Assembly: GCA_946625945.1 (NCBI GenBank)
Contig: CAMOTR010000060.1
Location: 6,510-70,509 of the forward strand
Source: an uncultured Lachnospiraceae bacterium
GTDB taxonomy: Bacteria; Bacillota; Clostridia; Lachnospirales; Lachnospiraceae
Length of the DNA stretch: 64,000 bases
Direction: 5' to 3'
Under the pieces are notes generated by a model, which searched no databases, was not told the origin of the DNA, and worked only from the letters and a program-made list of their open reading frames with translations. A program made the position numbers and the translations under genes. Shown piece after piece: positions 1 through 64,000 of this stretch. Position 1 is the stretch's first letter. Each line of letters starts with the position of its first letter.

Positions 1-1827
1 CGCCCCTTCCTCTCCGGAGGTTGTCACAGTGCAATTTCTGAATACATACGGGCTTGTCTTCGGCGCTGCAATATAACCGACCTTGCCATTATTACCCGCA
101 TCATCGGGATAAGTCTTCCACTGGAGTTCACAATGATCAAAAACCGCTGCAAATTCACCGCAGATATAGTCTACATTGCCGCCGATCACACAATCTCTGA
201 AATACGCGTGATAATTGTTGTTTTCACTGCCATTTCTCCCCAAGGTATCCTGAGAAGAAAGAATCTTGCAATTATAACATTCGATATGATCCGCTTCAAT
301 ATAGAATGCATTGGATCTTTCTTTAAATTTATACGCAGAAACATCCGCATCGTCGGCCAGTCTGTCAACCGCAAGTACACACCCTGCGATATCCGCCTTT
401 TCCGCTTCTGTCAGCTCATAATTGTAAGTGTTCTTAAAGGTTGTATCTTCTGCCAAGAAGTAATCACCTCTTACGATAAACACACTGCCCCAGATCCTGC
501 CGTCCCCTTCTGCATAGGAATATTTGTCTCTCGCAAGCCGTTCGCTGTATAAACCGGTAGACTCCTCAATCGAATAATACAAGGTACCCACACCGTAATA
601 CCAGGAAATGGTATGTCCATTGCCTTTTAAAGTAACATACGGAGCCGCCATCACAACCTGTTCGGACAGGTCGTCAGTCAGATGAATGGTTACTCTTCCT
701 GCCTCCCCCGCCGGTCTGTCTTCCATTCTGAAGATCGCGTCAGATGCTTCATTCAGCGATGCATAATCGCCCGGAACATGGATCTCGCTCCTGAACGGGA
801 TCGCGGGAGCTGCAGGACCGGCAACCTCCACATACACTTCGTTTACATTCCGCCCCCCTGACCTGACAGAGACTCTGTCATACGTCACGCCGCCATTGGA
901 AGTTTCCACACCGGTATTGTACTCACCCGGCTTCATGGAACAGGTATAGGTATTTCCCGATACCTCAGCCCGATATACAGCACCGTTCACCATATTGGTA
1001 AACGTGAGTCCGGTAACCGTCGACGGATCCGTACCTGTGATCTTACCCGTAAGGACCTCATCCGCAACACCGTGCAGCGAGATGGTAACGTTTTTACCGG
1101 TTGCCGTAAAGGTCTCGCTTTCATCGCTAAGCGCCTTCACTCCGCCGTCATTGGTTGAAAGCCTGTAAGTATGCCCCTTTAAAAGCTCTAACGCTGCGGT
1201 ATCGCCGGAAATCGTTATCGGATCCCCACCGAGATCTGCGTCCACTGCAGTAACCTTCAATGTATCAGGCAGCACAGCATCCACATTGGTAACCGTGATC
1301 GGATTTGTGATCTTTTCATCCACAAGATAACGGTATCCTGCATAGAACATATTATTTGTCCTGCCCGTTGTGGATATGACATAAGTATGTCCCGGGGCAA
1401 CAAAAAAGGAATACTGTGTGATACCGGTGTCAGAATCAACATATCCGTTTCTGGTTCCATCCGTATTAAAATCCCAGACTCTCAGGATGGCTGTTGTATG
1501 GAAGTAAACTGTCATCATACCCTGACCGGCCGGCGTGAACACAGTTAAGGTACCATCTCCCTCCCCGGGAATAGTGGGAATGTCATTGGCTGTTGCATGT
1601 CTCTTCCCTGCCGTGTAAGAATCCACCTCTTTGCCATTCATTAAAACTTTCCTGTCGGGCTTTACCGTATACTGTGTAATAACTCCGTCAACAGTTTCCC
1701 CTGCCAGCAAAAGCGTACTGTCCCCGAACCGGTACTCCCCTGTAGAAACTTTCCCATCTACAGCCTTTTCATCCATAAAAAACGTAAAGTTCTCAGCATT
1801 GCCGCCTAAAGCATCTTTCATCGTCAC
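1..1827 (-). CDS. Pectin methylesterase (CE8) domain protein with long N-terminal extension; 3' end runs off the window
   Basis: Not in the ORF track. Manual translation gives one open frame from GTG 1827 / ATG 1821 (RBS AGGAGGAG at 1833-1840) to base 1. It contains the CE8 motifs SSQDTL (QDTL at 241-252), YFRDCVIGGNVDYICG, GYIAAP and YVFRNCTV. Confidence 0.8.
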   Translation of the reverse strand, partial: MTMKDALGGNAENFTFFMDEKAVDGKVSTGEYRFGDSTLLLAGETVDGVITQYTVKPDRKVLMNGKEVDSYTAGKRHATANDIPTIPGEGDGTLTVFTPAGQGMMTVYFHTTAILRVWDFNTDGTRNGYVDSDTGITQYSFFVAPGHTYVISTTGRTNNMFYAGYRYLVDEKITNPITVTNVDAVLPDTLKVTAVDADLGGDPITISGDTAALELLKGHTYRLSTNDGGVKALSDESETFTATGKNVTISLHGVADEVLTGKITGTDPSTVTGLTFTNMVNGAVYRAEVSGNTYTCSMKPGEYNTGVETSNGGVTYDRVSVRSGGRNVNEVYVEVAGPAAPAIPFRSEIHVPGDYASLNEASDAIFRMEDRPAGEAGRVTIHLTDDLSEQVVMAAPYVTLKGNGHTISWYYGVGTLYYSIEESTGLYSERLARDKYSYAEGDGRIWGSVFIVRGDYFLAEDTTFKNTYNYELTEAEKADIAGCVLAVDRLADDADVSAYKFKERSNAFYIEADHIECYNCKILSSQDTLGRNGSENNNYHAYFRDCVIGGNVDYICGEFAAVFDHCELQWKTYPDDAGNNGKVGYIAAPKTSPYVFRNCTVTTSGEEGA

Positions 1828-1849
1828 GTTTTCTCCTCCTCTTTCCAAT

Positions 1850-1878
1850 TTTACATTTTACCTTATCTATGTTAAAAT
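1850..1878 (+). promoter_or_regulatory. Putative sigma-A promoter for the SGNH gene
   Basis: TTTACA-17 bp-TAAAAT with an extended -10 TG, upstream of ATG 1936. Confidence 0.45.
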
Positions 1879-1935
1879 ACATTCCACAGGAATTACGATT
1901 TTGATATAAAAAACCGACAGGAGTGTCCAAATCCA

Positions 1936-3348
1936 ATGAAAAAAATAATCCCCGTTCTTTCTATACTAATACTTACTGCATTGGTCGGCTTCGGCATCTA
2001 CAGATATCAGGAAAACAAAAAGCTGGAACCTATGCGCCCGGATTTTGACCGGATCGCCACGGAATCCTATACAGCAATATTCCTTTCCACTTACCCGATC
2101 GACTATTTTACAGAGGAAGATTTCCGGTACTATCGCGGCATCTATCCGCTGAATGCATCCTATTGTATTCCGGATCTTGCAGCTCTGAAAACGTATCTCC
2201 GCAAAGTTGACGAGACCGACAATGAGGTGGAAACCGTCTATCTGGGCATTCGGCCGGATCTGATCCCGGCAGATAAGCTGATAAAGCTGATCTCAGAGCG
2301 GCCGGACCGCCGCTATGAGGTGGTCATTGCGTATCCTTCTTTGGATTACTGGAAAAATCTGAGTGACAAGGAATTTACAAAGATTTTTTCAGATTACCGG
2401 AATTTTATAACGACAGCAATGTCACTTTCTCAGGGCAACCAGTGGCTACAGCAGAATGTGTCCTTCTATTTCTACGGTTCCACCGAATGGCTGGTAGCCA
2501 ACCCTGCAAACTATGAAAGCGATTTTGGCGTGAATCCCGGCATCTCGCATGTCCTTTCCATGTATACAGACAGTGACCACGGATATCGGCTGACCGGAGA
2601 AAACTGCGAGGCACGCCTGAACGGCTTTGAAAACCTGGTCACCGAATACCGCAGTGCGCAAAACAATCCTGCATTACAGTATCCCGATCTGTCTGACTGG
2701 GATGTAGTATTCTTCGGGGACAGCATCATGGCATTCCCTGAGACATCCTCTATCCCCGGAGCCTTCAGCGGCAAGACCGGTGCCCACGTCTACAATTGCG
2801 CTGTGGGCGGTGCCCCTGCCACTGCATATCTGCCGCAGGTTGTCGACCGTTTTCTGGCTCAGGATCTGACAGATCTGTCAGAAGATTCTGTCATCTATAA
2901 AGGCATGTCCGATTATTTCGAACATGCGGGGGCTGAGCGAAAAACCTGTTTTGTACTGGACTTCGGGATGAATGATTTCTTTACCGGAGCCCCCGTTCAA
3001 AACGCCTCCAACCCTTACGATATCAACACCTATTCCGGCGCCCTCCGCACCGCCACAGACAAACTGACGGAAGCATATCCGGGCGCTGTGATCCTGTTCG
3101 TGGCAACGAATTTTACCAGCTATTTCAACAACGGCCAGGAGCCGCAGTCTGAAGAAGGCGGCACGCTCCCGCAATATATTGCAGCTATGAAGCAGATCAG
3201 CGAGGAAAACAGCTTCCTGTTCTACAATAGTTATACCGAGCTTCCCATCAACGGCGAAAATCATCCGGCCTATTTGCTGGACGGATGCCATCCCAATGAG
3301 GCCACCAGGTACCTCATGGCATGCGATATTGCCAGACTGCTGCAATAG
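1936..3348 (+). CDS. Membrane-anchored SGNH/GDSL hydrolase-family protein
   Basis: N-terminal hydrophobic anchor. C-terminal SGNH blocks FFGDSI, GMND and DGCHPN. About 230 aa of unassigned sequence lies between them. Confidence 0.8.
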   Translation: MKKIIPVLSILILTALVGFGIYRYQENKKLEPMRPDFDRIATESYTAIFLSTYPIDYFTEEDFRYYRGIYPLNASYCIPDLAALKTYLRKVDETDNEVETVYLGIRPDLIPADKLIKLISERPDRRYEVVIAYPSLDYWKNLSDKEFTKIFSDYRNFITTAMSLSQGNQWLQQNVSFYFYGSTEWLVANPANYESDFGVNPGISHVLSMYTDSDHGYRLTGENCEARLNGFENLVTEYRSAQNNPALQYPDLSDWDVVFFGDSIMAFPETSSIPGAFSGKTGAHVYNCAVGGAPATAYLPQVVDRFLAQDLTDLSEDSVIYKGMSDYFEHAGAERKTCFVLDFGMNDFFTGAPVQNASNPYDINTYSGALRTATDKLTEAYPGAVILFVATNFTSYFNNGQEPQSEEGGTLPQYIAAMKQISEENSFLFYNSYTELPINGENHPAYLLDGCHPNEATRYLMACDIARLLQ

Positions 3349-3366
3349 CCGTGATGCATACCCCCG

Positions 3367-4998
3367 CTAAGGTCTCTCGTACAGAACCAGATCCGCATCC
3401 CTGTCTAACAGTTTCCACCCGGCGGCGGCACAGGCGGCATCCACCTCTGCGCCCGTCTGGGCAGCCAAATAGCGGCTCCTCGTCTCACTCAGATGTTCCA
3501 GGATAAAATCCTTCTGACAGCAACTGATCCCATACCCTTCCGGCAGCGCATACAGCAGCTGCCACTTCATTGTCTGCCCCTCTGCGCTCTGCTCATTAAA
3601 CACCCATATGACAACATTGTCATAATTTGGCACATTTTCCCGGTGCATTTCCAGCGCGGCATCAAACCTTCCCTTCCAGTCCTCCACCTGCATCTGCCGC
3701 TTGGCAGTCACAAAAGGCACCTGATAGTCATAGGGATCCACAGCCCGATAGGAATACAGATATGCAAAACACGCTCCCATCACCACTGCCTTCTTAAAAA
3801 ACCGTGTGTCCATCAGGCTCACCACAAACACCCCCACCGCCATAAAGGTCAGAAGATGCTTGCTTCCCTCTGTCAGCTTATACATCAAAAGCAGCGCAAA
3901 CAGCATGCCGATAAAGGAAAACGCCAGATGTGACTCCGCGATCAGCTGTGACTCCGTCGCCGCACTCTGCCGCGCTGCACTCTGTGCCACACTTCCCCCA
4001 CGGTTCCTGCGCAATTTTCTGAAATCCGCCACACTCTGCCATAACAGCACCGCCATTGTCACCAGATATCCAGCAAAAAAAGCGCCCGACGCCAATCCGG
4101 TGCGGATTCCCTGCACCGTGTGTGCCCGGAAATCTTTTCCCTTCCAATATAATGTCCCGAAGAAATTGTGCACGCCCGCGCCAAATCCGTCCGTAAAGAA
4201 TAGGGTGATCCAATCCGTGAAAAACAGCGGATGAAAATACTCCGCCCCAAAAAAGTGCTTGATCATCGCATAGCATACCAGCACGCATCCGGTCACCGCG
4301 CAGGAGCCCAGCACTCCGATCCACAATTTTCCCTCTCTTCTCGCCCGGCGCACCCAGAAAAAATCCGGCAGCAGCAAAAAGAGCAGCATATAAGGCCGCA
4401 TCAGCGTAAGCAGCCCGGAAACCGCAAACATCCCCGCAAGCTTCCAGCCCTTCTCCTCCCTGCCATGGCTCACCGCCAGCCCGTAAAACAGGATGAGGTG
4501 ACTGATACAGATGATCTCCGGCATTCCGGACAGCATATACCGCGCAAACGGCGTATAAAGACAAAACAGCAGCGTCAGGATCCCCATCTGTTTCCAGGTG
4601 GGCTTCACCAGCAATACAAACAAAAACATGGCCGCCATCATCAATACGATATTGCAGATGACCGGCGCCATAAAATTCCAGCCAAACAAAAAGCCCCACG
4701 CGATCCAGGGCAGCACCAGCACCGGGCTCCATGCCGCAAAGGATAACACCAGACCGTGACTTTCATTGAATCCGTAATATCCCTGCGGGAACCCGTACGC
4801 CACAATACTTTCCACCTGCTTATAATAAAACAGCTCATCATTCCACTCGGACGCCGGCAGATATACATCTCCAATGCCATATCCCTGCACGGCGCAGGTC
4901 ACAACACAGCACAAAAAAGGCAAAAGCGCCATCAGCAGCGCTTTGCCCCATACCACATATCTTTTGTCCTGTCTGAACCAGCCCAACAGTCTATTCAT
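3367..4998 (-). CDS. Polytopic membrane protein, probable GT-C-fold glycosyltransferase
   Basis: Many TM segments and an acidic WNDE motif in the first external loop, as in ArnT/PMT-type GT-C enzymes. Overlaps the upstream ArnC-like GT2. Confidence 0.55.
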   Translation of the reverse strand: MNRLLGWFRQDKRYVVWGKALLMALLPFLCCVVTCAVQGYGIGDVYLPASEWNDELFYYKQVESIVAYGFPQGYYGFNESHGLVLSFAAWSPVLVLPWIAWGFLFGWNFMAPVICNIVLMMAAMFLFVLLVKPTWKQMGILTLLFCLYTPFARYMLSGMPEIICISHLILFYGLAVSHGREEKGWKLAGMFAVSGLLTLMRPYMLLFLLLPDFFWVRRARREGKLWIGVLGSCAVTGCVLVCYAMIKHFFGAEYFHPLFFTDWITLFFTDGFGAGVHNFFGTLYWKGKDFRAHTVQGIRTGLASGAFFAGYLVTMAVLLWQSVADFRKLRRNRGGSVAQSAARQSAATESQLIAESHLAFSFIGMLFALLLMYKLTEGSKHLLTFMAVGVFVVSLMDTRFFKKAVVMGACFAYLYSYRAVDPYDYQVPFVTAKRQMQVEDWKGRFDAALEMHRENVPNYDNVVIWVFNEQSAEGQTMKWQLLYALPEGYGISCCQKDFILEHLSETRSRYLAAQTGAEVDAACAAAGWKLLDRDADLVLYERP

Positions 4999-5935
4999 GC
5001 AATGCCTCCTGGCAATTGATCCGCTCTCTGATCACATACTGCGGAGAATTATTCATGCTGATATAAATCCTGCCCACATATTCTCCGATCAGGCCCAGCA
5101 TGATCATGATCATACCGCCGAAGAATACCAGCGCCGCCATCAACGCACTGAATCCCATAGGAACCGCCGGATTCAGGAAACGCTTCACGATCGTATAGAT
5201 TCCGTACAAAAATCCCGCGCACGCACTGGCAACCCCAATGGTCGTAGCAATCCGCAGCGGCTTCACCGAAAACGCGGTAAAACCGTTAAACCACAATCCC
5301 AACAGTTTCTTGATCGTATAGCCAGAACTGCCTTCCTCCCTGTCCCTGTGCTGCACCACCACATTCGTGATATTCTTGGTCGCCCGCAGCACAAGCCCGA
5401 TCACATAAGGATACGAGTTCTCATAGCGGATCATATCCTCCACCACAAACCGCTTCACTGCAAAATAGCTGGAAATATAAAGCTCTTTCGGCTTCTCCAG
5501 CATCATCCGCAGCATCAGCTCATTGACCCTGCTGCCCCAGTTGCGGAAACCGGAGTGATGCTTGTGCTCATACTTTGCGTAGACAGCGTCAAATCCTTCC
5601 TCCAGCTTCCCTAACAACTTATCCACCTCGTCCGCCGGCGTCTGCCCGTCATCGTCCAGACACACTACATAATCGCCGGTTGTCTGCCGCAGACCCGCCA
5701 TCAGCGCCGCATGCTGTCCGAAATTCCTGGCAAACCCGATCCCCCGGATATTTGCATGGGCTTCACACAGTCTGCGGATCACCTCAAACGTCCCGTCCGG
5801 CGAGCAGTCGTTCACCAGAATGATCTCATGCTCATACTTATGTAATTTCTCCATGGTTTCATTGATCTCTGTCACCACATGCTCCAATGTCTTCTCCGAC
5901 CGGTAACAGGGGATCACAAAACTGACCTTCTTCAT
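4991..5935 (-). CDS. GT2 undecaprenyl-phosphate glycosyltransferase (ArnC/GtrB-like)
   Basis: VIPCY, VNDCSPD, RNFGQHAA, DDDGQ, GFTAFS and two C-terminal TM helices. Confidence 0.88.
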   Translation of the reverse strand: MKKVSFVIPCYRSEKTLEHVVTEINETMEKLHKYEHEIILVNDCSPDGTFEVIRRLCEAHANIRGIGFARNFGQHAALMAGLRQTTGDYVVCLDDDGQTPADEVDKLLGKLEEGFDAVYAKYEHKHHSGFRNWGSRVNELMLRMMLEKPKELYISSYFAVKRFVVEDMIRYENSYPYVIGLVLRATKNITNVVVQHRDREEGSSGYTIKKLLGLWFNGFTAFSVKPLRIATTIGVASACAGFLYGIYTIVKRFLNPAVPMGFSALMAALVFFGGMIMIMLGLIGEYVGRIYISMNNSPQYVIRERINCQEALHE

Positions 5936-5940
5936 CTTAC

Positions 5941-6489
5941 TTACCTTTCCTCGGAACCATTCTCCTCCGCCACTGCCGCCATCCAGACAACATCACGGTA
6001 TACCCCGTCGATCCTCACATCATCCTTCAGATAGCCCTCCCGCCGAAATCCGGCTTTTTCATAGCTGCGGATTGCCTGTCCATTCTCCGTAAGCGCCCGC
6101 AGATAAATGCGATGCAGCTTTTCTTCTTCAAAGCAATACCGGAGCATCAGCTTCGCCGCTGCTGTGCCAATTCCCCGGCCACGGGCTTCCGGCTCCCCGA
6201 TAAAAATACCGTACTCCGCCTTGTTGTGCTTTCTGTCGATATCCCGGATATAGACGCTTCCCAACGCCTTGTCTGTGGCGCAGTCACAGATGATCATCTG
6301 CACCACGTGCCCGGTCTCCACCTGCGTCCGCACCCAGTTTTCATGGCTTTCTCTGGTAAAAAGCTCCTGATAGATAAAATTTTTCCGCACCGCGTCGGAA
6401 TTTCTCCACGCCACAATCCTGTCCGTATCCGCAGATGTCATCAGCCGCAGATAGATCCCGGCTTCCTCATCCCTATAACTGCCTGCCAT
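5941..6489 (-). CDS. GNAT N-acetyltransferase (PseH/RimL-like; probable amino-sugar N-acetyltransferase)
   Basis: Acetyl-CoA motif RGRGIG, AEYGIFIG, AIRSYEKAGF. Adjacent to a DegT aminotransferase. Confidence 0.8.
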   Translation of the reverse strand: MAGSYRDEEAGIYLRLMTSADTDRIVAWRNSDAVRKNFIYQELFTRESHENWVRTQVETGHVVQMIICDCATDKALGSVYIRDIDRKHNKAEYGIFIGEPEARGRGIGTAAAKLMLRYCFEEEKLHRIYLRALTENGQAIRSYEKAGFRREGYLKDDVRIDGVYRDVVWMAAVAEENGSEER

Positions 6490-6522
6490 GTATTATATTC
6501 CTTCCGTTCGTTTGCGTCAATT

Positions 6523-7638
6523 TCAAAAAGTGTATGCATTACACAGTTCAATCACCCGTGTGATCTCATCTTCCCGCATCTCGGGGAACAACGGCAGCGT
6601 CACACAATGGGCCGCCAGATATTCCGCATTGGGGCAGTCCCCCTCTTTGTAACCCAAATGAGCATATGCCTTCTGCAAGTGACAGGGCACTGGATAATGC
6701 ATGTTGCACTCCACATCCGCATCCGCCATATACTGCACGAATCCCTTTTGATCCGGCACAGTGACCACAAACAGATGGAACACCGGCTCCGTATTGTCCG
6801 GATGCGCCTGCATGGTGATCGCCGGATTGGTGATCTCCCGCAGATAGCGCCTGCCAATCTCCTGTCTACACGCTGTCCACTCCGGCAGATATTTCAGACT
6901 CACCGAAAGCACCGCACCCTGCATGCCTTCCAGTCTGTAATTATACCCAATCTCATCATGATAATAACGCACATCACAGCCCTGATTCTTCAACCTGGTC
7001 ATGTGCTTATAATAGGACTCCTTATCGCATGTCACGCTGCCGCCCTCGCCGAACGCGTAAAGATTCTTGCCCGGATAAAAGCTGAAACAGCCCAGTTCCC
7101 CGAGCGTTCCTGCATTCCTGCCCTCGAACTTTGCGCCGTGGGCCTGGGCGCAGTCTTCCACCACAAAAAGCCCATGTCTGTCCGCAATCTCTTTCACGCC
7201 CGCATAGTTAAAAGGCTGTCCGTAGAGATGCACACCGATGATCCCCTTGGTTCTGGATGTGATCTTCGCTTCGAGCGCAGCCGGATCGATCTCCCAGGTA
7301 TCCTTCGTACAGTCCGCAAACACCGGTGTGGCCCCTGTGTAGCTGACGCCCCAGGCCGTGGCGATATAGGTATTTGCCGGAACGATCACCTCATCCCCCG
7401 GTCCCACGCCAAGCGCCAACATTGCCAAATGCAGCGCCGAGGTACCGTTATTCACGCCGCAGGCGTACCGGCTGCCCACATAGGCCGCAAATTCCGCGTC
7501 GAACCGATCTGCATATTTTCCGCCGGAAAATGCGGTCTCCCTGCAGACCTGCTCGATCGCCGCCCGGTATTCCGCGGCATGCGCCTCATAATCCCTTGTG
7601 AGATCAATTCTTTTAATATGCTTCCTGTCACCACCCAT
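6523..7638 (-). CDS. DegT/DnrJ/EryC1/StrS PLP-dependent sugar aminotransferase
   Basis: NGTSAL, EDCAQAHG, SFYPGKNL (PLP Lys), GYNYRL. Start moved to ATG 7638 behind GGAGG. Confidence 0.93.
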   Translation of the reverse strand: MGGDRKHIKRIDLTRDYEAHAAEYRAAIEQVCRETAFSGGKYADRFDAEFAAYVGSRYACGVNNGTSALHLAMLALGVGPGDEVIVPANTYIATAWGVSYTGATPVFADCTKDTWEIDPAALEAKITSRTKGIIGVHLYGQPFNYAGVKEIADRHGLFVVEDCAQAHGAKFEGRNAGTLGELGCFSFYPGKNLYAFGEGGSVTCDKESYYKHMTRLKNQGCDVRYYHDEIGYNYRLEGMQGAVLSVSLKYLPEWTACRQEIGRRYLREITNPAITMQAHPDNTEPVFHLFVVTVPDQKGFVQYMADADVECNMHYPVPCHLQKAYAHLGYKEGDCPNAEYLAAHCVTLPLFPEMREDEITRVIELCNAYTF

Positions 7639-7654
7639 GCTTTTCCTCCAAGTA

Positions 7655-8380
7655 TTATATATGCTTCCGAATATAAAACTCCCTGTACAGTCTGGCAATC
7701 TGCACCAGATAATTACAGATCGTCTTAAATATCTTCACCGTAGTGTTATAGTCCTCCTGCCACTCCACCGGATAGTCCAGGATCTTCACGCCCCGCTTCT
7801 CCGCCCGCAGCAGGAATTCGATCATGTAAAACCAGCCGTTGTCCTGGCTGCAGCCCTCGATCAGTCCAAGCGCCGTCCCTCGTCTGACAAAGGTGAATCC
7901 GCAGATGGCGTCGGTGGATTTCATACCCAGGAACACTTTCAGCAGGATCAGCAGGCCCTGGGATGTGATCTTGCGATACCATTTTCTCCCCCTGGTCTGA
8001 GATTCCTTCGCGAACCGGCTGCCGTTGATATACGCAACCTCGGGCATCCGTTCAAAAATATGGATTGCCTCGCCCAGATGCTTGATATTGGTGGACAGAT
8101 CAATATCCATATACCCCACGATATCTCCGTTGCTGACCTCCACGCCCCGGCGGAACGCAGCGCCCACGCCCCGGATCTGAATGCGCTCATAATGCACGGT
8201 AGGATATTTGGCGCATAACCTCTCCGCAATCTGCGGCGTCTCATCCTCGGAACCGTTATCCACAATGATGATCTCGTAATCGTCGAAACCGATCCCCTTC
8301 AGATACGCTACCGTCCGCGTCACGCCCTTCTCCAACCGTAATTTTTCATTTAACACAGGAAAAATGATCGAAAGCATCAT
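7655..8380 (-). CDS. GT2, dolichol/polyprenol-phosphate glycosyltransferase-like, no C-terminal TM pair
   Basis: IIFPVLNE, VDNGSED, MDIDLS, GSRF, DAICGF. Confidence 0.82.
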   Translation of the reverse strand: MMLSIIFPVLNEKLRLEKGVTRTVAYLKGIGFDDYEIIIVDNGSEDETPQIAERLCAKYPTVHYERIQIRGVGAAFRRGVEVSNGDIVGYMDIDLSTNIKHLGEAIHIFERMPEVAYINGSRFAKESQTRGRKWYRKITSQGLLILLKVFLGMKSTDAICGFTFVRRGTALGLIEGCSQDNGWFYMIEFLLRAEKRGVKILDYPVEWQEDYNTTVKIFKTICNYLVQIARLYREFYIRKHI

Positions 8381-9363
8381 TTTGACAGTTTTTCCACTCC
8401 TTCTACCACATAGCGCTGTTTCCTGAAACTCATGTTCAGGATCACCGCCAGATATTTAAAGATCAATGTCAGCATCACGGACAGCATGAAAAATCCAAAG
8501 CTCATCAACGCCATCAGTGACATCCAGCCTTCCACCGGCCGCACCGTACTGAAAATAGAATAAACGATCCAACAAAACATCATCACCAGAAACACCAGCA
8601 AAACCGTGCTGACCAACAGGGAGAACTTCTCCAGAACGTCCGTGAAGATGATCAGTGTATCCACCGCCAGACCGTTTCTGTTGCTGCGCTCCTCCCGGTT
8701 TCTCGACTTCTTTGCAGTATCTTTATTGTCATAGACCACCGTATCCGTTTTCAGTCCGCAATTCATATACATTGCCTTTCGGTAAGGCACATAGACATTC
8801 ATCTGGTTGACCCGGTTCACCGCTCTCCTGGATACGATACGGAACCGTTCCTGTCTGATGTGATAGCGGAAATGGCTGCTCCAGTTATACAGCGCGTAAA
8901 ACATCCGCGAACTGAAAGACACCCCCCGTTTCGGCGCCGCAGAAACCACATCATAACCCTCCAACGCCCGCCTGTAGATCCGCATGATCAGCTCCGGCTC
9001 AAAGTCCAGACAGCACCGGTCAAACTCGATCAGGAAATCCCCCACCGCCAGATCGCCGCCGGCGTTCATGGCAGTCTCCACACCCTGATAAAAACTCAGA
9101 TTGATCAGGCTCACCGCCCTGGTCTGTATTCCGGCGGTCTCCGCCCCCTCCAGGAACGCATGGATCTGCTCCACGGTGCCGTCCGTGCATCCGTCATTGA
9201 CACAGATGATCTCGTATTTTTCAAAGTTATCCTGCATGACGCGGCTGATCTTTCCAAGAAAATCTCCCACAACTTCCTCGTCATTATGCAGATAGATCAC
9301 ACAAGACACAAAATTTTTTTCTTTTCCTGTCTGTTTCCCTGCCTGTCCCATCTTTCTCTCCAA
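8377..9363 (-). CDS. GtrB-like GT2 with degenerate active-site motifs
   Basis: VNDGCTD, GYDVV and two C-terminal TMs are present. VIYLHND replaces IPxYNE and FDRCCLD replaces DxDLQ. Confidence 0.7.
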   Translation of the reverse strand: MERKMGQAGKQTGKEKNFVSCVIYLHNDEEVVGDFLGKISRVMQDNFEKYEIICVNDGCTDGTVEQIHAFLEGAETAGIQTRAVSLINLSFYQGVETAMNAGGDLAVGDFLIEFDRCCLDFEPELIMRIYRRALEGYDVVSAAPKRGVSFSSRMFYALYNWSSHFRYHIRQERFRIVSRRAVNRVNQMNVYVPYRKAMYMNCGLKTDTVVYDNKDTAKKSRNREERSNRNGLAVDTLIIFTDVLEKFSLLVSTVLLVFLVMMFCWIVYSIFSTVRPVEGWMSLMALMSFGFFMLSVMLTLIFKYLAVILNMSFRKQRYVVEGVEKLSK

Positions 9364-9397
9364 ACATCATTCTCAATTTCCAAAACGATTGCAAAAA

Positions 9398-10591
9398 CTA
9401 TTCCAAAAATGCATCCAGATCGTACACCGTGTTGATCTTGCCCGAAAGCACACTTAAGAACACCGGCCCCCCGCCATCCGCGCGCTCCGGCTCCAGCCTC
9501 TTGATCACGGTCGGTCTGGAATCGTCGATCTCCGAGGCTTTCAGGATTGGTTTCATGGAAAACAGCGAACTCTCATAGGTGAAACCGTAATCCGCCCGCA
9601 GATACTTCCGCGCCAGTGCAGACATATACTCCCAGGCACTCTCCGGCTTGCACGCACAGCTGTTGCAGTTACCAAGCCACCTCTCGGCGCACGCCGCCCC
9701 CTGCTCCTTTGCACAGCCAAACTGCGGCACAGCGTCATAACTGGTCTTGTGGGGCGTAAACGTAACGGAAGTTAAGGAGTGATATCCCGTTTTCCCAAAC
9801 GGCATGATTGAGAAAAACGGACCATCCATCACCGTCAGCCCGATCTTCTCAAGCGCTGCATCCACATGACATAATATAATCTCGCACAGCTCATACTTCA
9901 AGCCGAAATCCTGCGTTTCCACGCCTTCCACACAGTGCAATACCTGATTGACAGAAGCATAGGTGGCATTCAGCACAAAGGGCGCCCTGTACTGCTCCTC
10001 CGAAGCGCCCTTCGCAGTCTGCCCTGCCGCTGCTTCGGCAGCTTCCGCATAAATCTCATAGCAATCCCCCTGCTTTATGATCCGCCTGATCCTGCGCCCG
10101 TAGCGCATGGTCACATTAGGCAGCTTCCCAATCTCCTCCAGCAGATGATCCCGCAGGATATGCGCGTCATAGGTATACTCCTGCGTCAGGAACGCGCCGT
10201 CGCACATGCCTTTCTGAAAATACTGCTCCGCAGGCAGATCCATACACGGGATTCCCGCATTCTCACAAAATTTCCGAAACTCCGCCGCATCCGTCCAGGA
10301 AAAATGCCTTGACGTGGCGTAGATCTGTTGAAACGAATCATGAATACAGAATCCGTAATCCTCCACGAACCGCTTAAAATACCCCGCCGACTTCATCGCC
10401 GTGGACAGGGATCTGGGATAATGGTATCCCATATGCACTCTCGCCTGGTTGATATAAGTCGCCCTGGTAAAAGGCGCCTCCTCGATCTCCAGCACAGTCA
10501 CCCGCTGTCCTCTGCGCCCGCAGTAAAGCGCCGCATACAGCCCGTACAGGCCGGCGCCTATGATCAGTTTATCACTCGTCTGCCAACTCAT
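9398..10591 (-). CDS. FAD-dependent oxidoreductase (DAO-like fold)
   Basis: N-terminal IIGAGLYG Rossmann motif, NQARVHMGYHYPRS, C-terminal SGKI. Confidence 0.82.
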   Translation of the reverse strand: MSWQTSDKLIIGAGLYGLYAALYCGRRGQRVTVLEIEEAPFTRATYINQARVHMGYHYPRSLSTAMKSAGYFKRFVEDYGFCIHDSFQQIYATSRHFSWTDAAEFRKFCENAGIPCMDLPAEQYFQKGMCDGAFLTQEYTYDAHILRDHLLEEIGKLPNVTMRYGRRIRRIIKQGDCYEIYAEAAEAAAGQTAKGASEEQYRAPFVLNATYASVNQVLHCVEGVETQDFGLKYELCEIILCHVDAALEKIGLTVMDGPFFSIMPFGKTGYHSLTSVTFTPHKTSYDAVPQFGCAKEQGAACAERWLGNCNSCACKPESAWEYMSALARKYLRADYGFTYESSLFSMKPILKASEIDDSRPTVIKRLEPERADGGGPVFLSVLSGKINTVYDLDAFLE

Positions 10592-12326
10592 TGTTTCTCT
10601 TCACTCCCAGCGTAAACACCGCTACAAACGGCAGCACGAGCATCAGCGGATACAGATACCGAAGCTGTACGACCGGTCCCAAAAACAAAGTCAGATAATA
10701 CCCAAACACTAACGAAAGCGGCACAAATCCGTCATAGCGCCTGCCAGCCGCAAGATGCCCCGCAAGCAGCAGATACAGCCAGCCAAAGATCCCTGGCACA
10801 AACAGATATCTGAGAAGCGGCAGTTTTAAATAAGCGTTTTCATCCGCCCACTGTTCCAATTTTTCATGCAGCCACTCCCACTTGGAGTCTTTATAGATGC
10901 CCCGGGGATTCAGTTCATCCTCCACCCAGCGGGTCTGCACATAACCCAGTCCCCGGTCCCTGCCGTTTTGATTTACGACAGCATGGGTCACATCATCCAG
11001 ATAAAAATAACCGGCATTCACCGCATAGGCCGCATTGACCAGATCCCCCGGATACATCCCCAGCAAACGCAGATACGTCCGCACAAATTCCGCGCTGCGA
11101 TACCGCACCACATATGTGTTGGTATGGTTTTTCACCGGATCGGAGATCTCCGGCCGGTAAAACCGGTATCCCTCGTCCAACAGGAAATCATTGATCAGTG
11201 CCTTCGACGCCTCATCCATGGTGCCGTCATCCTGCTCCAGTTCTCCCACGCCGCCGTGAAACAGCATACATCTTGCCAGCTGCTGGATCGGCATGCTGAG
11301 CATTTCCCGTCTGTCTCCCTGTTCTGCGCCGGTCACCCGGAACAATCCCGTCAGGCACAAGCTTCCCACCACCAGCGCCAGCGCACAGTTTCCCAGCATT
11401 TTCATCCAGAGTTTCCTGTCCGTTTTCCCGAAGATCACTGCTGCAAACAGCACTGCTGCCAGCACCAGCATCGCATACCGCCCATTGTTGCGGAACAACT
11501 GCATCCCAATGGATGCAACAAAAAACAGCACATCGTATCCGTCCGGTTTTGTCCTTTTTCGCCGGATCATCTCACACAGCGCCAGCATCTGTACCAGGAA
11601 AAACAGGCTGAACCAGACATCCTTGATCAGACTGACGCTCATATACATGTGGAACGGATAAAACATGCCGAAAGCCTGCAGACCTATCAGCCATTTCCCG
11701 CTGACGCCGCGCCGATACAGGAGGGTTACGCCCCCTGCAAAAGCCACTGCCAACAACACCATCTGCAGGAACACCAGCATGGCTATCCCTGTATTGCTGT
11801 CGCCGAACCCGCTTTCACCCAGCCGCATTGCCCCTGCGATCAGCAGCGTGTGCGCAATCGGATGGTGATCGTTATAAGACCCGCTTACGATCTGTCCGGT
11901 CTGAATGGTCGCATCATAGGCACAGATCCCCGGATAGTAAGCCAGATAGCAGGGCAGCCAGCACAGAAGAAGCAGCCCCAGGCTGACGGGCCATACCCAT
12001 CTCTTTCGCCCACTGGCAGCCTCCGCGGGGGTCCCTGCCTCTGCCGCCTCTGCCACCTTCGCCGCATTCCCGCGTTCGCGCTGTTTTGCCGCCAGTCTGC
12101 CGATCAGCCGGCCCAGCACGCCAAACAGCGCCCCCCCGCACAGGCTGAGCATTCCCGTTCTCAGCACATATCCGGGCGTCCATTCTATATTTCCGATTGA
12201 AATCCCCGTTGTCTGCGTGGTCTGTGCGGCACTTTGCGCCGCCAGATCATATCCAACGATCTGAAAAAGCAGGAACGCAAACCCGATAAGCCCATATATT
12301 ATGATATCTCTGTTCCCTTTTTTCAT
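10572..12326 (-). CDS. Polytopic membrane protein, DUF6020-like, probable GT-C glycosyltransferase
   Basis: YYPGICAYD and NDHHPIAHT loop, KD, FRNNG and LRYLYP motifs; many TMs. Confidence 0.6.
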   Translation of the reverse strand: MKKGNRDIIIYGLIGFAFLLFQIVGYDLAAQSAAQTTQTTGISIGNIEWTPGYVLRTGMLSLCGGALFGVLGRLIGRLAAKQRERGNAAKVAEAAEAGTPAEAASGRKRWVWPVSLGLLLLCWLPCYLAYYPGICAYDATIQTGQIVSGSYNDHHPIAHTLLIAGAMRLGESGFGDSNTGIAMLVFLQMVLLAVAFAGGVTLLYRRGVSGKWLIGLQAFGMFYPFHMYMSVSLIKDVWFSLFFLVQMLALCEMIRRKRTKPDGYDVLFFVASIGMQLFRNNGRYAMLVLAAVLFAAVIFGKTDRKLWMKMLGNCALALVVGSLCLTGLFRVTGAEQGDRREMLSMPIQQLARCMLFHGGVGELEQDDGTMDEASKALINDFLLDEGYRFYRPEISDPVKNHTNTYVVRYRSAEFVRTYLRLLGMYPGDLVNAAYAVNAGYFYLDDVTHAVVNQNGRDRGLGYVQTRWVEDELNPRGIYKDSKWEWLHEKLEQWADENAYLKLPLLRYLFVPGIFGWLYLLLAGHLAAGRRYDGFVPLSLVFGYYLTLFLGPVVQLRYLYPLMLVLPFVAVFTLGVKRNNELADE

Positions 12327-12330
12327 GCTT

Positions 12331-13305
12331 TTATACTTTTTCTCTTATTTTGCTTTCTTTCGCTTTCTTCGCATCATGGATCCGCATAAAGCGATACTCG
12401 AAATCTTTCCTGTCCTTTGCCGCCATAACCTCCAGGATCATTCCCGCGAAAAACGCCTGAATTCCGGCAACCGCAATAAACCCGCACACGATCAGTGTGG
12501 GGAACCGCGGCACCAATCCGGTATGCAGATAATCAATTCCGATGGGTACAAAAAATCCGACTGCCAGCGCCATCAGTACGAAACTCAGCAGCCCGAAAAA
12601 TTTCATCGGTTTATAATTTTTATACAACTGCAGCATCTTGCGGATCACTTTCATGCCGTCGCTGTAGGTGTTCAGCTTGGACACACTGCCCTCCGGCCGA
12701 TCCCTGTACTCCACCACCACATTGTCCACCTGCATATTGTAGTTTACCGCATGAATCGTCATCTCCGTCTCAATCTCAAATCCCTGAGAAAACACCGGGA
12801 ATGTCTTCACAAACTCATAGCTGAACGCACGGTACCCTGTCATAATATCCTTGATGTCGGAGTGAAACAGCCCGTTGATGCCGAACCGCATGAGACTGTT
12901 CCCGAAATTGTGAAACGGCCGCTTGTTCTCCGTAAAGTAGGTGGAAGAAAGCCTGTCCCCTACAACCATATCGGAATTATGCTCCAGCACAAGCTTCACC
13001 ATCTCTCCGGCGCATTCCAACGGATAGGTGTCATCCCCGTCTATCATCAGATAACACAGGGCATCAACCTCCCGGAACATCCTCCGGATCACATTTCCCT
13101 TGCCCTGCTTGTACTCCTGGCGCACCACAGCGCCCGCCGCCCGGGCGATCTCCTCCGTACGATCCTTGGAATTATTGTTATATACATAAATCACCGCTTC
13201 CGGCAATGTTTTCTTCACATCGGCAATAACTTTTCCGATCGTTTTTTCCTCGTTATAGCAGGGGATCAATACCGCTATTTTGTCCATTTTACCCATTTCC
13301 TCCAA
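12331..13305 (-). CDS. GT2 polyprenol-phosphate glycosyltransferase (DPM1/GtrB-like)
   Basis: LIPCYNEE, GKGN, DGDDTYP, DIMTGYR, FEIETEM and two C-terminal TMs. Confidence 0.88.
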   Translation of the reverse strand: MEEMGKMDKIAVLIPCYNEEKTIGKVIADVKKTLPEAVIYVYNNNSKDRTEEIARAAGAVVRQEYKQGKGNVIRRMFREVDALCYLMIDGDDTYPLECAGEMVKLVLEHNSDMVVGDRLSSTYFTENKRPFHNFGNSLMRFGINGLFHSDIKDIMTGYRAFSYEFVKTFPVFSQGFEIETEMTIHAVNYNMQVDNVVVEYRDRPEGSVSKLNTYSDGMKVIRKMLQLYKNYKPMKFFGLLSFVLMALAVGFFVPIGIDYLHTGLVPRFPTLIVCGFIAVAGIQAFFAGMILEVMAAKDRKDFEYRFMRIHDAKKAKESKIREKV

Positions 13306-13414
13306 ATATTACCTCTATTTTATCACGATTATTCCGATACAGCCACTATTTTTATTTCAAATATTGTGTTAAAATCAAATTGTTTGAGTAAACACAGAAA
13401 GAGGGACAATACAA

Positions 13415-15058
13415 ATGAGGAAACTGTATCCGTTTTCTGTTCATTTTATACGATTTCTTGCGCTGATTTTTACAGGGCTTCTGTTTCTGGCCGGCTTTCT
13501 GTTTACCTGCTATGCAGATGACATGACAACCCAGAAGGTGCTCACCCGTCCCGACAATCCCCTGCTCCATCTGTTGGGAATGGGTCTGTTTGCTGCGATC
13601 CTGTTCGCGGTCTGCCGCATGACCAAGCGGCACAGCGCCAAACTCAAGACACCCCTTCTGGTTCTGACAATGGGCTGGATCCTTGCAGCCGGCGGACTCC
13701 TCGTCCTCTTCGGCCGGACGGCGCCCGCGGCAGACGCCTGGTCCGTCTACGCCGCCGCCAAAAGCCTGGCGGCAGGAGATACCTCCGTGATCCATCCCAC
13801 CGAATCTTACCTGTCCTACTATCCGCAGCAGATCGGGCTGTTAGCCTTTTTCGAACCCCTGATCCGCCTTTTCAATCTGCTGCCCGTGGACCTGGAGGCC
13901 TATCATTTTATCAAATGTGTTTATGTGCTGCTCGCCTGCGTGATCGTGTGGTTTCAGTATCGGACTGTGCACCTTCTGTGGAAAAACGATTCCGCAGACT
14001 GCATCTACCTGATCCTGGCAGGAACCAATCTCCCGTTTATCATGTACAGCTCCTTTGTGTACGGAGAAATTCCGTCCTTTGCAGCGCTGTCCGCCGGACT
14101 GTATTACTTCCTGCGGATGTTTTCTGCCACAGAATTTTCCACGGGTGATGCCAGCTCCGAGACAGGTCGCACACACAGGAACTACAGGAATGTCCTGCTC
14201 AGCCTGCTTTTTCTCACTTTGGCGGTCATGCTGCGCAAAAATTCTCTGGTACTCATCATCGCCATCACGTTTGTGTGCGTAGTGGAAGGACTATTTCGCA
14301 GAGAAAAGACATTGTTGCTCTACGCCGTAGTATGTGTGCTGCTCTCCGTCAGTATTCTGCCATGTGTACAGAAGCTTTACGAATTGCGCGCCGGAAACAC
14401 ACTGAAAACAGGCGTGCCCGCCATGTCCTATTTTGCCATGGGCATGCAGGAATCCTCCCGCGGAAACGGTTGGTATAACGGATATAATTTCAATACGTAT
14501 CAGGAGAATGATATGGACACGGCCGCTGCCGTACAGGCAAGCCGCCATTACATTGCAGAACGCAGTGCATATTTCAGGACACATCCCGACTATGCCGCAA
14601 GCTTTTATTTCTATAAATTCCTGTCCCAATGGGCAGACGGAACCTACGCCAGCAGACAGGCCACTCTGGCCACCCTGGGCGAGCGTCATCCATTATTTCA
14701 GGAACTTTACGATGGCAGATACAGCCCCTTTTATATCGGCTTCTGCAACATCTATCAGAGCATGCTCTATCTGGGTTGTTTCCTGTGCTTCCTGCAGCAA
14801 TTGCTGCGCAGAGAACAGAGAAGCCTCTGTTTCTATCTCGGCATGATCGGCGTCTTCGGCGGTTTCCTGTTCCATATGATCTGGGAGGCAAACGCACGGT
14901 ATATCTTCCTGTACAGCCTGCTCCTGATCCCCTATGCCGCCGCGGGACTCTCCGCACTGTGCGGCTGGTTTAGTAGTACATTCTTCCCTGCAGGAACCCG
15001 TAGAAATAAATCACACCGCATACAAGATGCCAGCCAAACGCCGCCCACTGTGCAATAA
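13415..15058 (+). CDS. Polytopic membrane protein, probable GT-C (GT39-like) glycosyltransferase
   Basis: First-loop Asp (ADA), YYPQQIG, YGEIPS, RKN, AMG, GWYNGY, WEANARY. Shares these motifs with 51265..52785. Confidence 0.6.
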   Translation: MRKLYPFSVHFIRFLALIFTGLLFLAGFLFTCYADDMTTQKVLTRPDNPLLHLLGMGLFAAILFAVCRMTKRHSAKLKTPLLVLTMGWILAAGGLLVLFGRTAPAADAWSVYAAAKSLAAGDTSVIHPTESYLSYYPQQIGLLAFFEPLIRLFNLLPVDLEAYHFIKCVYVLLACVIVWFQYRTVHLLWKNDSADCIYLILAGTNLPFIMYSSFVYGEIPSFAALSAGLYYFLRMFSATEFSTGDASSETGRTHRNYRNVLLSLLFLTLAVMLRKNSLVLIIAITFVCVVEGLFRREKTLLLYAVVCVLLSVSILPCVQKLYELRAGNTLKTGVPAMSYFAMGMQESSRGNGWYNGYNFNTYQENDMDTAAAVQASRHYIAERSAYFRTHPDYAASFYFYKFLSQWADGTYASRQATLATLGERHPLFQELYDGRYSPFYIGFCNIYQSMLYLGCFLCFLQQLLRREQRSLCFYLGMIGVFGGFLFHMIWEANARYIFLYSLLLIPYAAAGLSALCGWFSSTFFPAGTRRNKSHRIQDASQTPPTVQ

Positions 15059-16283
15059 GCAGGATCGGTTTCTTTCTGGCCGCCGTCGCCTTTAACAGCA
15101 CTGCCGCGGAACCAAAAAAGGCAAAAAAGATGCCGCCCATATAGCCCCAGGAGAAATTGAAATCCGGCTCTCTGAATCCCTTCTCATACAGGAAAAACGC
15201 CATTGCAAATGCCATGGCATAGATTTGCCACGAAAAACGATACAGGGTATTTGTCTTTAATTCTTTGTAGTTCAGGATCAAAACCAGGATTGGAAATCCT
15301 GCCGCCAATCCCACAGCCAGTGGGATATTTTCACAGTACAGTCCCCAGATCCGTCCAAAGCAGAATCCGATTCCGCCTTCCGCGCCCTCCTCGGGCACAA
15401 ACACGCCCCGATATTGATAGAGCAGATCCACAAAAGTCGGCAGGAACGTCAGTCCCAGCAGGATTGTCTGGCGCAGATTTCCGAACTTACTGCGGATCAA
15501 ACGATACAGCATGATCAGCCCGGCTGCCCCCACAAACACAAGGGTAAAGCTAGGTTTCGTCATTGTTGTCAGCAGCAGGAAAAGGGCGAACAGCAGATAG
15601 TCTGCTAACTGCGCGCCTGCATTTCCTTCCCGTTCCGTCTGTGCGCCGCTCGCACGCGCTGTCTGCATCCCGGCTTCATAGCTGTCCAGCAGCCTCACAA
15701 ACCACAAAAACGCCAGGATTGCAAACGGCCTCGCCGCCATATAAGTCGCATTATGAAACGGGTTCGGCGTAAACACACCAAGATAATTGAATTTGATCCC
15801 CGGCAGATAAATCCCCGTAGGCGGGTACACCATGGACACAAAAAACAGGCTGACGGAAAGGATACTGATAATCGCGCCCGCAAGCCACTTCCAATCAGGG
15901 AACAATTTCCGCACGCGCCCCAAAAACATCTGATTGAAGGCCCACTTTGTGACAAGCATGCTAAATCCGTTTAAAATTGTGGTCGCCAGCGCCACCGCCG
16001 TTTGCGGCGCAAAAAACAGATTCCAAAATGCCGAAAATTTAAAAAAGATCGGATAGGGAAAATTGTATTTTGTATTCAATCCCCGCATTTCCAGAATGTA
16101 CGCCCTCATGTCGGAATGATACAGCCCGCTCCCAGTGGTTCCCTTCAGGCTCTCCACACACTGCCTGTAGAACAGAATATAAGTGATCACAGAGACCGCA
16201 AGCAGGAGGATTACAAAAAGCCCCCAATCCAGCAGCTGCTCCCTCTTATGATTGCTTTGTTTTTTCTTCTTACCCTTACTCAT
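14970..16283 (-). CDS. Polytopic membrane protein, possible GT-C fold
   Basis: About 10 TMs; first-loop HSD, PNPFHNAT and KPSF motifs; glycosylation gene context. Confidence 0.5.
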   Translation of the reverse strand: MSKGKKKKQSNHKREQLLDWGLFVILLLAVSVITYILFYRQCVESLKGTTGSGLYHSDMRAYILEMRGLNTKYNFPYPIFFKFSAFWNLFFAPQTAVALATTILNGFSMLVTKWAFNQMFLGRVRKLFPDWKWLAGAIISILSVSLFFVSMVYPPTGIYLPGIKFNYLGVFTPNPFHNATYMAARPFAILAFLWFVRLLDSYEAGMQTARASGAQTEREGNAGAQLADYLLFALFLLLTTMTKPSFTLVFVGAAGLIMLYRLIRSKFGNLRQTILLGLTFLPTFVDLLYQYRGVFVPEEGAEGGIGFCFGRIWGLYCENIPLAVGLAAGFPILVLILNYKELKTNTLYRFSWQIYAMAFAMAFFLYEKGFREPDFNFSWGYMGGIFFAFFGSAAVLLKATAARKKPILLIAQWAAFGWHLVCGVIYFYGFLQGRMYY

Positions 16284-16346
16284 AACGAAATCCAGCCTTC
16301 TTCCGGTTCATCCTGCGCCCACATAAGTGCAGCGTCATTTTCCGCT

Positions 16347-16375
16347 ATTGTATCATATCCTTGAATAGAACGCAA
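16347..16375 (-). promoter_or_regulatory. Putative sigma-A promoter for 14970..16283
   Basis: Minus strand TTGCGT-17 bp-TACAAT with an extended -10 TG. Confidence 0.5.
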
Positions 16376-16452
16376 ATGCCGCATGTTTCCTATTTTCCAT
16401 CGTTCTAATATGACACAGCTTTACAATTTTTCTATTATTTTGTCCTTTTATC

Positions 16453-16481
16453 TTGACATGATTCTTGTTTCATATTATAAT
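16453..16481 (+). promoter_or_regulatory. Perfect-consensus sigma-A promoter for the small secreted protein
   Basis: TTGACA (16453-16458), 17 bp spacer, TATAAT (16476-16481). Confidence 0.85.
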
Positions 16482-16520
16482 TTACTCGAATAGTGTAAGT
16501 TCCTGCCAGAACAAAACTAT

Positions 16521-16578
16521 TACAACTGAATATGGAAAACTACAACTGAATATTGGAAAGACAACTGAATATTGAAAA
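16521..16578 (+). repeat. Three tandem direct repeats of 19-20 bp, candidate operator array
   Basis: Core ACAACTGAATAT at 16522, 16542 and 16561, between the promoter and the RBS. Confidence 0.85.
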
Positions 16579-16601
16579 TTTTTTTACAAAGGAGAAAGCC
16601 T

Positions 16602-16856
16602 ATGAAGAAAAAGATTCTGTATCGTGTAGCAGCTTGGGCCGGCATTGCAGTTTGCAGCCTCAGCCTGTTCTTTGTAACACCGCAGACCTCGATCACCGCT
16701 CAGGCAGCCGGTGGAGACCCGGGAATTGCTCAGCCGCAGGCAGATGTTATTTATTGGGTATATTTGGAGGCGGACGGCAAAATGTGGAAACGGCTTTGGA
16801 ATAGCACTTCGCAGGAGTGGCTGACAGAATGGATCTTCGTCCGCGATCTGCCGTGA
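16602..16856 (+). CDS. Small secreted Trp-rich protein (84 aa precursor)
   Basis: RBS AAGGAG then ATG 16602. Signal peptide MKKK plus hydrophobic core plus AQA site. Mature part has 5 Trp. Confidence 0.8.
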   Translation: MKKKILYRVAAWAGIAVCSLSLFFVTPQTSITAQAAGGDPGIAQPQADVIYWVYLEADGKMWKRLWNSTSQEWLTEWIFVRDLP

Positions 16857-16928
16857 TTTATAAGTAAGGGTGCTGTCGCTCCTCATCCTAACTGACGATT
16901 ACACAGTTGCTTTAAAATCATTGTGGGG

Positions 16929-16966
16929 TAGACCTTCCGTCAAAAGATGGCAGGTCTATTTCTGTT
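16929..16966 (+). terminator. Probable intrinsic terminator after the small-protein gene
   Basis: TAGACCTTCCGTC-AAAA-GATGGCAGGTCTA hairpin followed by TTTCTGTT. Confidence 0.55.
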
Positions 16967-16993
16967 GACTTACGGGTAAAAGTGCCTTATAAT
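16965..16993 (+). promoter_or_regulatory. Sigma-A promoter for the blaI-like/M56 pair
   Basis: TTGACT-17 bp-TATAAT. A TTAC-GG-GTAA inverted repeat (16970-16979) overlaps the -35 box and spacer. Confidence 0.75.
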
Positions 16994-17062
16994 AAAATCA
17001 TCTGTTTTATATATTTATCTTATACAAAAGAAGTCAACTTAACAGAAAGGTGGAAATGAAAC

Positions 17063-17461
17063 ATGATGAATCCGAGAGAGCTGGATGTCCTGAATATCCT
17101 CTGGAAATCCGAGCAGCCCATGATGGCAACCGACATCGTAAACGCGGGGGAGGGATTGACCCAGAGCACTGTTACCGCAGTATTACGTAAGCTTTTACAT
17201 GCAAAGCTGGTAGAGGTGGCCGGCGTCACCCATAGCGGCAAGGTACTCAGCCGCACCTATCGCCCCACGGAGGCCTCCAAAGACGCCATCCTGAACGATT
17301 TCTCCAGCACCTACACCTGTTTTCAGGATATTATCTCCAAGAGCACTCTCTGCTCCGCACTGTTGCAGACCAATGAGGATGCTACCGAGACAAAGAGGGA
17401 TATTGCTGAGTTGAAAGCAATGCTGAAGGAATATGACCAGACTTACAATAAGAAAAAATAA
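17063..17461 (+). CDS. BlaI/MecI/CopY-family winged-helix repressor
   Basis: RELDVLNILW...STVTAVLRKLL...YRP pattern, 132 aa, directly upstream of an M56 peptidase. Confidence 0.85.
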   Translation: MMNPRELDVLNILWKSEQPMMATDIVNAGEGLTQSTVTAVLRKLLHAKLVEVAGVTHSGKVLSRTYRPTEASKDAILNDFSSTYTCFQDIISKSTLCSALLQTNEDATETKRDIAELKAMLKEYDQTYNKKK

Positions 17462-17466
17462 TTGAG

Positions 17467-18669
17467 GTGATTTCATTGCATCTAACACTTGCAACAACTT
17501 ACATGGCGATTCTGACCACAGGTATATTTCTGACTTTTTTGACAGTCTGCCTGCTTCATCGAGGTTTACTGACTCGCTTTGGCTATAAGCTGTTGGCGTT
17601 GTTTGTATTGTTTTCTTTTTTGCGTTTTCTCATACCCATGGAATTTTCTTTTACACAAACAGTTCTCTTACCGCTTGGTGTATCGGATGTTATTGGTTTA
17701 TTACGTCACAGGCTGTTCTTTTTCTTAGGACAGCCTGTCTCTATTTGGCTCTTGTTTGAATACATCTGGGCATTGGGCGCTATCATCGGTATTCTTCATT
17801 ATGCCTTCTCCTGTCTCCGCGCCAGGCATTATATTGTTCTACATGCCAAGGAGTTGACAGACACTGAGCCGTATCGAACAATGATAGCCAACATCTGTAG
17901 AGAGCAGAACCGCCCAAACCATTTTCGGGTCATAGAATTGCCTGGTCTGAATGTCCCTATGCTCTTTGGGATCTTCTCGCCCAAGATTTTAATCCCGGAA
18001 CATCTTCAGCTTTCAGAATCCCATACCTACTACATCCTCCGTCATGAAATGACACATCACTTTCATCATGACTTGATCCTAAAGGGGCTGGTTAAAATCA
18101 TCACATTGATCTACTGGTGGAATCCGCTCTGCATTCTGTTAAATAAACAGACTGATGTAATCTTGGAAATGCGGGTGGATGATTCTCTCACACGTTCGGA
18201 TATCAATCGCACTATTGAATACATGAATTGCCTGATTGATTATGCCACCGATACCGTTCAAAAGGCACCGTTTTCCAAGTCATTTACGATGAGCTTGTTT
18301 GCCAAGAAAGACTCCGATCTGGTAAAGCGCTTCGTGCTAATGTCCAACAACCAGAATAAAACAGATCTACCTTTATCCATTTTGATATGTGGTATTGTTA
18401 CATGTGTTTATCTCTGCTCTTATCTCTTTATTTTTGAAGCAAGCAAACCTCCATCCATGGAAAACTTAGATATTCCGTCTGATTTTAACGATATAGGTCA
18501 ATTACACACAGGTGTAGAAAGTAGTAACTATTTTATAGACAACGGCGACGGAACCTATGATCTGTACTATGGTGGCGTGTACGTAGAGACGACCGATTCC
18601 ACCGAATACTCCTATCCCGGCACACCAATCTACACTCCAGAGAACAGTCCTTATCCAATAACGAAGTAA
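17467..18669 (+). CDS. BlaR1/MecR1-type M56 membrane metalloprotease sensor lacking a penicillin-binding domain
   Basis: LRFLIP, PMLFGIFSPKILIP, HEMTH (HExxH), WWNP, EMRVD, LVKRF. The last TM is followed by only about 77 aa. Confidence 0.88.
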   Translation: MISLHLTLATTYMAILTTGIFLTFLTVCLLHRGLLTRFGYKLLALFVLFSFLRFLIPMEFSFTQTVLLPLGVSDVIGLLRHRLFFFLGQPVSIWLLFEYIWALGAIIGILHYAFSCLRARHYIVLHAKELTDTEPYRTMIANICREQNRPNHFRVIELPGLNVPMLFGIFSPKILIPEHLQLSESHTYYILRHEMTHHFHHDLILKGLVKIITLIYWWNPLCILLNKQTDVILEMRVDDSLTRSDINRTIEYMNCLIDYATDTVQKAPFSKSFTMSLFAKKDSDLVKRFVLMSNNQNKTDLPLSILICGIVTCVYLCSYLFIFEASKPPSMENLDIPSDFNDIGQLHTGVESSNYFIDNGDGTYDLYYGGVYVETTDSTEYSYPGTPIYTPENSPYPITK

Positions 18670-18700
18670 ATAGACCGCCAAAACAGTCTAAAAAACCGAG

Positions 18701-18732
18701 AGGGGCATGATAGCCGCGGCTATCATGCCCCT
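18701..18732. repeat. Perfect 32-bp palindrome between convergent genes (possible terminator or processing stem)
   Basis: AGGGGCATGATAGCCG|CGGCTATCATGCCCCT with no loop. Confidence 0.8.
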
Positions 18733-18741
18733 TCATGGTGC

Positions 18742-19650
18742 TCATAAAAGACCCTTTTTCCTTTCCATCACCTCAGCAAAAACCTTTTTCTCGTTATACT
18801 CCGGAGAAAAATCTTTAGCTGCTTCACAGATCAATTGGATCTCAGCAATATCCTCCTCCAACTCCTCTGCAATCGTTTCCATATCCTTCCCCTTCCGCAG
18901 CTTCCTGCAGACCAAGGTGACTAATTTAAAATCCTGTCCTTCTACTCTTCCTTCTGCTCTTCCTTCATCCCTGACATACGCATCCTCCGCAGCCCGGTCT
19001 CTCCTTGCTTTCTGACTCTGCACCCAATACCAGCTTGGCGATCTTTCAATACCCAATTTCTCCAATACTTCTACCGCCTTCGCGATCCCTGCATTTCGAT
19101 CCAGTTTTTTCACCATCGCCAGCTCCTCCTTTGTCTCTGCATTAAATAGCCGGATCCAGCCATTCACCGGGCTTTCCTCCGTCAAATCCTTGCACAGTTC
19201 AATGATATGCACCTCCAAAAGATCCGTGAACTCTTCGCCGTCCTGATCCCTCAAGGTGTAAATAGAGTGATACTTCTTTCCCGGCAGCAGTTTAAAATCC
19301 AGGATACTGATCGTGATACTTTTTTTCAGTTTATCATAATCCTCCCCGGTCCACAACTCATCCGCATACAAATGAGACAGATAAAACAGATTCCGCTTAA
19401 TCCAGAATTTCTGGTTTTTCAACTGAACCTCGATATCAATCCAGGTATCATCATTCAGCGTGAGCGCCAGATCCAGTATCCCTTGTTTCTGCTTCCTCGT
19501 CCGTTTCCGCAAAATCGGTGACACGATCCTGACAGACCGGATGGTTTTAAGCGGTATCCCTGTCACATCACTGATAAACTGTTTTCTGACAGCCGCTACG
19601 CCAAATACTTCCCGAAACGCGAACTCGTCTTTTTTTAATGATACAAACAC
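18742..19650 (-). CDS. Rpn family recombination-promoting nuclease / putative transposase (PD-(D/E)XK)
   Basis: FAFREVFG, GILD...IDIEVQ, RNLFY, ITISILDF, HIIEL, EGRAEGRVEG tetrad repeats. GTG start behind AGGAGG. Confidence 0.88.
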   Translation of the reverse strand: MFVSLKKDEFAFREVFGVAAVRKQFISDVTGIPLKTIRSVRIVSPILRKRTRKQKQGILDLALTLNDDTWIDIEVQLKNQKFWIKRNLFYLSHLYADELWTGEDYDKLKKSITISILDFKLLPGKKYHSIYTLRDQDGEEFTDLLEVHIIELCKDLTEESPVNGWIRLFNAETKEELAMVKKLDRNAGIAKAVEVLEKLGIERSPSWYWVQSQKARRDRAAEDAYVRDEGRAEGRVEGQDFKLVTLVCRKLRKGKDMETIAEELEEDIAEIQLICEAAKDFSPEYNEKKVFAEVMERKKGLL

Positions 19651-19653
19651 CTT

Positions 19654-19674
19654 ACCTCCTCTTCCGCAGGAGGT
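19654..19674 (-). promoter_or_regulatory. Anti-Shine-Dalgarno hairpin over the rpn RBS
   Basis: mRNA sense ACCUCCU-GCGGAAG-AGGAGGU; the 3' arm is the SD. Confidence 0.6.
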
Positions 19675-19832
19675 TCCGAATTACCTTGGCATTCACAATT
19701 CCTTTTACCTTTCCCTCGCTCTGCCTCTTTCGGAACTCTCTGCTTTTCACTTTTCATGGGATTAAAAGCATAGATTTCCGAAAACACAGATTCGTCAGAT
19801 ATGACATTTAGAAATTGTTATGCTTTGTGTTT

Positions 19833-19860
19833 ATTGTATCATCACCGCGATAAATGTCAA
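19833..19860 (-). promoter_or_regulatory. Sigma-A promoter for rpn
   Basis: Minus strand TTGACA-16 bp-TACAAT with an extended -10 TG. Confidence 0.65.
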
Positions 19861-19868
19861 GCCCCAAA

Positions 19869-21527
19869 TTATTTCTCATAGTATCTCCCCAGCCCCAACA
19901 GCACGAACATGGTCGCCGTGCCGATGGATTGCTGGAAGCTCCACACATTGTTGACGGAAAGCGCCAGCACGCCCAGCGCGCAGGCCGCCGCCCTCGGATT
20001 CAGATCCTGCATTCTGCAAAACAGATCCCGCTTCCAGAACAGCGCCAGCATCCCACCGTAGGTGACGGCGCCCAATAATCCTTGATTTACCAGCATTGTC
20101 AGCAGTTCGCAGTGAGCATTGGTCAGCCGCATGCCCTCAAAGACCTGATCCGCCACGCCGGCCAGCCCCCTTGCAATTCCCTGCTCCGAATACAAATATT
20201 CCGCCATACAGTCCGGGCCCACACCCACCAGCTTATGGAGGAAATCCTGCCCGGCAAAGCACTGAAGTCCCAGCGGCCAGGTTGCGCCCCGATGGTGCCC
20301 CCAGTCATAGTCGAACCGAAAAATCCCAAACTTTGAGAGGAATCCGATACTGCCCGGATGCATGGTGTTGGCTGCGATCAGGCAGACAGCGCCCAGAAAA
20401 GCCACCCCCACTGCCCCTGCCAGCAGAATTGCCAGCTTTTCAAAAAACTCCGGCGCCGTTTTCCGGTCGGCGCTCTTTTCCTGTAGAAAACGGTTATACA
20501 ACAGCCCGCCCAGCCCGGCGCCAAGCACCAACAGAGAAAGCGGACCGCAAAGCAGATCTCCCAAGCCCAGTTCAAAATTCATCTCCGCAGAAAACACCAC
20601 CTGAATCATCCAGGTAAAGACACAGGCGCCCCCCAGGAGCAGCACCACCAGCCAGAACCGGTGCAGTCTGTCAAAATCCCGCCCATAGAGCGACCTGCAG
20701 AACAGAAACAATAACGTTCCGCACATGGCGACGATGCCGCTGTCGCTCCCCTGTGTAACCAGCGCCGCGAATCCCGTAAACAGATAAAGCAACCACAGGA
20801 TCATCCCGGATCGTTTTTCACCCTGTCCCAGCCAGAACAGTCCCACCGCCGTGAACAGAACAGCCAGCATATAACTGCAGAACCAATTGATATTACCCAC
20901 CGTGGAAATATAAATCGGCAACCCGGAGTTCTCCATCTGCAGCGGCCAGATATCAAAGCGATTCAGAAATCCCAGTACAAATGTGATCGCAGAGACTGGA
21001 AAGGCCGGAAATAAAAGCCACTGCCCCAGCTTTTCAAATTCAAACCGGGACAGCAGAAAGTACGAGCTCACCAGGATCAGCTGCGTCCCCATGCCCATGT
21101 ACCAACCCTTGATGCCCCAGAGCGCAGTTTCCCGGTATTCGGAGCATGCGTACGAAATTACCGTGCCAACCGCAAACAGCACGGCCAAAGTATCCATTGC
21201 CGAAATCTTTTTTCCTCCGACTGCATGCCGTTCACCGACCGCATCCCGCCTGCCGACCGCATCCCGGATCCGGCAGACCGACCATACTGCAATAAGTGGC
21301 AGCAAAATCCAGCCCAGACGCACTCCGCAGGTCCGCAGCAGGTAAGATTTATCGCTTCCGATATGGGTATACCCCTCCTGAAAATACAGTGGCATGACCA
21401 CCAGGATCAGAGCGATCCAGATGCAGGAGCACAGTTTCAAAGCGTAGGTCAGAATCATACCCAAATCAAATGCGGCCGTCGGATCCTCTTTTTTCTTTTG
21501 CAGATTCTTTGTTTTATTTGCAGCCAT
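19869..21527 (-). CDS. O-antigen ligase-like (Wzy_C/WaaL family) membrane protein
   Basis: STVGNIN, RGATW, LVGVGPD, NAHCELLTMLVNQGLLG; many TMs. Confidence 0.75.
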   Translation of the reverse strand: MAANKTKNLQKKKEDPTAAFDLGMILTYALKLCSCIWIALILVVMPLYFQEGYTHIGSDKSYLLRTCGVRLGWILLPLIAVWSVCRIRDAVGRRDAVGERHAVGGKKISAMDTLAVLFAVGTVISYACSEYRETALWGIKGWYMGMGTQLILVSSYFLLSRFEFEKLGQWLLFPAFPVSAITFVLGFLNRFDIWPLQMENSGLPIYISTVGNINWFCSYMLAVLFTAVGLFWLGQGEKRSGMILWLLYLFTGFAALVTQGSDSGIVAMCGTLLFLFCRSLYGRDFDRLHRFWLVVLLLGGACVFTWMIQVVFSAEMNFELGLGDLLCGPLSLLVLGAGLGGLLYNRFLQEKSADRKTAPEFFEKLAILLAGAVGVAFLGAVCLIAANTMHPGSIGFLSKFGIFRFDYDWGHHRGATWPLGLQCFAGQDFLHKLVGVGPDCMAEYLYSEQGIARGLAGVADQVFEGMRLTNAHCELLTMLVNQGLLGAVTYGGMLALFWKRDLFCRMQDLNPRAAACALGVLALSVNNVWSFQQSIGTATMFVLLGLGRYYEK

Positions 21528-21541
21528 CCCTCGATGTCCCT

Positions 21542-22540
21542 CTACGACAATTTTTTTATCTTCCGGTGCAGTTTTCGAATTCCTCTGGGCGCGATCACAA
21601 ACAGCGTCAGATATAGCTTATTTTTCATGGTCAGATAAGGATTCCGGATCCCCTTCCACCAGTCTCTGCGCAGTCTCCGCACTACCTGCATGTAAAAATC
21701 ATTTTCCCGGTTCATTTGACGGATCGGCACATGCAGCATATAATCCAACCGCTGAAAAATACCAAACCGAACCGCGATGGTATGCAGATCCCGCTCTGAG
21801 GCATTAATACCCGCAAGCACCATGTCCGCATTCCAGATGTTATCCTCGTACACTCGGGAGAGCTGCTCCTTATCCGCCTTTCTGGAATTGCTGTTCATGC
21901 GGTAAAACACATGATACGCCTGCCCCGGCAGTGACACCACCGTTCCGATCTCGGGCAGGATCTCCACCAGAAAGTGAAAGTCCTCATTGAGCGCCCCCAC
22001 AGGAAACTGCCTGCCCTCCAACACGTCCCTCCGGAACAGCTTGGTACAAAAAGAGCAGTCCCCCTTGTGCAGCAACAATTCTCTCAAGAAATCCCTGTGT
22101 CCGATCAGGGTATCTTTCTCCGGCGGAATACAGATATCCGGCAGTCGATTCCCCTGTTCATCCACCTCGTCCCTGCCGATTTGCACGACACTTGCGTCAT
22201 ATTTCTGCGTCCCGCGCCACAGCCGCTCATACATATCTGGCGCAATATAGTCGTCACTGTCCACAAAGCCGATATAGGCTCCTTCTGCTTTCTGCAGTCC
22301 CAGATTCCTGGCTGTGGAAGAACCTCCGTTTTCTTTGTGAAACACTTTGATCCGGCGGTCTTTTGTGACATATTTGTCGCACATCTCTCCCGTCCCGTCC
22401 GTGGAACCGTCGTCGATCAACAGAATCTCCAGATTGGAATAGGTCTGCGCGCAGACAGAATCCACACAACGGGCAAGATATGCTTTTGTATTGTACACCG
22501 GCACGATCACGCTGATCAGCGGTTGATTCCCATTTTGCAT
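21542..22540 (-). CDS. GT2 glycosyltransferase
   Basis: ISVIVPVYN, DDGSTD, ARNLGL, FVDSDD, ED. Confidence 0.92.
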   Translation of the reverse strand: MQNGNQPLISVIVPVYNTKAYLARCVDSVCAQTYSNLEILLIDDGSTDGTGEMCDKYVTKDRRIKVFHKENGGSSTARNLGLQKAEGAYIGFVDSDDYIAPDMYERLWRGTQKYDASVVQIGRDEVDEQGNRLPDICIPPEKDTLIGHRDFLRELLLHKGDCSFCTKLFRRDVLEGRQFPVGALNEDFHFLVEILPEIGTVVSLPGQAYHVFYRMNSNSRKADKEQLSRVYEDNIWNADMVLAGINASERDLHTIAVRFGIFQRLDYMLHVPIRQMNRENDFYMQVVRRLRRDWWKGIRNPYLTMKNKLYLTLFVIAPRGIRKLHRKIKKLS

Positions 22541-25161
22541 AACATCTTCCTCTCACTGATGACTTCCGCCACAGAACAGGGACCATCCTGAAAGCGGACA
22601 CCACCGTCCGGGGCACCGGGATTATCCTGCGTGCAAGAACCGCTCTGCGCACATTCAAGCCCCGCAGCCAGCTCTAAAAGACGCTCTGCCGCATTCTCCG
22701 CGTTCCACACTTCCGTGATCGTGCGATAAGCCTCCCTGCCCAGCTTCTGACAACGCGCCCGATCCGCCAGGAGCATTTCCACCTGTCGGAAGAGCTCCGA
22801 GGACTTCCCGTCCGGGTAGACACATCCGTTCTCCCCGGGCCGGATCAGATAGGGCACCGCCCCCATCATATGATCCGCCACCACAGCGCATCCGCTGTTC
22901 ATGGCCTCATTGATCACAGCGCCCCAGCCTTCCTTCCGGTCGCTGGTGGCAAGATAGATATCCGTCTGCTCCATCAGGCGACGCACTTCATCCGGCGTCC
23001 GATACCCCAGGAGCGTCACCACATCCGAAAGCCCATATTGCTCCATCAGGCGATCCACCAAAGGCTGCAGATTGCCGCCGCCTACGATGTTCATATGAAA
23101 ACTGCATTCCTTCTCCTTCAAGTACTTTGCGCACAGCAAAGGCAGCTCCGGATGCTTCCAGTCCAGGAATCGCGCTGCCCATAAAATGCTGCCTGCCTTT
23201 TTGTCACGCATCAGGCGATCCGGATCATAGTGCTTCGTCTCCGGAAAATATCCCCAGCGGAACATTTTTTGCGGATACGCCCGCACAATGTGAAAATCCG
23301 ACGGCACGTAAGCCCCGGCGCAGAGCAGGTACACAGGTGCCTTGCGATAACGGGTATGGTCGTGATACTTTTTCAGGAGACCTCTGGGGGAAACCGCCTT
23401 CCACTGCCCCTCCTTGTACAGGCGCTCGCTGTATCGTATGACCGGCTTGCCGCTCTGCAGCCTCGCCTCGATATAACGCTCCTCATCCACACCCCCGAAA
23501 AGCACCGTCTGCGCCCGCAGAATCAGACCGTCACAACTTTCCGGCTCCTCATAATAATACTTTACATAGGGCAGTTCAACCTCGTCCTGCCATCCCATGC
23601 GAATCCGTTCCTCCTCCATGGGCTCTGTCTGGATAAAATAAAAGTTCTCCCCCAGCCGTTCATACAGGGCGTTACAGAATGGGATCTGATGGTGATTGAT
23701 ATAATTCGACACAAACACAAACAATCCGCCGGCGCCCATGTCTGCCGGTTCCCCGGGCACTGACTCCCCGGACGCTGCTTTCTTGGCCGCAAGCTCCCCG
23801 GCCGCGATCTGCTTGTAGATCTCCACCAGCCTCTGATAATTGACCTGCGGATCATGGGTAACCAGCGCATGCTTCCTTGCATGCTCCGTATATTGCTTCT
23901 GCTTCTCCGGATCACGAAACATCCGGATCACCGCATCCGCCAGATTTCGGGCATTCTCCTCCAGCCCGGATCCACGGTACAGGATCCCGTCTTCTCCGCC
24001 GGTGAAAATACTGCTGATGCCGCCCACATCCGCGCTGACACAGGGCATCCCCAAAAGCATCGCCTCCCCCAGCGAATTGGGAGAGTTCTCAATGGAAGAA
24101 CAGCACACAAAAAGATGCCTCTTCAGATACTGCTGCTTCATCTGCTCCGCGGAAAGCCGCCCCAGAAAGTGTACACACTCCCAAAGCTGCCCCTGCTGCA
24201 TCAGCTTCCGCAGATACTTCCCATAGGCAGATATTTTCATGCGTTTTATGACGCTCCCGTCACCTATTACACTGTTGCCCGCCACATATACCTGTACATC
24301 CGGAAATTCCTCCCGGATCCGCGGCAGCGCTAGTAGCATATAATGCAATCCTTTGATCGGATAGTCTCCCTGGCTCAAAAAGATCGAGTGCGGTTCACAT
24401 TTCTCCTGCTCCCATTGCTCCGTATAAAAATCCGCTCGAAGTGTCTCGTTCATCTTAAAATAGCGGGCATCCGGATTCCACGCAGAGGTATAATAGCGAT
24501 CCCACGTGGTTCTACCGGTTACATTTCCCGCCAATGCAACAGCCTCCTGTTCCATCGCGCCTCTCAGTGCGAATTTTTTTTGCTGCCTGGGCAGCGTGTC
24601 CCGCTTTAACACATCCCGCAGCGTTGCCGTGTGAATCACTGTATCCGGCAGATCGGCAAAATATGCATCCGCATACACCTTGCACAGTCCCTGAATGCCG
24701 ATCAGGACGCGATTCCTGTCCGGCACAGCGCGACACATCGCCAGCGTGTGGGGGTATTCCGTTCCAAAGCAATGCACCACATCCGGTTCCGTGCGGTACA
24801 CAATATAATACAGCGGCAGCTCAAGATTCTCCATAAATTCCGGTACTGCCCCATAATAAGCATGCGGATTTACCGTGTCCTCCCGGAACGCAAACCAGTC
24901 CAAAGAGGCTCCGTCTCTTGTCAGTCTGCCCTGATAAATGACATATCCGTCATACAAATGACGTTCCGCACCATATTGTTCCGCGCCGGCCAGATCCTCC
25001 GCCACCGGAAACGCCACCGCCAAAGCGATGTCATTCTCCGCCTGATGTTTCAGGCAGACTTCCGCCAATCCGGACAGCCAGCCTTCCTTGTTGTTGATCT
25101 CCCTATGAAGTTGTTCTGCGATCATGGGCAGCATGATATTGCACAGCCACAGTACCCGCAT
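22516..25161 (-). CDS. Tandem GT4-GT4 fusion glycosyltransferase
   Basis: Two GT-B units, each with an EX7E motif (ENSPNSLGE and EGWGAVINE), joined by an Ala/Gly/Pro linker. Confidence 0.85.
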   Translation of the reverse strand: MRVLWLCNIMLPMIAEQLHREINNKEGWLSGLAEVCLKHQAENDIALAVAFPVAEDLAGAEQYGAERHLYDGYVIYQGRLTRDGASLDWFAFREDTVNPHAYYGAVPEFMENLELPLYYIVYRTEPDVVHCFGTEYPHTLAMCRAVPDRNRVLIGIQGLCKVYADAYFADLPDTVIHTATLRDVLKRDTLPRQQKKFALRGAMEQEAVALAGNVTGRTTWDRYYTSAWNPDARYFKMNETLRADFYTEQWEQEKCEPHSIFLSQGDYPIKGLHYMLLALPRIREEFPDVQVYVAGNSVIGDGSVIKRMKISAYGKYLRKLMQQGQLWECVHFLGRLSAEQMKQQYLKRHLFVCCSSIENSPNSLGEAMLLGMPCVSADVGGISSIFTGGEDGILYRGSGLEENARNLADAVIRMFRDPEKQKQYTEHARKHALVTHDPQVNYQRLVEIYKQIAAGELAAKKAASGESVPGEPADMGAGGLFVFVSNYINHHQIPFCNALYERLGENFYFIQTEPMEEERIRMGWQDEVELPYVKYYYEEPESCDGLILRAQTVLFGGVDEERYIEARLQSGKPVIRYSERLYKEGQWKAVSPRGLLKKYHDHTRYRKAPVYLLCAGAYVPSDFHIVRAYPQKMFRWGYFPETKHYDPDRLMRDKKAGSILWAARFLDWKHPELPLLCAKYLKEKECSFHMNIVGGGNLQPLVDRLMEQYGLSDVVTLLGYRTPDEVRRLMEQTDIYLATSDRKEGWGAVINEAMNSGCAVVADHMMGAVPYLIRPGENGCVYPDGKSSELFRQVEMLLADRARCQKLGREAYRTITEVWNAENAAERLLELAAGLECAQSGSCTQDNPGAPDGGVRFQDGPCSVAEVISERKMLCKMGINR

Positions 25162-25182
25162 ACCTTATTCCTCTCTTTATAC

Positions 25183-26349
25183 TCAGTTAAAGATCCAATT
25201 CAAATACGGCAGCAGCCTGATATCCGTCGCATACATCCCCTTCAGCAGCACCGCAAAATAACAGACAAACGCTCCGATCACGCCCACATAGCATAACCTT
25301 CTCAACCACTTGACATCTATGTCATAAACCAATGCCGGTAACAGGAAGATCTGGGATACGATCAGATAATATCCCACCCTGGACACCTCCGGGATAAAGC
25401 TTCCGCAGGGATACACCACCAACGCCATCCCGTTCAGATAAAAATAAAACCGGTTCGCAACGTTTTGCCGGTCTGCTCCCACCAGACTTCTTTTATAACA
25501 GATTCCACACAGCGCCAGCGTACCCGCGCATTTCAACACATTGACCCAGGAAATATGCCCCGTATCAAAAGCAGAATCCCGATAGAACGGATAGAACGTA
25601 AACGCGATCTCCCGGTAAAAATTCGGAAAACAAAACAGACTGGCAACCCCCAGAGCGCCCACAGCCAGGTGCCACTTCTTTAGCTTCCCCTTCGCCAGAA
25701 CATACGCCGCCAGATACGCCGGGATCACCAGCAAAATTGATTTATGAAACACCGCACCAAACAAGATCCAGAGCACAAATTTTCCGAACTCTTCCCGCAA
25801 CACATACTGCATGGCATACAGCGCGATGGCTAAGGCCAGATAATACCGCACCGTATTTAAGCTGTTAAAATAATAACCTCCGGTCATCAGCAGAAACAAC
25901 GAAAAAGCATAATGCACCGCCTGCCCGTGCAGCGCCCTCACGAAAAACCACACTGTGAGCAGGGAAAACAGCGCAAAGATCGGCAGATAATTGTCGTAGC
26001 CAAACAGCTGCTGCATCCACTTGACGATCAAATTAAATCCGATCTCCGAGGAAACATGCCGCTCCTGAGCGATCAGGCGGAAATTAAAACGATACACCCA
26101 ATAGTCATTGCCTACGGCAATCCTACAAGCCGACACTCCTGTCAGAAGGCAAAAAATCGCAAACTCTGCCACACTGCTCCGGGCGTACCCCCTGCTGCCG
26201 GGAATCGCCCCCAAAGCCCTGCCACTGCCCGCTCCCGCCGAGCCTGCCCCCGGAGCCGTCGTCTGCCACTGCACAAAGCTCTGCACAAAAAACGCCAGCA
26301 AAACCGTTACAATTGTAAGCGTAATATACACCAACGCACTGCTCTCCAT
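25183..26349 (-). CDS. EpsG-family polysaccharide polymerase (Wzy)
   Basis: R-x3-GNDY, EIGF, NTVRYY, FHKS motifs; about 10 TMs. Confidence 0.8.
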   Translation of the reverse strand: MESSALVYITLTIVTVLLAFFVQSFVQWQTTAPGAGSAGAGSGRALGAIPGSRGYARSSVAEFAIFCLLTGVSACRIAVGNDYWVYRFNFRLIAQERHVSSEIGFNLIVKWMQQLFGYDNYLPIFALFSLLTVWFFVRALHGQAVHYAFSLFLLMTGGYYFNSLNTVRYYLALAIALYAMQYVLREEFGKFVLWILFGAVFHKSILLVIPAYLAAYVLAKGKLKKWHLAVGALGVASLFCFPNFYREIAFTFYPFYRDSAFDTGHISWVNVLKCAGTLALCGICYKRSLVGADRQNVANRFYFYLNGMALVVYPCGSFIPEVSRVGYYLIVSQIFLLPALVYDIDVKWLRRLCYVGVIGAFVCYFAVLLKGMYATDIRLLPYLNWIFN

Positions 26350-26356
26350 GCTTTTC

Positions 26357-27154
26357 CTACTCCGTCAATCCTTCCTTCTTCAGCCGCTTCCCCTCCCGCA
26401 CGCCGTCACACAGCCAGCGAAAAGCCCTGCCTGGATCCGCTTCAGAGCGAATGTTCCTCTTCGTGACATAGCGTAATCCGAACGGCACCGCCATTACACC
26501 GTACAGGTAATGATATAAGACACCTCTGTCATAAAAAAACTTTTTATCATACCCCTTAAACCAGCTGGACTCCCCGGCCACCTCTCTGCCGATCAGCACA
26601 GGCGCCGTATAAACAAGGCAGCCCCAATCCATCAGTTCCTTCAGAAACAGATTGTCCTCACCGTTACTGAATCTTGCGCCCCCGCCGAACAGAAGGGAAA
26701 ACTTCACCCCCGACTGCTCCAGCACCTTCCTGCGAACGGCAAAGCTCACCGCGCCGTATCTGCCGCAATTGTACCAGCGCACCCGCTTCCTGTCTGTGAT
26801 AAAATAAGTTCTCCGGGACTCCTCCACCTGTATATTGAACAGGATCATATCGGCCTTTGGATTCGCCGCAAACTCCCGCTCAATGGCCTGTGCGTAGCCG
26901 GGTTCATACACAATATCCTCATCAGAAAAAAGGCAGATGTCACCATCCGCCCTCTCTATCGCTGCATTCCGGCTTTTCCCGATCCCACGCTCCGGAAAGG
27001 AATAAAATCGAATCCTCCCACCCTTGTATTCCATCTCCTCATAACCTAGCCTGTCGCACTGGTTAATGATCACCGCGTCGGATTCCAGCCGCATCTGCTC
27101 TACAAGCGTCTCCATATTCTGATTCATCCCTGAAACCAGAACCTCCACACTCAT
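26357..27154 (-). CDS. GT2/GT-A glycosyltransferase
   Basis: IINQCD, GIGKSRN, FSDED, GED. Confidence 0.85.
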   Translation of the reverse strand: MSVEVLVSGMNQNMETLVEQMRLESDAVIINQCDRLGYEEMEYKGGRIRFYSFPERGIGKSRNAAIERADGDICLFSDEDIVYEPGYAQAIEREFAANPKADMILFNIQVEESRRTYFITDRKRVRWYNCGRYGAVSFAVRRKVLEQSGVKFSLLFGGGARFSNGEDNLFLKELMDWGCLVYTAPVLIGREVAGESSWFKGYDKKFFYDRGVLYHYLYGVMAVPFGLRYVTKRNIRSEADPGRAFRWLCDGVREGKRLKKEGLTE

Positions 27155-28203
27155 CTCCGTCCTCCGGGCAATAAATAGTAGCTCCTGATCAGCTTTTCAT
27201 CCGCCTTCCACAAGAGCACTGCCGTCACGGCAATCTCCTGCGTCCGCAGGAACTCCAGCAGATACTCCAACGGTTTTCCCGCATGCAGTCCCGCAGGTAC
27301 TGCCAGCAAGACGCCGTCCGCCTGCCGAAGCAACTCCAGATCCCGCTTTTCACGAATAGGGGCCGCTGCCGTCTTCCATTCAGTCTCCCGCAATCCATTC
27401 GCCTCGTCTCCGGCATTCTGCAGTTTTTCCTGCAAAGCCTTTGTCACATTCTGTAAATCTGTTTTCTCCTCTGTCGAACAGACCGCCAGACATTTCTTAC
27501 CTTTGCATAAATGCCCTGCATTCTGCACGAATTCCGCGCTCTGCAGCGTACCTAGCACAGGAAGTCCGTATCTTCTCCGCAAGGTTGCCGGCAGCCAGAT
27601 GCTGTCCGCCCCGATCTCCCGCAACAAAAAGATCACCACCGCAAAGAAACAGGAGAGCACCGCGCTCAGGATCACCGCCCGAAGCGGTCTCACATCCGGA
27701 TAGACCAACGTCACATCCGACACATCGATCACCTGTGCCGCAGCAAGCTCCGGCGTGATCTCCACAAACGCCCCCGTCACCACATTCTGTACCGCTTGGG
27801 AGATCGGCGCTACCTGATCCTGTTCCAGACAGCTGACCGTAAAAGAAGGAACATGGATATCCGATGCCACCCGCGCCGACAACTGATCCGCATTCACAAC
27901 GGCTTCCCCGTCGCTCAACAGAAGCGCCCGGAATTCATCAGAATCCACATACGTATTCCATGTCATATCATTGATATAATAATCCCCCGACTGAACCGGC
28001 GGATTCGTGTACTCCAATTTGCATGTGATCGTCTGCTCGTAGCGGGGCTTCTCCCCCAACAGCACATTTTTCACATAATATCCGCCGCCGAACAAAATTG
28101 TGCCCAACAGCGAAAATAAAAGGATCCACCTCAGACTGCGGAACAGACGCAACACCGTCAGCCGCAGGTCAAAAGGCTCTGCCATATAATTACCTTCCCA
28201 CAT
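27151..28203 (-). CDS. Wzz/CpsC-like polysaccharide co-polymerase fused to a degenerate kinase-like domain
   Basis: FDLR N-terminus, two TMs around an external loop, YGLPVLG, then ADGVLLAV...VTAVLL with no Walker A. Confidence 0.65.
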   Translation of the reverse strand: MWEGNYMAEPFDLRLTVLRLFRSLRWILLFSLLGTILFGGGYYVKNVLLGEKPRYEQTITCKLEYTNPPVQSGDYYINDMTWNTYVDSDEFRALLLSDGEAVVNADQLSARVASDIHVPSFTVSCLEQDQVAPISQAVQNVVTGAFVEITPELAAAQVIDVSDVTLVYPDVRPLRAVILSAVLSCFFAVVIFLLREIGADSIWLPATLRRRYGLPVLGTLQSAEFVQNAGHLCKGKKCLAVCSTEEKTDLQNVTKALQEKLQNAGDEANGLRETEWKTAAAPIREKRDLELLRQADGVLLAVPAGLHAGKPLEYLLEFLRTQEIAVTAVLLWKADEKLIRSYYLLPGGRR

Positions 28204-28218
28204 CCGCGTCTTCTCCTG

Positions 28219-29793
28219 CTATGCCTTTGATGCCTTGCGTGCCTTCTGCGCCCCCGTTTTTTGTCTCTCCTGCGCTTCCAGGATATCGCTCAGATCCGGC
28301 ATTGCCAGCGTATCGTCAGAGATTGTCTTTGGAAGAATCTGCCCCGCTTTGGACACTCTGCCGCTTTCCCTCTTAAATGCCGTCACCTGCTCGCTCTCCA
28401 CGCCCTCCGTGCTGTCAGGCCAGAACAGAACCTTCAGTGTCAGGAGCATCAGCTTCAGATCCAACCACACCGAATAGTGTTCGATATAATACAGATCCAG
28501 CTTCAGCTTATCATAAGGCGAAGTGTTATACTTTCCGTAAACCTGTGCAAACCCGGCAAGACCGGCCTTCACCTTGGTACGGTAGATAAACTCCGGCATT
28601 ACTTCCACATACTGCTTGATGATCTCCGGTCTCTCCGGCCTGGGACCAATAAAGGACATATCCCCTCGCAGAATATTCACCAGCTGCGGCAGCTCATCAA
28701 TCCTGCATTTGCGGATAAATCTCCCGATCGGTGTGATCCTGTCGTCGTTTTTTTGCGCCAGTCTCGCCACGCCATCCTTCTCTGCATCCGTGCGCATACT
28801 GCGGAACTTCATGATCCGGAACTCCCGCTGATCCCTGGTACACCGGATCTGCTTGTACAGCACGGGACCGCCGTCATAGGCTTTGATCGCAATAGCCGTG
28901 AGCAGCATGATCGGAGAGGTCAGCACCAGAAGGATCACGGAACAGATCAGATCGATGCTGCGTTTGATAAACCGCTGTTCCATACTCAGACTGAATTCTC
29001 TGGTCAATAGCATGGGCGAATCAAAGATATGCAGTTCCTCCGCACCGCCCAGAATAACGTCCGTGATCTTGGGCATCACATAGACGCGAATGGATTTCCC
29101 ATAACAGAACTTTAAGAGCCTGTTGCGCTCCGCCGTGGATACATCCCACACAACCACCGCCGTACATTCTCCGGTCTCGTAGCTTCTTGTGATCTCCTTG
29201 CAGATACGGTCCACGCCTTCTCTGACGCATAAGGTTTTCTGGATCACATATTTATCATGTCTGCTCTCAAATTTATTGTAGATATCTGCAATGGAACGCT
29301 CCCCATGCACCAATAACAGCTTCCTCGGCGGGAAGATATTCCGGTATAACCGGTTGGCTATACTGGTGTATACGATCACCGTGATGATCTGTTCCACCAG
29401 CATCATCAGGATCACATCCGGTGCAAACGGCGCATGTGCCATGATAGACAGCTCCACGTAGATAAACATCAACGCCAAAATTGTGGAAAACACCTGCGAA
29501 AAAATCAATTCCACCGTCTTCAGATACCCCAGCCGCATACCGCCGTACATGGCAGTCAGAAAGATCAATAACAATCCGTAAAAGGCAATCTCCACGATAT
29601 GTCCCTTGTATCCGAAGTTTCTCAGCGATTCCACCACGTCAAACTGGAAATGTGTCAGCCAATGATAAGCAAATATCCCTATCTCCAATGCCACACACAG
29701 GATCGTCATCCCCAGATTGATCAGACGTTTAAAGGATTCCATCCGCCTCAATTTATTTTGTGTTGCGATATATTCATTGGTATGTGTATTCAA
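28219..29793 (-). CDS. Priming polyprenyl glycosylphosphotransferase (CpsE/WcaJ-like)
   Basis: KRSID, KFRSM, DDRIT, IDELPQ, GDMSFIGPRPERP, DLYYI. Confidence 0.92.
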   Translation of the reverse strand: MNTHTNEYIATQNKLRRMESFKRLINLGMTILCVALEIGIFAYHWLTHFQFDVVESLRNFGYKGHIVEIAFYGLLLIFLTAMYGGMRLGYLKTVELIFSQVFSTILALMFIYVELSIMAHAPFAPDVILMMLVEQIITVIVYTSIANRLYRNIFPPRKLLLVHGERSIADIYNKFESRHDKYVIQKTLCVREGVDRICKEITRSYETGECTAVVVWDVSTAERNRLLKFCYGKSIRVYVMPKITDVILGGAEELHIFDSPMLLTREFSLSMEQRFIKRSIDLICSVILLVLTSPIMLLTAIAIKAYDGGPVLYKQIRCTRDQREFRIMKFRSMRTDAEKDGVARLAQKNDDRITPIGRFIRKCRIDELPQLVNILRGDMSFIGPRPERPEIIKQYVEVMPEFIYRTKVKAGLAGFAQVYGKYNTSPYDKLKLDLYYIEHYSVWLDLKLMLLTLKVLFWPDSTEGVESEQVTAFKRESGRVSKAGQILPKTISDDTLAMPDLSDILEAQERQKTGAQKARKASKA

Positions 29794-29927
29794 GACTATC
29801 CCTCCGGGATGCGCAGTCCTCTCTGCGCACCATCATGCATTAGTATAACATATTTTGTCCAAAGGGTATATAGAAAAACCGATTCTTAAGATAAATTAAG
29901 GTTTTATAAGCATTTTCAGATAAATGA

Positions 29928-30695
29928 TCAGATCCGGCGGGACACCGCCCGGACTGCCCAAAAGCAAAAATTCCAGACACTCTCAGGCAGACTTAAGCCC
30001 TCCACCTTGCGGTAAAGGTTCCAAATCCGGCGAATCGCCTCCAGCTTGTTGGAGGAAAGCGTCCTGCCTGCCCTCCGGTATCTGACCAGATTTTCATCCA
30101 GGCCGTATGCCATATAGCCGTTCCTCAAAATTTTCCACCAGAGTGCGGTATCCTCGCTCTTCACTTTGGGCATTTCCAGCAGTTCTTTTGCGATCACCGC
30201 TGTGTCAAAAAGTACCGTAGATGTAAAAATGGTGGTATTTTTCAGCGCCTGATGATAATTCATGTGCTCCGGCACACGCACGATCTTCCCCGTGCCCTTT
30301 CCGTTCTCATCCGCAAACTCATATCCCGTGAACACAAACCCTGCCCGGTTTCGCTCTGCAAACAAAAGCTCCTTTTCCAGCTTCTCCTTCTCCCACAGAT
30401 CATCCGCATCCAAATAGGCGATATATCGCCCCTTCGCCTGCAGCAGTCCCTGGTTGCGGGCATTGGCCGCGCCGCCGTTTTCGGGAAGGCAGATCAGCCG
30501 GACCCTCTCATCCCGGATCCGCTCCAGATAGGCCTCCAACAGCTCCCTTGTACCGTCCGTACTGCCGTCCTCCACCAGAAGCAGTTCCCAATCCTGCCAG
30601 GTCTGTGTCAGCACGGAATCCACCGTATCCCTGATATAATCTTTTACATTGTAAACCGGTATGATCACACTGACCGTTTTCCCAATATCTGACAT
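29928..30695 (-). CDS. GT2 glycosyltransferase (TuaG-like)
   Basis: VSVIIPVYN, YLDADDLW, SED, LSSNK. Confidence 0.88.
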   Translation of the reverse strand: MSDIGKTVSVIIPVYNVKDYIRDTVDSVLTQTWQDWELLLVEDGSTDGTRELLEAYLERIRDERVRLICLPENGGAANARNQGLLQAKGRYIAYLDADDLWEKEKLEKELLFAERNRAGFVFTGYEFADENGKGTGKIVRVPEHMNYHQALKNTTIFTSTVLFDTAVIAKELLEMPKVKSEDTALWWKILRNGYMAYGLDENLVRYRRAGRTLSSNKLEAIRRIWNLYRKVEGLSLPESVWNFCFWAVRAVSRRI

Positions 30696-30699
30696 AAAT

Positions 30700-31575
30700 T
30701 CACACTTTCATCAACAGATAATATTGCTCCAATTCCACAACCTGCGCCCAATTCACGCTCTCCGGGTTAAAATCGACTATCCCCTTCGGGAGCAGCACAC
30801 AGTTCGCCCCCATGGAAAATGCCTTCTCCACATTGCTCCGCAGTTTCTTCCCGTTTCCGTCAGCAGTTTCCTCCATCCACTCATACAGCTGATGTAGCTC
30901 CTCCGGGTAGCCATCATAGGTATAGGCATTGAGCGCTTCGTCCCACATATTTCTGCCATACAAAAGCTTTGGGATCGCTCCTGCCATCCCGGCCGTTTCC
31001 CCCTGCAGACGTGCATACTCCATAATTTCCCGGGGCGCCCAGAGACAGATCTCCGCATCCGTGCGAAACATCATATTTTCCCGCACTTCCCGCAGCACAT
31101 CCGCCGCCTCCAGACGGGTCTCCTCGCTGACCGGAGCATATCCGTTTCCGTCTGTGCCGGAAACCGCCCACTCTATTCCCAGACCTCCGCATATGGAAAG
31201 CACCAAAATACAGGATACCGTCAGCACAAGATTAAAGAAAAACCCCCTAAGTCCTGCATTTCTGCGCCAATGCTCCTGCAGGATCACGACACCGCCGAAT
31301 GCGATCAGCGCCGTCACAGGAACAATGCTCCAGATAAACGGATAATCATAAAAAGCGGTCTGATATTTCATGAGTATCGCCGCCGTTCCGGGAAACAAAC
31401 ATGCACCGGCCGCCACCGCACCGTAATAGATCAGTTTTCTGCGGCCGCCAACCATCGCCCTTCCCCGCTCAGAAAAAAGAAGATACAACAACACCGCGAT
31501 CAGAACCGCAGGCAGCTTTCCTTCCGTGATAAAATTACGCCATCCCTGCCAGGCAGGCTGCATCCACGCAGTCAT
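30700..31575 (-). CDS. Membrane protein of unknown function
   Basis: About 4 TMs plus an external domain; RBS GGGGAG; operonic spacing. Confidence 0.65.
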   Translation of the reverse strand: MTAWMQPAWQGWRNFITEGKLPAVLIAVLLYLLFSERGRAMVGGRRKLIYYGAVAAGACLFPGTAAILMKYQTAFYDYPFIWSIVPVTALIAFGGVVILQEHWRRNAGLRGFFFNLVLTVSCILVLSICGGLGIEWAVSGTDGNGYAPVSEETRLEAADVLREVRENMMFRTDAEICLWAPREIMEYARLQGETAGMAGAIPKLLYGRNMWDEALNAYTYDGYPEELHQLYEWMEETADGNGKKLRSNVEKAFSMGANCVLLPKGIVDFNPESVNWAQVVELEQYYLLMKV

Positions 31576-31578
31576 TGT

Positions 31579-32559
31579 CTACTCCCCCTTTCTCACGACG
31601 CGCAAAGCGCCTCTTTTTCTCCGCAGCAGCAAGCACAAAGCCCCCATGCCCGCCGTCACCAACACGCACGTCCCCATGCCGTAAAAAGTCCAGACGATAC
31701 ACGCCTCCGCCGCCACACACAACAGCGTTCTCTTCCATTTGCCCCGAAGCGTCAGCCCTAACGTATAGGGCACCAGAATGCCGTTTCGTATGGTGATCCC
31801 CCGATATCCGCAATACAAAAGCCCGTATCCATCCATTCCAAACATATAATTTCCTACGAAAAACACAGCTGCCACCACCGCCATGAACAGCAGCCGCTTT
31901 TCCCTGTCCTTCCCTGTAGGAAAAAGAACCCGGGCGATCGTCCAATACGCCAGATAGGTCAGAAACAGCACCACCACCGGCATCCATCGGGTCAAAAGCA
32001 CATAGCACAGACCACCACCTCTTTGCACATCCCCGGCCGCAACGCCTGCCAGCCGGCACAAGATCGCGTAAAATGTCGGTAGCCCCAGAATCTTTATCCT
32101 TTTGGGCACGCCAGCCGTATAGGCCTGTCCTGTCAACGGATTGACCGCATAAACCTGCCCTGTCTCCAAAATACTCTGCACGGTTTCAATCGTCTGGTCC
32201 CCTTTGAGCACAACCGCATCCCCAAATGCAACCGTGATCACCTGAAACAGCACGATCAGCCCAAAAACAAGGGCGATCCCCGCCAGAGTGGGGGTGATAT
32301 CCTTCCCTGCGAGCTCCCTGCCGGATCCTTCCTTCTCCTGACGTCCCGGCTCTCTGCCTCGCGCATTCTGCCGGAACAGAAGCACCAGACTTGCCACAAA
32401 ACAGATCACGACTCCCGCCACAAAACAAATGACCGCATCAGAAAAAGGCCGATGACCAAACACCATCAACAGATGTCCGGTCTCGGCCATTCCCAAAGTC
32501 AGAAGAAAGCCTGTGATTATGTTGTCTGTCAGCGAACCGATTCTTGAAGTCAGTTTCAT
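31579..32559 (-). CDS. Polytopic membrane protein, DUF6077-like
   Basis: Multiple TMs; GDQT...VNPLTG loop; operonic. Family assignment is from recollection only. Confidence 0.5.
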   Translation of the reverse strand: MKLTSRIGSLTDNIITGFLLTLGMAETGHLLMVFGHRPFSDAVICFVAGVVICFVASLVLLFRQNARGREPGRQEKEGSGRELAGKDITPTLAGIALVFGLIVLFQVITVAFGDAVVLKGDQTIETVQSILETGQVYAVNPLTGQAYTAGVPKRIKILGLPTFYAILCRLAGVAAGDVQRGGGLCYVLLTRWMPVVVLFLTYLAYWTIARVLFPTGKDREKRLLFMAVVAAVFFVGNYMFGMDGYGLLYCGYRGITIRNGILVPYTLGLTLRGKWKRTLLCVAAEACIVWTFYGMGTCVLVTAGMGALCLLLRRKRGALRVVRKGE

Positions 32560-32594
32560 ATCCGCCGCTCCTCATCCTACACTTTTCTCTTTTG

Positions 32595-32972
32595 TTACAT
32601 TGCCTTAAAATCAAGACGCACCTTATCTGCAATCCGCGCAATATACTCGCTGTTGGTCGGTCTCACATTACCTGTCCGCGCAGAGTATCCGAACATCGCC
32701 TCAAAAGTCTCCGCATTGCCCCTATCCCAGGATACCTCTATCGCATTGCGGATCGCGCGCTCCACCTTCTGCGACGAAGTCTTAAACCGCTTTGCGATCA
32801 CCGGATACAGAAGCTTCGTAATACTGCTGACCGCCTCCATATCCCTCCCTGAGATCATGATCGCATCCCTCAGATAATGATAGCCTTTCAAGTGCGCCGG
32901 TACACCGATATCGAGCATGATACCCGTAATATACCTTTCCAGCTCGACATCCTTTACCGTTGTAATGTCCAT
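32595..32972 (-). CDS. Stand-alone Spo0A C-terminal DNA-binding domain protein
   Basis: GVPAHLKGYHYLRDAI, ITKLLYPVIAK, VERAIRNAIE, PTNSEYIA. Only 125 aa, no receiver domain. Confidence 0.9.
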   Translation of the reverse strand: MDITTVKDVELERYITGIMLDIGVPAHLKGYHYLRDAIMISGRDMEAVSSITKLLYPVIAKRFKTSSQKVERAIRNAIEVSWDRGNAETFEAMFGYSARTGNVRPTNSEYIARIADKVRLDFKAM

Positions 32973-33037
32973 GACAGAATCCTCCTTTTATTTTTTGTCA
33001 GATAGTGCCTGTTTTTGTTCCTGCCTGGAATTATTTT

Positions 33038-33088
33038 ATCATAGGTGTCGAGCCACAAAAAAGTCCATTTTATCAAAGAATTTCGTCA
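33038..33088 (-). promoter_or_regulatory. Candidate promoter with 0A-box-like sites
   Basis: Minus strand TGGACT-18 bp-TATGAT. TGACGAA on the minus strand at 33082-33088 and TGTCGAG on the plus strand at 33046-33052. Confidence 0.4.
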
Positions 33089-33137
33089 AAAAGGTACCTA
33101 AAAGTAGCCATTCTGACAAAATATTATCAAACTCCCC

Positions 33138-34067
33138 TTAAATTTCCTCTTTTACCAGGTAGATGGGACGTTTTTTTACCTCCAGATAGGTTCTGGCAAG
33201 ATACTGCCCCACTATCCCGGTACAGAAAAAGTTGATCCCGCTGGTTAACAGAATGATACACACCATCGACGGCCACCCGGAAACCGGATCACCGAAGATC
33301 AGCTTCCGCACGATAATAAAGATGATCATCAAAAAGGCAACCAGGCACATGACCACGCCCATGACGGATGAGATCATTAACGGCGCCGTGGAAAAGGCGA
33401 TGATACCGTCAAACGAATACATGAGCAGTTTCCAGAAACTCCATTTAGTCTCGCCTCTGGCCCGCTCCACATTCTCATATTCCACCCATTTGGTACGAAA
33501 TCCGACCCAGCCGAAAATCCCCTTTGTAAAGCGGTTATACTCCCGCATGGAAAGGATGGCATCCACCATCTGTCTGGTCATCAGCCGATAGTCTCTGGCG
33601 CCGTCCATCATCTCTGTCTTGGAGATCTTCTTCATCAAACGATAAAATCGTCTCGCAAAAAAACTGCGGATCGGCGGTTCTCCCTTTCTGCTGACCCGTC
33701 TGGTGGCCACGGAATCGTATCCTTCTTTGATCCCGGCAAACATTTCCGGCAGAAGCGACGGCGGATCCTGCAGATCCACGTCCATGATCACCACATAATC
33801 CCCCCTTGCCTTCTCCAATCCAGCGAACATGGCCGCCTCTTTCCCGAAATTACGCGAAAAAGACACCAGATGGACACGCTCGTCCTCCGCGATCAGTTTT
33901 TTCACTTCCGTTACCGTCGCATCCCTGGATCCGTCATCTATATAAAGCAGTTCTACTTCAATTTCATTCTGTCGAAAAAAGGAGTCATTTTTCATAAGCT
34001 CCTGATAAAACAGAGCCACGCTGTCCTCCTCATTATAGCAGGGCACGATCACACTTAACAGACTCAT
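33138..34067 (-). CDS. GtrB/CsbB-like bactoprenol glycosyltransferase (GT2)
   Basis: IVPCYNEE, FSRNFGKEAA, MDVDLQDPP, DYRLM, WVGF and two C-terminal TMs. Start moved to ATG 34067. Confidence 0.9.
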   Translation of the reverse strand: MSLLSVIVPCYNEEDSVALFYQELMKNDSFFRQNEIEVELLYIDDGSRDATVTEVKKLIAEDERVHLVSFSRNFGKEAAMFAGLEKARGDYVVIMDVDLQDPPSLLPEMFAGIKEGYDSVATRRVSRKGEPPIRSFFARRFYRLMKKISKTEMMDGARDYRLMTRQMVDAILSMREYNRFTKGIFGWVGFRTKWVEYENVERARGETKWSFWKLLMYSFDGIIAFSTAPLMISSVMGVVMCLVAFLMIIFIIVRKLIFGDPVSGWPSMVCIILLTSGINFFCTGIVGQYLARTYLEVKKRPIYLVKEEI

Positions 34068-34096
34068 ATTTCCTCCCATGATCCAATCTATTTTCA

Positions 34097-34169
34097 AGTA
34101 TACTATCCATTTGAAAATTGCGCAAGACTAATATATTTTATGGACTTTTACCTTAAAATACGTTATACT
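34097..34169. promoter_or_regulatory. Back-to-back sigma-A promoters
   Basis: Minus strand TTGCGC-17-TATACT (34125 to 34097). Plus strand TGGACT-17-TATACT (34141-34169). Confidence 0.55.
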
Positions 34170-34194
34170 GAAAAAGGAAATTTGAGGAGGATCA

Positions 34195-34665
34195 GTGCAA
34201 ATGAACTTTTTTCAGGAGTTACTTCACAATACGATTTTTGTCAGCGCAGCCATGGGATGGCTGGTTGCTCAGTTTTTAAAGACGATGATCCATCTGTTTT
34301 TTACCAAGAAATTTGTAGCTGAAAGACTTGTGGGAAGCGGCGGCATGCCCAGTTCCCACTCTGCAACCGTCTGTGCCCTGTGCACGGCAACCTCCTACCA
34401 GTATGGTCCGGGAAGTTTTGAATTTGCTGTGTGCATGATCTTCGCTCTGGTCGTTATGTATGACGCCATGGGTGTGCGCAGAGAAACCGGTATTCAGGCG
34501 GGACTGCTGAACGATATCGTGAAGACTTTCTCCGAAATGGGCCACGACGAATTTGATGCAACCGAGAAGCTCAAAGAATTCGTGGGACACACTCCCCTGC
34601 AGGTTCTTGTCGGTGCTATTCTCGGTATTTTGATCGCTATCATAGTAGAGGTTTTCCAAAGATGA
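34195..34665 (+). CDS. Divergent PAP2-family protein (DUF212/YuiD-like)
   Basis: GSGGMPSSHSA, VMYDAMGVRR, LKEFVGHTP. Confidence 0.88.
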   Translation: MQMNFFQELLHNTIFVSAAMGWLVAQFLKTMIHLFFTKKFVAERLVGSGGMPSSHSATVCALCTATSYQYGPGSFEFAVCMIFALVVMYDAMGVRRETGIQAGLLNDIVKTFSEMGHDEFDATEKLKEFVGHTPLQVLVGAILGILIAIIVEVFQR

Positions 34666-35813
34666 CCAGATATCCCGTATATCGATTTCTAATTCCCACC
34701 GTAATACTTTTGACATTCGCCGGATGCCGGATCCAGCAGCCTTCCGTAGAGACTGTTGTCCCGGAATCCGGTTTCTTGCATGAAACGTTACAGCCGCTTC
34801 CCAGCGATTCCATAGATTCCACCATTCGTATTGTCACGGAGGACGATACCCTTCCCCCGAAACAGGATATGGTACGCAGTCCCCTGACCAACGAGTGGGT
34901 GACTCCCGAAGTAGCGGAAATGCGCCCCATAGCAGTCATTGTACCCAATGAGTCCCGTGCACTTCCGCACTATAATCTCTCCAAAGCATCCATCCTCTAT
35001 GAAGCCAACGTGGAGGGAAAAACGAGCCGCATGATGGCGGTTTTTGAGGACTGGCAGGATCTGGTCCGCATCGGAAACATCCGCAGCGCCAGAACTTATT
35101 ACGCATACTGGGCGTTTGAGTGGGATGCCTTTTTGGTACATTACGGTGGTCCTTACTACATCAATGAGCTTATGGCGGAGGAAACCACAGAAAACATAAA
35201 CGGCCTGGCCGGCTCCGCCGAAGCCTTCTACCGCTCCAAAGACCGTCCGGATCCACATAATGTATATGCAGACGGAAAATTGCTGCTCCAGAGCATCAAG
35301 AAGCAGCATTATCAATTAAATTACCGGGGGCTCACCGACCCGCAGCATTTTCAGTTTGCGCCAAAGGCGCAGCCCAACGCCTTGACGCAATACGGCAGCA
35401 GCGCTGCCAACGCCACTTACATCGACCTGTCCGGGTGTTATCCTTTAACCCGCTGCTATTTCGAGTTCAATGAAGAAGATGGGCTCTATTACCGTTTTCA
35501 GCACCTCTCCGGCGGCATAGACGAGCCCCACTGCGACGCAGACGGCACCCAGCTCTCCTTCAAAAACATCCTGGTGCAGTACATCAGACAGGAGGTGCTG
35601 GATCAGAAGGGCTATCTGGCCTTACAGTGCGAAGACGACACCGAAGACGGCTGGTTTTTCACGAACGGCAAAGGAATTCATGTGAGCTGGGAAAAAGACA
35701 GTGATTACGGCGCCACCAAATTCTATGATGACGCCGGAAATGAGATCGTATTAAATACCGGAAAGACAATGATCTGCGTTGTCAACGAGACCGACTCCCT
35801 GACCTTCCGCTGA
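34662..35813 (+). CDS. DUF3048-family (YerB-like) lipoprotein
   Basis: Lipobox FAGC, RPIAV, YEANVEG, IRSAR, PHNVY. Confidence 0.75.
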   Translation: MTRYPVYRFLIPTVILLTFAGCRIQQPSVETVVPESGFLHETLQPLPSDSIDSTIRIVTEDDTLPPKQDMVRSPLTNEWVTPEVAEMRPIAVIVPNESRALPHYNLSKASILYEANVEGKTSRMMAVFEDWQDLVRIGNIRSARTYYAYWAFEWDAFLVHYGGPYYINELMAEETTENINGLAGSAEAFYRSKDRPDPHNVYADGKLLLQSIKKQHYQLNYRGLTDPQHFQFAPKAQPNALTQYGSSAANATYIDLSGCYPLTRCYFEFNEEDGLYYRFQHLSGGIDEPHCDADGTQLSFKNILVQYIRQEVLDQKGYLALQCEDDTEDGWFFTNGKGIHVSWEKDSDYGATKFYDDAGNEIVLNTGKTMICVVNETDSLTFR

Positions 35814-35815
35814 TC

Positions 35816-37492
35816 TTATGCTCCTAACCCCAACCGATTGATCGCCGAGAAGATTGCCCGCACAGAGGCTCTGGTGATGTTGGAGCTCACACCCACGCCG
35901 TAAGTCACACGGCCGGTGTCGCTGTCCAGAAGGTGAATATACGCCGCCGCCTGAGAGTTTGCACCGCTCTGCATTGCGTGCTCTTCGTAATCAAGCACCT
36001 TAATGCGAATGCCCAATTCCTCTGTAAGTCCTCTCTGCACCGCGTCGATCGGTCCGTTTCCGACCGCCTCAAAGGTCTTTTCCACACCTTTATTGGTATA
36101 TACAACCGTCACCTTCGTATCAAACTCCGTCTTCACGGAATCGCTCAGATCATCCACGCGCAGTTTTCTGAAGTGGATGGGCTCCTTCTGATCCAGGTAC
36201 TCCTGGCGGAAGGTATCCATGATCTTGTCAGGAGAAACCTCGCCCTGTGCCTCTGAAATCTTCTGGATCACATTTGCGAACTCCTTCTGCATCGCCTTCG
36301 GCAGCTTGAATCCAAAGTAGGTATCCATCACAAATGCCACGCCGCCCTTGCCGGACTGGGAATTGATACGCACGATCGGCTCATAATCCCTGCCAATATC
36401 AGAGGGATCGATGGGCAGATAAGGCACCTGCCAGATCTGGGTATTTCTCTCCTTCATCGCCTGCACACCCTTGTTGATAGCATCCTGATGAGAACCGGAA
36501 AATGCGGTAAATACCAGCTTTCCGGCATAGGGATGTCTCGGATGGATAGGAATCTTGCAGCAGCGCTCATAAATCTCGATGATATCGTTCACCTTTTCAA
36601 TATTCAACTCAGGATTGATCCCCTGGGAGAACATATTATATGCGATATTCAACACATCCACATTACCGGTACGCTCGCCGTTTCCAAACAGTGTTCCCTC
36701 GATCCGGTCTGCACCTGCTAACAATGCCAGCTCCGCGGTAGCGACGCCGGTTCCTCTGTCATTGTGAGGATGTACACTGATGATCAGACTCTCACGATTC
36801 TCCAGATGCTTGATCATCCACTCGATGCGGTCGGCAAACACATTGGGCGTGGTCATCTCCACCGTGGACGGCAGGTTGATGATCATCTTGTTCTCTGGGG
36901 TGGGCCCCCACTCTCTGATCACAGCATTACAGATCTCTGCCGCGAACTCCGGCTCCGTGCCGGTAAAGCTCTCCGGCGAATATTCCAGAATGATCTTGCC
37001 TGGGAACTTTGCCGCACGCTCTTTTACCATGCGGGTTCCTTCCAGCGCAATATCAATGATCTCCGGCTTATCCTTGTGGAATACCACATCTCTCTGCAAG
37101 GTGGATGTGGAATTATAAATATGCACCACCGCCTGCTTACAGCCTTCGATGGATTCAAATGTCCTGTCGATCAGTTCCTCACGGCACTGGGTCAGCACCT
37201 GTACCACTACATCATCCGGGATCATCTTCCGATCCACCAGCTGGCGCAGGAAATCGAACTCGATCTGGCTTGCTGCAGGAAAGCCGATCTCAATCTCCTT
37301 AAATCCCAGTTTGATCAGGAATTCAAACATCTCAATCTTCTCACTGACCACCATGGGATCGATCAGCGCCTGATTGCCGTCTCGCAGATCCACGCTGCAC
37401 CAGATGGGCGCTTTGGTGATCTCCTTGTTCGGCCATTCCCGCTCAGGATAATCCATGACCGGATTCTTTTGATATCTCTGATAATTCAACAT
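35816..37492 (-). CDS. leuA: 2-isopropylmalate synthase (type 2)
   Basis: DLRDGNQAL, HPHNDRG, GNGERTGN, FSGSHQDAI, regulatory domain GNGPIDA. Start moved to ATG 37492. Confidence 0.95.
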   Translation of the reverse strand: MLNYQRYQKNPVMDYPEREWPNKEITKAPIWCSVDLRDGNQALIDPMVVSEKIEMFEFLIKLGFKEIEIGFPAASQIEFDFLRQLVDRKMIPDDVVVQVLTQCREELIDRTFESIEGCKQAVVHIYNSTSTLQRDVVFHKDKPEIIDIALEGTRMVKERAAKFPGKIILEYSPESFTGTEPEFAAEICNAVIREWGPTPENKMIINLPSTVEMTTPNVFADRIEWMIKHLENRESLIISVHPHNDRGTGVATAELALLAGADRIEGTLFGNGERTGNVDVLNIAYNMFSQGINPELNIEKVNDIIEIYERCCKIPIHPRHPYAGKLVFTAFSGSHQDAINKGVQAMKERNTQIWQVPYLPIDPSDIGRDYEPIVRINSQSGKGGVAFVMDTYFGFKLPKAMQKEFANVIQKISEAQGEVSPDKIMDTFRQEYLDQKEPIHFRKLRVDDLSDSVKTEFDTKVTVVYTNKGVEKTFEAVGNGPIDAVQRGLTEELGIRIKVLDYEEHAMQSGANSQAAAYIHLLDSDTGRVTYGVGVSSNITRASVRAIFSAINRLGLGA

Positions 37493-37563
37493 GCTTGGTT
37501 CTCCTCTCCAAATGTAAGCCCTTACGCCAAAACAGCCCACCCAATGGATGAGCTGTCAATCAA

Positions 37564-37827
37564 TCATTCTCCCAGACCGTTTTCCACAGCTGTGATCAAG
37601 GCTTTCAGAGCTTCCTTCTCGTCTTCCCCTTCACATACAAATTCAATCTCATCACCACATTTGACACATGCTCCCAGCACACTGAGAACACTCTTTGCAT
37701 TCGCCGTACTATCCCGAAACGTAAACGTGATCAGCGACTTAAACTGCATTGCCTCCTTGCACAGGATACCCGCCGGTCTCAAATGCAAGCCAGTTGGGTT
37801 CTTAATGACTACTTTCTGACTCACCAT
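37564..37827 (-). CDS. ptsH: HPr-family phosphocarrier protein
   Basis: GLHLRPA (His15) and NAKSVL (Ser46). Confidence 0.85.
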   Translation of the reverse strand: MVSQKVVIKNPTGLHLRPAGILCKEAMQFKSLITFTFRDSTANAKSVLSVLGACVKCGDEIEFVCEGEDEKEALKALITAVENGLGE

Positions 37828-37958
37828 ATGCACGCCCTCCAATCCCCGTACCGCACAGACCCCTTCTTATGTCCACACCCCTATGGACATCTTCTCTGCG
37901 GCACTCATACATCTTACTATAAATATAGCATGATTGAAATAGATAAACAAGTAATTTT

Positions 37959-39236
37959 TTATTCCTCTGATTCTTTGATTGTTATCTTTACCGTAACTTC
38001 ATTTTTGATCGTAACATTCTCTTCCGGTTCAAATGTCACCGGAACAGTATATGTACTGCCGATCCGCAGCTTTTCAATCTTATGCTCCTCCATCCACGCA
38101 CCTACATCGATCTTTCCTTTGATCCCGCTCTGGCGCAGGGCCTCTATATCCTCTTTCAGCCCGCTTACCTCCAGTGTGTATGTGGATTCATCTGCTGTAC
38201 TGATCTCCACTTCATATCCGCCGGGAACATTACTTACCGCAATGTCCTCCAACGCACCCTTGAGAGACCGCTCCACAACCTGCTCCACCGGAACCGTCAC
38301 TGTGATCTTGGGTGAAAACGTATTATCGGCAAGCTTTGTATTGTCAGGCAGATACTCCCGGATATCAAACGTAAAAGTCTTATCCTCCGTCGTCCCTGCC
38401 ATATCCAACACCTCGGAAGGGATCGCAATAGATGACACTCTGGACAACGTATACACAGATCCCGCCAGCTTCACGACACTGACATCGGCGACAGGCTCTC
38501 CCGAAACCATATAACCCTGCTCCGGCTCTCCGGAAGTCGCAAACTGCAGGGGAACTTCCTTAACCGCCAGCACCTCAACCGACATCTTCACATGATTCAC
38601 ATTTTTGGAAATCTTGCTCTGATCGATCTCCTCCCCCTGTACATTATACAGGGAAATATCCACATTTGCCGTCAGATTGGAGGTCGCATCCGTCACGTCG
38701 ATCTCCGCCCCTGCATACCGGATCTGATCCACAATGGATTTGGGTCCGGACACCTCAATCCGGTTCTGATCAGGGGTCAGGTTTGTGACCGCAAATCCTT
38801 CCGCCACCTCTCCCGTTGTCTTACTGGAGAGAGAAACATATTTGCTGGCTTTCTCCTCGATATTCAGCTTGACATAATCATGGCTTCCGGTCACGGTAGC
38901 CCCGGTAACGGTAGAAACAGAAAAATCGATCGGCACGGTATTGATATCCGTAAGCTTACTGATGTCCGCTTCCGCCGTAATATCACTGCTGCGGATCTGG
39001 GAAAGCACGCTCTTGGGCGCATATACGGTAACCTTCACCACATTGGTGCCGTCCAGAACCTCATACACTTTATTCTCTTCATCCAAAAGCTGGGTGTTCG
39101 TCAGTCTGACGATCACATTTCCCATATCCTGATCGTCCTTCGGATCCCCGATCTCCACCACCAAAAACCACAGAAGAAACGCCAGGAAAAGCGATATGAG
39201 TTTTAACAGCCAGTTATTCAGTAATCTTTTCAACAT
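37959..39236 (-). CDS. cdaR: CdaR/YbbR diadenylate cyclase regulator
   Basis: NWLLKLISL...LWF anchor and repeated YbbR domains; directly downstream of cdaA. Confidence 0.88.
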   Translation of the reverse strand: MLKRLLNNWLLKLISLFLAFLLWFLVVEIGDPKDDQDMGNVIVRLTNTQLLDEENKVYEVLDGTNVVKVTVYAPKSVLSQIRSSDITAEADISKLTDINTVPIDFSVSTVTGATVTGSHDYVKLNIEEKASKYVSLSSKTTGEVAEGFAVTNLTPDQNRIEVSGPKSIVDQIRYAGAEIDVTDATSNLTANVDISLYNVQGEEIDQSKISKNVNHVKMSVEVLAVKEVPLQFATSGEPEQGYMVSGEPVADVSVVKLAGSVYTLSRVSSIAIPSEVLDMAGTTEDKTFTFDIREYLPDNTKLADNTFSPKITVTVPVEQVVERSLKGALEDIAVSNVPGGYEVEISTADESTYTLEVSGLKEDIEALRQSGIKGKIDVGAWMEEHKIEKLRIGSTYTVPVTFEPEENVTIKNEVTVKITIKESEE

Positions 39237-40095
39237 CCTTCGCTTTATTCCTTCCTTTCCGTTTCGGCTTGTTCTCTTCTGTATCCATCTTCATATTCTG
39301 CATCAGAACCGTCCGCAGCGTTTCCGCATCCAGATTCCGGTTCAACTCGCCCTCATACGCCACACTGACTTTACCCGTTTCCTCAGAAACAATAACCGTG
39401 ACTGAATCCGTCGCCTCGGAGATCCCTACGCCGGCCCTGTGTCTGGTACCCAGTTCCTTGCTCAGCGCCAGATTATCCGACAGCGGCAGATAACAGGTTG
39501 CGGAAACGATCCGATTCCCACGTATAATAACCGCTCCGTCATGCAGCGGTGTGTTTTTCTCAAAAATATTGATCAGAAGCTGGTTGGTTACCAGCCCGTC
39601 GATATCAATGCCGGTACGCTCATAATTTTCCAATGATACATTTTTTTCAATGACGATCAGGGCTCCGGTGCGCACCTTGCCCATCTCCATACACGCCTTC
39701 ACGATCTCCCGGATCGTCTCCTCCGAGAAGCCTTCTTCCCGCTTCACCGAATCGGGGATGATACTGCTGAGAATGTTCTTTCTCCCCAGCTCCTCCAGAG
39801 CACGGCGCAGCTCCGGCTGCAGGATCACAACCAGTGCCGTCACGGCGATTCCCAGAACATTCTGTGCCATCCATAGGATCGTGTTCATCTTAAACAGAGA
39901 AGCAATCAGCAAGAAAACGCAGATGACGATGATACCCTTTAACAGAGTCCAAGCCCGTGTGGCCTTCATCCAAACAAGAACATAATACACCAAAAGGGCG
40001 ATGATCAGAATTTCCAACACGTCGCCCAGGTCCATTATCGTTCCGTAAATTGTGAAGTTTCTCACATACTCTATCATCTCATCAAAACGTCGCAT
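39214..40095 (-). CDS. cdaA: Diadenylate cyclase CdaA
   Basis: Three TMs, QPELR, HDGA, GTRHRA, VSEETG. Confidence 0.95.
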   Translation of the reverse strand: MRRFDEMIEYVRNFTIYGTIMDLGDVLEILIIALLVYYVLVWMKATRAWTLLKGIIVICVFLLIASLFKMNTILWMAQNVLGIAVTALVVILQPELRRALEELGRKNILSSIIPDSVKREEGFSEETIREIVKACMEMGKVRTGALIVIEKNVSLENYERTGIDIDGLVTNQLLINIFEKNTPLHDGAVIIRGNRIVSATCYLPLSDNLALSKELGTRHRAGVGISEATDSVTVIVSEETGKVSVAYEGELNRNLDAETLRTVLMQNMKMDTEENKPKRKGRNKAKDVEKITE

Positions 40096-40098
40096 GCT

Positions 40099-41178
40099 TT
40101 AAAACAACTCCTCGTCATCCTCATATTCATCCTCATCATCCAGATCCGTGATCGTCACGCTCCGTCTGCTGCCTGCCCCGTTTTTACTGCTGCCGGTACT
40201 TTTGCTGCTTCTTGCGCTGTCCGAACTTCTGCCGGAATATCCGGCCGGCACTCTCTGCTGGTTGATCTTCTTCACCGTCTTGGCCGGTGCAGAAACCGTC
40301 ATTTTGGGAACCGCTTTCACATAATAATAATATTCGTCATCTTCAAACTGCACCCGCTCGGTCCGGCTGTGATCCACGCAGAACCGGAAAAATTCGATCA
40401 CCTTTGCAATACCCAACGCTAAAATATTCCCGAAGATCGCTCCGACCACGGAAATATTCGTCTCATAGATCAGATCACCCACAAGCAGGATGATCAGGTT
40501 CAGAACCGCCCCCGCCACCATGGCGATGGTCCAGGAATAGTCAATGGACATCCTGCGCACCATGTAGACCACGATCACCGTGATCACAAAGGCGATCAGC
40601 ATCACCAGCATCGCTTTATTGTCCAACAGCGCATCCACCACAAGCCGGAGTTTTGCTGTTGCATCACCGGCATTCATGGCACTTATGGCAGGCACACTGC
40701 CTTTGATCCCCGCCAGCAGATAATATACGATCACACCGCATGCCACGGAAACCGCCGAAGCCGGCGTTCCCAAAAGTCCCATGGCAATCGGCATCACATA
40801 AGGCAGCTTCAGGAAACAAAGTAACGGCATCAGTACCACAACCAAAGAATCCTTCGGGCTGAACCGAAAATACAACAGGAAAATGACCAGATACACGATC
40901 AGTCCGAATAACGCGATCTCCAGCGACACTGCATACATATGCAGGATGGAAAACAATGCAGCAAACAAAATAATACATCCGGACGGAAGGAACGAGCACA
41001 TCAGCGCTGCAATCAACACAATGGCGATATTGTCAATTTTTTTCATATAACCCATCTGCCCATTGATCACAATCAGAACCAGAAACGCGATCAGGAATTT
41101 GATCACCGGCCGGATGAACATTTCGTTTTTTACATAGATCAGTTTTATTTTATCCCGTAATTCCAACAATGCAGTCAT
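40099..41178 (-). CDS. Hypothetical polytopic membrane protein
   Basis: About 9 TMs; FEDDEYYYYVKAVPK motif; acidic tail. Confidence 0.75.
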   Translation of the reverse strand: MTALLELRDKIKLIYVKNEMFIRPVIKFLIAFLVLIVINGQMGYMKKIDNIAIVLIAALMCSFLPSGCIILFAALFSILHMYAVSLEIALFGLIVYLVIFLLYFRFSPKDSLVVVLMPLLCFLKLPYVMPIAMGLLGTPASAVSVACGVIVYYLLAGIKGSVPAISAMNAGDATAKLRLVVDALLDNKAMLVMLIAFVITVIVVYMVRRMSIDYSWTIAMVAGAVLNLIILLVGDLIYETNISVVGAIFGNILALGIAKVIEFFRFCVDHSRTERVQFEDDEYYYYVKAVPKMTVSAPAKTVKKINQQRVPAGYSGRSSDSARSSKSTGSSKNGAGSRRSVTITDLDDEDEYEDDEELF

Positions 41179-41189
41179 TCTTGTTCTCC

Positions 41190-41579
41190 TCAGCGCTCCT
41201 CATACATGGAACGCAATTTTTTCAGATTTTGTTGATAAGCCTTCAGGCTTCTGCGCGCCTTGGCATACCGATAGGCACATACAAAATAAGAGATCACGCC
41301 ATATACGATGACCATACCGGCATAATACATCAGTACCGTCTTCGCAAAGCTTACCAGATCCATCTTATAAATATCCTGCATAAACACTTCCAGGTCATAA
41401 AAAATATACACCGCAAAAACCAGTGCGAACGCAATTGTCGCACTGAATAAAGCCTTCAATACCTGAAGCGCAATGTAGTCGCTGCGGAAATAATTGACGA
41501 TCTTCATGTTCCGCTTGCCTTCATTCTCTTCGTAGGAGGCCAGTTTCGTCATCAAAATGACTCTATCCTCATTGATCAT
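41190..41579 (-). CDS. Small hypothetical membrane protein (2 TM)
   Basis: RBS AAGGAG; operonic spacing. Confidence 0.75.
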   Translation of the reverse strand: MINEDRVILMTKLASYEENEGKRNMKIVNYFRSDYIALQVLKALFSATIAFALVFAVYIFYDLEVFMQDIYKMDLVSFAKTVLMYYAGMVIVYGVISYFVCAYRYAKARRSLKAYQQNLKKLRSMYEER

Positions 41580-41588
41580 AATTGCTCC

Positions 41589-41996
41589 TTAATCCTGGCG
41601 GAATCTCATCTTCGCCCCGGTATCCTTCTGATAAAGCGTAGGCTGTGTGGGCTTGCTCCTGTTGATCAGGCTCTGCATATTGTTCGCCATGGAGGTTCTG
41701 CACTTGTCACAGAATCTGCCGCTTCGGATGGGAACTCCGCAGCTCTCGCACTCCAGCACCGGTGCCGACCCGGATGCCAGCTCCAGGCGCTCCTCCCGCA
41801 GCCACTGTCTGATCTGCTGTACATCCACCTCACAGTCCTCCGCGATCTGTGGCAGCGTAGCGGTACCGTGATCCTCAATATATTTTTTCACCAGCTGGAA
41901 CTTCTCCTCCAGCGCCTGCCTGCAGGCCGGGCAAAGCATCGGTCCGCTCACATAGTTAAAAATCTTTCTGCATCCCTTACAAGTTCTTACATCCAT
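41589..41996 (-). CDS. YvyF-like flagellar operon zinc-ribbon protein
   Basis: CxxC pairs, WLREERL, CESCG...GRFCDKC; follows comF. Confidence 0.8.
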   Translation of the reverse strand: MDVRTCKGCRKIFNYVSGPMLCPACRQALEEKFQLVKKYIEDHGTATLPQIAEDCEVDVQQIRQWLREERLELASGSAPVLECESCGVPIRSGRFCDKCRTSMANNMQSLINRSKPTQPTLYQKDTGAKMRFRQD

Positions 41997-42048
41997 GGCT
42001 AACCCTCCTATCATCTACCACCCGCATTCCGTCCATGATCCGGCTGTG

Positions 42049-42789
42049 TCATATCCCGGCGCCGCATGCCAGCGCCACAAAATAGACCCGTTCCACGCCG
42101 CCTTCTCTCAACGCGCGCGCCGCTTCATCCATGGTACTTCCTGTGGTGTAGATATCATCCACCATTATAACTGTCTTTAATTTTACATCATTTTCAGAGA
42201 TAATAAAAGCCTTTTTCAAATTATTTTGACGTTCTTGCGGATTTAATAATTTTAAAGGAGTCGTGTCCTTTACCCTGCGCAGAAAATGCTCTGCCACAGG
42301 GATATCCAGCTCCCTTCCCAGCGTCCGCGCCAGAAGCGCCGCCTGATTGTATCCTCTCGCGCGAAAACGCTTTCTGTGCAAAGGAACCGGGATCAGTGCA
42401 TCCGGCTGTACCTCCCGGATAAACTTTCCCAGGTAATAGGCCATCTCTTCTCCGTAAAACTGCGCATACTCCTGCCTTCCCGCATATTTCAGCCGATAGA
42501 TGGAAGCCGCCACACTGTCATATTCATACAATGCCCTGCCTCTGGCAAAAATATGCCCGATAAGACGGCAATCTCCGCACAGTTCTCCCTCTTCCTGCAG
42601 TTTTTTCCCGCATTTCATACAATACGGCGGCACAAGCAGCTTCAGTTTGCCTGCACACTCCGGACAGACCTTTGCGCCGAAAGGCGCAGCGATTTCGTCA
42701 CAGACCGGACATCTGAGCGGAAACAGCAGCTGAACCACAAACCTGCCCGCTTTTTTCAATCCGTCCGCCAAACGCCTCAAATGCTTCAC
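42049..42789 (-). CDS. comF: ComF-family protein (zinc finger plus phosphoribosyltransferase-like)
   Basis: Four CxxC, PVPLH, RGYNQA, VDDIYTTGST. Confidence 0.9.
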   Translation of the reverse strand: MKHLRRLADGLKKAGRFVVQLLFPLRCPVCDEIAAPFGAKVCPECAGKLKLLVPPYCMKCGKKLQEEGELCGDCRLIGHIFARGRALYEYDSVAASIYRLKYAGRQEYAQFYGEEMAYYLGKFIREVQPDALIPVPLHRKRFRARGYNQAALLARTLGRELDIPVAEHFLRRVKDTTPLKLLNPQERQNNLKKAFIISENDVKLKTVIMVDDIYTTGSTMDEAARALREGGVERVYFVALACGAGI

Positions 42790-45008
42790 CCTACCACCTC
42801 ACAGATCCGGTCTTTCAGACCGCTGTATCGCTTGTTCTCATCCACATTGTCGATCATCCCTTCGATGGTCTTACTGCTGCCTAGGATCGTCACGCACTGT
42901 TTTGCCCTGGTAATCGCCGTGTACAGGAGATTCCGGTTAAACAGCATTTTCGGTCCCCCCAGAAGCGGCAGCAGCACCGCCGGATATTCACTGCCCTGGG
43001 CTTTATGGATGGTGATGGCATACGCCAGCTCCAGTTCATCCAGCATACCGAACTCATATGTCACCTGCCTGTGTTCGTCATATTCCACCACCAGCTCTGC
43101 AGCTGCCTCATGGATCTCCAGGATCCGTCCCATATCTCCGTTGAAGATTCCCATCCCCTGGTCCACCGTGATCCCATACTTACCGACGATCTGCCACTCC
43201 AGCTGATAGTTATTCTTGATCTGCATCACCTTATCTCCTTCCCGGAACAGAACTGTTCCATGCAGATGCTCCTGCTTTCTTTCGTCCGGGGGATTCAGAT
43301 ACCGCTGTAAAATACCATTCAGCGTTTCACAGCCCAGCGCGCCTCTGCGCATGGGCGTGAGTACCTGTATGTCCAGAGGCGTCGCCTGCACATAAGCGGG
43401 CAGCTTTCCCTCGATCAACTGGATCATATGCTTGTAGATCACTTCCGCGTAGTCTCTCTCCAGGAAAAAGAAATCCTTCGACCGGTTGTCCAACACGATA
43501 TGCTCGCCCCGGTTGATCTTATGCGCATTGACAATGATATCGCTCTCCTGGGCCTGTCTGAAAATTTTATGCAGCACCGCCATGGGAAACTTCCCGCTGT
43601 CCATGATATCCCGCAGTACTTTGCCCGGTCCCACACTGGGCAGCTGATCCACATCGCCCACCAGGATCAGCCGTGTCCCTGGCACAATGGCCTTCAAAAG
43701 CGCATGAAACAGATGGATATCCACCATGGACATCTCATCAATGATCACCACGTCCGCTTCCAGTGGGGACATCTCATTTTTCTCAAAACGCACCCTGCGG
43801 TTGTCTTCATTCGACAGATCGCTGTTCAGTTCCAACAGACGGTGAATGGTCCGCGCCTCGACTCCCGTAGCCTCCGTCATCCGCTTCGCCGCTCTGCCCG
43901 TGGGAGCTGCCAGCAAAATATCCAGCCCTTCCGCTTCAAAATACCGCATCATCATGTTGATCGTGGTCGTCTTTCCCGTACCCGGTCCGCCGGACAGGAT
44001 AAAGAGCCCGTTCCGTATGCTGTCCATCACCGCTTCGATCTGAAGTTCATCCAACTCCATCCGATGCTCCGTCATCCTGTTTTCCAGGGTCTTACGGATT
44101 GCCGCTTCCTGCGCAGGCATCGCCTCCGCCTCCCACATGGGAAGATTCAGCCTCTGCAGCATCACCGCGCATTCCAGCTCCGTGTAATAAAAGGACGACG
44201 CATAGACATGCTCCTGTCGGATCACCAGTTTTTTGTCCATGACCATATTGTCTATCTGTGCTTCCAGTCCGTCCCGATTCACGCCCAGCAATTCGCCTGC
44301 CCGCTCCAGCAGCAGATCCATGGGCAGATAGCAATGTCCCTCCCCCACGGCCTGCATCAGCACATAAAAAATTCCGCTGCGGATCCGGTAATCGGAATCG
44401 GTATGGATTCCAATCTTGGAGGCAATCTCATCCGCGATCCTGAAGCCCACTCCGGAGATATCCTCCGCCAGCCTGTACGGATTCTCCTGCATCACACTGT
44501 ACAGCTTATCTCCATAGGTGCGATAAATCTTCACCGCCAGCGCATTGGTGATCCCGAACTGCTGCAGATAAACCATGGCATTGCGCAGATCTCTTTTCTC
44601 CTCCATCTGCACACCAATCTCCTGCGCCTTCTGCGCGCTGATTCCCTTGATCTCCGCCAGACGCTCCGGTTCCTCCTCAATGATCCGGAAGGTTTCCTCC
44701 TTAAATTTTTTCACGATACGGGCAGCCAACGCCGGCCCGATCCCCTTGATGGCGCCGCTGGCAAGATACCGCTCCATACTGTCACAGTCATCCGGCGCCA
44801 CAGACCTGTAAAAATTCACCTTAAACTGCAATCCATACTGAGGATGTGTGACATAATCCCCCTCCGCTTCGATCTTCTCTCCCGGCGTCAGATCACTCAG
44901 TGTTCCTCTGCAGGTGACCTCTTCCTCTTCCGTCGTAAGGCACACAACCGCATAGCCGTCCTCACTTTTAAAAAGAAAATGATCCACATAACCACTTATT
45001 TTTACCAT
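42786..45008 (-). CDS. recD2: ATP-dependent RecD-like DNA helicase
   Basis: GIGP, NPYRL, GGPGTGKTT, APTGRAAK, DEMSM, TIHKAQGSE. Confidence 0.95.
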   Translation of the reverse strand: MVKISGYVDHFLFKSEDGYAVVCLTTEEEEVTCRGTLSDLTPGEKIEAEGDYVTHPQYGLQFKVNFYRSVAPDDCDSMERYLASGAIKGIGPALAARIVKKFKEETFRIIEEEPERLAEIKGISAQKAQEIGVQMEEKRDLRNAMVYLQQFGITNALAVKIYRTYGDKLYSVMQENPYRLAEDISGVGFRIADEIASKIGIHTDSDYRIRSGIFYVLMQAVGEGHCYLPMDLLLERAGELLGVNRDGLEAQIDNMVMDKKLVIRQEHVYASSFYYTELECAVMLQRLNLPMWEAEAMPAQEAAIRKTLENRMTEHRMELDELQIEAVMDSIRNGLFILSGGPGTGKTTTINMMMRYFEAEGLDILLAAPTGRAAKRMTEATGVEARTIHRLLELNSDLSNEDNRRVRFEKNEMSPLEADVVIIDEMSMVDIHLFHALLKAIVPGTRLILVGDVDQLPSVGPGKVLRDIMDSGKFPMAVLHKIFRQAQESDIIVNAHKINRGEHIVLDNRSKDFFFLERDYAEVIYKHMIQLIEGKLPAYVQATPLDIQVLTPMRRGALGCETLNGILQRYLNPPDERKQEHLHGTVLFREGDKVMQIKNNYQLEWQIVGKYGITVDQGMGIFNGDMGRILEIHEAAAELVVEYDEHRQVTYEFGMLDELELAYAITIHKAQGSEYPAVLLPLLGGPKMLFNRNLLYTAITRAKQCVTILGSSKTIEGMIDNVDENKRYSGLKDRICEVVG

Positions 45009-45117
45009 GTTCTTAAATTATCCTGACCTTTTGTGTAATTTTCCGAATTTGGATCTGACCGTCCTGGCGGACAAAATTATATAAAAAATAGAGAAAAGAG
45101 GCTTTCAGGTAATACTT

Positions 45118-45480
45118 TTAGGAAATACTTTCAGGATCAACACCCATGTTGCGCTTCATCTGTTCGTAAAGCATCTGCGCAAGACCCAGACTGTTGGATT
45201 CCGTGGACTGCTCCGCCGCATCGCGCACCATCTCGTCCTTGAAATAATCCACCAACTTTGAATTTGCCGAGGAGCTGTCGCTCTCCGGAATAGTCTTCAT
45301 CATTTCCTTGAACATCTGCTCCAGGAAATAGGATTCAAACTTCTTACAGGCATCCATCAGCTCCTCATCCGTGGCACCGCTGTAATCGGACTTCAACTGT
45401 TCCTCCAGCTTTGAAGAAGCTGCTGTGGATGCAGAACTGTATAAATCACTATAGATAGAATTCAGGTTACTGATATCCAT
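45118..45480 (-). CDS. flgJ: Flagellar rod-binding protein (FlgJ N-terminal-like)
   Basis: ACKKFESYFL...MMKT, GLAQMLYEQM; follows the rod genes. Confidence 0.8.
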   Translation of the reverse strand: MDISNLNSIYSDLYSSASTAASSKLEEQLKSDYSGATDEELMDACKKFESYFLEQMFKEMMKTIPESDSSSANSKLVDYFKDEMVRDAAEQSTESNSLGLAQMLYEQMKRNMGVDPESIS

Positions 45481-45497
45481 ATTACTGTCTCCTCATG

Positions 45498-46313
45498 TTA
45501 ACGTTTTAGGTTGTTGGCCTGCTGCAGCATCTCATCCGAAGTTGTAATCGCCTTGGAATTCATCTCATAGGCACGCTGTGCCACGATCATATTTACCATC
45601 TCGTCCACTACCTGTACGTTGGAACCCTCCAGATAGCCGGAGATCACCTTTGTCTTTTTCACAGCAGTACTCGTGGCCTCGTTGATCGCTTCACCGCTGG
45701 CGGAAGTCACGGAATAACGGCTCTCTGACATTTTATACAGACCGTTGGGGTTATTAAACTGGAACACACCGATCTGCACGCCGATGGGCTGCGGATTGTT
45801 GCTTTCGTCCGGATAACAGATATTGCCGTCATTGGACACTGAAATCTGGTTCACGGCGTAGGTCTCATCCAGAATGATCGGTCTGCCCGTAGTATCCAGC
45901 ACCGGAAGTCCCTCCGTGGTCGCCAGCATATTTCCTCCGGTCGCCAGTGTAAAAGTAAAATTACCGTTTCTGGTATAATAATTCTCCCCGTTTGATCCAC
46001 GCACAGCGAAGAAACCGTCACCGTCCAGCGCGAATGAAGTGTTACTCTCCGATGCCAGGAAATTACCGGTCTTAAAAATAGATGAGATGGAAGCATTTCG
46101 CACGCCCAGACCCACCTGCGCGCTGCTGGGCTTGGTGTCCCCGTTTGCCGAAGTGGTCTTGGTCTGCAGATTCTGATAGAGCAGACTCTTGAACTCATTG
46201 ACCTCTGTCTTATATCCTGTGGTGTTGACATTCGCCAGATTGTTCGCCACCGTATCAATATTGGTCTGCTGTGCGATCATTCCCGTCGCCGCCGTCCATA
46301 AACTTCTTACCAT
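45498..46313 (-). CDS. flgG: Flagellar basal-body rod protein
   Basis: ANNLANVNTTGYK, YTRNG, LEGSNV, QRAYEMNSK. Confidence 0.9.
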   Translation of the reverse strand: MVRSLWTAATGMIAQQTNIDTVANNLANVNTTGYKTEVNEFKSLLYQNLQTKTTSANGDTKPSSAQVGLGVRNASISSIFKTGNFLASESNTSFALDGDGFFAVRGSNGENYYTRNGNFTFTLATGGNMLATTEGLPVLDTTGRPIILDETYAVNQISVSNDGNICYPDESNNPQPIGVQIGVFQFNNPNGLYKMSESRYSVTSASGEAINEATSTAVKKTKVISGYLEGSNVQVVDEMVNMIVAQRAYEMNSKAITTSDEMLQQANNLKR

Positions 46314-46348
46314 ACCCTGTACCTTACCTTTCCCGTTTCACCCATATA

Positions 46349-47128
46349 TTATGACAGTCTGCCAAGCTGAGATACCGCGATCTCCATGGAATCGTCATAG
46401 GTCTGGATCAATTTCTGATTCGCCTCATACTGTCTGCTGATAGCAATCAGATTCACCATCTCAGATACCGTCTGCACATTGGCCATCTCCAGATACCCGG
46501 ACTCCATCTCCGCCGTCCCGGCGATCTGTCTCGCGCCCTGCAGCGGTCTGAAATAGGTCTCGCCATAACGCTCCAGATAATTATAATCCTCAAAATCAGC
46601 GACCTGGATCTGTGCGATTTCCACGCCGTCCTGACTGATGCGTCCATCCTTTGTGATGGTAGATTCCTTCAGAGTGTCCAGCTGAATGCGCCGATTGTTC
46701 ACATCCAGCACATAGTCCCCCTCTTCTGTCACCAGATATCCTTCCTTCGTCAGTGTGAACTGACCTGCGCGGGTAAACATATTGCTGGTCTCCCCCGCTT
46801 TATTCGTAAATTCGATCACAAAAAAACCGTCTCCCGAGAGCGCCAGATCATAGGTATTGCCCGTATCTCTGAAAGACCCCTGGGAATAATCCACGTAATT
46901 CTCTCCGATCTTCACGCCCGGATTGCGCACACCCTCGCCCTGCACATTGCCCATTCCAATGGAAGCATCCTTCAGCTTCACCGTAAAAACATCGTCAAAG
47001 GACTGGCTGGTCGTACCTTCTTTCTTATAGCCAACCGTAGCAACATTTGCAAAGTTGTTGGTCATGACATCCATTCTGTGCTGTTCGTTCACCATGCCTG
47101 ACCACGCCGTGTACAATCCTCTTAACAT
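46349..47128 (-). CDS. Flagellar hook-basal body rod protein (FlgF/FlhO-like)
   Basis: NNFANVATVGYK, DLALSGDGFF, TRAG, LEMANV. Confidence 0.88.
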   Translation of the reverse strand: MLRGLYTAWSGMVNEQHRMDVMTNNFANVATVGYKKEGTTSQSFDDVFTVKLKDASIGMGNVQGEGVRNPGVKIGENYVDYSQGSFRDTGNTYDLALSGDGFFVIEFTNKAGETSNMFTRAGQFTLTKEGYLVTEEGDYVLDVNNRRIQLDTLKESTITKDGRISQDGVEIAQIQVADFEDYNYLERYGETYFRPLQGARQIAGTAEMESGYLEMANVQTVSEMVNLIAISRQYEANQKLIQTYDDSMEIAVSQLGRLS

Positions 47129-47156
47129 AGCGTCTCTCCTTTAGTTCTTCGTATGT

Positions 47157-48146
47157 TTAGTCCCCGTATCTCGCCAGCAGTTCCACATATTGTCCGGTTC
47201 CGATCGCCACTGCCGTCATCGGATCCTCCGCAGTCATCGTGTTGATTCCGGTTCTGGTGGAGATCAGATCCTCCAGACCTCTGAGCAGGCTTCCTCCGCC
47301 GGTGAGCACGATGCCCCTGTCCGCGATATCCGCTGCCAGCTCGGGCGGCGTCTTCTCCAGCACGCTGTGGATCATCTCCACGATCTGGGAAGTCGTCTCC
47401 TTCAGCGCCTCCTCCGTTTCCTCCGAAGAAACCTTTACCGTCTTCGGCAGACCGGTCACCAGATTCCGTCCTCTCACATCCATATAATCCACTTCGGGCC
47501 GCTTGTACGCGGTGCCGATCTTGATCTTGATATCCTCGGCAGTCCGCTCGCCGATCAGCAGATTGTGCTTCTTTCTCATGTAGCGGACCAGCGCCTCGTC
47601 AAAGTCATCGCCCGCAATCTTGATGGATGCGCTGACCACGATACCCGCCAGTGAGATCACTGCGATATCCGACGTACCACCGCCGATATCCACGATCATG
47701 TTTCCGCAGGGCTTCACAATGTCGATTCCTGCACCAATCGCCGCTGCGATGGGCTCCTCGATCAGTCTGACCTCTCTCGCACCTGCCTGATAGGTCGCAT
47801 CCTCGACCGCCTTCTTCTCCACCTCTGTCACACCGCTGGGTACGCATACCGCCACGCGGGGTTTCCGGAAAGCCCGCTTGCCCAATGCCTTCTGGATAAA
47901 ATATTTCATCATCTGCTCGGTGACCCTGTAATCCGAGATCACACCCTGACGCAGCGGTCTCACCGCCACAATATTCCCCGGGGTACGACCTAACATCAGT
48001 CTGGCGTCCTCACCGATTGCCTTGATCTTATTGGTATCTCTATCAAAAGCCACTACAGAGGGCTCCTTCAACACAACGCCCTTGCCCTTGATGTAAACAA
48101 GGATACTGGCTGTTCCCAAATCAATTCCGATATCTGTGCCTTGCAT
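47157..48146 (-). CDS. mbl: Rod shape-determining protein MreB/Mbl
   Basis: DLGTA, EEPIAAA, DIGGGT, LTGGG. Position upstream of the rod genes matches mbl-flhO-flhP. Confidence 0.85.
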   Translation of the reverse strand: MQGTDIGIDLGTASILVYIKGKGVVLKEPSVVAFDRDTNKIKAIGEDARLMLGRTPGNIVAVRPLRQGVISDYRVTEQMMKYFIQKALGKRAFRKPRVAVCVPSGVTEVEKKAVEDATYQAGAREVRLIEEPIAAAIGAGIDIVKPCGNMIVDIGGGTSDIAVISLAGIVVSASIKIAGDDFDEALVRYMRKKHNLLIGERTAEDIKIKIGTAYKRPEVDYMDVRGRNLVTGLPKTVKVSSEETEEALKETTSQIVEMIHSVLEKTPPELAADIADRGIVLTGGGSLLRGLEDLISTRTGINTMTAEDPMTAVAIGTGQYVELLARYGD

Positions 48147-48277
48147 TTTCTATTTTCCCCTTTCCGGTGAAACTATCCCATTTTCATTATCAACTAGTAA
48201 TTATAACCGAAATTTTTCCAAATTGGTAGGGGGCTTAAAAAATTTCTAAAATTTTAACAAATTTCGGAATTTTTCCT

Positions 48278-48326
48278 AAAAAAACGCAGGGAAAGCAAAT
48301 GGATCCTTCCATTTCTTCTCCTGCGT
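48278..48326 (-). terminator. Intrinsic terminator after uvrA
   Basis: ACGCAGG...AAATGGA/TCCATTT...CCTGCGT stem with a T7 tract on the minus strand. Confidence 0.65.
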
Positions 48327-48401
48327 CCGTGCACTTTTTTCTTCTCTTTTGTTTTTTCTTGTTCAATCTGACAAGTATATCGACAGGAAAGAGTGAAAAC
48401 T

Positions 48402-51257
48402 TTAGTGCTTATTTTTTTCCAGCATCTTTTTTACATAAATGCCCGTGTACGACTTCTTGTTCTTCACGATCTCCTCCGGCGTCCCCTTGGCGATCACCGT
48501 ACCGCCCTTGTCGCCGCCCTCGGGGCCGATGTCGATGATATAGTCCGCCGTTTTGATCACATCCAGGTTGTGCTCAATGACCACCACCGTGTTACCGCCG
48601 TCCGCCAGACGGTGCAGGATCTCCACCAGCTTGTGCACATCCGCAAAGTGCAGCCCCGTGGTAGGCTCGTCCAAAATGTAGATTGTCTTGCCCGTGCTGC
48701 GTCTGGAAAGCTCTGTGGCCAGCTTGATCCGCTGTGCCTCACCGCCGGAGAGCTCCGTGGAAGGCTGCCCCAGCTTGATGTAGGAAAGTCCCACATCATA
48801 CAGGGTCTCAATCTTGCGTCGGATGGAGGGCACATGCTCAAAGAAGGATAACGCCTCCTCCACCGTCATATCCAGCACATCATAAATGCTCTTGCCCTTG
48901 TATTTCACCTCCAGGGTCTCCCTGTTATAGCGTTTACCGCCGCAGACCTCACAGGGAATATACACATCCGGCAGAAAATGCATCTCAATCTTGATGATGC
49001 CGTCACCGCTGCAGGCCTCGCATCTGCCCCCCTTCACATTAAAGCTGAACCTGCCCTTGCCGTAGCCTCTGGCCTTGGCGTCCGCCGTCGCCGCGAACAG
49101 ATCCCTGATCTGATCAAACACACCGGTATAGGTGGCCGGATTCGACCGGGGCGTCCGCCCGATGGGCGACTGGTCGATGGCAATCACCTTATCCAGCTGC
49201 TCCAGACCCTTAATATCTTTATGCTTGCCAGGAATACATCTGGCACGGTTCAAATCCCTGGCCAAGTGCTTGTATAAAATCTCATTCACCAGAGAACTCT
49301 TACCCGATCCAGACACTCCCGTCACACAAGTCATCACGCCCAGCGGAAAGTCCACGTCAATATTCTTCAGATTGTTCTCCTGCGCGCCCACGACCTTGAT
49401 CCATCCGTTCGGCTTCCTACGCTTCTTCGGCACCGGGATCTGCAGCTCACCGCTCAGGTACTTTCCAGTGATGGACTCCGGCACTTTCATAATCTCCTCC
49501 GCTGTACCGCAGGCCACCACTTCTCCACCATGGGAACCGGCGCTGGGCCCAATATCCACCACATAGTCCGCCGCCCGCATGGTATCCTCATCATGCTCCA
49601 CCACGATCAGGGTGTTGCCCAGATCCCGCAGACTCTTTAACGTATTCAACAGCTTGTCGTTGTCCCGCTGATGCAGACCGATGCTGGGTTCATCCAGAAT
49701 ATAGCACCCGCCCACCAGACCCGAGCCAATCTGGGTTGCCAGCCGGATCCGCTGTGCTTCGCCGCCGGACAGGCTGGCTGTCCCTCTGGCCAAAGACAGA
49801 TAATCCAGTCCCACATCCATGAGGAACTGCACTCTGGCCCGGATCTCCTTCAAAATCTGCTTTCCGATCAGCTGCTGTTGGTTCGTCAGCTGCATTTCGC
49901 TTAAAAATGCATGCAGATCGGACACCGACAACGATGTGATCTCGAAGATATTTTTATCGCACACCGTCACCGCCAGCGCCTCTTTTTTCAGACGCATGCC
50001 CTTACACTCTTTACAGGGCGTGATGCGCATGAAAGACTCATACTCCTGCTTCATGGTCTCGGAGAAGGTCTCCCTGTACTTACGCTCCACATTTTTGATC
50101 AATCCCTCAAATGCAATGGGATACACGCCTCTGCCGCGCTGCCCCACATAGTGCACATCCACCTGCTTATCCGTGCCGTGGATCAGCACCTCCTTCACCT
50201 TGTCCGGATACTTTTCAAAGGGCGTGTCCAGATCAAAATGAAACTCCTTGCACAGCGCCTGCAGCGTCGCATTGGTAAAGCTGGTCTTGTCCATGCAGGA
50301 CTGCCAGCCCGTCACCGCGATGGCGCCCTCATTGATACTCAAACTCTGATCCGGGATCATCAGATCCACGTCAAACTCCATCTTGTACCCCAGCCCCGCA
50401 CACTCCGGGCAGGCACCGAAAGGATTGTTGAAGGAAAAGCTTCTGGGCTCCACCTCGCTGATGCTGATGCCGCAGTCCGGGCAGGCAAAACTCTGGCTGA
50501 AGGTCATGCTCTCCCCACCGATCACATCCACATACAGCAGATTCTCCGCCAGTCCAAGCACATTCTCAATGGAATCCGTAAGTCTTCTCTCAATGCCGGG
50601 CTTCACTACAAGACGATCCACCACAATCTCGATGGTATGCTTGATATTTTTCTCTAGCTTGATCTCCTCTGTCAGCTCATACAGGTTCCCATCGATGCGT
50701 ACACGCACATAACCGCTGCGTTTCGCGCGCTCTAACACCTTCTCATGTTCCCCTTTTCTGCCGCGCACCACCGGCGCCAGCAGCTGAATCTTCGTCCCCT
50801 CAGGCAGCGCCATGATCTGATCCACCATCTGATCCACGCTCTGCTTCGCGATCTCCCTGCCGCACTTCGGGCAATGCGGGATCCCGATCCGGGCGTACAG
50901 CAGCCGGAAATAATCATAGATCTCGGTCACGGTACCCACCGTGGAACGGGGATTGCGGTTCGTGGACTTCTGGTCGATGGAGATGGCCGGCGACAACCCG
51001 TCGATCCGCTCCACATTGGGCTTCTCCATCTGTCCCAGAAACATTCTCGCATAGGAGGACAGTGACTCCATATAACGTCTCTGTCCCTCCGCATAAATGG
51101 TGTCAAACGCCAGCGATGACTTCCCGGAACCCGACACCCCGGTCAGCACCACCAGCTCATTTCTCGGAATATCCACATTCAGATTTTTCAGATTATGCTC
51201 ATTTGCACCCCGCACCTTGATATATTCGCGGGGACGCATCTTTTTTACTTCTTCCAT
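48402..51257 (-). CDS. uvrA: Excinuclease ABC subunit A
   Basis: Two [10 protein letters not shown] ATPase domains, zinc fingers, LSGGEAQRI twice. Confidence 0.98.
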
Positions 51258-51264
51258 ACGCCCT

Positions 51265-52785
51265 TCACCTGTTTTTCCTTCTTTTTATCTTCGAGCCCAA
51301 ACGTGTCATACTTTCGGCAATCCCTGCCACCGCACACGGGATCATCATCATAAAATACGGAAACACATATCTTGTTTTTGCTTCCCACAGCACACTGAAC
51401 AAGAATCCGCCATAGACACATATCATCAAAACAACATTTTCAATTCTTTCTGCTTTTTTACACTTCCAGACCAGAAACAAAAGTGCACCGCCGTAGATCA
51501 GAAGCTGATAGATCTCCATAAAACTTTCCAGATACCGGTCTCCTCCTAGGAAACAGATCTGCTGCGCAATCTTCTTCGGCGCATCGTAAAAGCTGCTGTT
51601 CATCACGATACACTGGTACATCGGCGCATTCCACTGGCTGTTTATTTTCATATCATAAAAGAGAAACAACTGCCTGGGATCCGCCTTACATTTTTCCACG
51701 AACTCCCGAATATCCTGTTTGGCAGCCTCCTTTGCTATTTCCGGATCAAATCCGCATGTGCGGTACATTCCCAGGTCATAACCGTCATGCCACCCGGCTC
51801 CGATATCCGGGGAATAATGTGTCCCCATCGCCACATAAAGCAAAGTCGGAATGGGTTCGGCATCTTCTCCCATATAAGGTGCATAGATTGCCGAGATCAC
51901 CATTTGAAATCCGATGACTCCGGCAAGAACAGCTGCACCGGTCAGTCCCAATTCCCTTTGGGGTCGCCTCACAAATTTTACAACCAAAACTACCAGAAAC
52001 GCGATCACGCAGATCAGTGCATTTTTCCGAAACTGCACCATTCCTCCGCTGAGAATCGCCAAAATAACAAGTTTCCACCATCGAAACCTACGGATGATAG
52101 ACAGGAATGTCCATGTAGCTGCCAGCATCAGCGCAATCGATGCGATCTCACCATAGATGAACGGCGCATATCCGTACATCGGAACACACAGTATCATAAA
52201 CAACAGATAGATTGCCTCTGCTTTTACATGCTTTCCCGTCAGATATCTGACGATCTGATACCCCGAATAGACGATCAGGAATACCATGCACGCATTAAAA
52301 TACTGGTACGCCTTATAATTTCCCTGTCCGAAGATCAGGAACAGCACCCTCATAAAAGTGATCAGGCCAAGCTGCTGTGGGTAGTTTGCCACATAACCGC
52401 CCTTCAGCAGAGAGGTGGTATCCCCCAGAGCATAGGCCTTCGCATATTCCACAATGTCTCTCTGATCCGCCTCGGGACCGGTCTGCATGGCGTAAACCCA
52501 GTAAGCACTCACCGCAGTACACAGAATACCGATCACGATCGCAGCCACGTGCATCCCCTTATCCGTGGCACACTTTGAAACCAGCGTTGCAACTATCCAG
52601 CTCAAAGCAATCCCCAACAGGATTCCCAGCAAATTAAACCATAAATTGTCACTTCTCTCCGTCACCAGTTCGTTCCATATCTGTTCGTTGATCCATGAAG
52701 CACACATACTATTATAAAAAAGTATTGCCATCAGGATTCCGCACAAAACACAAAAAATCCGTGTCGCCAGCTTTTCCACATTCAT
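51265..52785 (-). CDS. Polytopic membrane protein, probable GT-C glycosyltransferase (paralog of 13415..15058)
   Basis: ADQ, NYPQQLG, YGEIAS, RKN, AMG, GWHDGY, WEAKTRY. Confidence 0.6.
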
Positions 52786-52810
52786 TTCTTTCCAGCCCTC
52801 TTTATCATTC

Positions 52811-54817
52811 CTAGTTCTTCTCCAGTCCGTTCAGCTGCTTCTTCAGTTCCAGCATCTTGTCACGCAGCTCTGCTGCCGCCTCGAAGTTCAGGTCTGCCGC
52901 TGCCCGCTGCATCTTTTTCTGTACTTCGCCGATCAGTTTCTCGATCTCCTGTCTGCTCATGGACTCCGGGTCTTTCTCGAACTGCACCTCTTCCTTTGCA
53001 ATCGTCTGGGAAATGGAAATCAGATCCCGCACTGCCTTCTTGATCGTCTGCGGCGTAATACCATGCGCCTCATTATACTTCATCTGGATCTCGCGCCTGC
53101 GGTTGGTCTCCTCAATGGCAGCCTTCATGGAATCCGTAATGGTATCCGCATACATGATCACATGCCCCTCCGCATTTCGCGCCGCGCGTCCCACCGTCTG
53201 GATCAGAGAAGTTTCGCTTCGCAGGAACCCTTCCTTATCCGCATCCAAAATGACCACCAGAGAGATCTCCGGAATATCCAGCCCCTCCCTGAGCAGATTG
53301 ATGCCCACCAGTACATCAAACACATCCAGACGCATATCACGGATGATCTCAGCCCGCTCCAAGGTATCAATATCCGAGTGCAGATACTTCACGCGGATAC
53401 CTACCTCCTTCATATAGGCCGTCAGATCCTCCGCCATCCGCTTTGTCAGCGTGGTGATCAGAATTTTATTGTGCCTGTCAGTCTCCTTCTTCACCTCGGC
53501 GATCAGATCATCGATCTGCCCCTCCACAGGACGCACATCAATCTCCGGATCCAGCAGACCCGTAGGTCGGATGATCTGCTCTGTCCGCAGCAGTTCATGT
53601 TCTTCCTCATAGGTAGAAGGCGTGGCCGACACAAACAGCATCTGGTCGATATGACTTTCAAACTCCTCAAAATCCAGTGGTCTGTTGTCCAGTGCCGACG
53701 GCAGTCTGAATCCGTAATCCACCAAAGTCTGCTTTCTGGACCGATCCCCGAAATACATGCCTCTGATCTGCGGAATCGTCATATGAGACTCGTCCACAAT
53801 GATCAGGAAATCATCCGTGAAGAAGTCCAACAGTGTCATGGGCGGCTCCCCGGGCAAACTTCCGTTCAGATGCCTGGTATAATTCTCAATTCCCGAGCAG
53901 AATCCCGTCTCCCGCAGCATCTCAATATCAAAATTCGTCCGCTCCGAGATCCGCTGCGCCTCGATCAGCTTGTCCTCCCCCTTGAAATATCTGACCCGCT
54001 CCTCCATCTCTTTCTCAATGTTATCGCAGGCGATCCTGATCTTCTCCTGGGAAACCACATAGTGAGAGGCCGGAAAGATCGCCACATGATTCAATGAGGC
54101 ATGCACCTTTCCGTTCAGTGGCTCCACCTCACAGATCCGGTCGATCTCATCCCCAAAAAACTCCACCCGGATCAGATAATCTCCGCCCTGCGCCGGATAG
54201 ATCTCCAGAACATCTCCATGCACCCGGAAAGTGGCACGCTTTACTTCCATATCATTCCGATCATACTGCATATCGATCAGTTCCCGGATCACCTGATCCC
54301 TGTCCTTGGTCATTCCCGGACGCAATGAGACCACCATGTCCTTGTACTCATCCGGACTTCCCAGACCATAGATACAGGACACACTGGCCACAACAATCAC
54401 ATCCTTCCGCTCCGTCAACGACGCCGTCGCCGACAGCCGCAGCTTGTCAATCTCGTCATTGATCGCAGAATCTTTTGCAATATAAGTATCCGAAGACGGT
54501 ACATACGCCTCCGGCTGATAATAATCATAATAACTGACAAAATACTCTACCGCATTCTCCGGAAAAAACTCCTTCATCTCCCCGTAGAGCTGTCCGGCCA
54601 ACGTCTTGTTGTGACTGATGATCAGCGTGGGCTTCTGCAGCGCCTGAATCACATTCGCCATGGTAAATGTCTTACCCGAACCCGTCACGCCCAACAGCGT
54701 CTGAAACTGATTGCCCGCCCGAAAACCGTCTACCAGATCCTTTATCGCCTGAGGCTGATCTCCGGTAGGCTGATATTCACTATGCAATTTAAACCTGTTT
54801 TCCATCCCACTCATCAA
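52811..54817 (-). CDS. uvrB: Excinuclease ABC subunit B
   Basis: [29 protein letters not shown]-terminal UVR motif. The start may be ATG 54805. Confidence 0.98.
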
Positions 54818-54842
54818 TATAAACTTTCCTCCAAGAATCCAG

Positions 54843-56546
54843 TCATTCTCCGCTTTGCGACGGCGAGAGACTGATCAGAATATAGCGATCCGTTTCATAA
54901 ATATACCCCTCCTGAGGATACCCGGGCATGTCCTTTTCCTCCCGAAGCGCAACCGCCTCCTCCAGCCATTCTTCTCTGTCAATATAGGTAAACTCATCAT
55001 AACCCAGCATTGCCCACAGATTTGTATATTGCTGGTATGTGAGGACAGATGCATTTTGAAATGGATTGTGGGCCCATGTTAACACAGACAATAACGGTGA
55101 CTCCGCATAAGCATATCCAAGTCCCTCATAATTCATATGAAATTTCTCTTTCAAATGAATATCGATCGGATCCGTACATCTGCAGATCATACGATATTGC
55201 CATGAGGAAAAAGGAATACACGCTGCCTCATACAATTCCCCACTTGGCAGAGTTGCTCCTTCCACTACAAGCGGCTTGGAGGTATCATACCCCGAAAGCA
55301 GATCCTCTGCCACGTGTATCATGATCGTCGATGCCTCCTCATATTTTCTGTAATCCTGGATAAACCATTTATTCATATCTGCACTCTGGAAAATGCAAAC
55401 CAGAATACCGCAGACAGCCTGTATGGTTAAAACAAGCTTTTTGCGTCCGCATTTCACCCCGTAAGCCCCGATCAATAAAAAAGCAGACAGGGATATGATC
55501 GGGAGAAACTGCGCCGAATGATACGACTCCGGTCCCCCACCGACAATACTCATCACGATCTGAAACAATACGATAGCACATACGCACAAAATCGGATAAA
55601 TATCTCTTCTCTTTATAATCGCCAGAAGCGAGATCACACACAGCACACCCATGCTGATGACATAAACAGTGATTGGCAGATAGACAAACGCCTGCACATA
55701 ATATCTGAGATATAATTTTTTGATCAACAGCGATATACTGCCCGGTTCGGAAAGCAGTCCCCCAAATACCTGATTATACCCGATCGATAACTCCGCCAGA
55801 TGATAACACTGCTGGATCACATACAACACACCTGTGCGCAACAGCACAACAACCAGGCAGACCGCCATACCTTTTACGATCCAGCCCACGATCGAGCCGC
55901 CATACGCATGCGTTCCCGATTCCACTGTGTGAAGAATAAAAAATATCAATATCGCACCGACAACAAAACACTGCAACATTGACTCATAGCATCCCACAGA
56001 AATTGTTAAGAGCACCGAACAGAACAATAAACGAAGCAGCACATCCCGCCTTTCGCATCCGCGCCTCATCGATTCATAGAATTGATATAACGCCATGGCA
56101 CACAGACAGTATCCAATACACATTCCGTTATGCAGATAATATACCCACAATTCGCTGAGAATAGAATCGGAAACAAACAACGCAACGGCAATTGCAGCGA
56201 TTGGTTCTGGAATCCGTAATCCACACTCCTCAAAAACAAGGCGGATCGTTCCCGCCCAAAGCAACGCCCCGACGCAAAGCAGGATCAGCGCAATCGTTTC
56301 CACCAGTGGAGTAGGCCAGGATATGATATTGAGATGCAGGATCCGGTTCAGAAAAAACAGTGTCCACCTTCCGGAATTGACCGCAAACCCGGTTTCATAG
56401 TACAGCCTCATATCGGTATCATCCACGCCGATCGCAAAGTGTGAGATGGCGTATCCATAACTGACCAGTGCAAAAAGGATCACAATACAGATAGACGGAT
56501 TCTTTATCATAGAAAACGTTTCAACGAATAATTTGTTCTGCTTCAC
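54843..56546 (-). CDS. GtrII-like glucosyltransferase-domain membrane protein (GT-C)
   Basis: First-loop DD, GRW, YES motifs; about 11 TMs plus a C-terminal external domain. Confidence 0.65.
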
Positions 56547-56550
56547 CTCA

Positions 56551-57759
56551 TCACCTTATCTGCTTCTTCAGCTCTTCCTTCGCCTTCTCCAACTGATTGT
56601 CGTAATGATCCTCGGTGCCGTAATAGGTCTCCCCGTCGAACTCGCAGACCACATCCGGCTCAATACCGGTGCCGTGGATATTCCGCCCGTTCGGCGTATA
56701 GTAGCTGCTGATGGTCATCTTCACCGCGGAGCCGTCCCCCAGGGAAAAGATCTGCTGTACGATACCTTTTCCGAAAGTAGTGGTTCCCACCAACGTTCCC
56801 AGCTTATAATCCTGGATCGCACCGGAGAGGATCTCCGCAGCGCTGGCGGAATTTCCATCCACCAAGACCACCAGCGGAAGCTTCCATTCCCGAAGTCCGT
56901 CGCACTTATACTCCTTGCGGGTTCCCTCTTTATCCTCCGTATAGACGATCAGTCCTTTCGGCAGGATCATGCGCCCGATATCCACCACAGCACTTAAATT
57001 TCCGCCGGGATTTCCCCGCAGATCCAAAATCATTCCCCTGGCATCCGATCCCTTTACCGTAGCCAGCGCATCCGCAAACTGATCCACCGTCACCTCGTCA
57101 AATTCCGTGATCTGGACATATGCCATCTGATCGTCCAGCATCTCATATTTGACGGTAGGGCTTTCCACCTTTCTTCTGGCCACCACCTTCTCGATGTAAT
57201 CATTCTCCCCACCCCGCACCAACGTCAAAGTCACCGTAGTTCCCTCCGGTCCTTTGATCAGCGCCACCACTTCGGACAGTTCAAGCCCCTGCGTCGATTG
57301 GCCGTCCACCTTGTAGATGAGATCGTTCGCCCGCAGATCCGCCTCCTCAGCCGGCGTTCCCTCAATGATACCGGAAATTTTGGGCAGCGATGTATCGGTA
57401 TCGATGGAAACATATGCACCCACACCATAATAGATCCCCTGGGTCTGATCCATCAGGGAATTCAGTTCATCCAGCGTGTAGTACACGGAATACGGATCGT
57501 CCAGCGCATCCATCATTCCCCGATAGAGCCCCGCCTCCAGCTCTTCATCTGTCATATCTTTCAGATAAAATTTTTCATGGATCAGACCCTCCAGCGACTG
57601 CACCTTCCCCAGTACCCTATCATTCATAAAAGAGTCATCCCCAAAAATCGCACTCTTCCTGAAGATAATGCTGGTGATGATCAATGCAACCAATAAACCC
57701 ACTACAAGGCCAAGAGCAAAAAGCCCCCAGCCTTTTCTTTTCTGTTGTTCCATATCCAT
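56551..57759 (-). CDS. ctpA: S41 carboxyl-terminal processing protease with PDZ domain
   Basis: DPYS, DLRGNPGG, SASAAE, TFGKG, GIEPD. Confidence 0.92.
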   Translation of the reverse strand: MDMEQQKRKGWGLFALGLVVGLLVALIITSIIFRKSAIFGDDSFMNDRVLGKVQSLEGLIHEKFYLKDMTDEELEAGLYRGMMDALDDPYSVYYTLDELNSLMDQTQGIYYGVGAYVSIDTDTSLPKISGIIEGTPAEEADLRANDLIYKVDGQSTQGLELSEVVALIKGPEGTTVTLTLVRGGENDYIEKVVARRKVESPTVKYEMLDDQMAYVQITEFDEVTVDQFADALATVKGSDARGMILDLRGNPGGNLSAVVDIGRMILPKGLIVYTEDKEGTRKEYKCDGLREWKLPLVVLVDGNSASAAEILSGAIQDYKLGTLVGTTTFGKGIVQQIFSLGDGSAVKMTISSYYTPNGRNIHGTGIEPDVVCEFDGETYYGTEDHYDNQLEKAKEELKKQIR

Positions 57760-57811
57760 TTTATTTCCCTCTTTCCGCTTCTCTGCAGGTGTCTTCTGCA
57801 GTCACACCCGA

Positions 57812-59050
57812 TCACTGCTTCAAATAATTCCATGGCGATACATAAGAACCGTTTTTACGCACACTGAAATGCAGATGATTTCCCGTAGAGCGGCCCGTAC
57901 TGCCCACCGCCGCGATAGTCTCCCCTCTGGTCACGATATCGCCGCTCTTCACATACAGTGCAGACGCGTGCATATAGATCGTATACAGCTCGTCGCCATG
58001 GTCGATCATAATATAATTGCCCATCGTGGAACTGTAGGTTGCCGCAATGACCTTCCCGTCGTAGGCAGCATAGATCGCCGTTCCCTTCGGTGACGCGAAA
58101 TCCACGCCGTTATGAAACTGCTGCACTCCCAGCGTGGGATGCATCCGCATACCGTAATCATCCGAAACCCTGGTGTAAGAAGCCAACGGAAACTTGAACT
58201 GACCGCCGTCATACGTGAGCACTGTGCCGTTCGCCGCAAGGATTGCCTTCTTCTCCGCATTGATGGCCGCCTCCAGTGCAGCGATCTCTCCATCCTGCTC
58301 CTTGATCATCTGCTCATATTCCTTGATGGCTTTCTGCTTCGTGTTGATATCGGACTCATAAGCCGCGATATCTTTATTCTTCTGGTCGATCAGGGCTTCC
58401 AGATTCGCCTGTTCCGCCTCCACGCCTTTCTTGGTCTCGTCGAGGATTTCCCGCTCCAGCTCCAGCTGCTGCTCACACAGCTCCACATACTCCCTGGTAG
58501 ACTTAAATTCCTCATACATCTGTTTATCATATGCGGCAACTTTTTCGATAGAATCCGCATTGTTCACAAAATTCCCGAAACTGCCCGAGGAAAGCAGCAC
58601 GTCCACCCACTGATTGTTCTGACTCTCATACATCAGCCGGATCCGTGCCACCATGGATCTCTGCTGCGCATCCTCCACTTCGATGGCCCTGTCCAGTTCT
58701 TCCAGCGTCTCGGAAATCTCCTGCTCCTTGGCCTCGATCTGGGCATTCAATCCTGAAATATTCTGCTCAATCTCCACCAGCTGAGAATCCAGCTGCGCCA
58801 CATAATTCTTCAGATTCGCCCTCTGCGTCTCCAGGTTTTTCTTGACCTTCTGCAGATCGGTCAGACTGTTCTTCAGCTTCGTCTTTTCTTTCTGCATCTC
58901 AGAGATCTGATTCTCTTTCGCCTTAATGCTGTCAGATGTAATAGATGACATGGACGTCGCTGCCTGAGCAGGAAACCGTCCGATTCCCACGATCAAACCC
59001 AACGCTACGGCAACTGCAATTATTTTTTTATGCTTTTCTCTCACTCTCAA
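57812..59050 (-). CDS. Coiled-coil M23 peptidase (EnvC-like FtsEX partner)
   Basis: Signal peptide, long coiled coil, HNGVD, YMH, HLHF. Confidence 0.9.
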   Translation of the reverse strand: MRVREKHKKIIAVAVALGLIVGIGRFPAQAATSMSSITSDSIKAKENQISEMQKEKTKLKNSLTDLQKVKKNLETQRANLKNYVAQLDSQLVEIEQNISGLNAQIEAKEQEISETLEELDRAIEVEDAQQRSMVARIRLMYESQNNQWVDVLLSSGSFGNFVNNADSIEKVAAYDKQMYEEFKSTREYVELCEQQLELEREILDETKKGVEAEQANLEALIDQKNKDIAAYESDINTKQKAIKEYEQMIKEQDGEIAALEAAINAEKKAILAANGTVLTYDGGQFKFPLASYTRVSDDYGMRMHPTLGVQQFHNGVDFASPKGTAIYAAYDGKVIAATYSSTMGNYIMIDHGDELYTIYMHASALYVKSGDIVTRGETIAAVGSTGRSTGNHLHFSVRKNGSYVSPWNYLKQ

Positions 59051-59105
59051 TCTGTCGTCCTCTTGCTAAACTGTTGCCATTCCTATTTACGCACTCATGC
59101 ATCTG

Positions 59106-60050
59106 CTACACGTGCAAATGTTTTCTCACCGTAGAGATACTGCCCAAAAATCCGATTCCTACACCCACCAGCAAAGATACCGGCGTCAGCACATGGAAGA
59201 TCTCCTCCACGGACAGGAAATGCAGGAACTCGCTGAGTACCGTAAAACGCCCCGTCACATACTCAAGCGCATAGTTATATACACTGTAGATCACGACCAG
59301 CGGAATGATCGCACCGATCAGGCCGATGATCATACCTTCAATCACAAAGGGTGCCCGCACAAAGAAATCCGTTGCACCAATATACTTCATAATGCCGATC
59401 TCTTCCTTCCGGACCGAGATTCCCATGGCAACCGTATTACTGATCAGGAAAATGCTGACCGCCAGAAGTACCACCACAATGCCTGCCGACACATAAGCAA
59501 TCAATAAGTTCACGCCGCTCAGCGTATGCGCCGTCACCGCAGAATACCGAACCTTGCGCACCTCCGGCATGGACTGCAGCCAGGTCACAAGGGCATCCTG
59601 CATGGACACATCATTCAGAAATACCTGATAACTATTCTCTCCCTGCAGAGGATTGTCCGGAAATCCGTCCTTGTAATTCTCACCGAAATAATCCCTTCCG
59701 AAAGACTCCCACGCCTGATCGTCAGAAACATAGACCACATCGGACACCTCCACTCTCGCAGCGATCATCTGACCGATCTCATCAATGCGCTCCTGCGTGG
59801 GAACCTGCCCCTCCGCATGACTTGCGCAGCCGTCCGGGAAATCCCCTTCATAGTGAAAAAATACAGTGACGGACACACCTTCCTCCGCCGTCTTCACCAC
59901 ATGCTGAAAATTCGCTACAATCGCATAAAAGAGACCAAACAAAAACAGACATGCCGTGATCGTTGCAACGGACGCCAGTGAAAACAGTTTGTTTCTGAAA
60001 ATATTGGCGATCCCCTGCCTAATAATATAAAATAATGTACTAATCTTCAT
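59106..60050 (-). CDS. ftsX: Cell division permease FtsX
   Basis: ISNTV, RKEEIGIMKYIGAT, PFVIEG. Start moved to ATG 60050. Confidence 0.92.
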   Translation of the reverse strand: MKISTLFYIIRQGIANIFRNKLFSLASVATITACLFLFGLFYAIVANFQHVVKTAEEGVSVTVFFHYEGDFPDGCASHAEGQVPTQERIDEIGQMIAARVEVSDVVYVSDDQAWESFGRDYFGENYKDGFPDNPLQGENSYQVFLNDVSMQDALVTWLQSMPEVRKVRYSAVTAHTLSGVNLLIAYVSAGIVVVLLAVSIFLISNTVAMGISVRKEEIGIMKYIGATDFFVRAPFVIEGMIIGLIGAIIPLVVIYSVYNYALEYVTGRFTVLSEFLHFLSVEEIFHVLTPVSLLVGVGIGFLGSISTVRKHLHV

Positions 60051-60783
60051 CGATATATGCCCCTTCCTCTTCGTCGCTGACAATGGAGCCCTGCTTTAAT
60101 GTGATCACACGCTTGCGCATGGCATTCACAATCTCACTGTTATGGGTTACCACAAGGACCGTAGTGCCGGACGCGTTGATCTCCTCTAACAGCTTCATGA
60201 TCTCCCATGAATTGTTGGGGTCCAGATTACCGGTGGGCTCGTCCGCCAGCAAGATGGACGGCTTGTTCACCAGTGCCCTCGCCAACGCCACTCTCTGCTG
60301 TTCGCCGCCGGAGAGCTGACGGGGTCTCGATTTATATTTTCCCGCCAATCCCACCGTAGCCAGGATCGTGGGCACATTCCGACGGATCTCCCTGCCGGGC
60401 GTCTCCACAATGCGCTGGGCAAATGCCACATTCTCATACACGTTCCGGTCCTTCAGCAGGCGGAAGTCCTGAAACACTACGCCCAGGCATCTGCGGAACT
60501 GCGGGATCTTCCTGCGGGGCAGCTTCTTTAAATCAAACCCCATAACATGAACACTGCCGCTGGTCGCTACAAGCTCCCGCAGCAGAAGTTTGATCATTGT
60601 TGATTTACCGGAACCGCTGGTTCCCACGATGAATACGAATTCACCGGGATAGATATTCAGGCTTACATTATCGAGTGCCGCATTTCCCTCCGAATAACTC
60701 TTGCTCACATTATTCAGACAGATAATGCCGTTCTCTTTTATAAATTCTTCTCTCTCTTGTCTCTTTTTCTCTTTCCTCGTCAT
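60040..60783 (-). CDS. ftsE: Cell division ATP-binding protein FtsE
   Basis: GTSGSGKST, VFQDFRLL, LSGGEQQR, DEPTGNLD. Start moved to ATG 60783 behind GGAGGA. Confidence 0.93.
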   Translation of the reverse strand: MTRKEKKRQEREEFIKENGIICLNNVSKSYSEGNAALDNVSLNIYPGEFVFIVGTSGSGKSTMIKLLLRELVATSGSVHVMGFDLKKLPRRKIPQFRRCLGVVFQDFRLLKDRNVYENVAFAQRIVETPGREIRRNVPTILATVGLAGKYKSRPRQLSGGEQQRVALARALVNKPSILLADEPTGNLDPNNSWEIMKLLEEINASGTTVLVVTHNSEIVNAMRKRVITLKQGSIVSDEEEGAYIDED

Positions 60784-60802
60784 CCTGTCCTCCAAAACAG
60801 TA

Positions 60803-61888
60803 CTAGTAGTCAAAACTTTCCATGTACTTCATATATTTCACGACCATGAGCGCGATCTTGAACGTAATGGCGTCCTCAAACACGCGCAGATCCAGCCCGG
60901 TACTCTTCTGCAGTTTATCCAGCCGATATACCAGCGTATTTCTGTGAATGAACAACTGTCTGGATGTCTCGGACACATTCAGGCTGTTCTCAAAAAATTT
61001 ATAGATGGTGACCAACGTCTCCTCATCAAAATCATCCGGGCTCTTTCCGCCAAAGATCTCCTTGATGAACATTTTGCACAAAGGGATGGGCAGCTGATAG
61101 ATCAGACGCCCGATGCCCAGCTCGCTGTAGGCGATCACATTGCGGTCATCAAAAAAGATCTTGCCCACATCCAGCGCCATCTTCGCCTCTTTATAGGAAC
61201 GGCTGACCTCCTTGATCTCACGGATTCCCGTGCCGTAAGAGATACGCACGCCTTCTACGCCCTCTTTCTCCAGATATGCGATCAGATTTCTCGCCGTCTT
61301 CTCGATCTCCTTCACCGCATCCGTCTCCGGAAGCTCCTTTACAATGATAACATCTTTTTCATCCACTGCGGTAATGAAATCTTTGCCATTATTGCCAAAA
61401 CATGCCCTGGAAAACTCCAGCACATTATTATCCCTGCCTGTGGGCGACTCCACGATCATGACCGCACGCGGCACATCCGTCTGAATATGCAGCTTCTTCG
61501 AACGGCTATAAATATCCACAAGCAACAGATTATCCAACAACAGATTCTTGATAAAATTATCCTTATCAAAGCGCTCCTTGTAAGCCACCAGCAGCCCCTG
61601 GATCTGAAAGGCAACCATTTTGCCGATCATATATACATCCTCGCCGTCACCTGCTGCCACAAGGATATACTCCACCTGCTGCTCGTCGTAAATCTTAAAA
61701 TACTGATACCCCTGAATCTCCTGCGCATCCGCCGAGGACTCCCCAAATTCCACTGCGGCACCGCTGCAATTCCCCATATCTGCGGTGGAGGCAATCTCCT
61801 TGCCATCCATGTCCATCACGCAGAACTCTACTCTGGAAATTCCCTTTACCCCTGCCAATGTACTCTGTAAAATCTGATTAGAAATCAT
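60803..61888 (-). CDS. PucR/sugar-diacid-regulator family transcriptional regulator
   Basis: C-terminal LNVSETSRQLFIHRNTLVYRL HTH. Start moved to ATG 61888. Confidence 0.9.
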   Translation of the reverse strand: MISNQILQSTLAGVKGISRVEFCVMDMDGKEIASTADMGNCSGAAVEFGESSADAQEIQGYQYFKIYDEQQVEYILVAAGDGEDVYMIGKMVAFQIQGLLVAYKERFDKDNFIKNLLLDNLLLVDIYSRSKKLHIQTDVPRAVMIVESPTGRDNNVLEFSRACFGNNGKDFITAVDEKDVIIVKELPETDAVKEIEKTARNLIAYLEKEGVEGVRISYGTGIREIKEVSRSYKEAKMALDVGKIFFDDRNVIAYSELGIGRLIYQLPIPLCKMFIKEIFGGKSPDDFDEETLVTIYKFFENSLNVSETSRQLFIHRNTLVYRLDKLQKSTGLDLRVFEDAITFKIALMVVKYMKYMESFDY

Positions 61889-61976
61889 ATGGTCTACTCC
61901 TTTGGTCAGAAATCCTTCTAACACAAATGTACAAAAAAACCACAAAAAAAGCAATAGGTTTTCGGAGAATTTTCAC

Positions 61977-62024
61977 AAAAAAGAGGGTATGAGAACACAT
62001 TTTTCGTCCCTCATACCCCCTTTT
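61977..62024 (-). terminator. Intrinsic terminator after the yjfB-like gene
   Basis: AAAAGAGGGTATGAG...CTCATACCCCCTTTT inverted repeat with A/T tracts on both sides. Confidence 0.65.
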
Positions 62025-62052
62025 CGAATCCCAACGCGATACCGCCTTCAGA

Positions 62053-62244
62053 CTATACTCTCAAGTCAAAGTTAGCTCCCACATTCGGATTCACACTCCG
62101 CTCCATCGCAGCAGAGTCGATCATCTGTACCAGTCCCTGTCCGAGAGCCTCGTTGGTATCCATTGCCTTACTGAGCACAGCGGTACCCACCTGAGACTGG
62201 ACTCTGTTTGTCGACATGGCCATAGCCACACCAGCAATATCCAT
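62053..62244 (-). CDS. YjfB-family putative motility protein
   Basis: MDIA...VLSKAMD...NPNVGANFDLRV. Confidence 0.8.
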   Translation of the reverse strand: MDIAGVAMAMSTNRVQSQVGTAVLSKAMDTNEALGQGLVQMIDSAAMERSVNPNVGANFDLRV

Positions 62245-62307
62245 ACATCGGCCCTCCTTTCCTAGATTTGGTAGAATCATTCTATCACATTCCTATCCGA
62301 AATACAA

Positions 62308-63144
62308 TTACTTTTTCCGGATCACACCGTTGTTGATCTGCACCTTTCCCTGCTTCATCAGATGCCCCACCGCGCGCTTGAACTCATTCTTACTCATACC
62401 GGTCTCCCGCCTTATCACCTCAGGATCCGCCTTCTCCGTAAACGGCAGCACGCCTTCGTAGCTGTCCAGAAGTCCCAACAGCTTCTCGCCGTCCTTCTCC
62501 ATCTGGGCTATCGTATTCTCCCGGATCCCCAGTGTCAGCCTGCCGTCCTCCAGCACTTTGACCACCCGGGCTTCCACATCCTCCCCGATCCGCACTTCTC
62601 CGTACAGCTCTTTCTTGGGAATCAATGCGGAATAACAATTGTCAACCGCCACAAACGCGCCGAAATTATCACTGATCTCATACACGCGTCCCTTCACCCT
62701 GTCGTCCTTCCGATAGGGACTGTCCGCGCGCAAATTCTTATACACATTCATCGTAGCGCACAGACGGCTGCTCTTATCGATATAGAGTGCCACCAGCACC
62801 CTGTCGCCTTCCTGCACCCGGTATTTCTGCTCCTTATAGGGCAGCAACAGATCCTTCTCCAGCCCCCAGTCCAGGAAAGCACCGATCTTTCCCACCTGCG
62901 CCACCGTGAGCTCCGCCACCTGTCCCATGACAAGCTTGGGCTCCCGTACAGTCGCGATCATCCGGTCTCCCGAATCGCGATACACAAACACCTTCAAACT
63001 GTCACCCATCTTGCAGCCGTCCGGCACCTGTTTCGCCGGAAGCAGAATCCGCTCCTCCTTCTCCTCCGCATCGGGAGCCAGATATACACCGAACTCCACC
63101 GTTTTTACAACGACCATTTCCTGCCATTCTCCAAGTCTGATCAT
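62308..63144 (-). CDS. cvfB: CvfB-family S1 RNA-binding protein
   Basis: FGVYL, GAFLDWGLEKDLLLP, MSKNEFKRAVG. Confidence 0.88.
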   Translation of the reverse strand: MIRLGEWQEMVVVKTVEFGVYLAPDAEEKEERILLPAKQVPDGCKMGDSLKVFVYRDSGDRMIATVREPKLVMGQVAELTVAQVGKIGAFLDWGLEKDLLLPYKEQKYRVQEGDRVLVALYIDKSSRLCATMNVYKNLRADSPYRKDDRVKGRVYEISDNFGAFVAVDNCYSALIPKKELYGEVRIGEDVEARVVKVLEDGRLTLGIRENTIAQMEKDGEKLLGLLDSYEGVLPFTEKADPEVIRRETGMSKNEFKRAVGHLMKQGKVQINNGVIRKK

Positions 63145-63857
63145 AAAGTCGTCCTCTCTGTAAACTCAACCACTGCATGTGGTCTGCCATCTGCATCTTT
63201 TAAAGCAACCAGCACATAACCGTCTCTCCGTACAACATACGGGATGAGTACCTCATCCAAAAATGTCTGCATCTTATATTCCGCCCGCATCTGAAAGATC
63301 TGAAAGCCCTCCGGCAGCGCATCCATGGCCAGATTCACATACTGCCCGTTGTTCACGTGATGATTGGTATCCAGATGATGCTTGCGGATCACGATCCCTT
63401 CTCCGTCCTCTCCCCCTTCCGGAATCATGATCTTGCGAGGTGCATACTCCATATCCAGCCGCTCCCCGATCTCATACCGTTCCAAGATCTCCGGCAGCAT
63501 CCCCACCGGTCTCCCGGTATCCGTATCCAACAGGCTCCACACCGAGTTTGCCTTTGCCAGATACGCCCCGTCCCCGGAAAGCATGGCAAAATTGCGCAAT
63601 CCCAGGAATCCTTTCATCTCATACGGCTGCGTACCTGTTTTTACCGTTTCACCCTGCTTGGGAAACCTGTCTACCACGATCTGCCAGGAATTCAACACCC
63701 ACACGCGGTGCCGTCCGGCCAGAAAATCCAGCCCCACTCCCAGATCCTCGGACTGAAAAGAAGAACAATCCTGAAAATAATTGATCAGAGACGACAGCGT
63801 CAGCCTTCCGTCGCTGTCCACCTCACTGTACCGTATCCTGCTTTCAAAAAAATACAT
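63141..63857 (-). CDS. Acyl-ACP thioesterase
   Basis: IRYSEVD, DTNHHVNN; double hotdog fold. Confidence 0.88.
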   Translation of the reverse strand: MYFFESRIRYSEVDSDGRLTLSSLINYFQDCSSFQSEDLGVGLDFLAGRHRVWVLNSWQIVVDRFPKQGETVKTGTQPYEMKGFLGLRNFAMLSGDGAYLAKANSVWSLLDTDTGRPVGMLPEILERYEIGERLDMEYAPRKIMIPEGGEDGEGIVIRKHHLDTNHHVNNGQYVNLAMDALPEGFQIFQMRAEYKMQTFLDEVLIPYVVRRDGYVLVALKDADGRPHAVVEFTERTTL

Positions 63858-63913
63858 GCCTCAACTCTCCCGTCACCCTTATTATGCCTTTCCGGCATGC
63901 GTCCGAAACCCAA

Positions 63914-64000
63914 TCAGCTAAACAGCTGCCAGATGATCAATGCAATCCACATGATACAGAAAAACAACATGCCCGGATTCAGCAAAAGCGTCTGGATCCT
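63914..64000 (-). CDS. 3' end of a gene entering from the right edge (C-terminal TM helix)
   Basis: Reads RIQTLLLNPGMLFFCIMWIALIIWQLFS-stop. Confidence 0.5.
   Translation of the reverse strand, partial: RIQTLLLNPGMLFFCIMWIALIIWQLFS

Follow-up and report, generated by a model that had tools for sequence, protein, structure and literature searches.

A conserved and uncharacterised three-gene module of rumen and gut Lachnospiraceae consists of a BlaI-type repressor, a BlaR1-type M56 membrane protease without a penicillin sensor, and a small secreted β-sheet protein (here called Pep) that is predicted to dock onto the tiny outer domain of the protease. One copy lies in a 64,000-nucleotide stretch of DNA from an uncultured Lachnospiraceae bacterium (hereafter the window). 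It provides a testable lead to what such "orphan" BlaR sensors detect.

Architecture of the locus

Every feature described in the sequence-only reading was found to be present. Its parts are as follows.

16453..16481 (+), sigma-70-type promoter of pep, TTGACA-17-TATAAT, 12/12 match to the consensus
16521..16578 (+), three tandem direct repeats (T/G)ACAACTGAATAT in the pep 5'UTR, at 16521, 16541 and 16560, period 19-20 nt
16602..16856 (+), pep, 84-aa precursor of a secreted miniprotein, ATG start at 16602 preceded by the RBS AGGAG at 16590; signal peptide residues 1-35 (AQA/A), a variable linker and a conserved core of residues 46-84 (nt 16737-16853)
16926..16966 (+), intrinsic terminator between pep and blaI, hairpin 16926-16961 followed by a U-tract, dG about -22 kcal/mol
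16965..16993 (+), promoter of blaI-m56, TTGACT-17-TATAAT, 11/12 match to the consensus
17063..17461 (+), BlaI/MecI/CopY-family winged-helix repressor, 132 aa
17467..18669 (+), M56 (BlaR1-type) membrane zinc protease without a penicillin-binding domain, 400 aa, HEMTH at 18043-18057
18436..18666 (+), C-terminal extracytoplasmic tail of M56, residues 324-400, with the conserved motif NxYxI..DGxYDLY....IY, predicted docking site for Pep
18701..18732 (strand not assigned, listed on the minus strand), strong hairpin (14 bp, 8 GC) between the m56 stop and the convergent PD-(D/E)XK gene, likely a terminator

The start of m56 is more likely the TTG at 17476 behind GAGG, as in the related locus L010, which gives 397 aa. 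No β-lactamase, PBP or copper ATPase was found among the ORFs of 200 aa or more between 6 and 27 kb. The flanks encode GT2/GT4 glycosyltransferases, EpsG and DUF6020, which places the module in a surface-polysaccharide gene cluster, although several flanking ORFs matched no Pfam family.

The window and four relatives (L010, L062, L063 and L064) carry a rearranged form, pep, terminator, blaI-m56. The terminator is present at the same place with different stem sequences in these five loci, and the extended -35 block TTTYTGTTGACTT of the blaI promoter is invariant in five loci. The pep promoter is conserved in L010 and L062. In contrast, the triple repeat, which had been taken for three operator-like elements, is a lineage-specific tandem expansion and not a conserved operator. 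Three matches occur against 0.25 expected by chance, but the copy number is 3 in the window, 2 in L010, 1 in L062 and 0 in L063 and L064. The repeats are direct, whereas BlaI-type operators are palindromes. They show no RNA structure (z -0.47) and no other exact copy in the genome. No shared palindrome or robust shared operator was found in the two window promoters. The palindrome GACAACA-N6-TGTTGTC in the L062 pep promoter and TTGTCAAT-centred palindromes upstream of blaI in other loci are leads only. No operator could be defined, so control of either promoter by the BlaI-like protein is inferred only.

The repressor matches PF03965 at 27.4 bits (cut-off 22.6) over residues 4-122, while its match to NF012168 is weak. 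The protease matches PF05569, its only Pfam hit, at 87.6 bits (cut-off 31). H193, E194, H197, E234 and D238, which comprise the HExxH zinc site and the downstream acidic ligands in a cytoplasmic loop between TM3 and TM4, are invariant in 26 relatives. The AF2 model of M56 (pLDDT 82) has helices at residues 8-30, 32-55, 93-126 and 301-320, and its best Foldseek hits are S. aureus BlaR1 structures 8exs/8exr (E 3.7e-6 to 5.5e-4), with a TM-score of 0.65 on the target for 8exr_A. Only about 77 residues follow the last TM helix, and NF000326 scores 62.8 bits against a cut-off of 400. The C-terminal transpeptidase sensor (PF00905-type) of canonical BlaR1/MecR1 is therefore absent.

Pep as a conserved companion of M56

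Pep belongs to a real protein family of 288 clusters at 50% identity, which is found in neither Pfam nor NCBIfam. A signal-peptide-like N-terminus occurs in 141 of 148 members, and AF2 folds the core as a β-meander with pLDDT of about 97. Family hits were found in 39 of 400 Lachnospiraceae genera, and eight of the sampled genomes carry two pep copies. A phylum-wide sample gave one hit outside Lachnospiraceae, although only 13 candidates per genome were scored and sensitivity was limited.

Absence of linkage of Pep homologues to BlaI and M56 pairs had been proposed beforehand as a refuting condition, but the linkage holds. In 28 of 30 short loci, m56 lies directly upstream of pep on the same strand, the other two being cut by contig ends. 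In 20 of 20 extended loci the order is m56-pep, with blaI detected directly upstream in 19, and the metagenome loci long enough to show the linkage also have it. The usual form is a tight blaI-m56-pep operon, and in 9 of the 20 extended loci the m56 stop and the pep start overlap by 1 or 4 nt. In most relatives pep is the last gene of the operon and not the upstream regulated gene that it was first taken to be. In the reverse direction, 37 of 43 strong ectodomain hits have an adjacent pep hit, and one more appears with a wider profile. On the other hand, five BlaI-M56 pairs with a related ectodomain have no detectable pep (G049, G328:C30 and G218, and one copy each of the tandems in G099 and G386), and a second short M56 in the window's own genome (L007) also has none. 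No other neighbour of the module is conserved.

Searches with Pep gave little indication of its function. Foldseek against the PDB returned nothing at E <= 0.001, and VIA-align gave a best Z of 4.0, with monellin or cystatin sheets and single propeller blades, which is not informative. A profile search against PDB sequences found nothing. A resemblance to fucose-lectin/tectonin-type propeller blades (PF07938) was dropped, since it rests on one multi-repeat protein (P0029), Pep has no Pfam hit, and there is a single unit per protein. No fused M56-Pep forms or longer relatives were found, which is weak evidence, and hhalign detected no homology between the Pep core and the M56 ectodomain. PADLOC and PHROGs gave nothing for Pep or M56, and a plasmid collection gave no hit.

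Pep is small, Sec-secreted and aromatic-rich, and VIA-align shows, among many other hits, a weak resemblance to the bacteriocin laterosporulin3 (Z 2.7). Membrane metalloproteases of the Abi/CPBP type can give bacteriocin immunity, and M56 might in principle act as immunity or sensor for an antimicrobial Pep. However, this structural hit is far below significance, the core in the window is not cationic (net charge about -1, read from the sequence), no transporter, immunity or modification gene is conserved nearby, and the partner pair is a canonical repressor-protease regulator. This reading is very unlikely.

Predicted docking and its interpretation

A complex model supports contact between the Pep core and the M56 ectodomain, with an ipSAE of 0.63 (runs of 0.70, 0.62 and 0.63), whereas the best of three controls scored 0.00. 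In the calibration of the method this mark was reached by 58 of 80 solved complexes and by 2 of 110 mismatched pairs, although these counts hold only roughly because our own alignments were used. The runs agree in at least 95% of contacts, and the pLDDT of the partner is at least 78. M56 residues 343-347 pair with Pep residues 53-57. The surrounding M56 segment (329-352), which pairs with the first strand of Pep, is disordered (pLDDT below 50) when M56 is folded alone. This is a model's confidence and not a measurement of binding. Mirror-tree analysis shows no co-variation beyond shared history, with r of 0.27 for the ectodomain and 0.28 for the protease domain.

We favour, with a probability of roughly 0.55, the view that the locus is a self-contained signalling module in which the BlaI-type repressor is controlled by an M56 protease that has lost its penicillin-binding sensor and keeps only a tail of about 75 residues outside the cell. 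In this view, Pep (mature form about 45-50 aa) is the dedicated extracellular partner of the protease, its first strand being added onto the otherwise disordered segment of the tail. The docking state of Pep would set the activity of the cytoplasmic protease domain and in turn cleavage of the repressor and expression of the module and of any distal BlaI targets. Pep might activate the switch, hold it off, or present a third molecule. The gene content, conservation, linkage, signal peptide, protease motifs and fold are established by the analysis, whereas the contact is a prediction in silico, and proteolysis of the repressor and its modulation by Pep are inferred by analogy with BlaR1/BlaI.

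The interpretation in the sequence-only reading, that Pep is the regulated gene and could also be the ligand of a proteolysis-based autoinducing circuit, is partly supported. Such an autoinducer is a special case of the above view, in which Pep accumulates outside the cell and activates M56, BlaI is cleaved and pep is derepressed, giving a proteolysis-based quorum or confinement sensor. Pep is a secreted product with its putative receptor encoded beside it, as in rap-phr and plcR-papR cassettes, the module is self-contained, and docking is predicted. However, the Pep core is a conserved folded domain, more conserved than its receptor (43% against 26% mean identity), while known pheromones diversify, and no positive-feedback operator is shown. 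We regard this reading, which is not excluded, as possible but less likely. If true, it would be a protein-based, proteolysis-driven cell-cell or confinement signalling system, distinct from agr, RRNPP and ComX and widespread in gut and rumen Lachnospiraceae. In Rap-Phr, PlcR-PapR, agr and ComCDE, the gene for a secreted signal precursor likewise sits immediately next to, and often overlaps, its receptor gene, and Phr and PapR are exported by Sec. Those signals are short processed or modified peptides that diversify rapidly, with cytoplasmic RRNPP proteins or histidine kinases as receptors, whereas the conserved part of Pep is a folded 38-aa domain, no AgrB- or ComA-like gene is present, and the receptor candidate is a membrane protease.

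Relation to known BlaI-M56 systems

The closest published system is CenIR with CDR_0474 of Clostridioides difficile (Kurtz, Muh, Weiss and Ellermeier, J Bacteriol 2026, PMC13492132), which weakens the initial statement that no characterised example was known. There, too, a BlaI-like repressor and an M56 protease with a short C-terminal tail and no transpeptidase sensor, whose activating signal is unknown, lie right next to a gene for a small signal-peptide protein. This exported protein is the main repressed output; it is derepressed about 500-fold on CenIR depletion and disturbs envelope homeostasis, and induction of its promoter on depletion did not need it. CDR_0474 is 136 aa, restricted to C. 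difficile and without detectable relatives, with no BLAST similarity to any other protein reported, while Pep is about 80 aa; none of the best 150 Pep-profile hits is about 136 aa. Its gene is a separate unit 215 bp downstream of cenIR, whereas pep is usually translationally coupled to m56 and in the window lies upstream with its own promoter and terminator. Repression by CenI is shown experimentally, whereas that of pep is inferred, and no binding of CDR_0474 to CenR has been proposed.

By this analogy, Pep might simply be the main gene product repressed by the BlaI-like protein, acting on the cell envelope or surface without a role in sensing, while M56 detects an unrelated signal through its tail. 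Pep is the only non-regulatory gene of the module, it has its own promoter and terminator in the window clade, and the module here sits among surface-polysaccharide genes. On the other hand, translational coupling to m56 within the regulator operon in most loci is more typical of subunits or cognate signals than of an effector, and the complex model supports contact with the ectodomain. We regard this output-only reading as possible but less likely, and it does not exclude feedback through binding.

BlaR1/BlaI and MecR1/MecI of Staphylococcus aureus (structures 8exp-8ext) share the four-TM M56 zinc protease fold with HExxH, a winged-helix repressor gene directly upstream and presumed signal transduction by repressor proteolysis, but the present module has neither the penicillin-binding sensor domain nor a β-lactamase or PBP2a target gene, and has a third, secreted component. 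The sensor-less "atypical" BlaIR systems of M. tuberculosis and M. abscessus and PvmSR of P. aeruginosa (bioRxiv 10.64898/2026.08.03.742534) also pair an M56 protease without the β-lactam sensor with a BlaI-like regulator and have an unknown signal. They come from different phyla, their regulons concern metabolism or virulence, and no associated secreted miniprotein is reported for them.

About 94% of annotated BlaR-like proteins have no β-lactam-binding domain, and what they sense is an acknowledged open question (PMC13492132). The present module offers a concrete candidate partner for one large subfamily, which is genetically linked and for which a specific interface is predicted, and therefore makes the question testable with a three-gene construct, a purified 5-kDa protein and a reporter. 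It occurs in roughly a tenth of the sampled genera of Lachnospiraceae, which are dominant gut and rumen bacteria. If Pep proves to be a ligand, this would be a new mode of Gram-positive signalling, whereas if it proves to be only an output, it would generalise the CenIR/CDR_0474 arrangement.

Gene content of the module and the pep family

The region 16453-18669 contains three co-oriented genes, and the features picked out in the sequence-only reading are present:
16453-16481, perfect sigma-70-type promoter upstream of pep (12/12 match)
Between this promoter and the ribosome-binding site, three direct repeats (T/G)ACAACTGAATAT with a 19-20 nt period (3 matches against 0.25 expected by chance)
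16602-16856, pep, 84 aa, following an AGGAG ribosome-binding site
16926-16966, hairpin with a U-tract (about -22 kcal/mol), separating pep from the second promoter
16965-16993, second promoter (11/12 match)
17063-17461, repressor gene, matching PF03965 above threshold
17467-18669, M56 gene (m56), matching Peptidase_M56 at 87.6 bits and carrying HEMTH; its start is probably the TTG at 17476, behind GAGG, as in the closest relative
Outside this region, at 18742-19650 on the minus strand, there is also a PD-(D/E)XK nuclease-family transposase (PF12784, Rpn-like), convergent with m56

The genome is a Lachnospiraceae MAG whose nearest relative is a roe-deer rumen MAG, and it has eight M56 genes, of which this one is the most divergent. 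A second short M56 in the same genome (412 aa; locus L007, G000:C92, 1171-2409, minus strand) has a related tail motif (DSYIYQGEDGSYY) and a BlaI-like gene upstream, but no pep. Within about 10 kb of the module, no beta-lactamase, PBP or copper pump was found among the ORFs of 200 aa or more. The flanks (6112-16283 and 19869-27154) encode several GT2 and GT4 glycosyltransferases, an EpsG-family polymerase, DUF6020 and big polytopic membrane proteins with no Pfam match (13415-15058, 14970-16283 and 19869-21527), so that the context looks like a large surface-polysaccharide gene cluster. Part of this context is shared with the related locus L010, where a homologue of the convergent transposase occupies the same place, but with none of the other related loci.

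Pep belongs to a real, unannotated protein family. A word-based search found only five close relatives, whereas an exhaustive profile search of 1.84 billion representatives found 288 clusters at E <= 0.001, nearly all of 70-95 aa. The consensus consists of a signal peptide, a variable linker and a C-terminal core PxxDxxxWxYKxxNGKLYKRLYNxxTxxWxGDWIxV, in which W52, R64, L65, W73 and W77 are nearly invariant. Of 148 members, 141 have a basic N-terminus followed by a hydrophobic stretch, and 137 of these also have an AxA-type site. AlphaFold2 predicts the core (residues 47-84) as a three- to four-stranded beta-meander with a pLDDT of about 97. Searches of Pfam, NCBIfam, PADLOC, PHROGs and PDB sequences gave nothing, the Atlas shows only 'hypothetical protein' clusters of Bacillota, and fold searches were uninformative (Z <= 4.0). 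A 615-aa tyrosinase-domain protein from the representative library (P0029) has seven repeats DGKLWERYWNGS.WSW scored as Fungal_lectin (PF07938) blades, which resemble the pep core DGKxWKRLWN..W..W, although this resemblance is not supported by any other test.

Linkage to blaI and m56 and the derived arrangement

A profile of the close relatives hit 39 of 400 sampled Lachnospiraceae genera. In 28 of the 30 further loci examined, an M56 gene lies directly upstream of pep on the same strand, the other two loci being cut by contig ends. Twenty loci were extended to about 7.7 kb. All 20 show m56-pep, blaI was detected directly upstream in 19, and in nine the m56 stop and the pep start overlap by 1 or 4 nt. 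No other gene family recurs in the flanks, and the trio is therefore a self-contained cassette. In the reverse direction, the same 400 genomes were searched with an ectodomain-only profile. Of 43 strong hits (E <= 1e-9), 37 have an adjacent hit of the pep profile, one more appears with a wider pep profile, and five pairs have none. Two of these five are one copy of a tandem duplication of the module, in loci L054 (G099:C41) and L074 (G386:C60), where one M56-BlaI copy lacks its own pep; in L074 that copy abuts a transposase-like ORF. In L054 and another locus, L053, one M56 gene is split into two ORFs by a frameshift or an assembly error. A phylum-wide sample gave one hit outside Lachnospiraceae.

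The arrangement in the window is a derived variant. In the window, L010 and the metagenome loci L063 and L064, pep lies upstream, followed by a terminator and then blaI-m56, while a further related locus, L062, is cut by its contig end just past the terminator and the blaI promoter. Their pep identities to the window range down to 46%. All five loci keep a terminator hairpin at the same place with different stem sequences, together with an invariant block TTTYTGTTGACTT at the blaI -35. The repeats upstream of pep had been taken for operator-like elements in the sequence-only reading. However, the repeat unit is present 3, 2, 1, 0 and 0 times in the window, L010, L062, L063 and L064, respectively, forms no RNA structure and has no other exact copy in the genome. 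The repeats are therefore read as a recent tandem expansion in the 5'UTR rather than a conserved operator array. One lead keeps the operator idea alive: the L062 pep promoter (L062:2185-2395) carries the perfect palindrome GACAACA-N6-TGTTGTC in the spacer between its -35 and -10, and the half-site is the 5' part of the window's repeat. No operator shared by both promoters could be defined. In the canonical operons (L043, L055, L052, L047, L060, L011 and other loci), recurrent AT-rich palindromes centred on TTGTCAAT or TGTCAACA lie about 50-150 nt upstream of blaI, and they could be operators or -35 boxes of divergent promoters.

The M56 protein and its predicted contact with pep

Twenty-six pep-linked M56 proteins are 355-400 aa long, and H193, E194, H197, W217-W218-N219, E234 and D238 are invariant among them. 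The AlphaFold2 model has a pLDDT of 82, and its best matches are the S. aureus BlaR1 cryo-EM structures (E 3.7e-6 to 5.5e-4). The last TM helix is followed by a tail of about 75 residues with the conserved motif NxYxI..DGxYDLY....IY. In the model of M56 alone, residues 354-376 form three strands, whereas residues 329-352 are disordered with a pLDDT below 50.

When M56 residues 322-400 were folded with pep residues 36-84 using custom alignments, the ipSAE was 0.63 (runs of 0.70, 0.62 and 0.63), against 0.00 for the best of three controls. In the calibration of the method, this mark was reached by 58 of 80 solved complexes and by 2 of 110 mismatched pairs, although these counts hold only roughly because custom alignments were used. 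The runs agree in at least 95% of contacts, and the pLDDT of the partner is at least 78. The lowest-error contacts pair M56 343-347 with pep 53-57, that is, strand addition onto the very segment that is disordered in M56 alone. This supports binding but does not show it. A mirror-tree test gave no specific co-variation (r 0.27 with the ectodomain against 0.28 with the protease domain). The pep core is the most conserved part of the module, at 43% against 26% mean identity, and hhalign finds no homology between pep and the ectodomain.

Comparison with CenIR and interpretation

CenIR of C. difficile is a BlaIR-like pair without a penicillin-binding domain, with an inducing signal still unknown (Kurtz et al., 2026, PMC13492132). 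The gene 215 bp downstream, cdr_0474, encodes a 136-aa exported protein that is derepressed about 500-fold on CenIR depletion, and its runaway expression causes the growth and lysis defects. The same study shows that only about 6% of roughly 15,000 M56 proteins carry a transpeptidase domain, and a preprint on P. aeruginosa PvmSR makes the same point for sensor-less BlaR homologues. A sensor-less BlaIR pair with an adjacent small exported protein thus has one characterised precedent, in which the small protein is an output. A CenIR-like role of pep as an output only is a serious rival, though the less likely one, and it is compatible with feedback through binding. A bacteriocin reading is unlikely. 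The interpretation in the sequence-only reading, that secreted pep could be an autoinducer, is supported only in part: it is one sub-case of the reading favored here and remains tentative.

Three things are new here: the small-protein family is large and conserved, it is tightly coupled to m56, and it has a specific predicted interface with the tail of the sensor. While gene content, conservation and linkage are shown by the sequences, the contact rests on a structural model, and export of pep, repression by the BlaI-like protein and an effect of pep on repressor proteolysis are inferred. Most likely, with a probability of roughly 0.55, pep is the dedicated extracellular partner of the M56 sensor and modulates repressor proteolysis.
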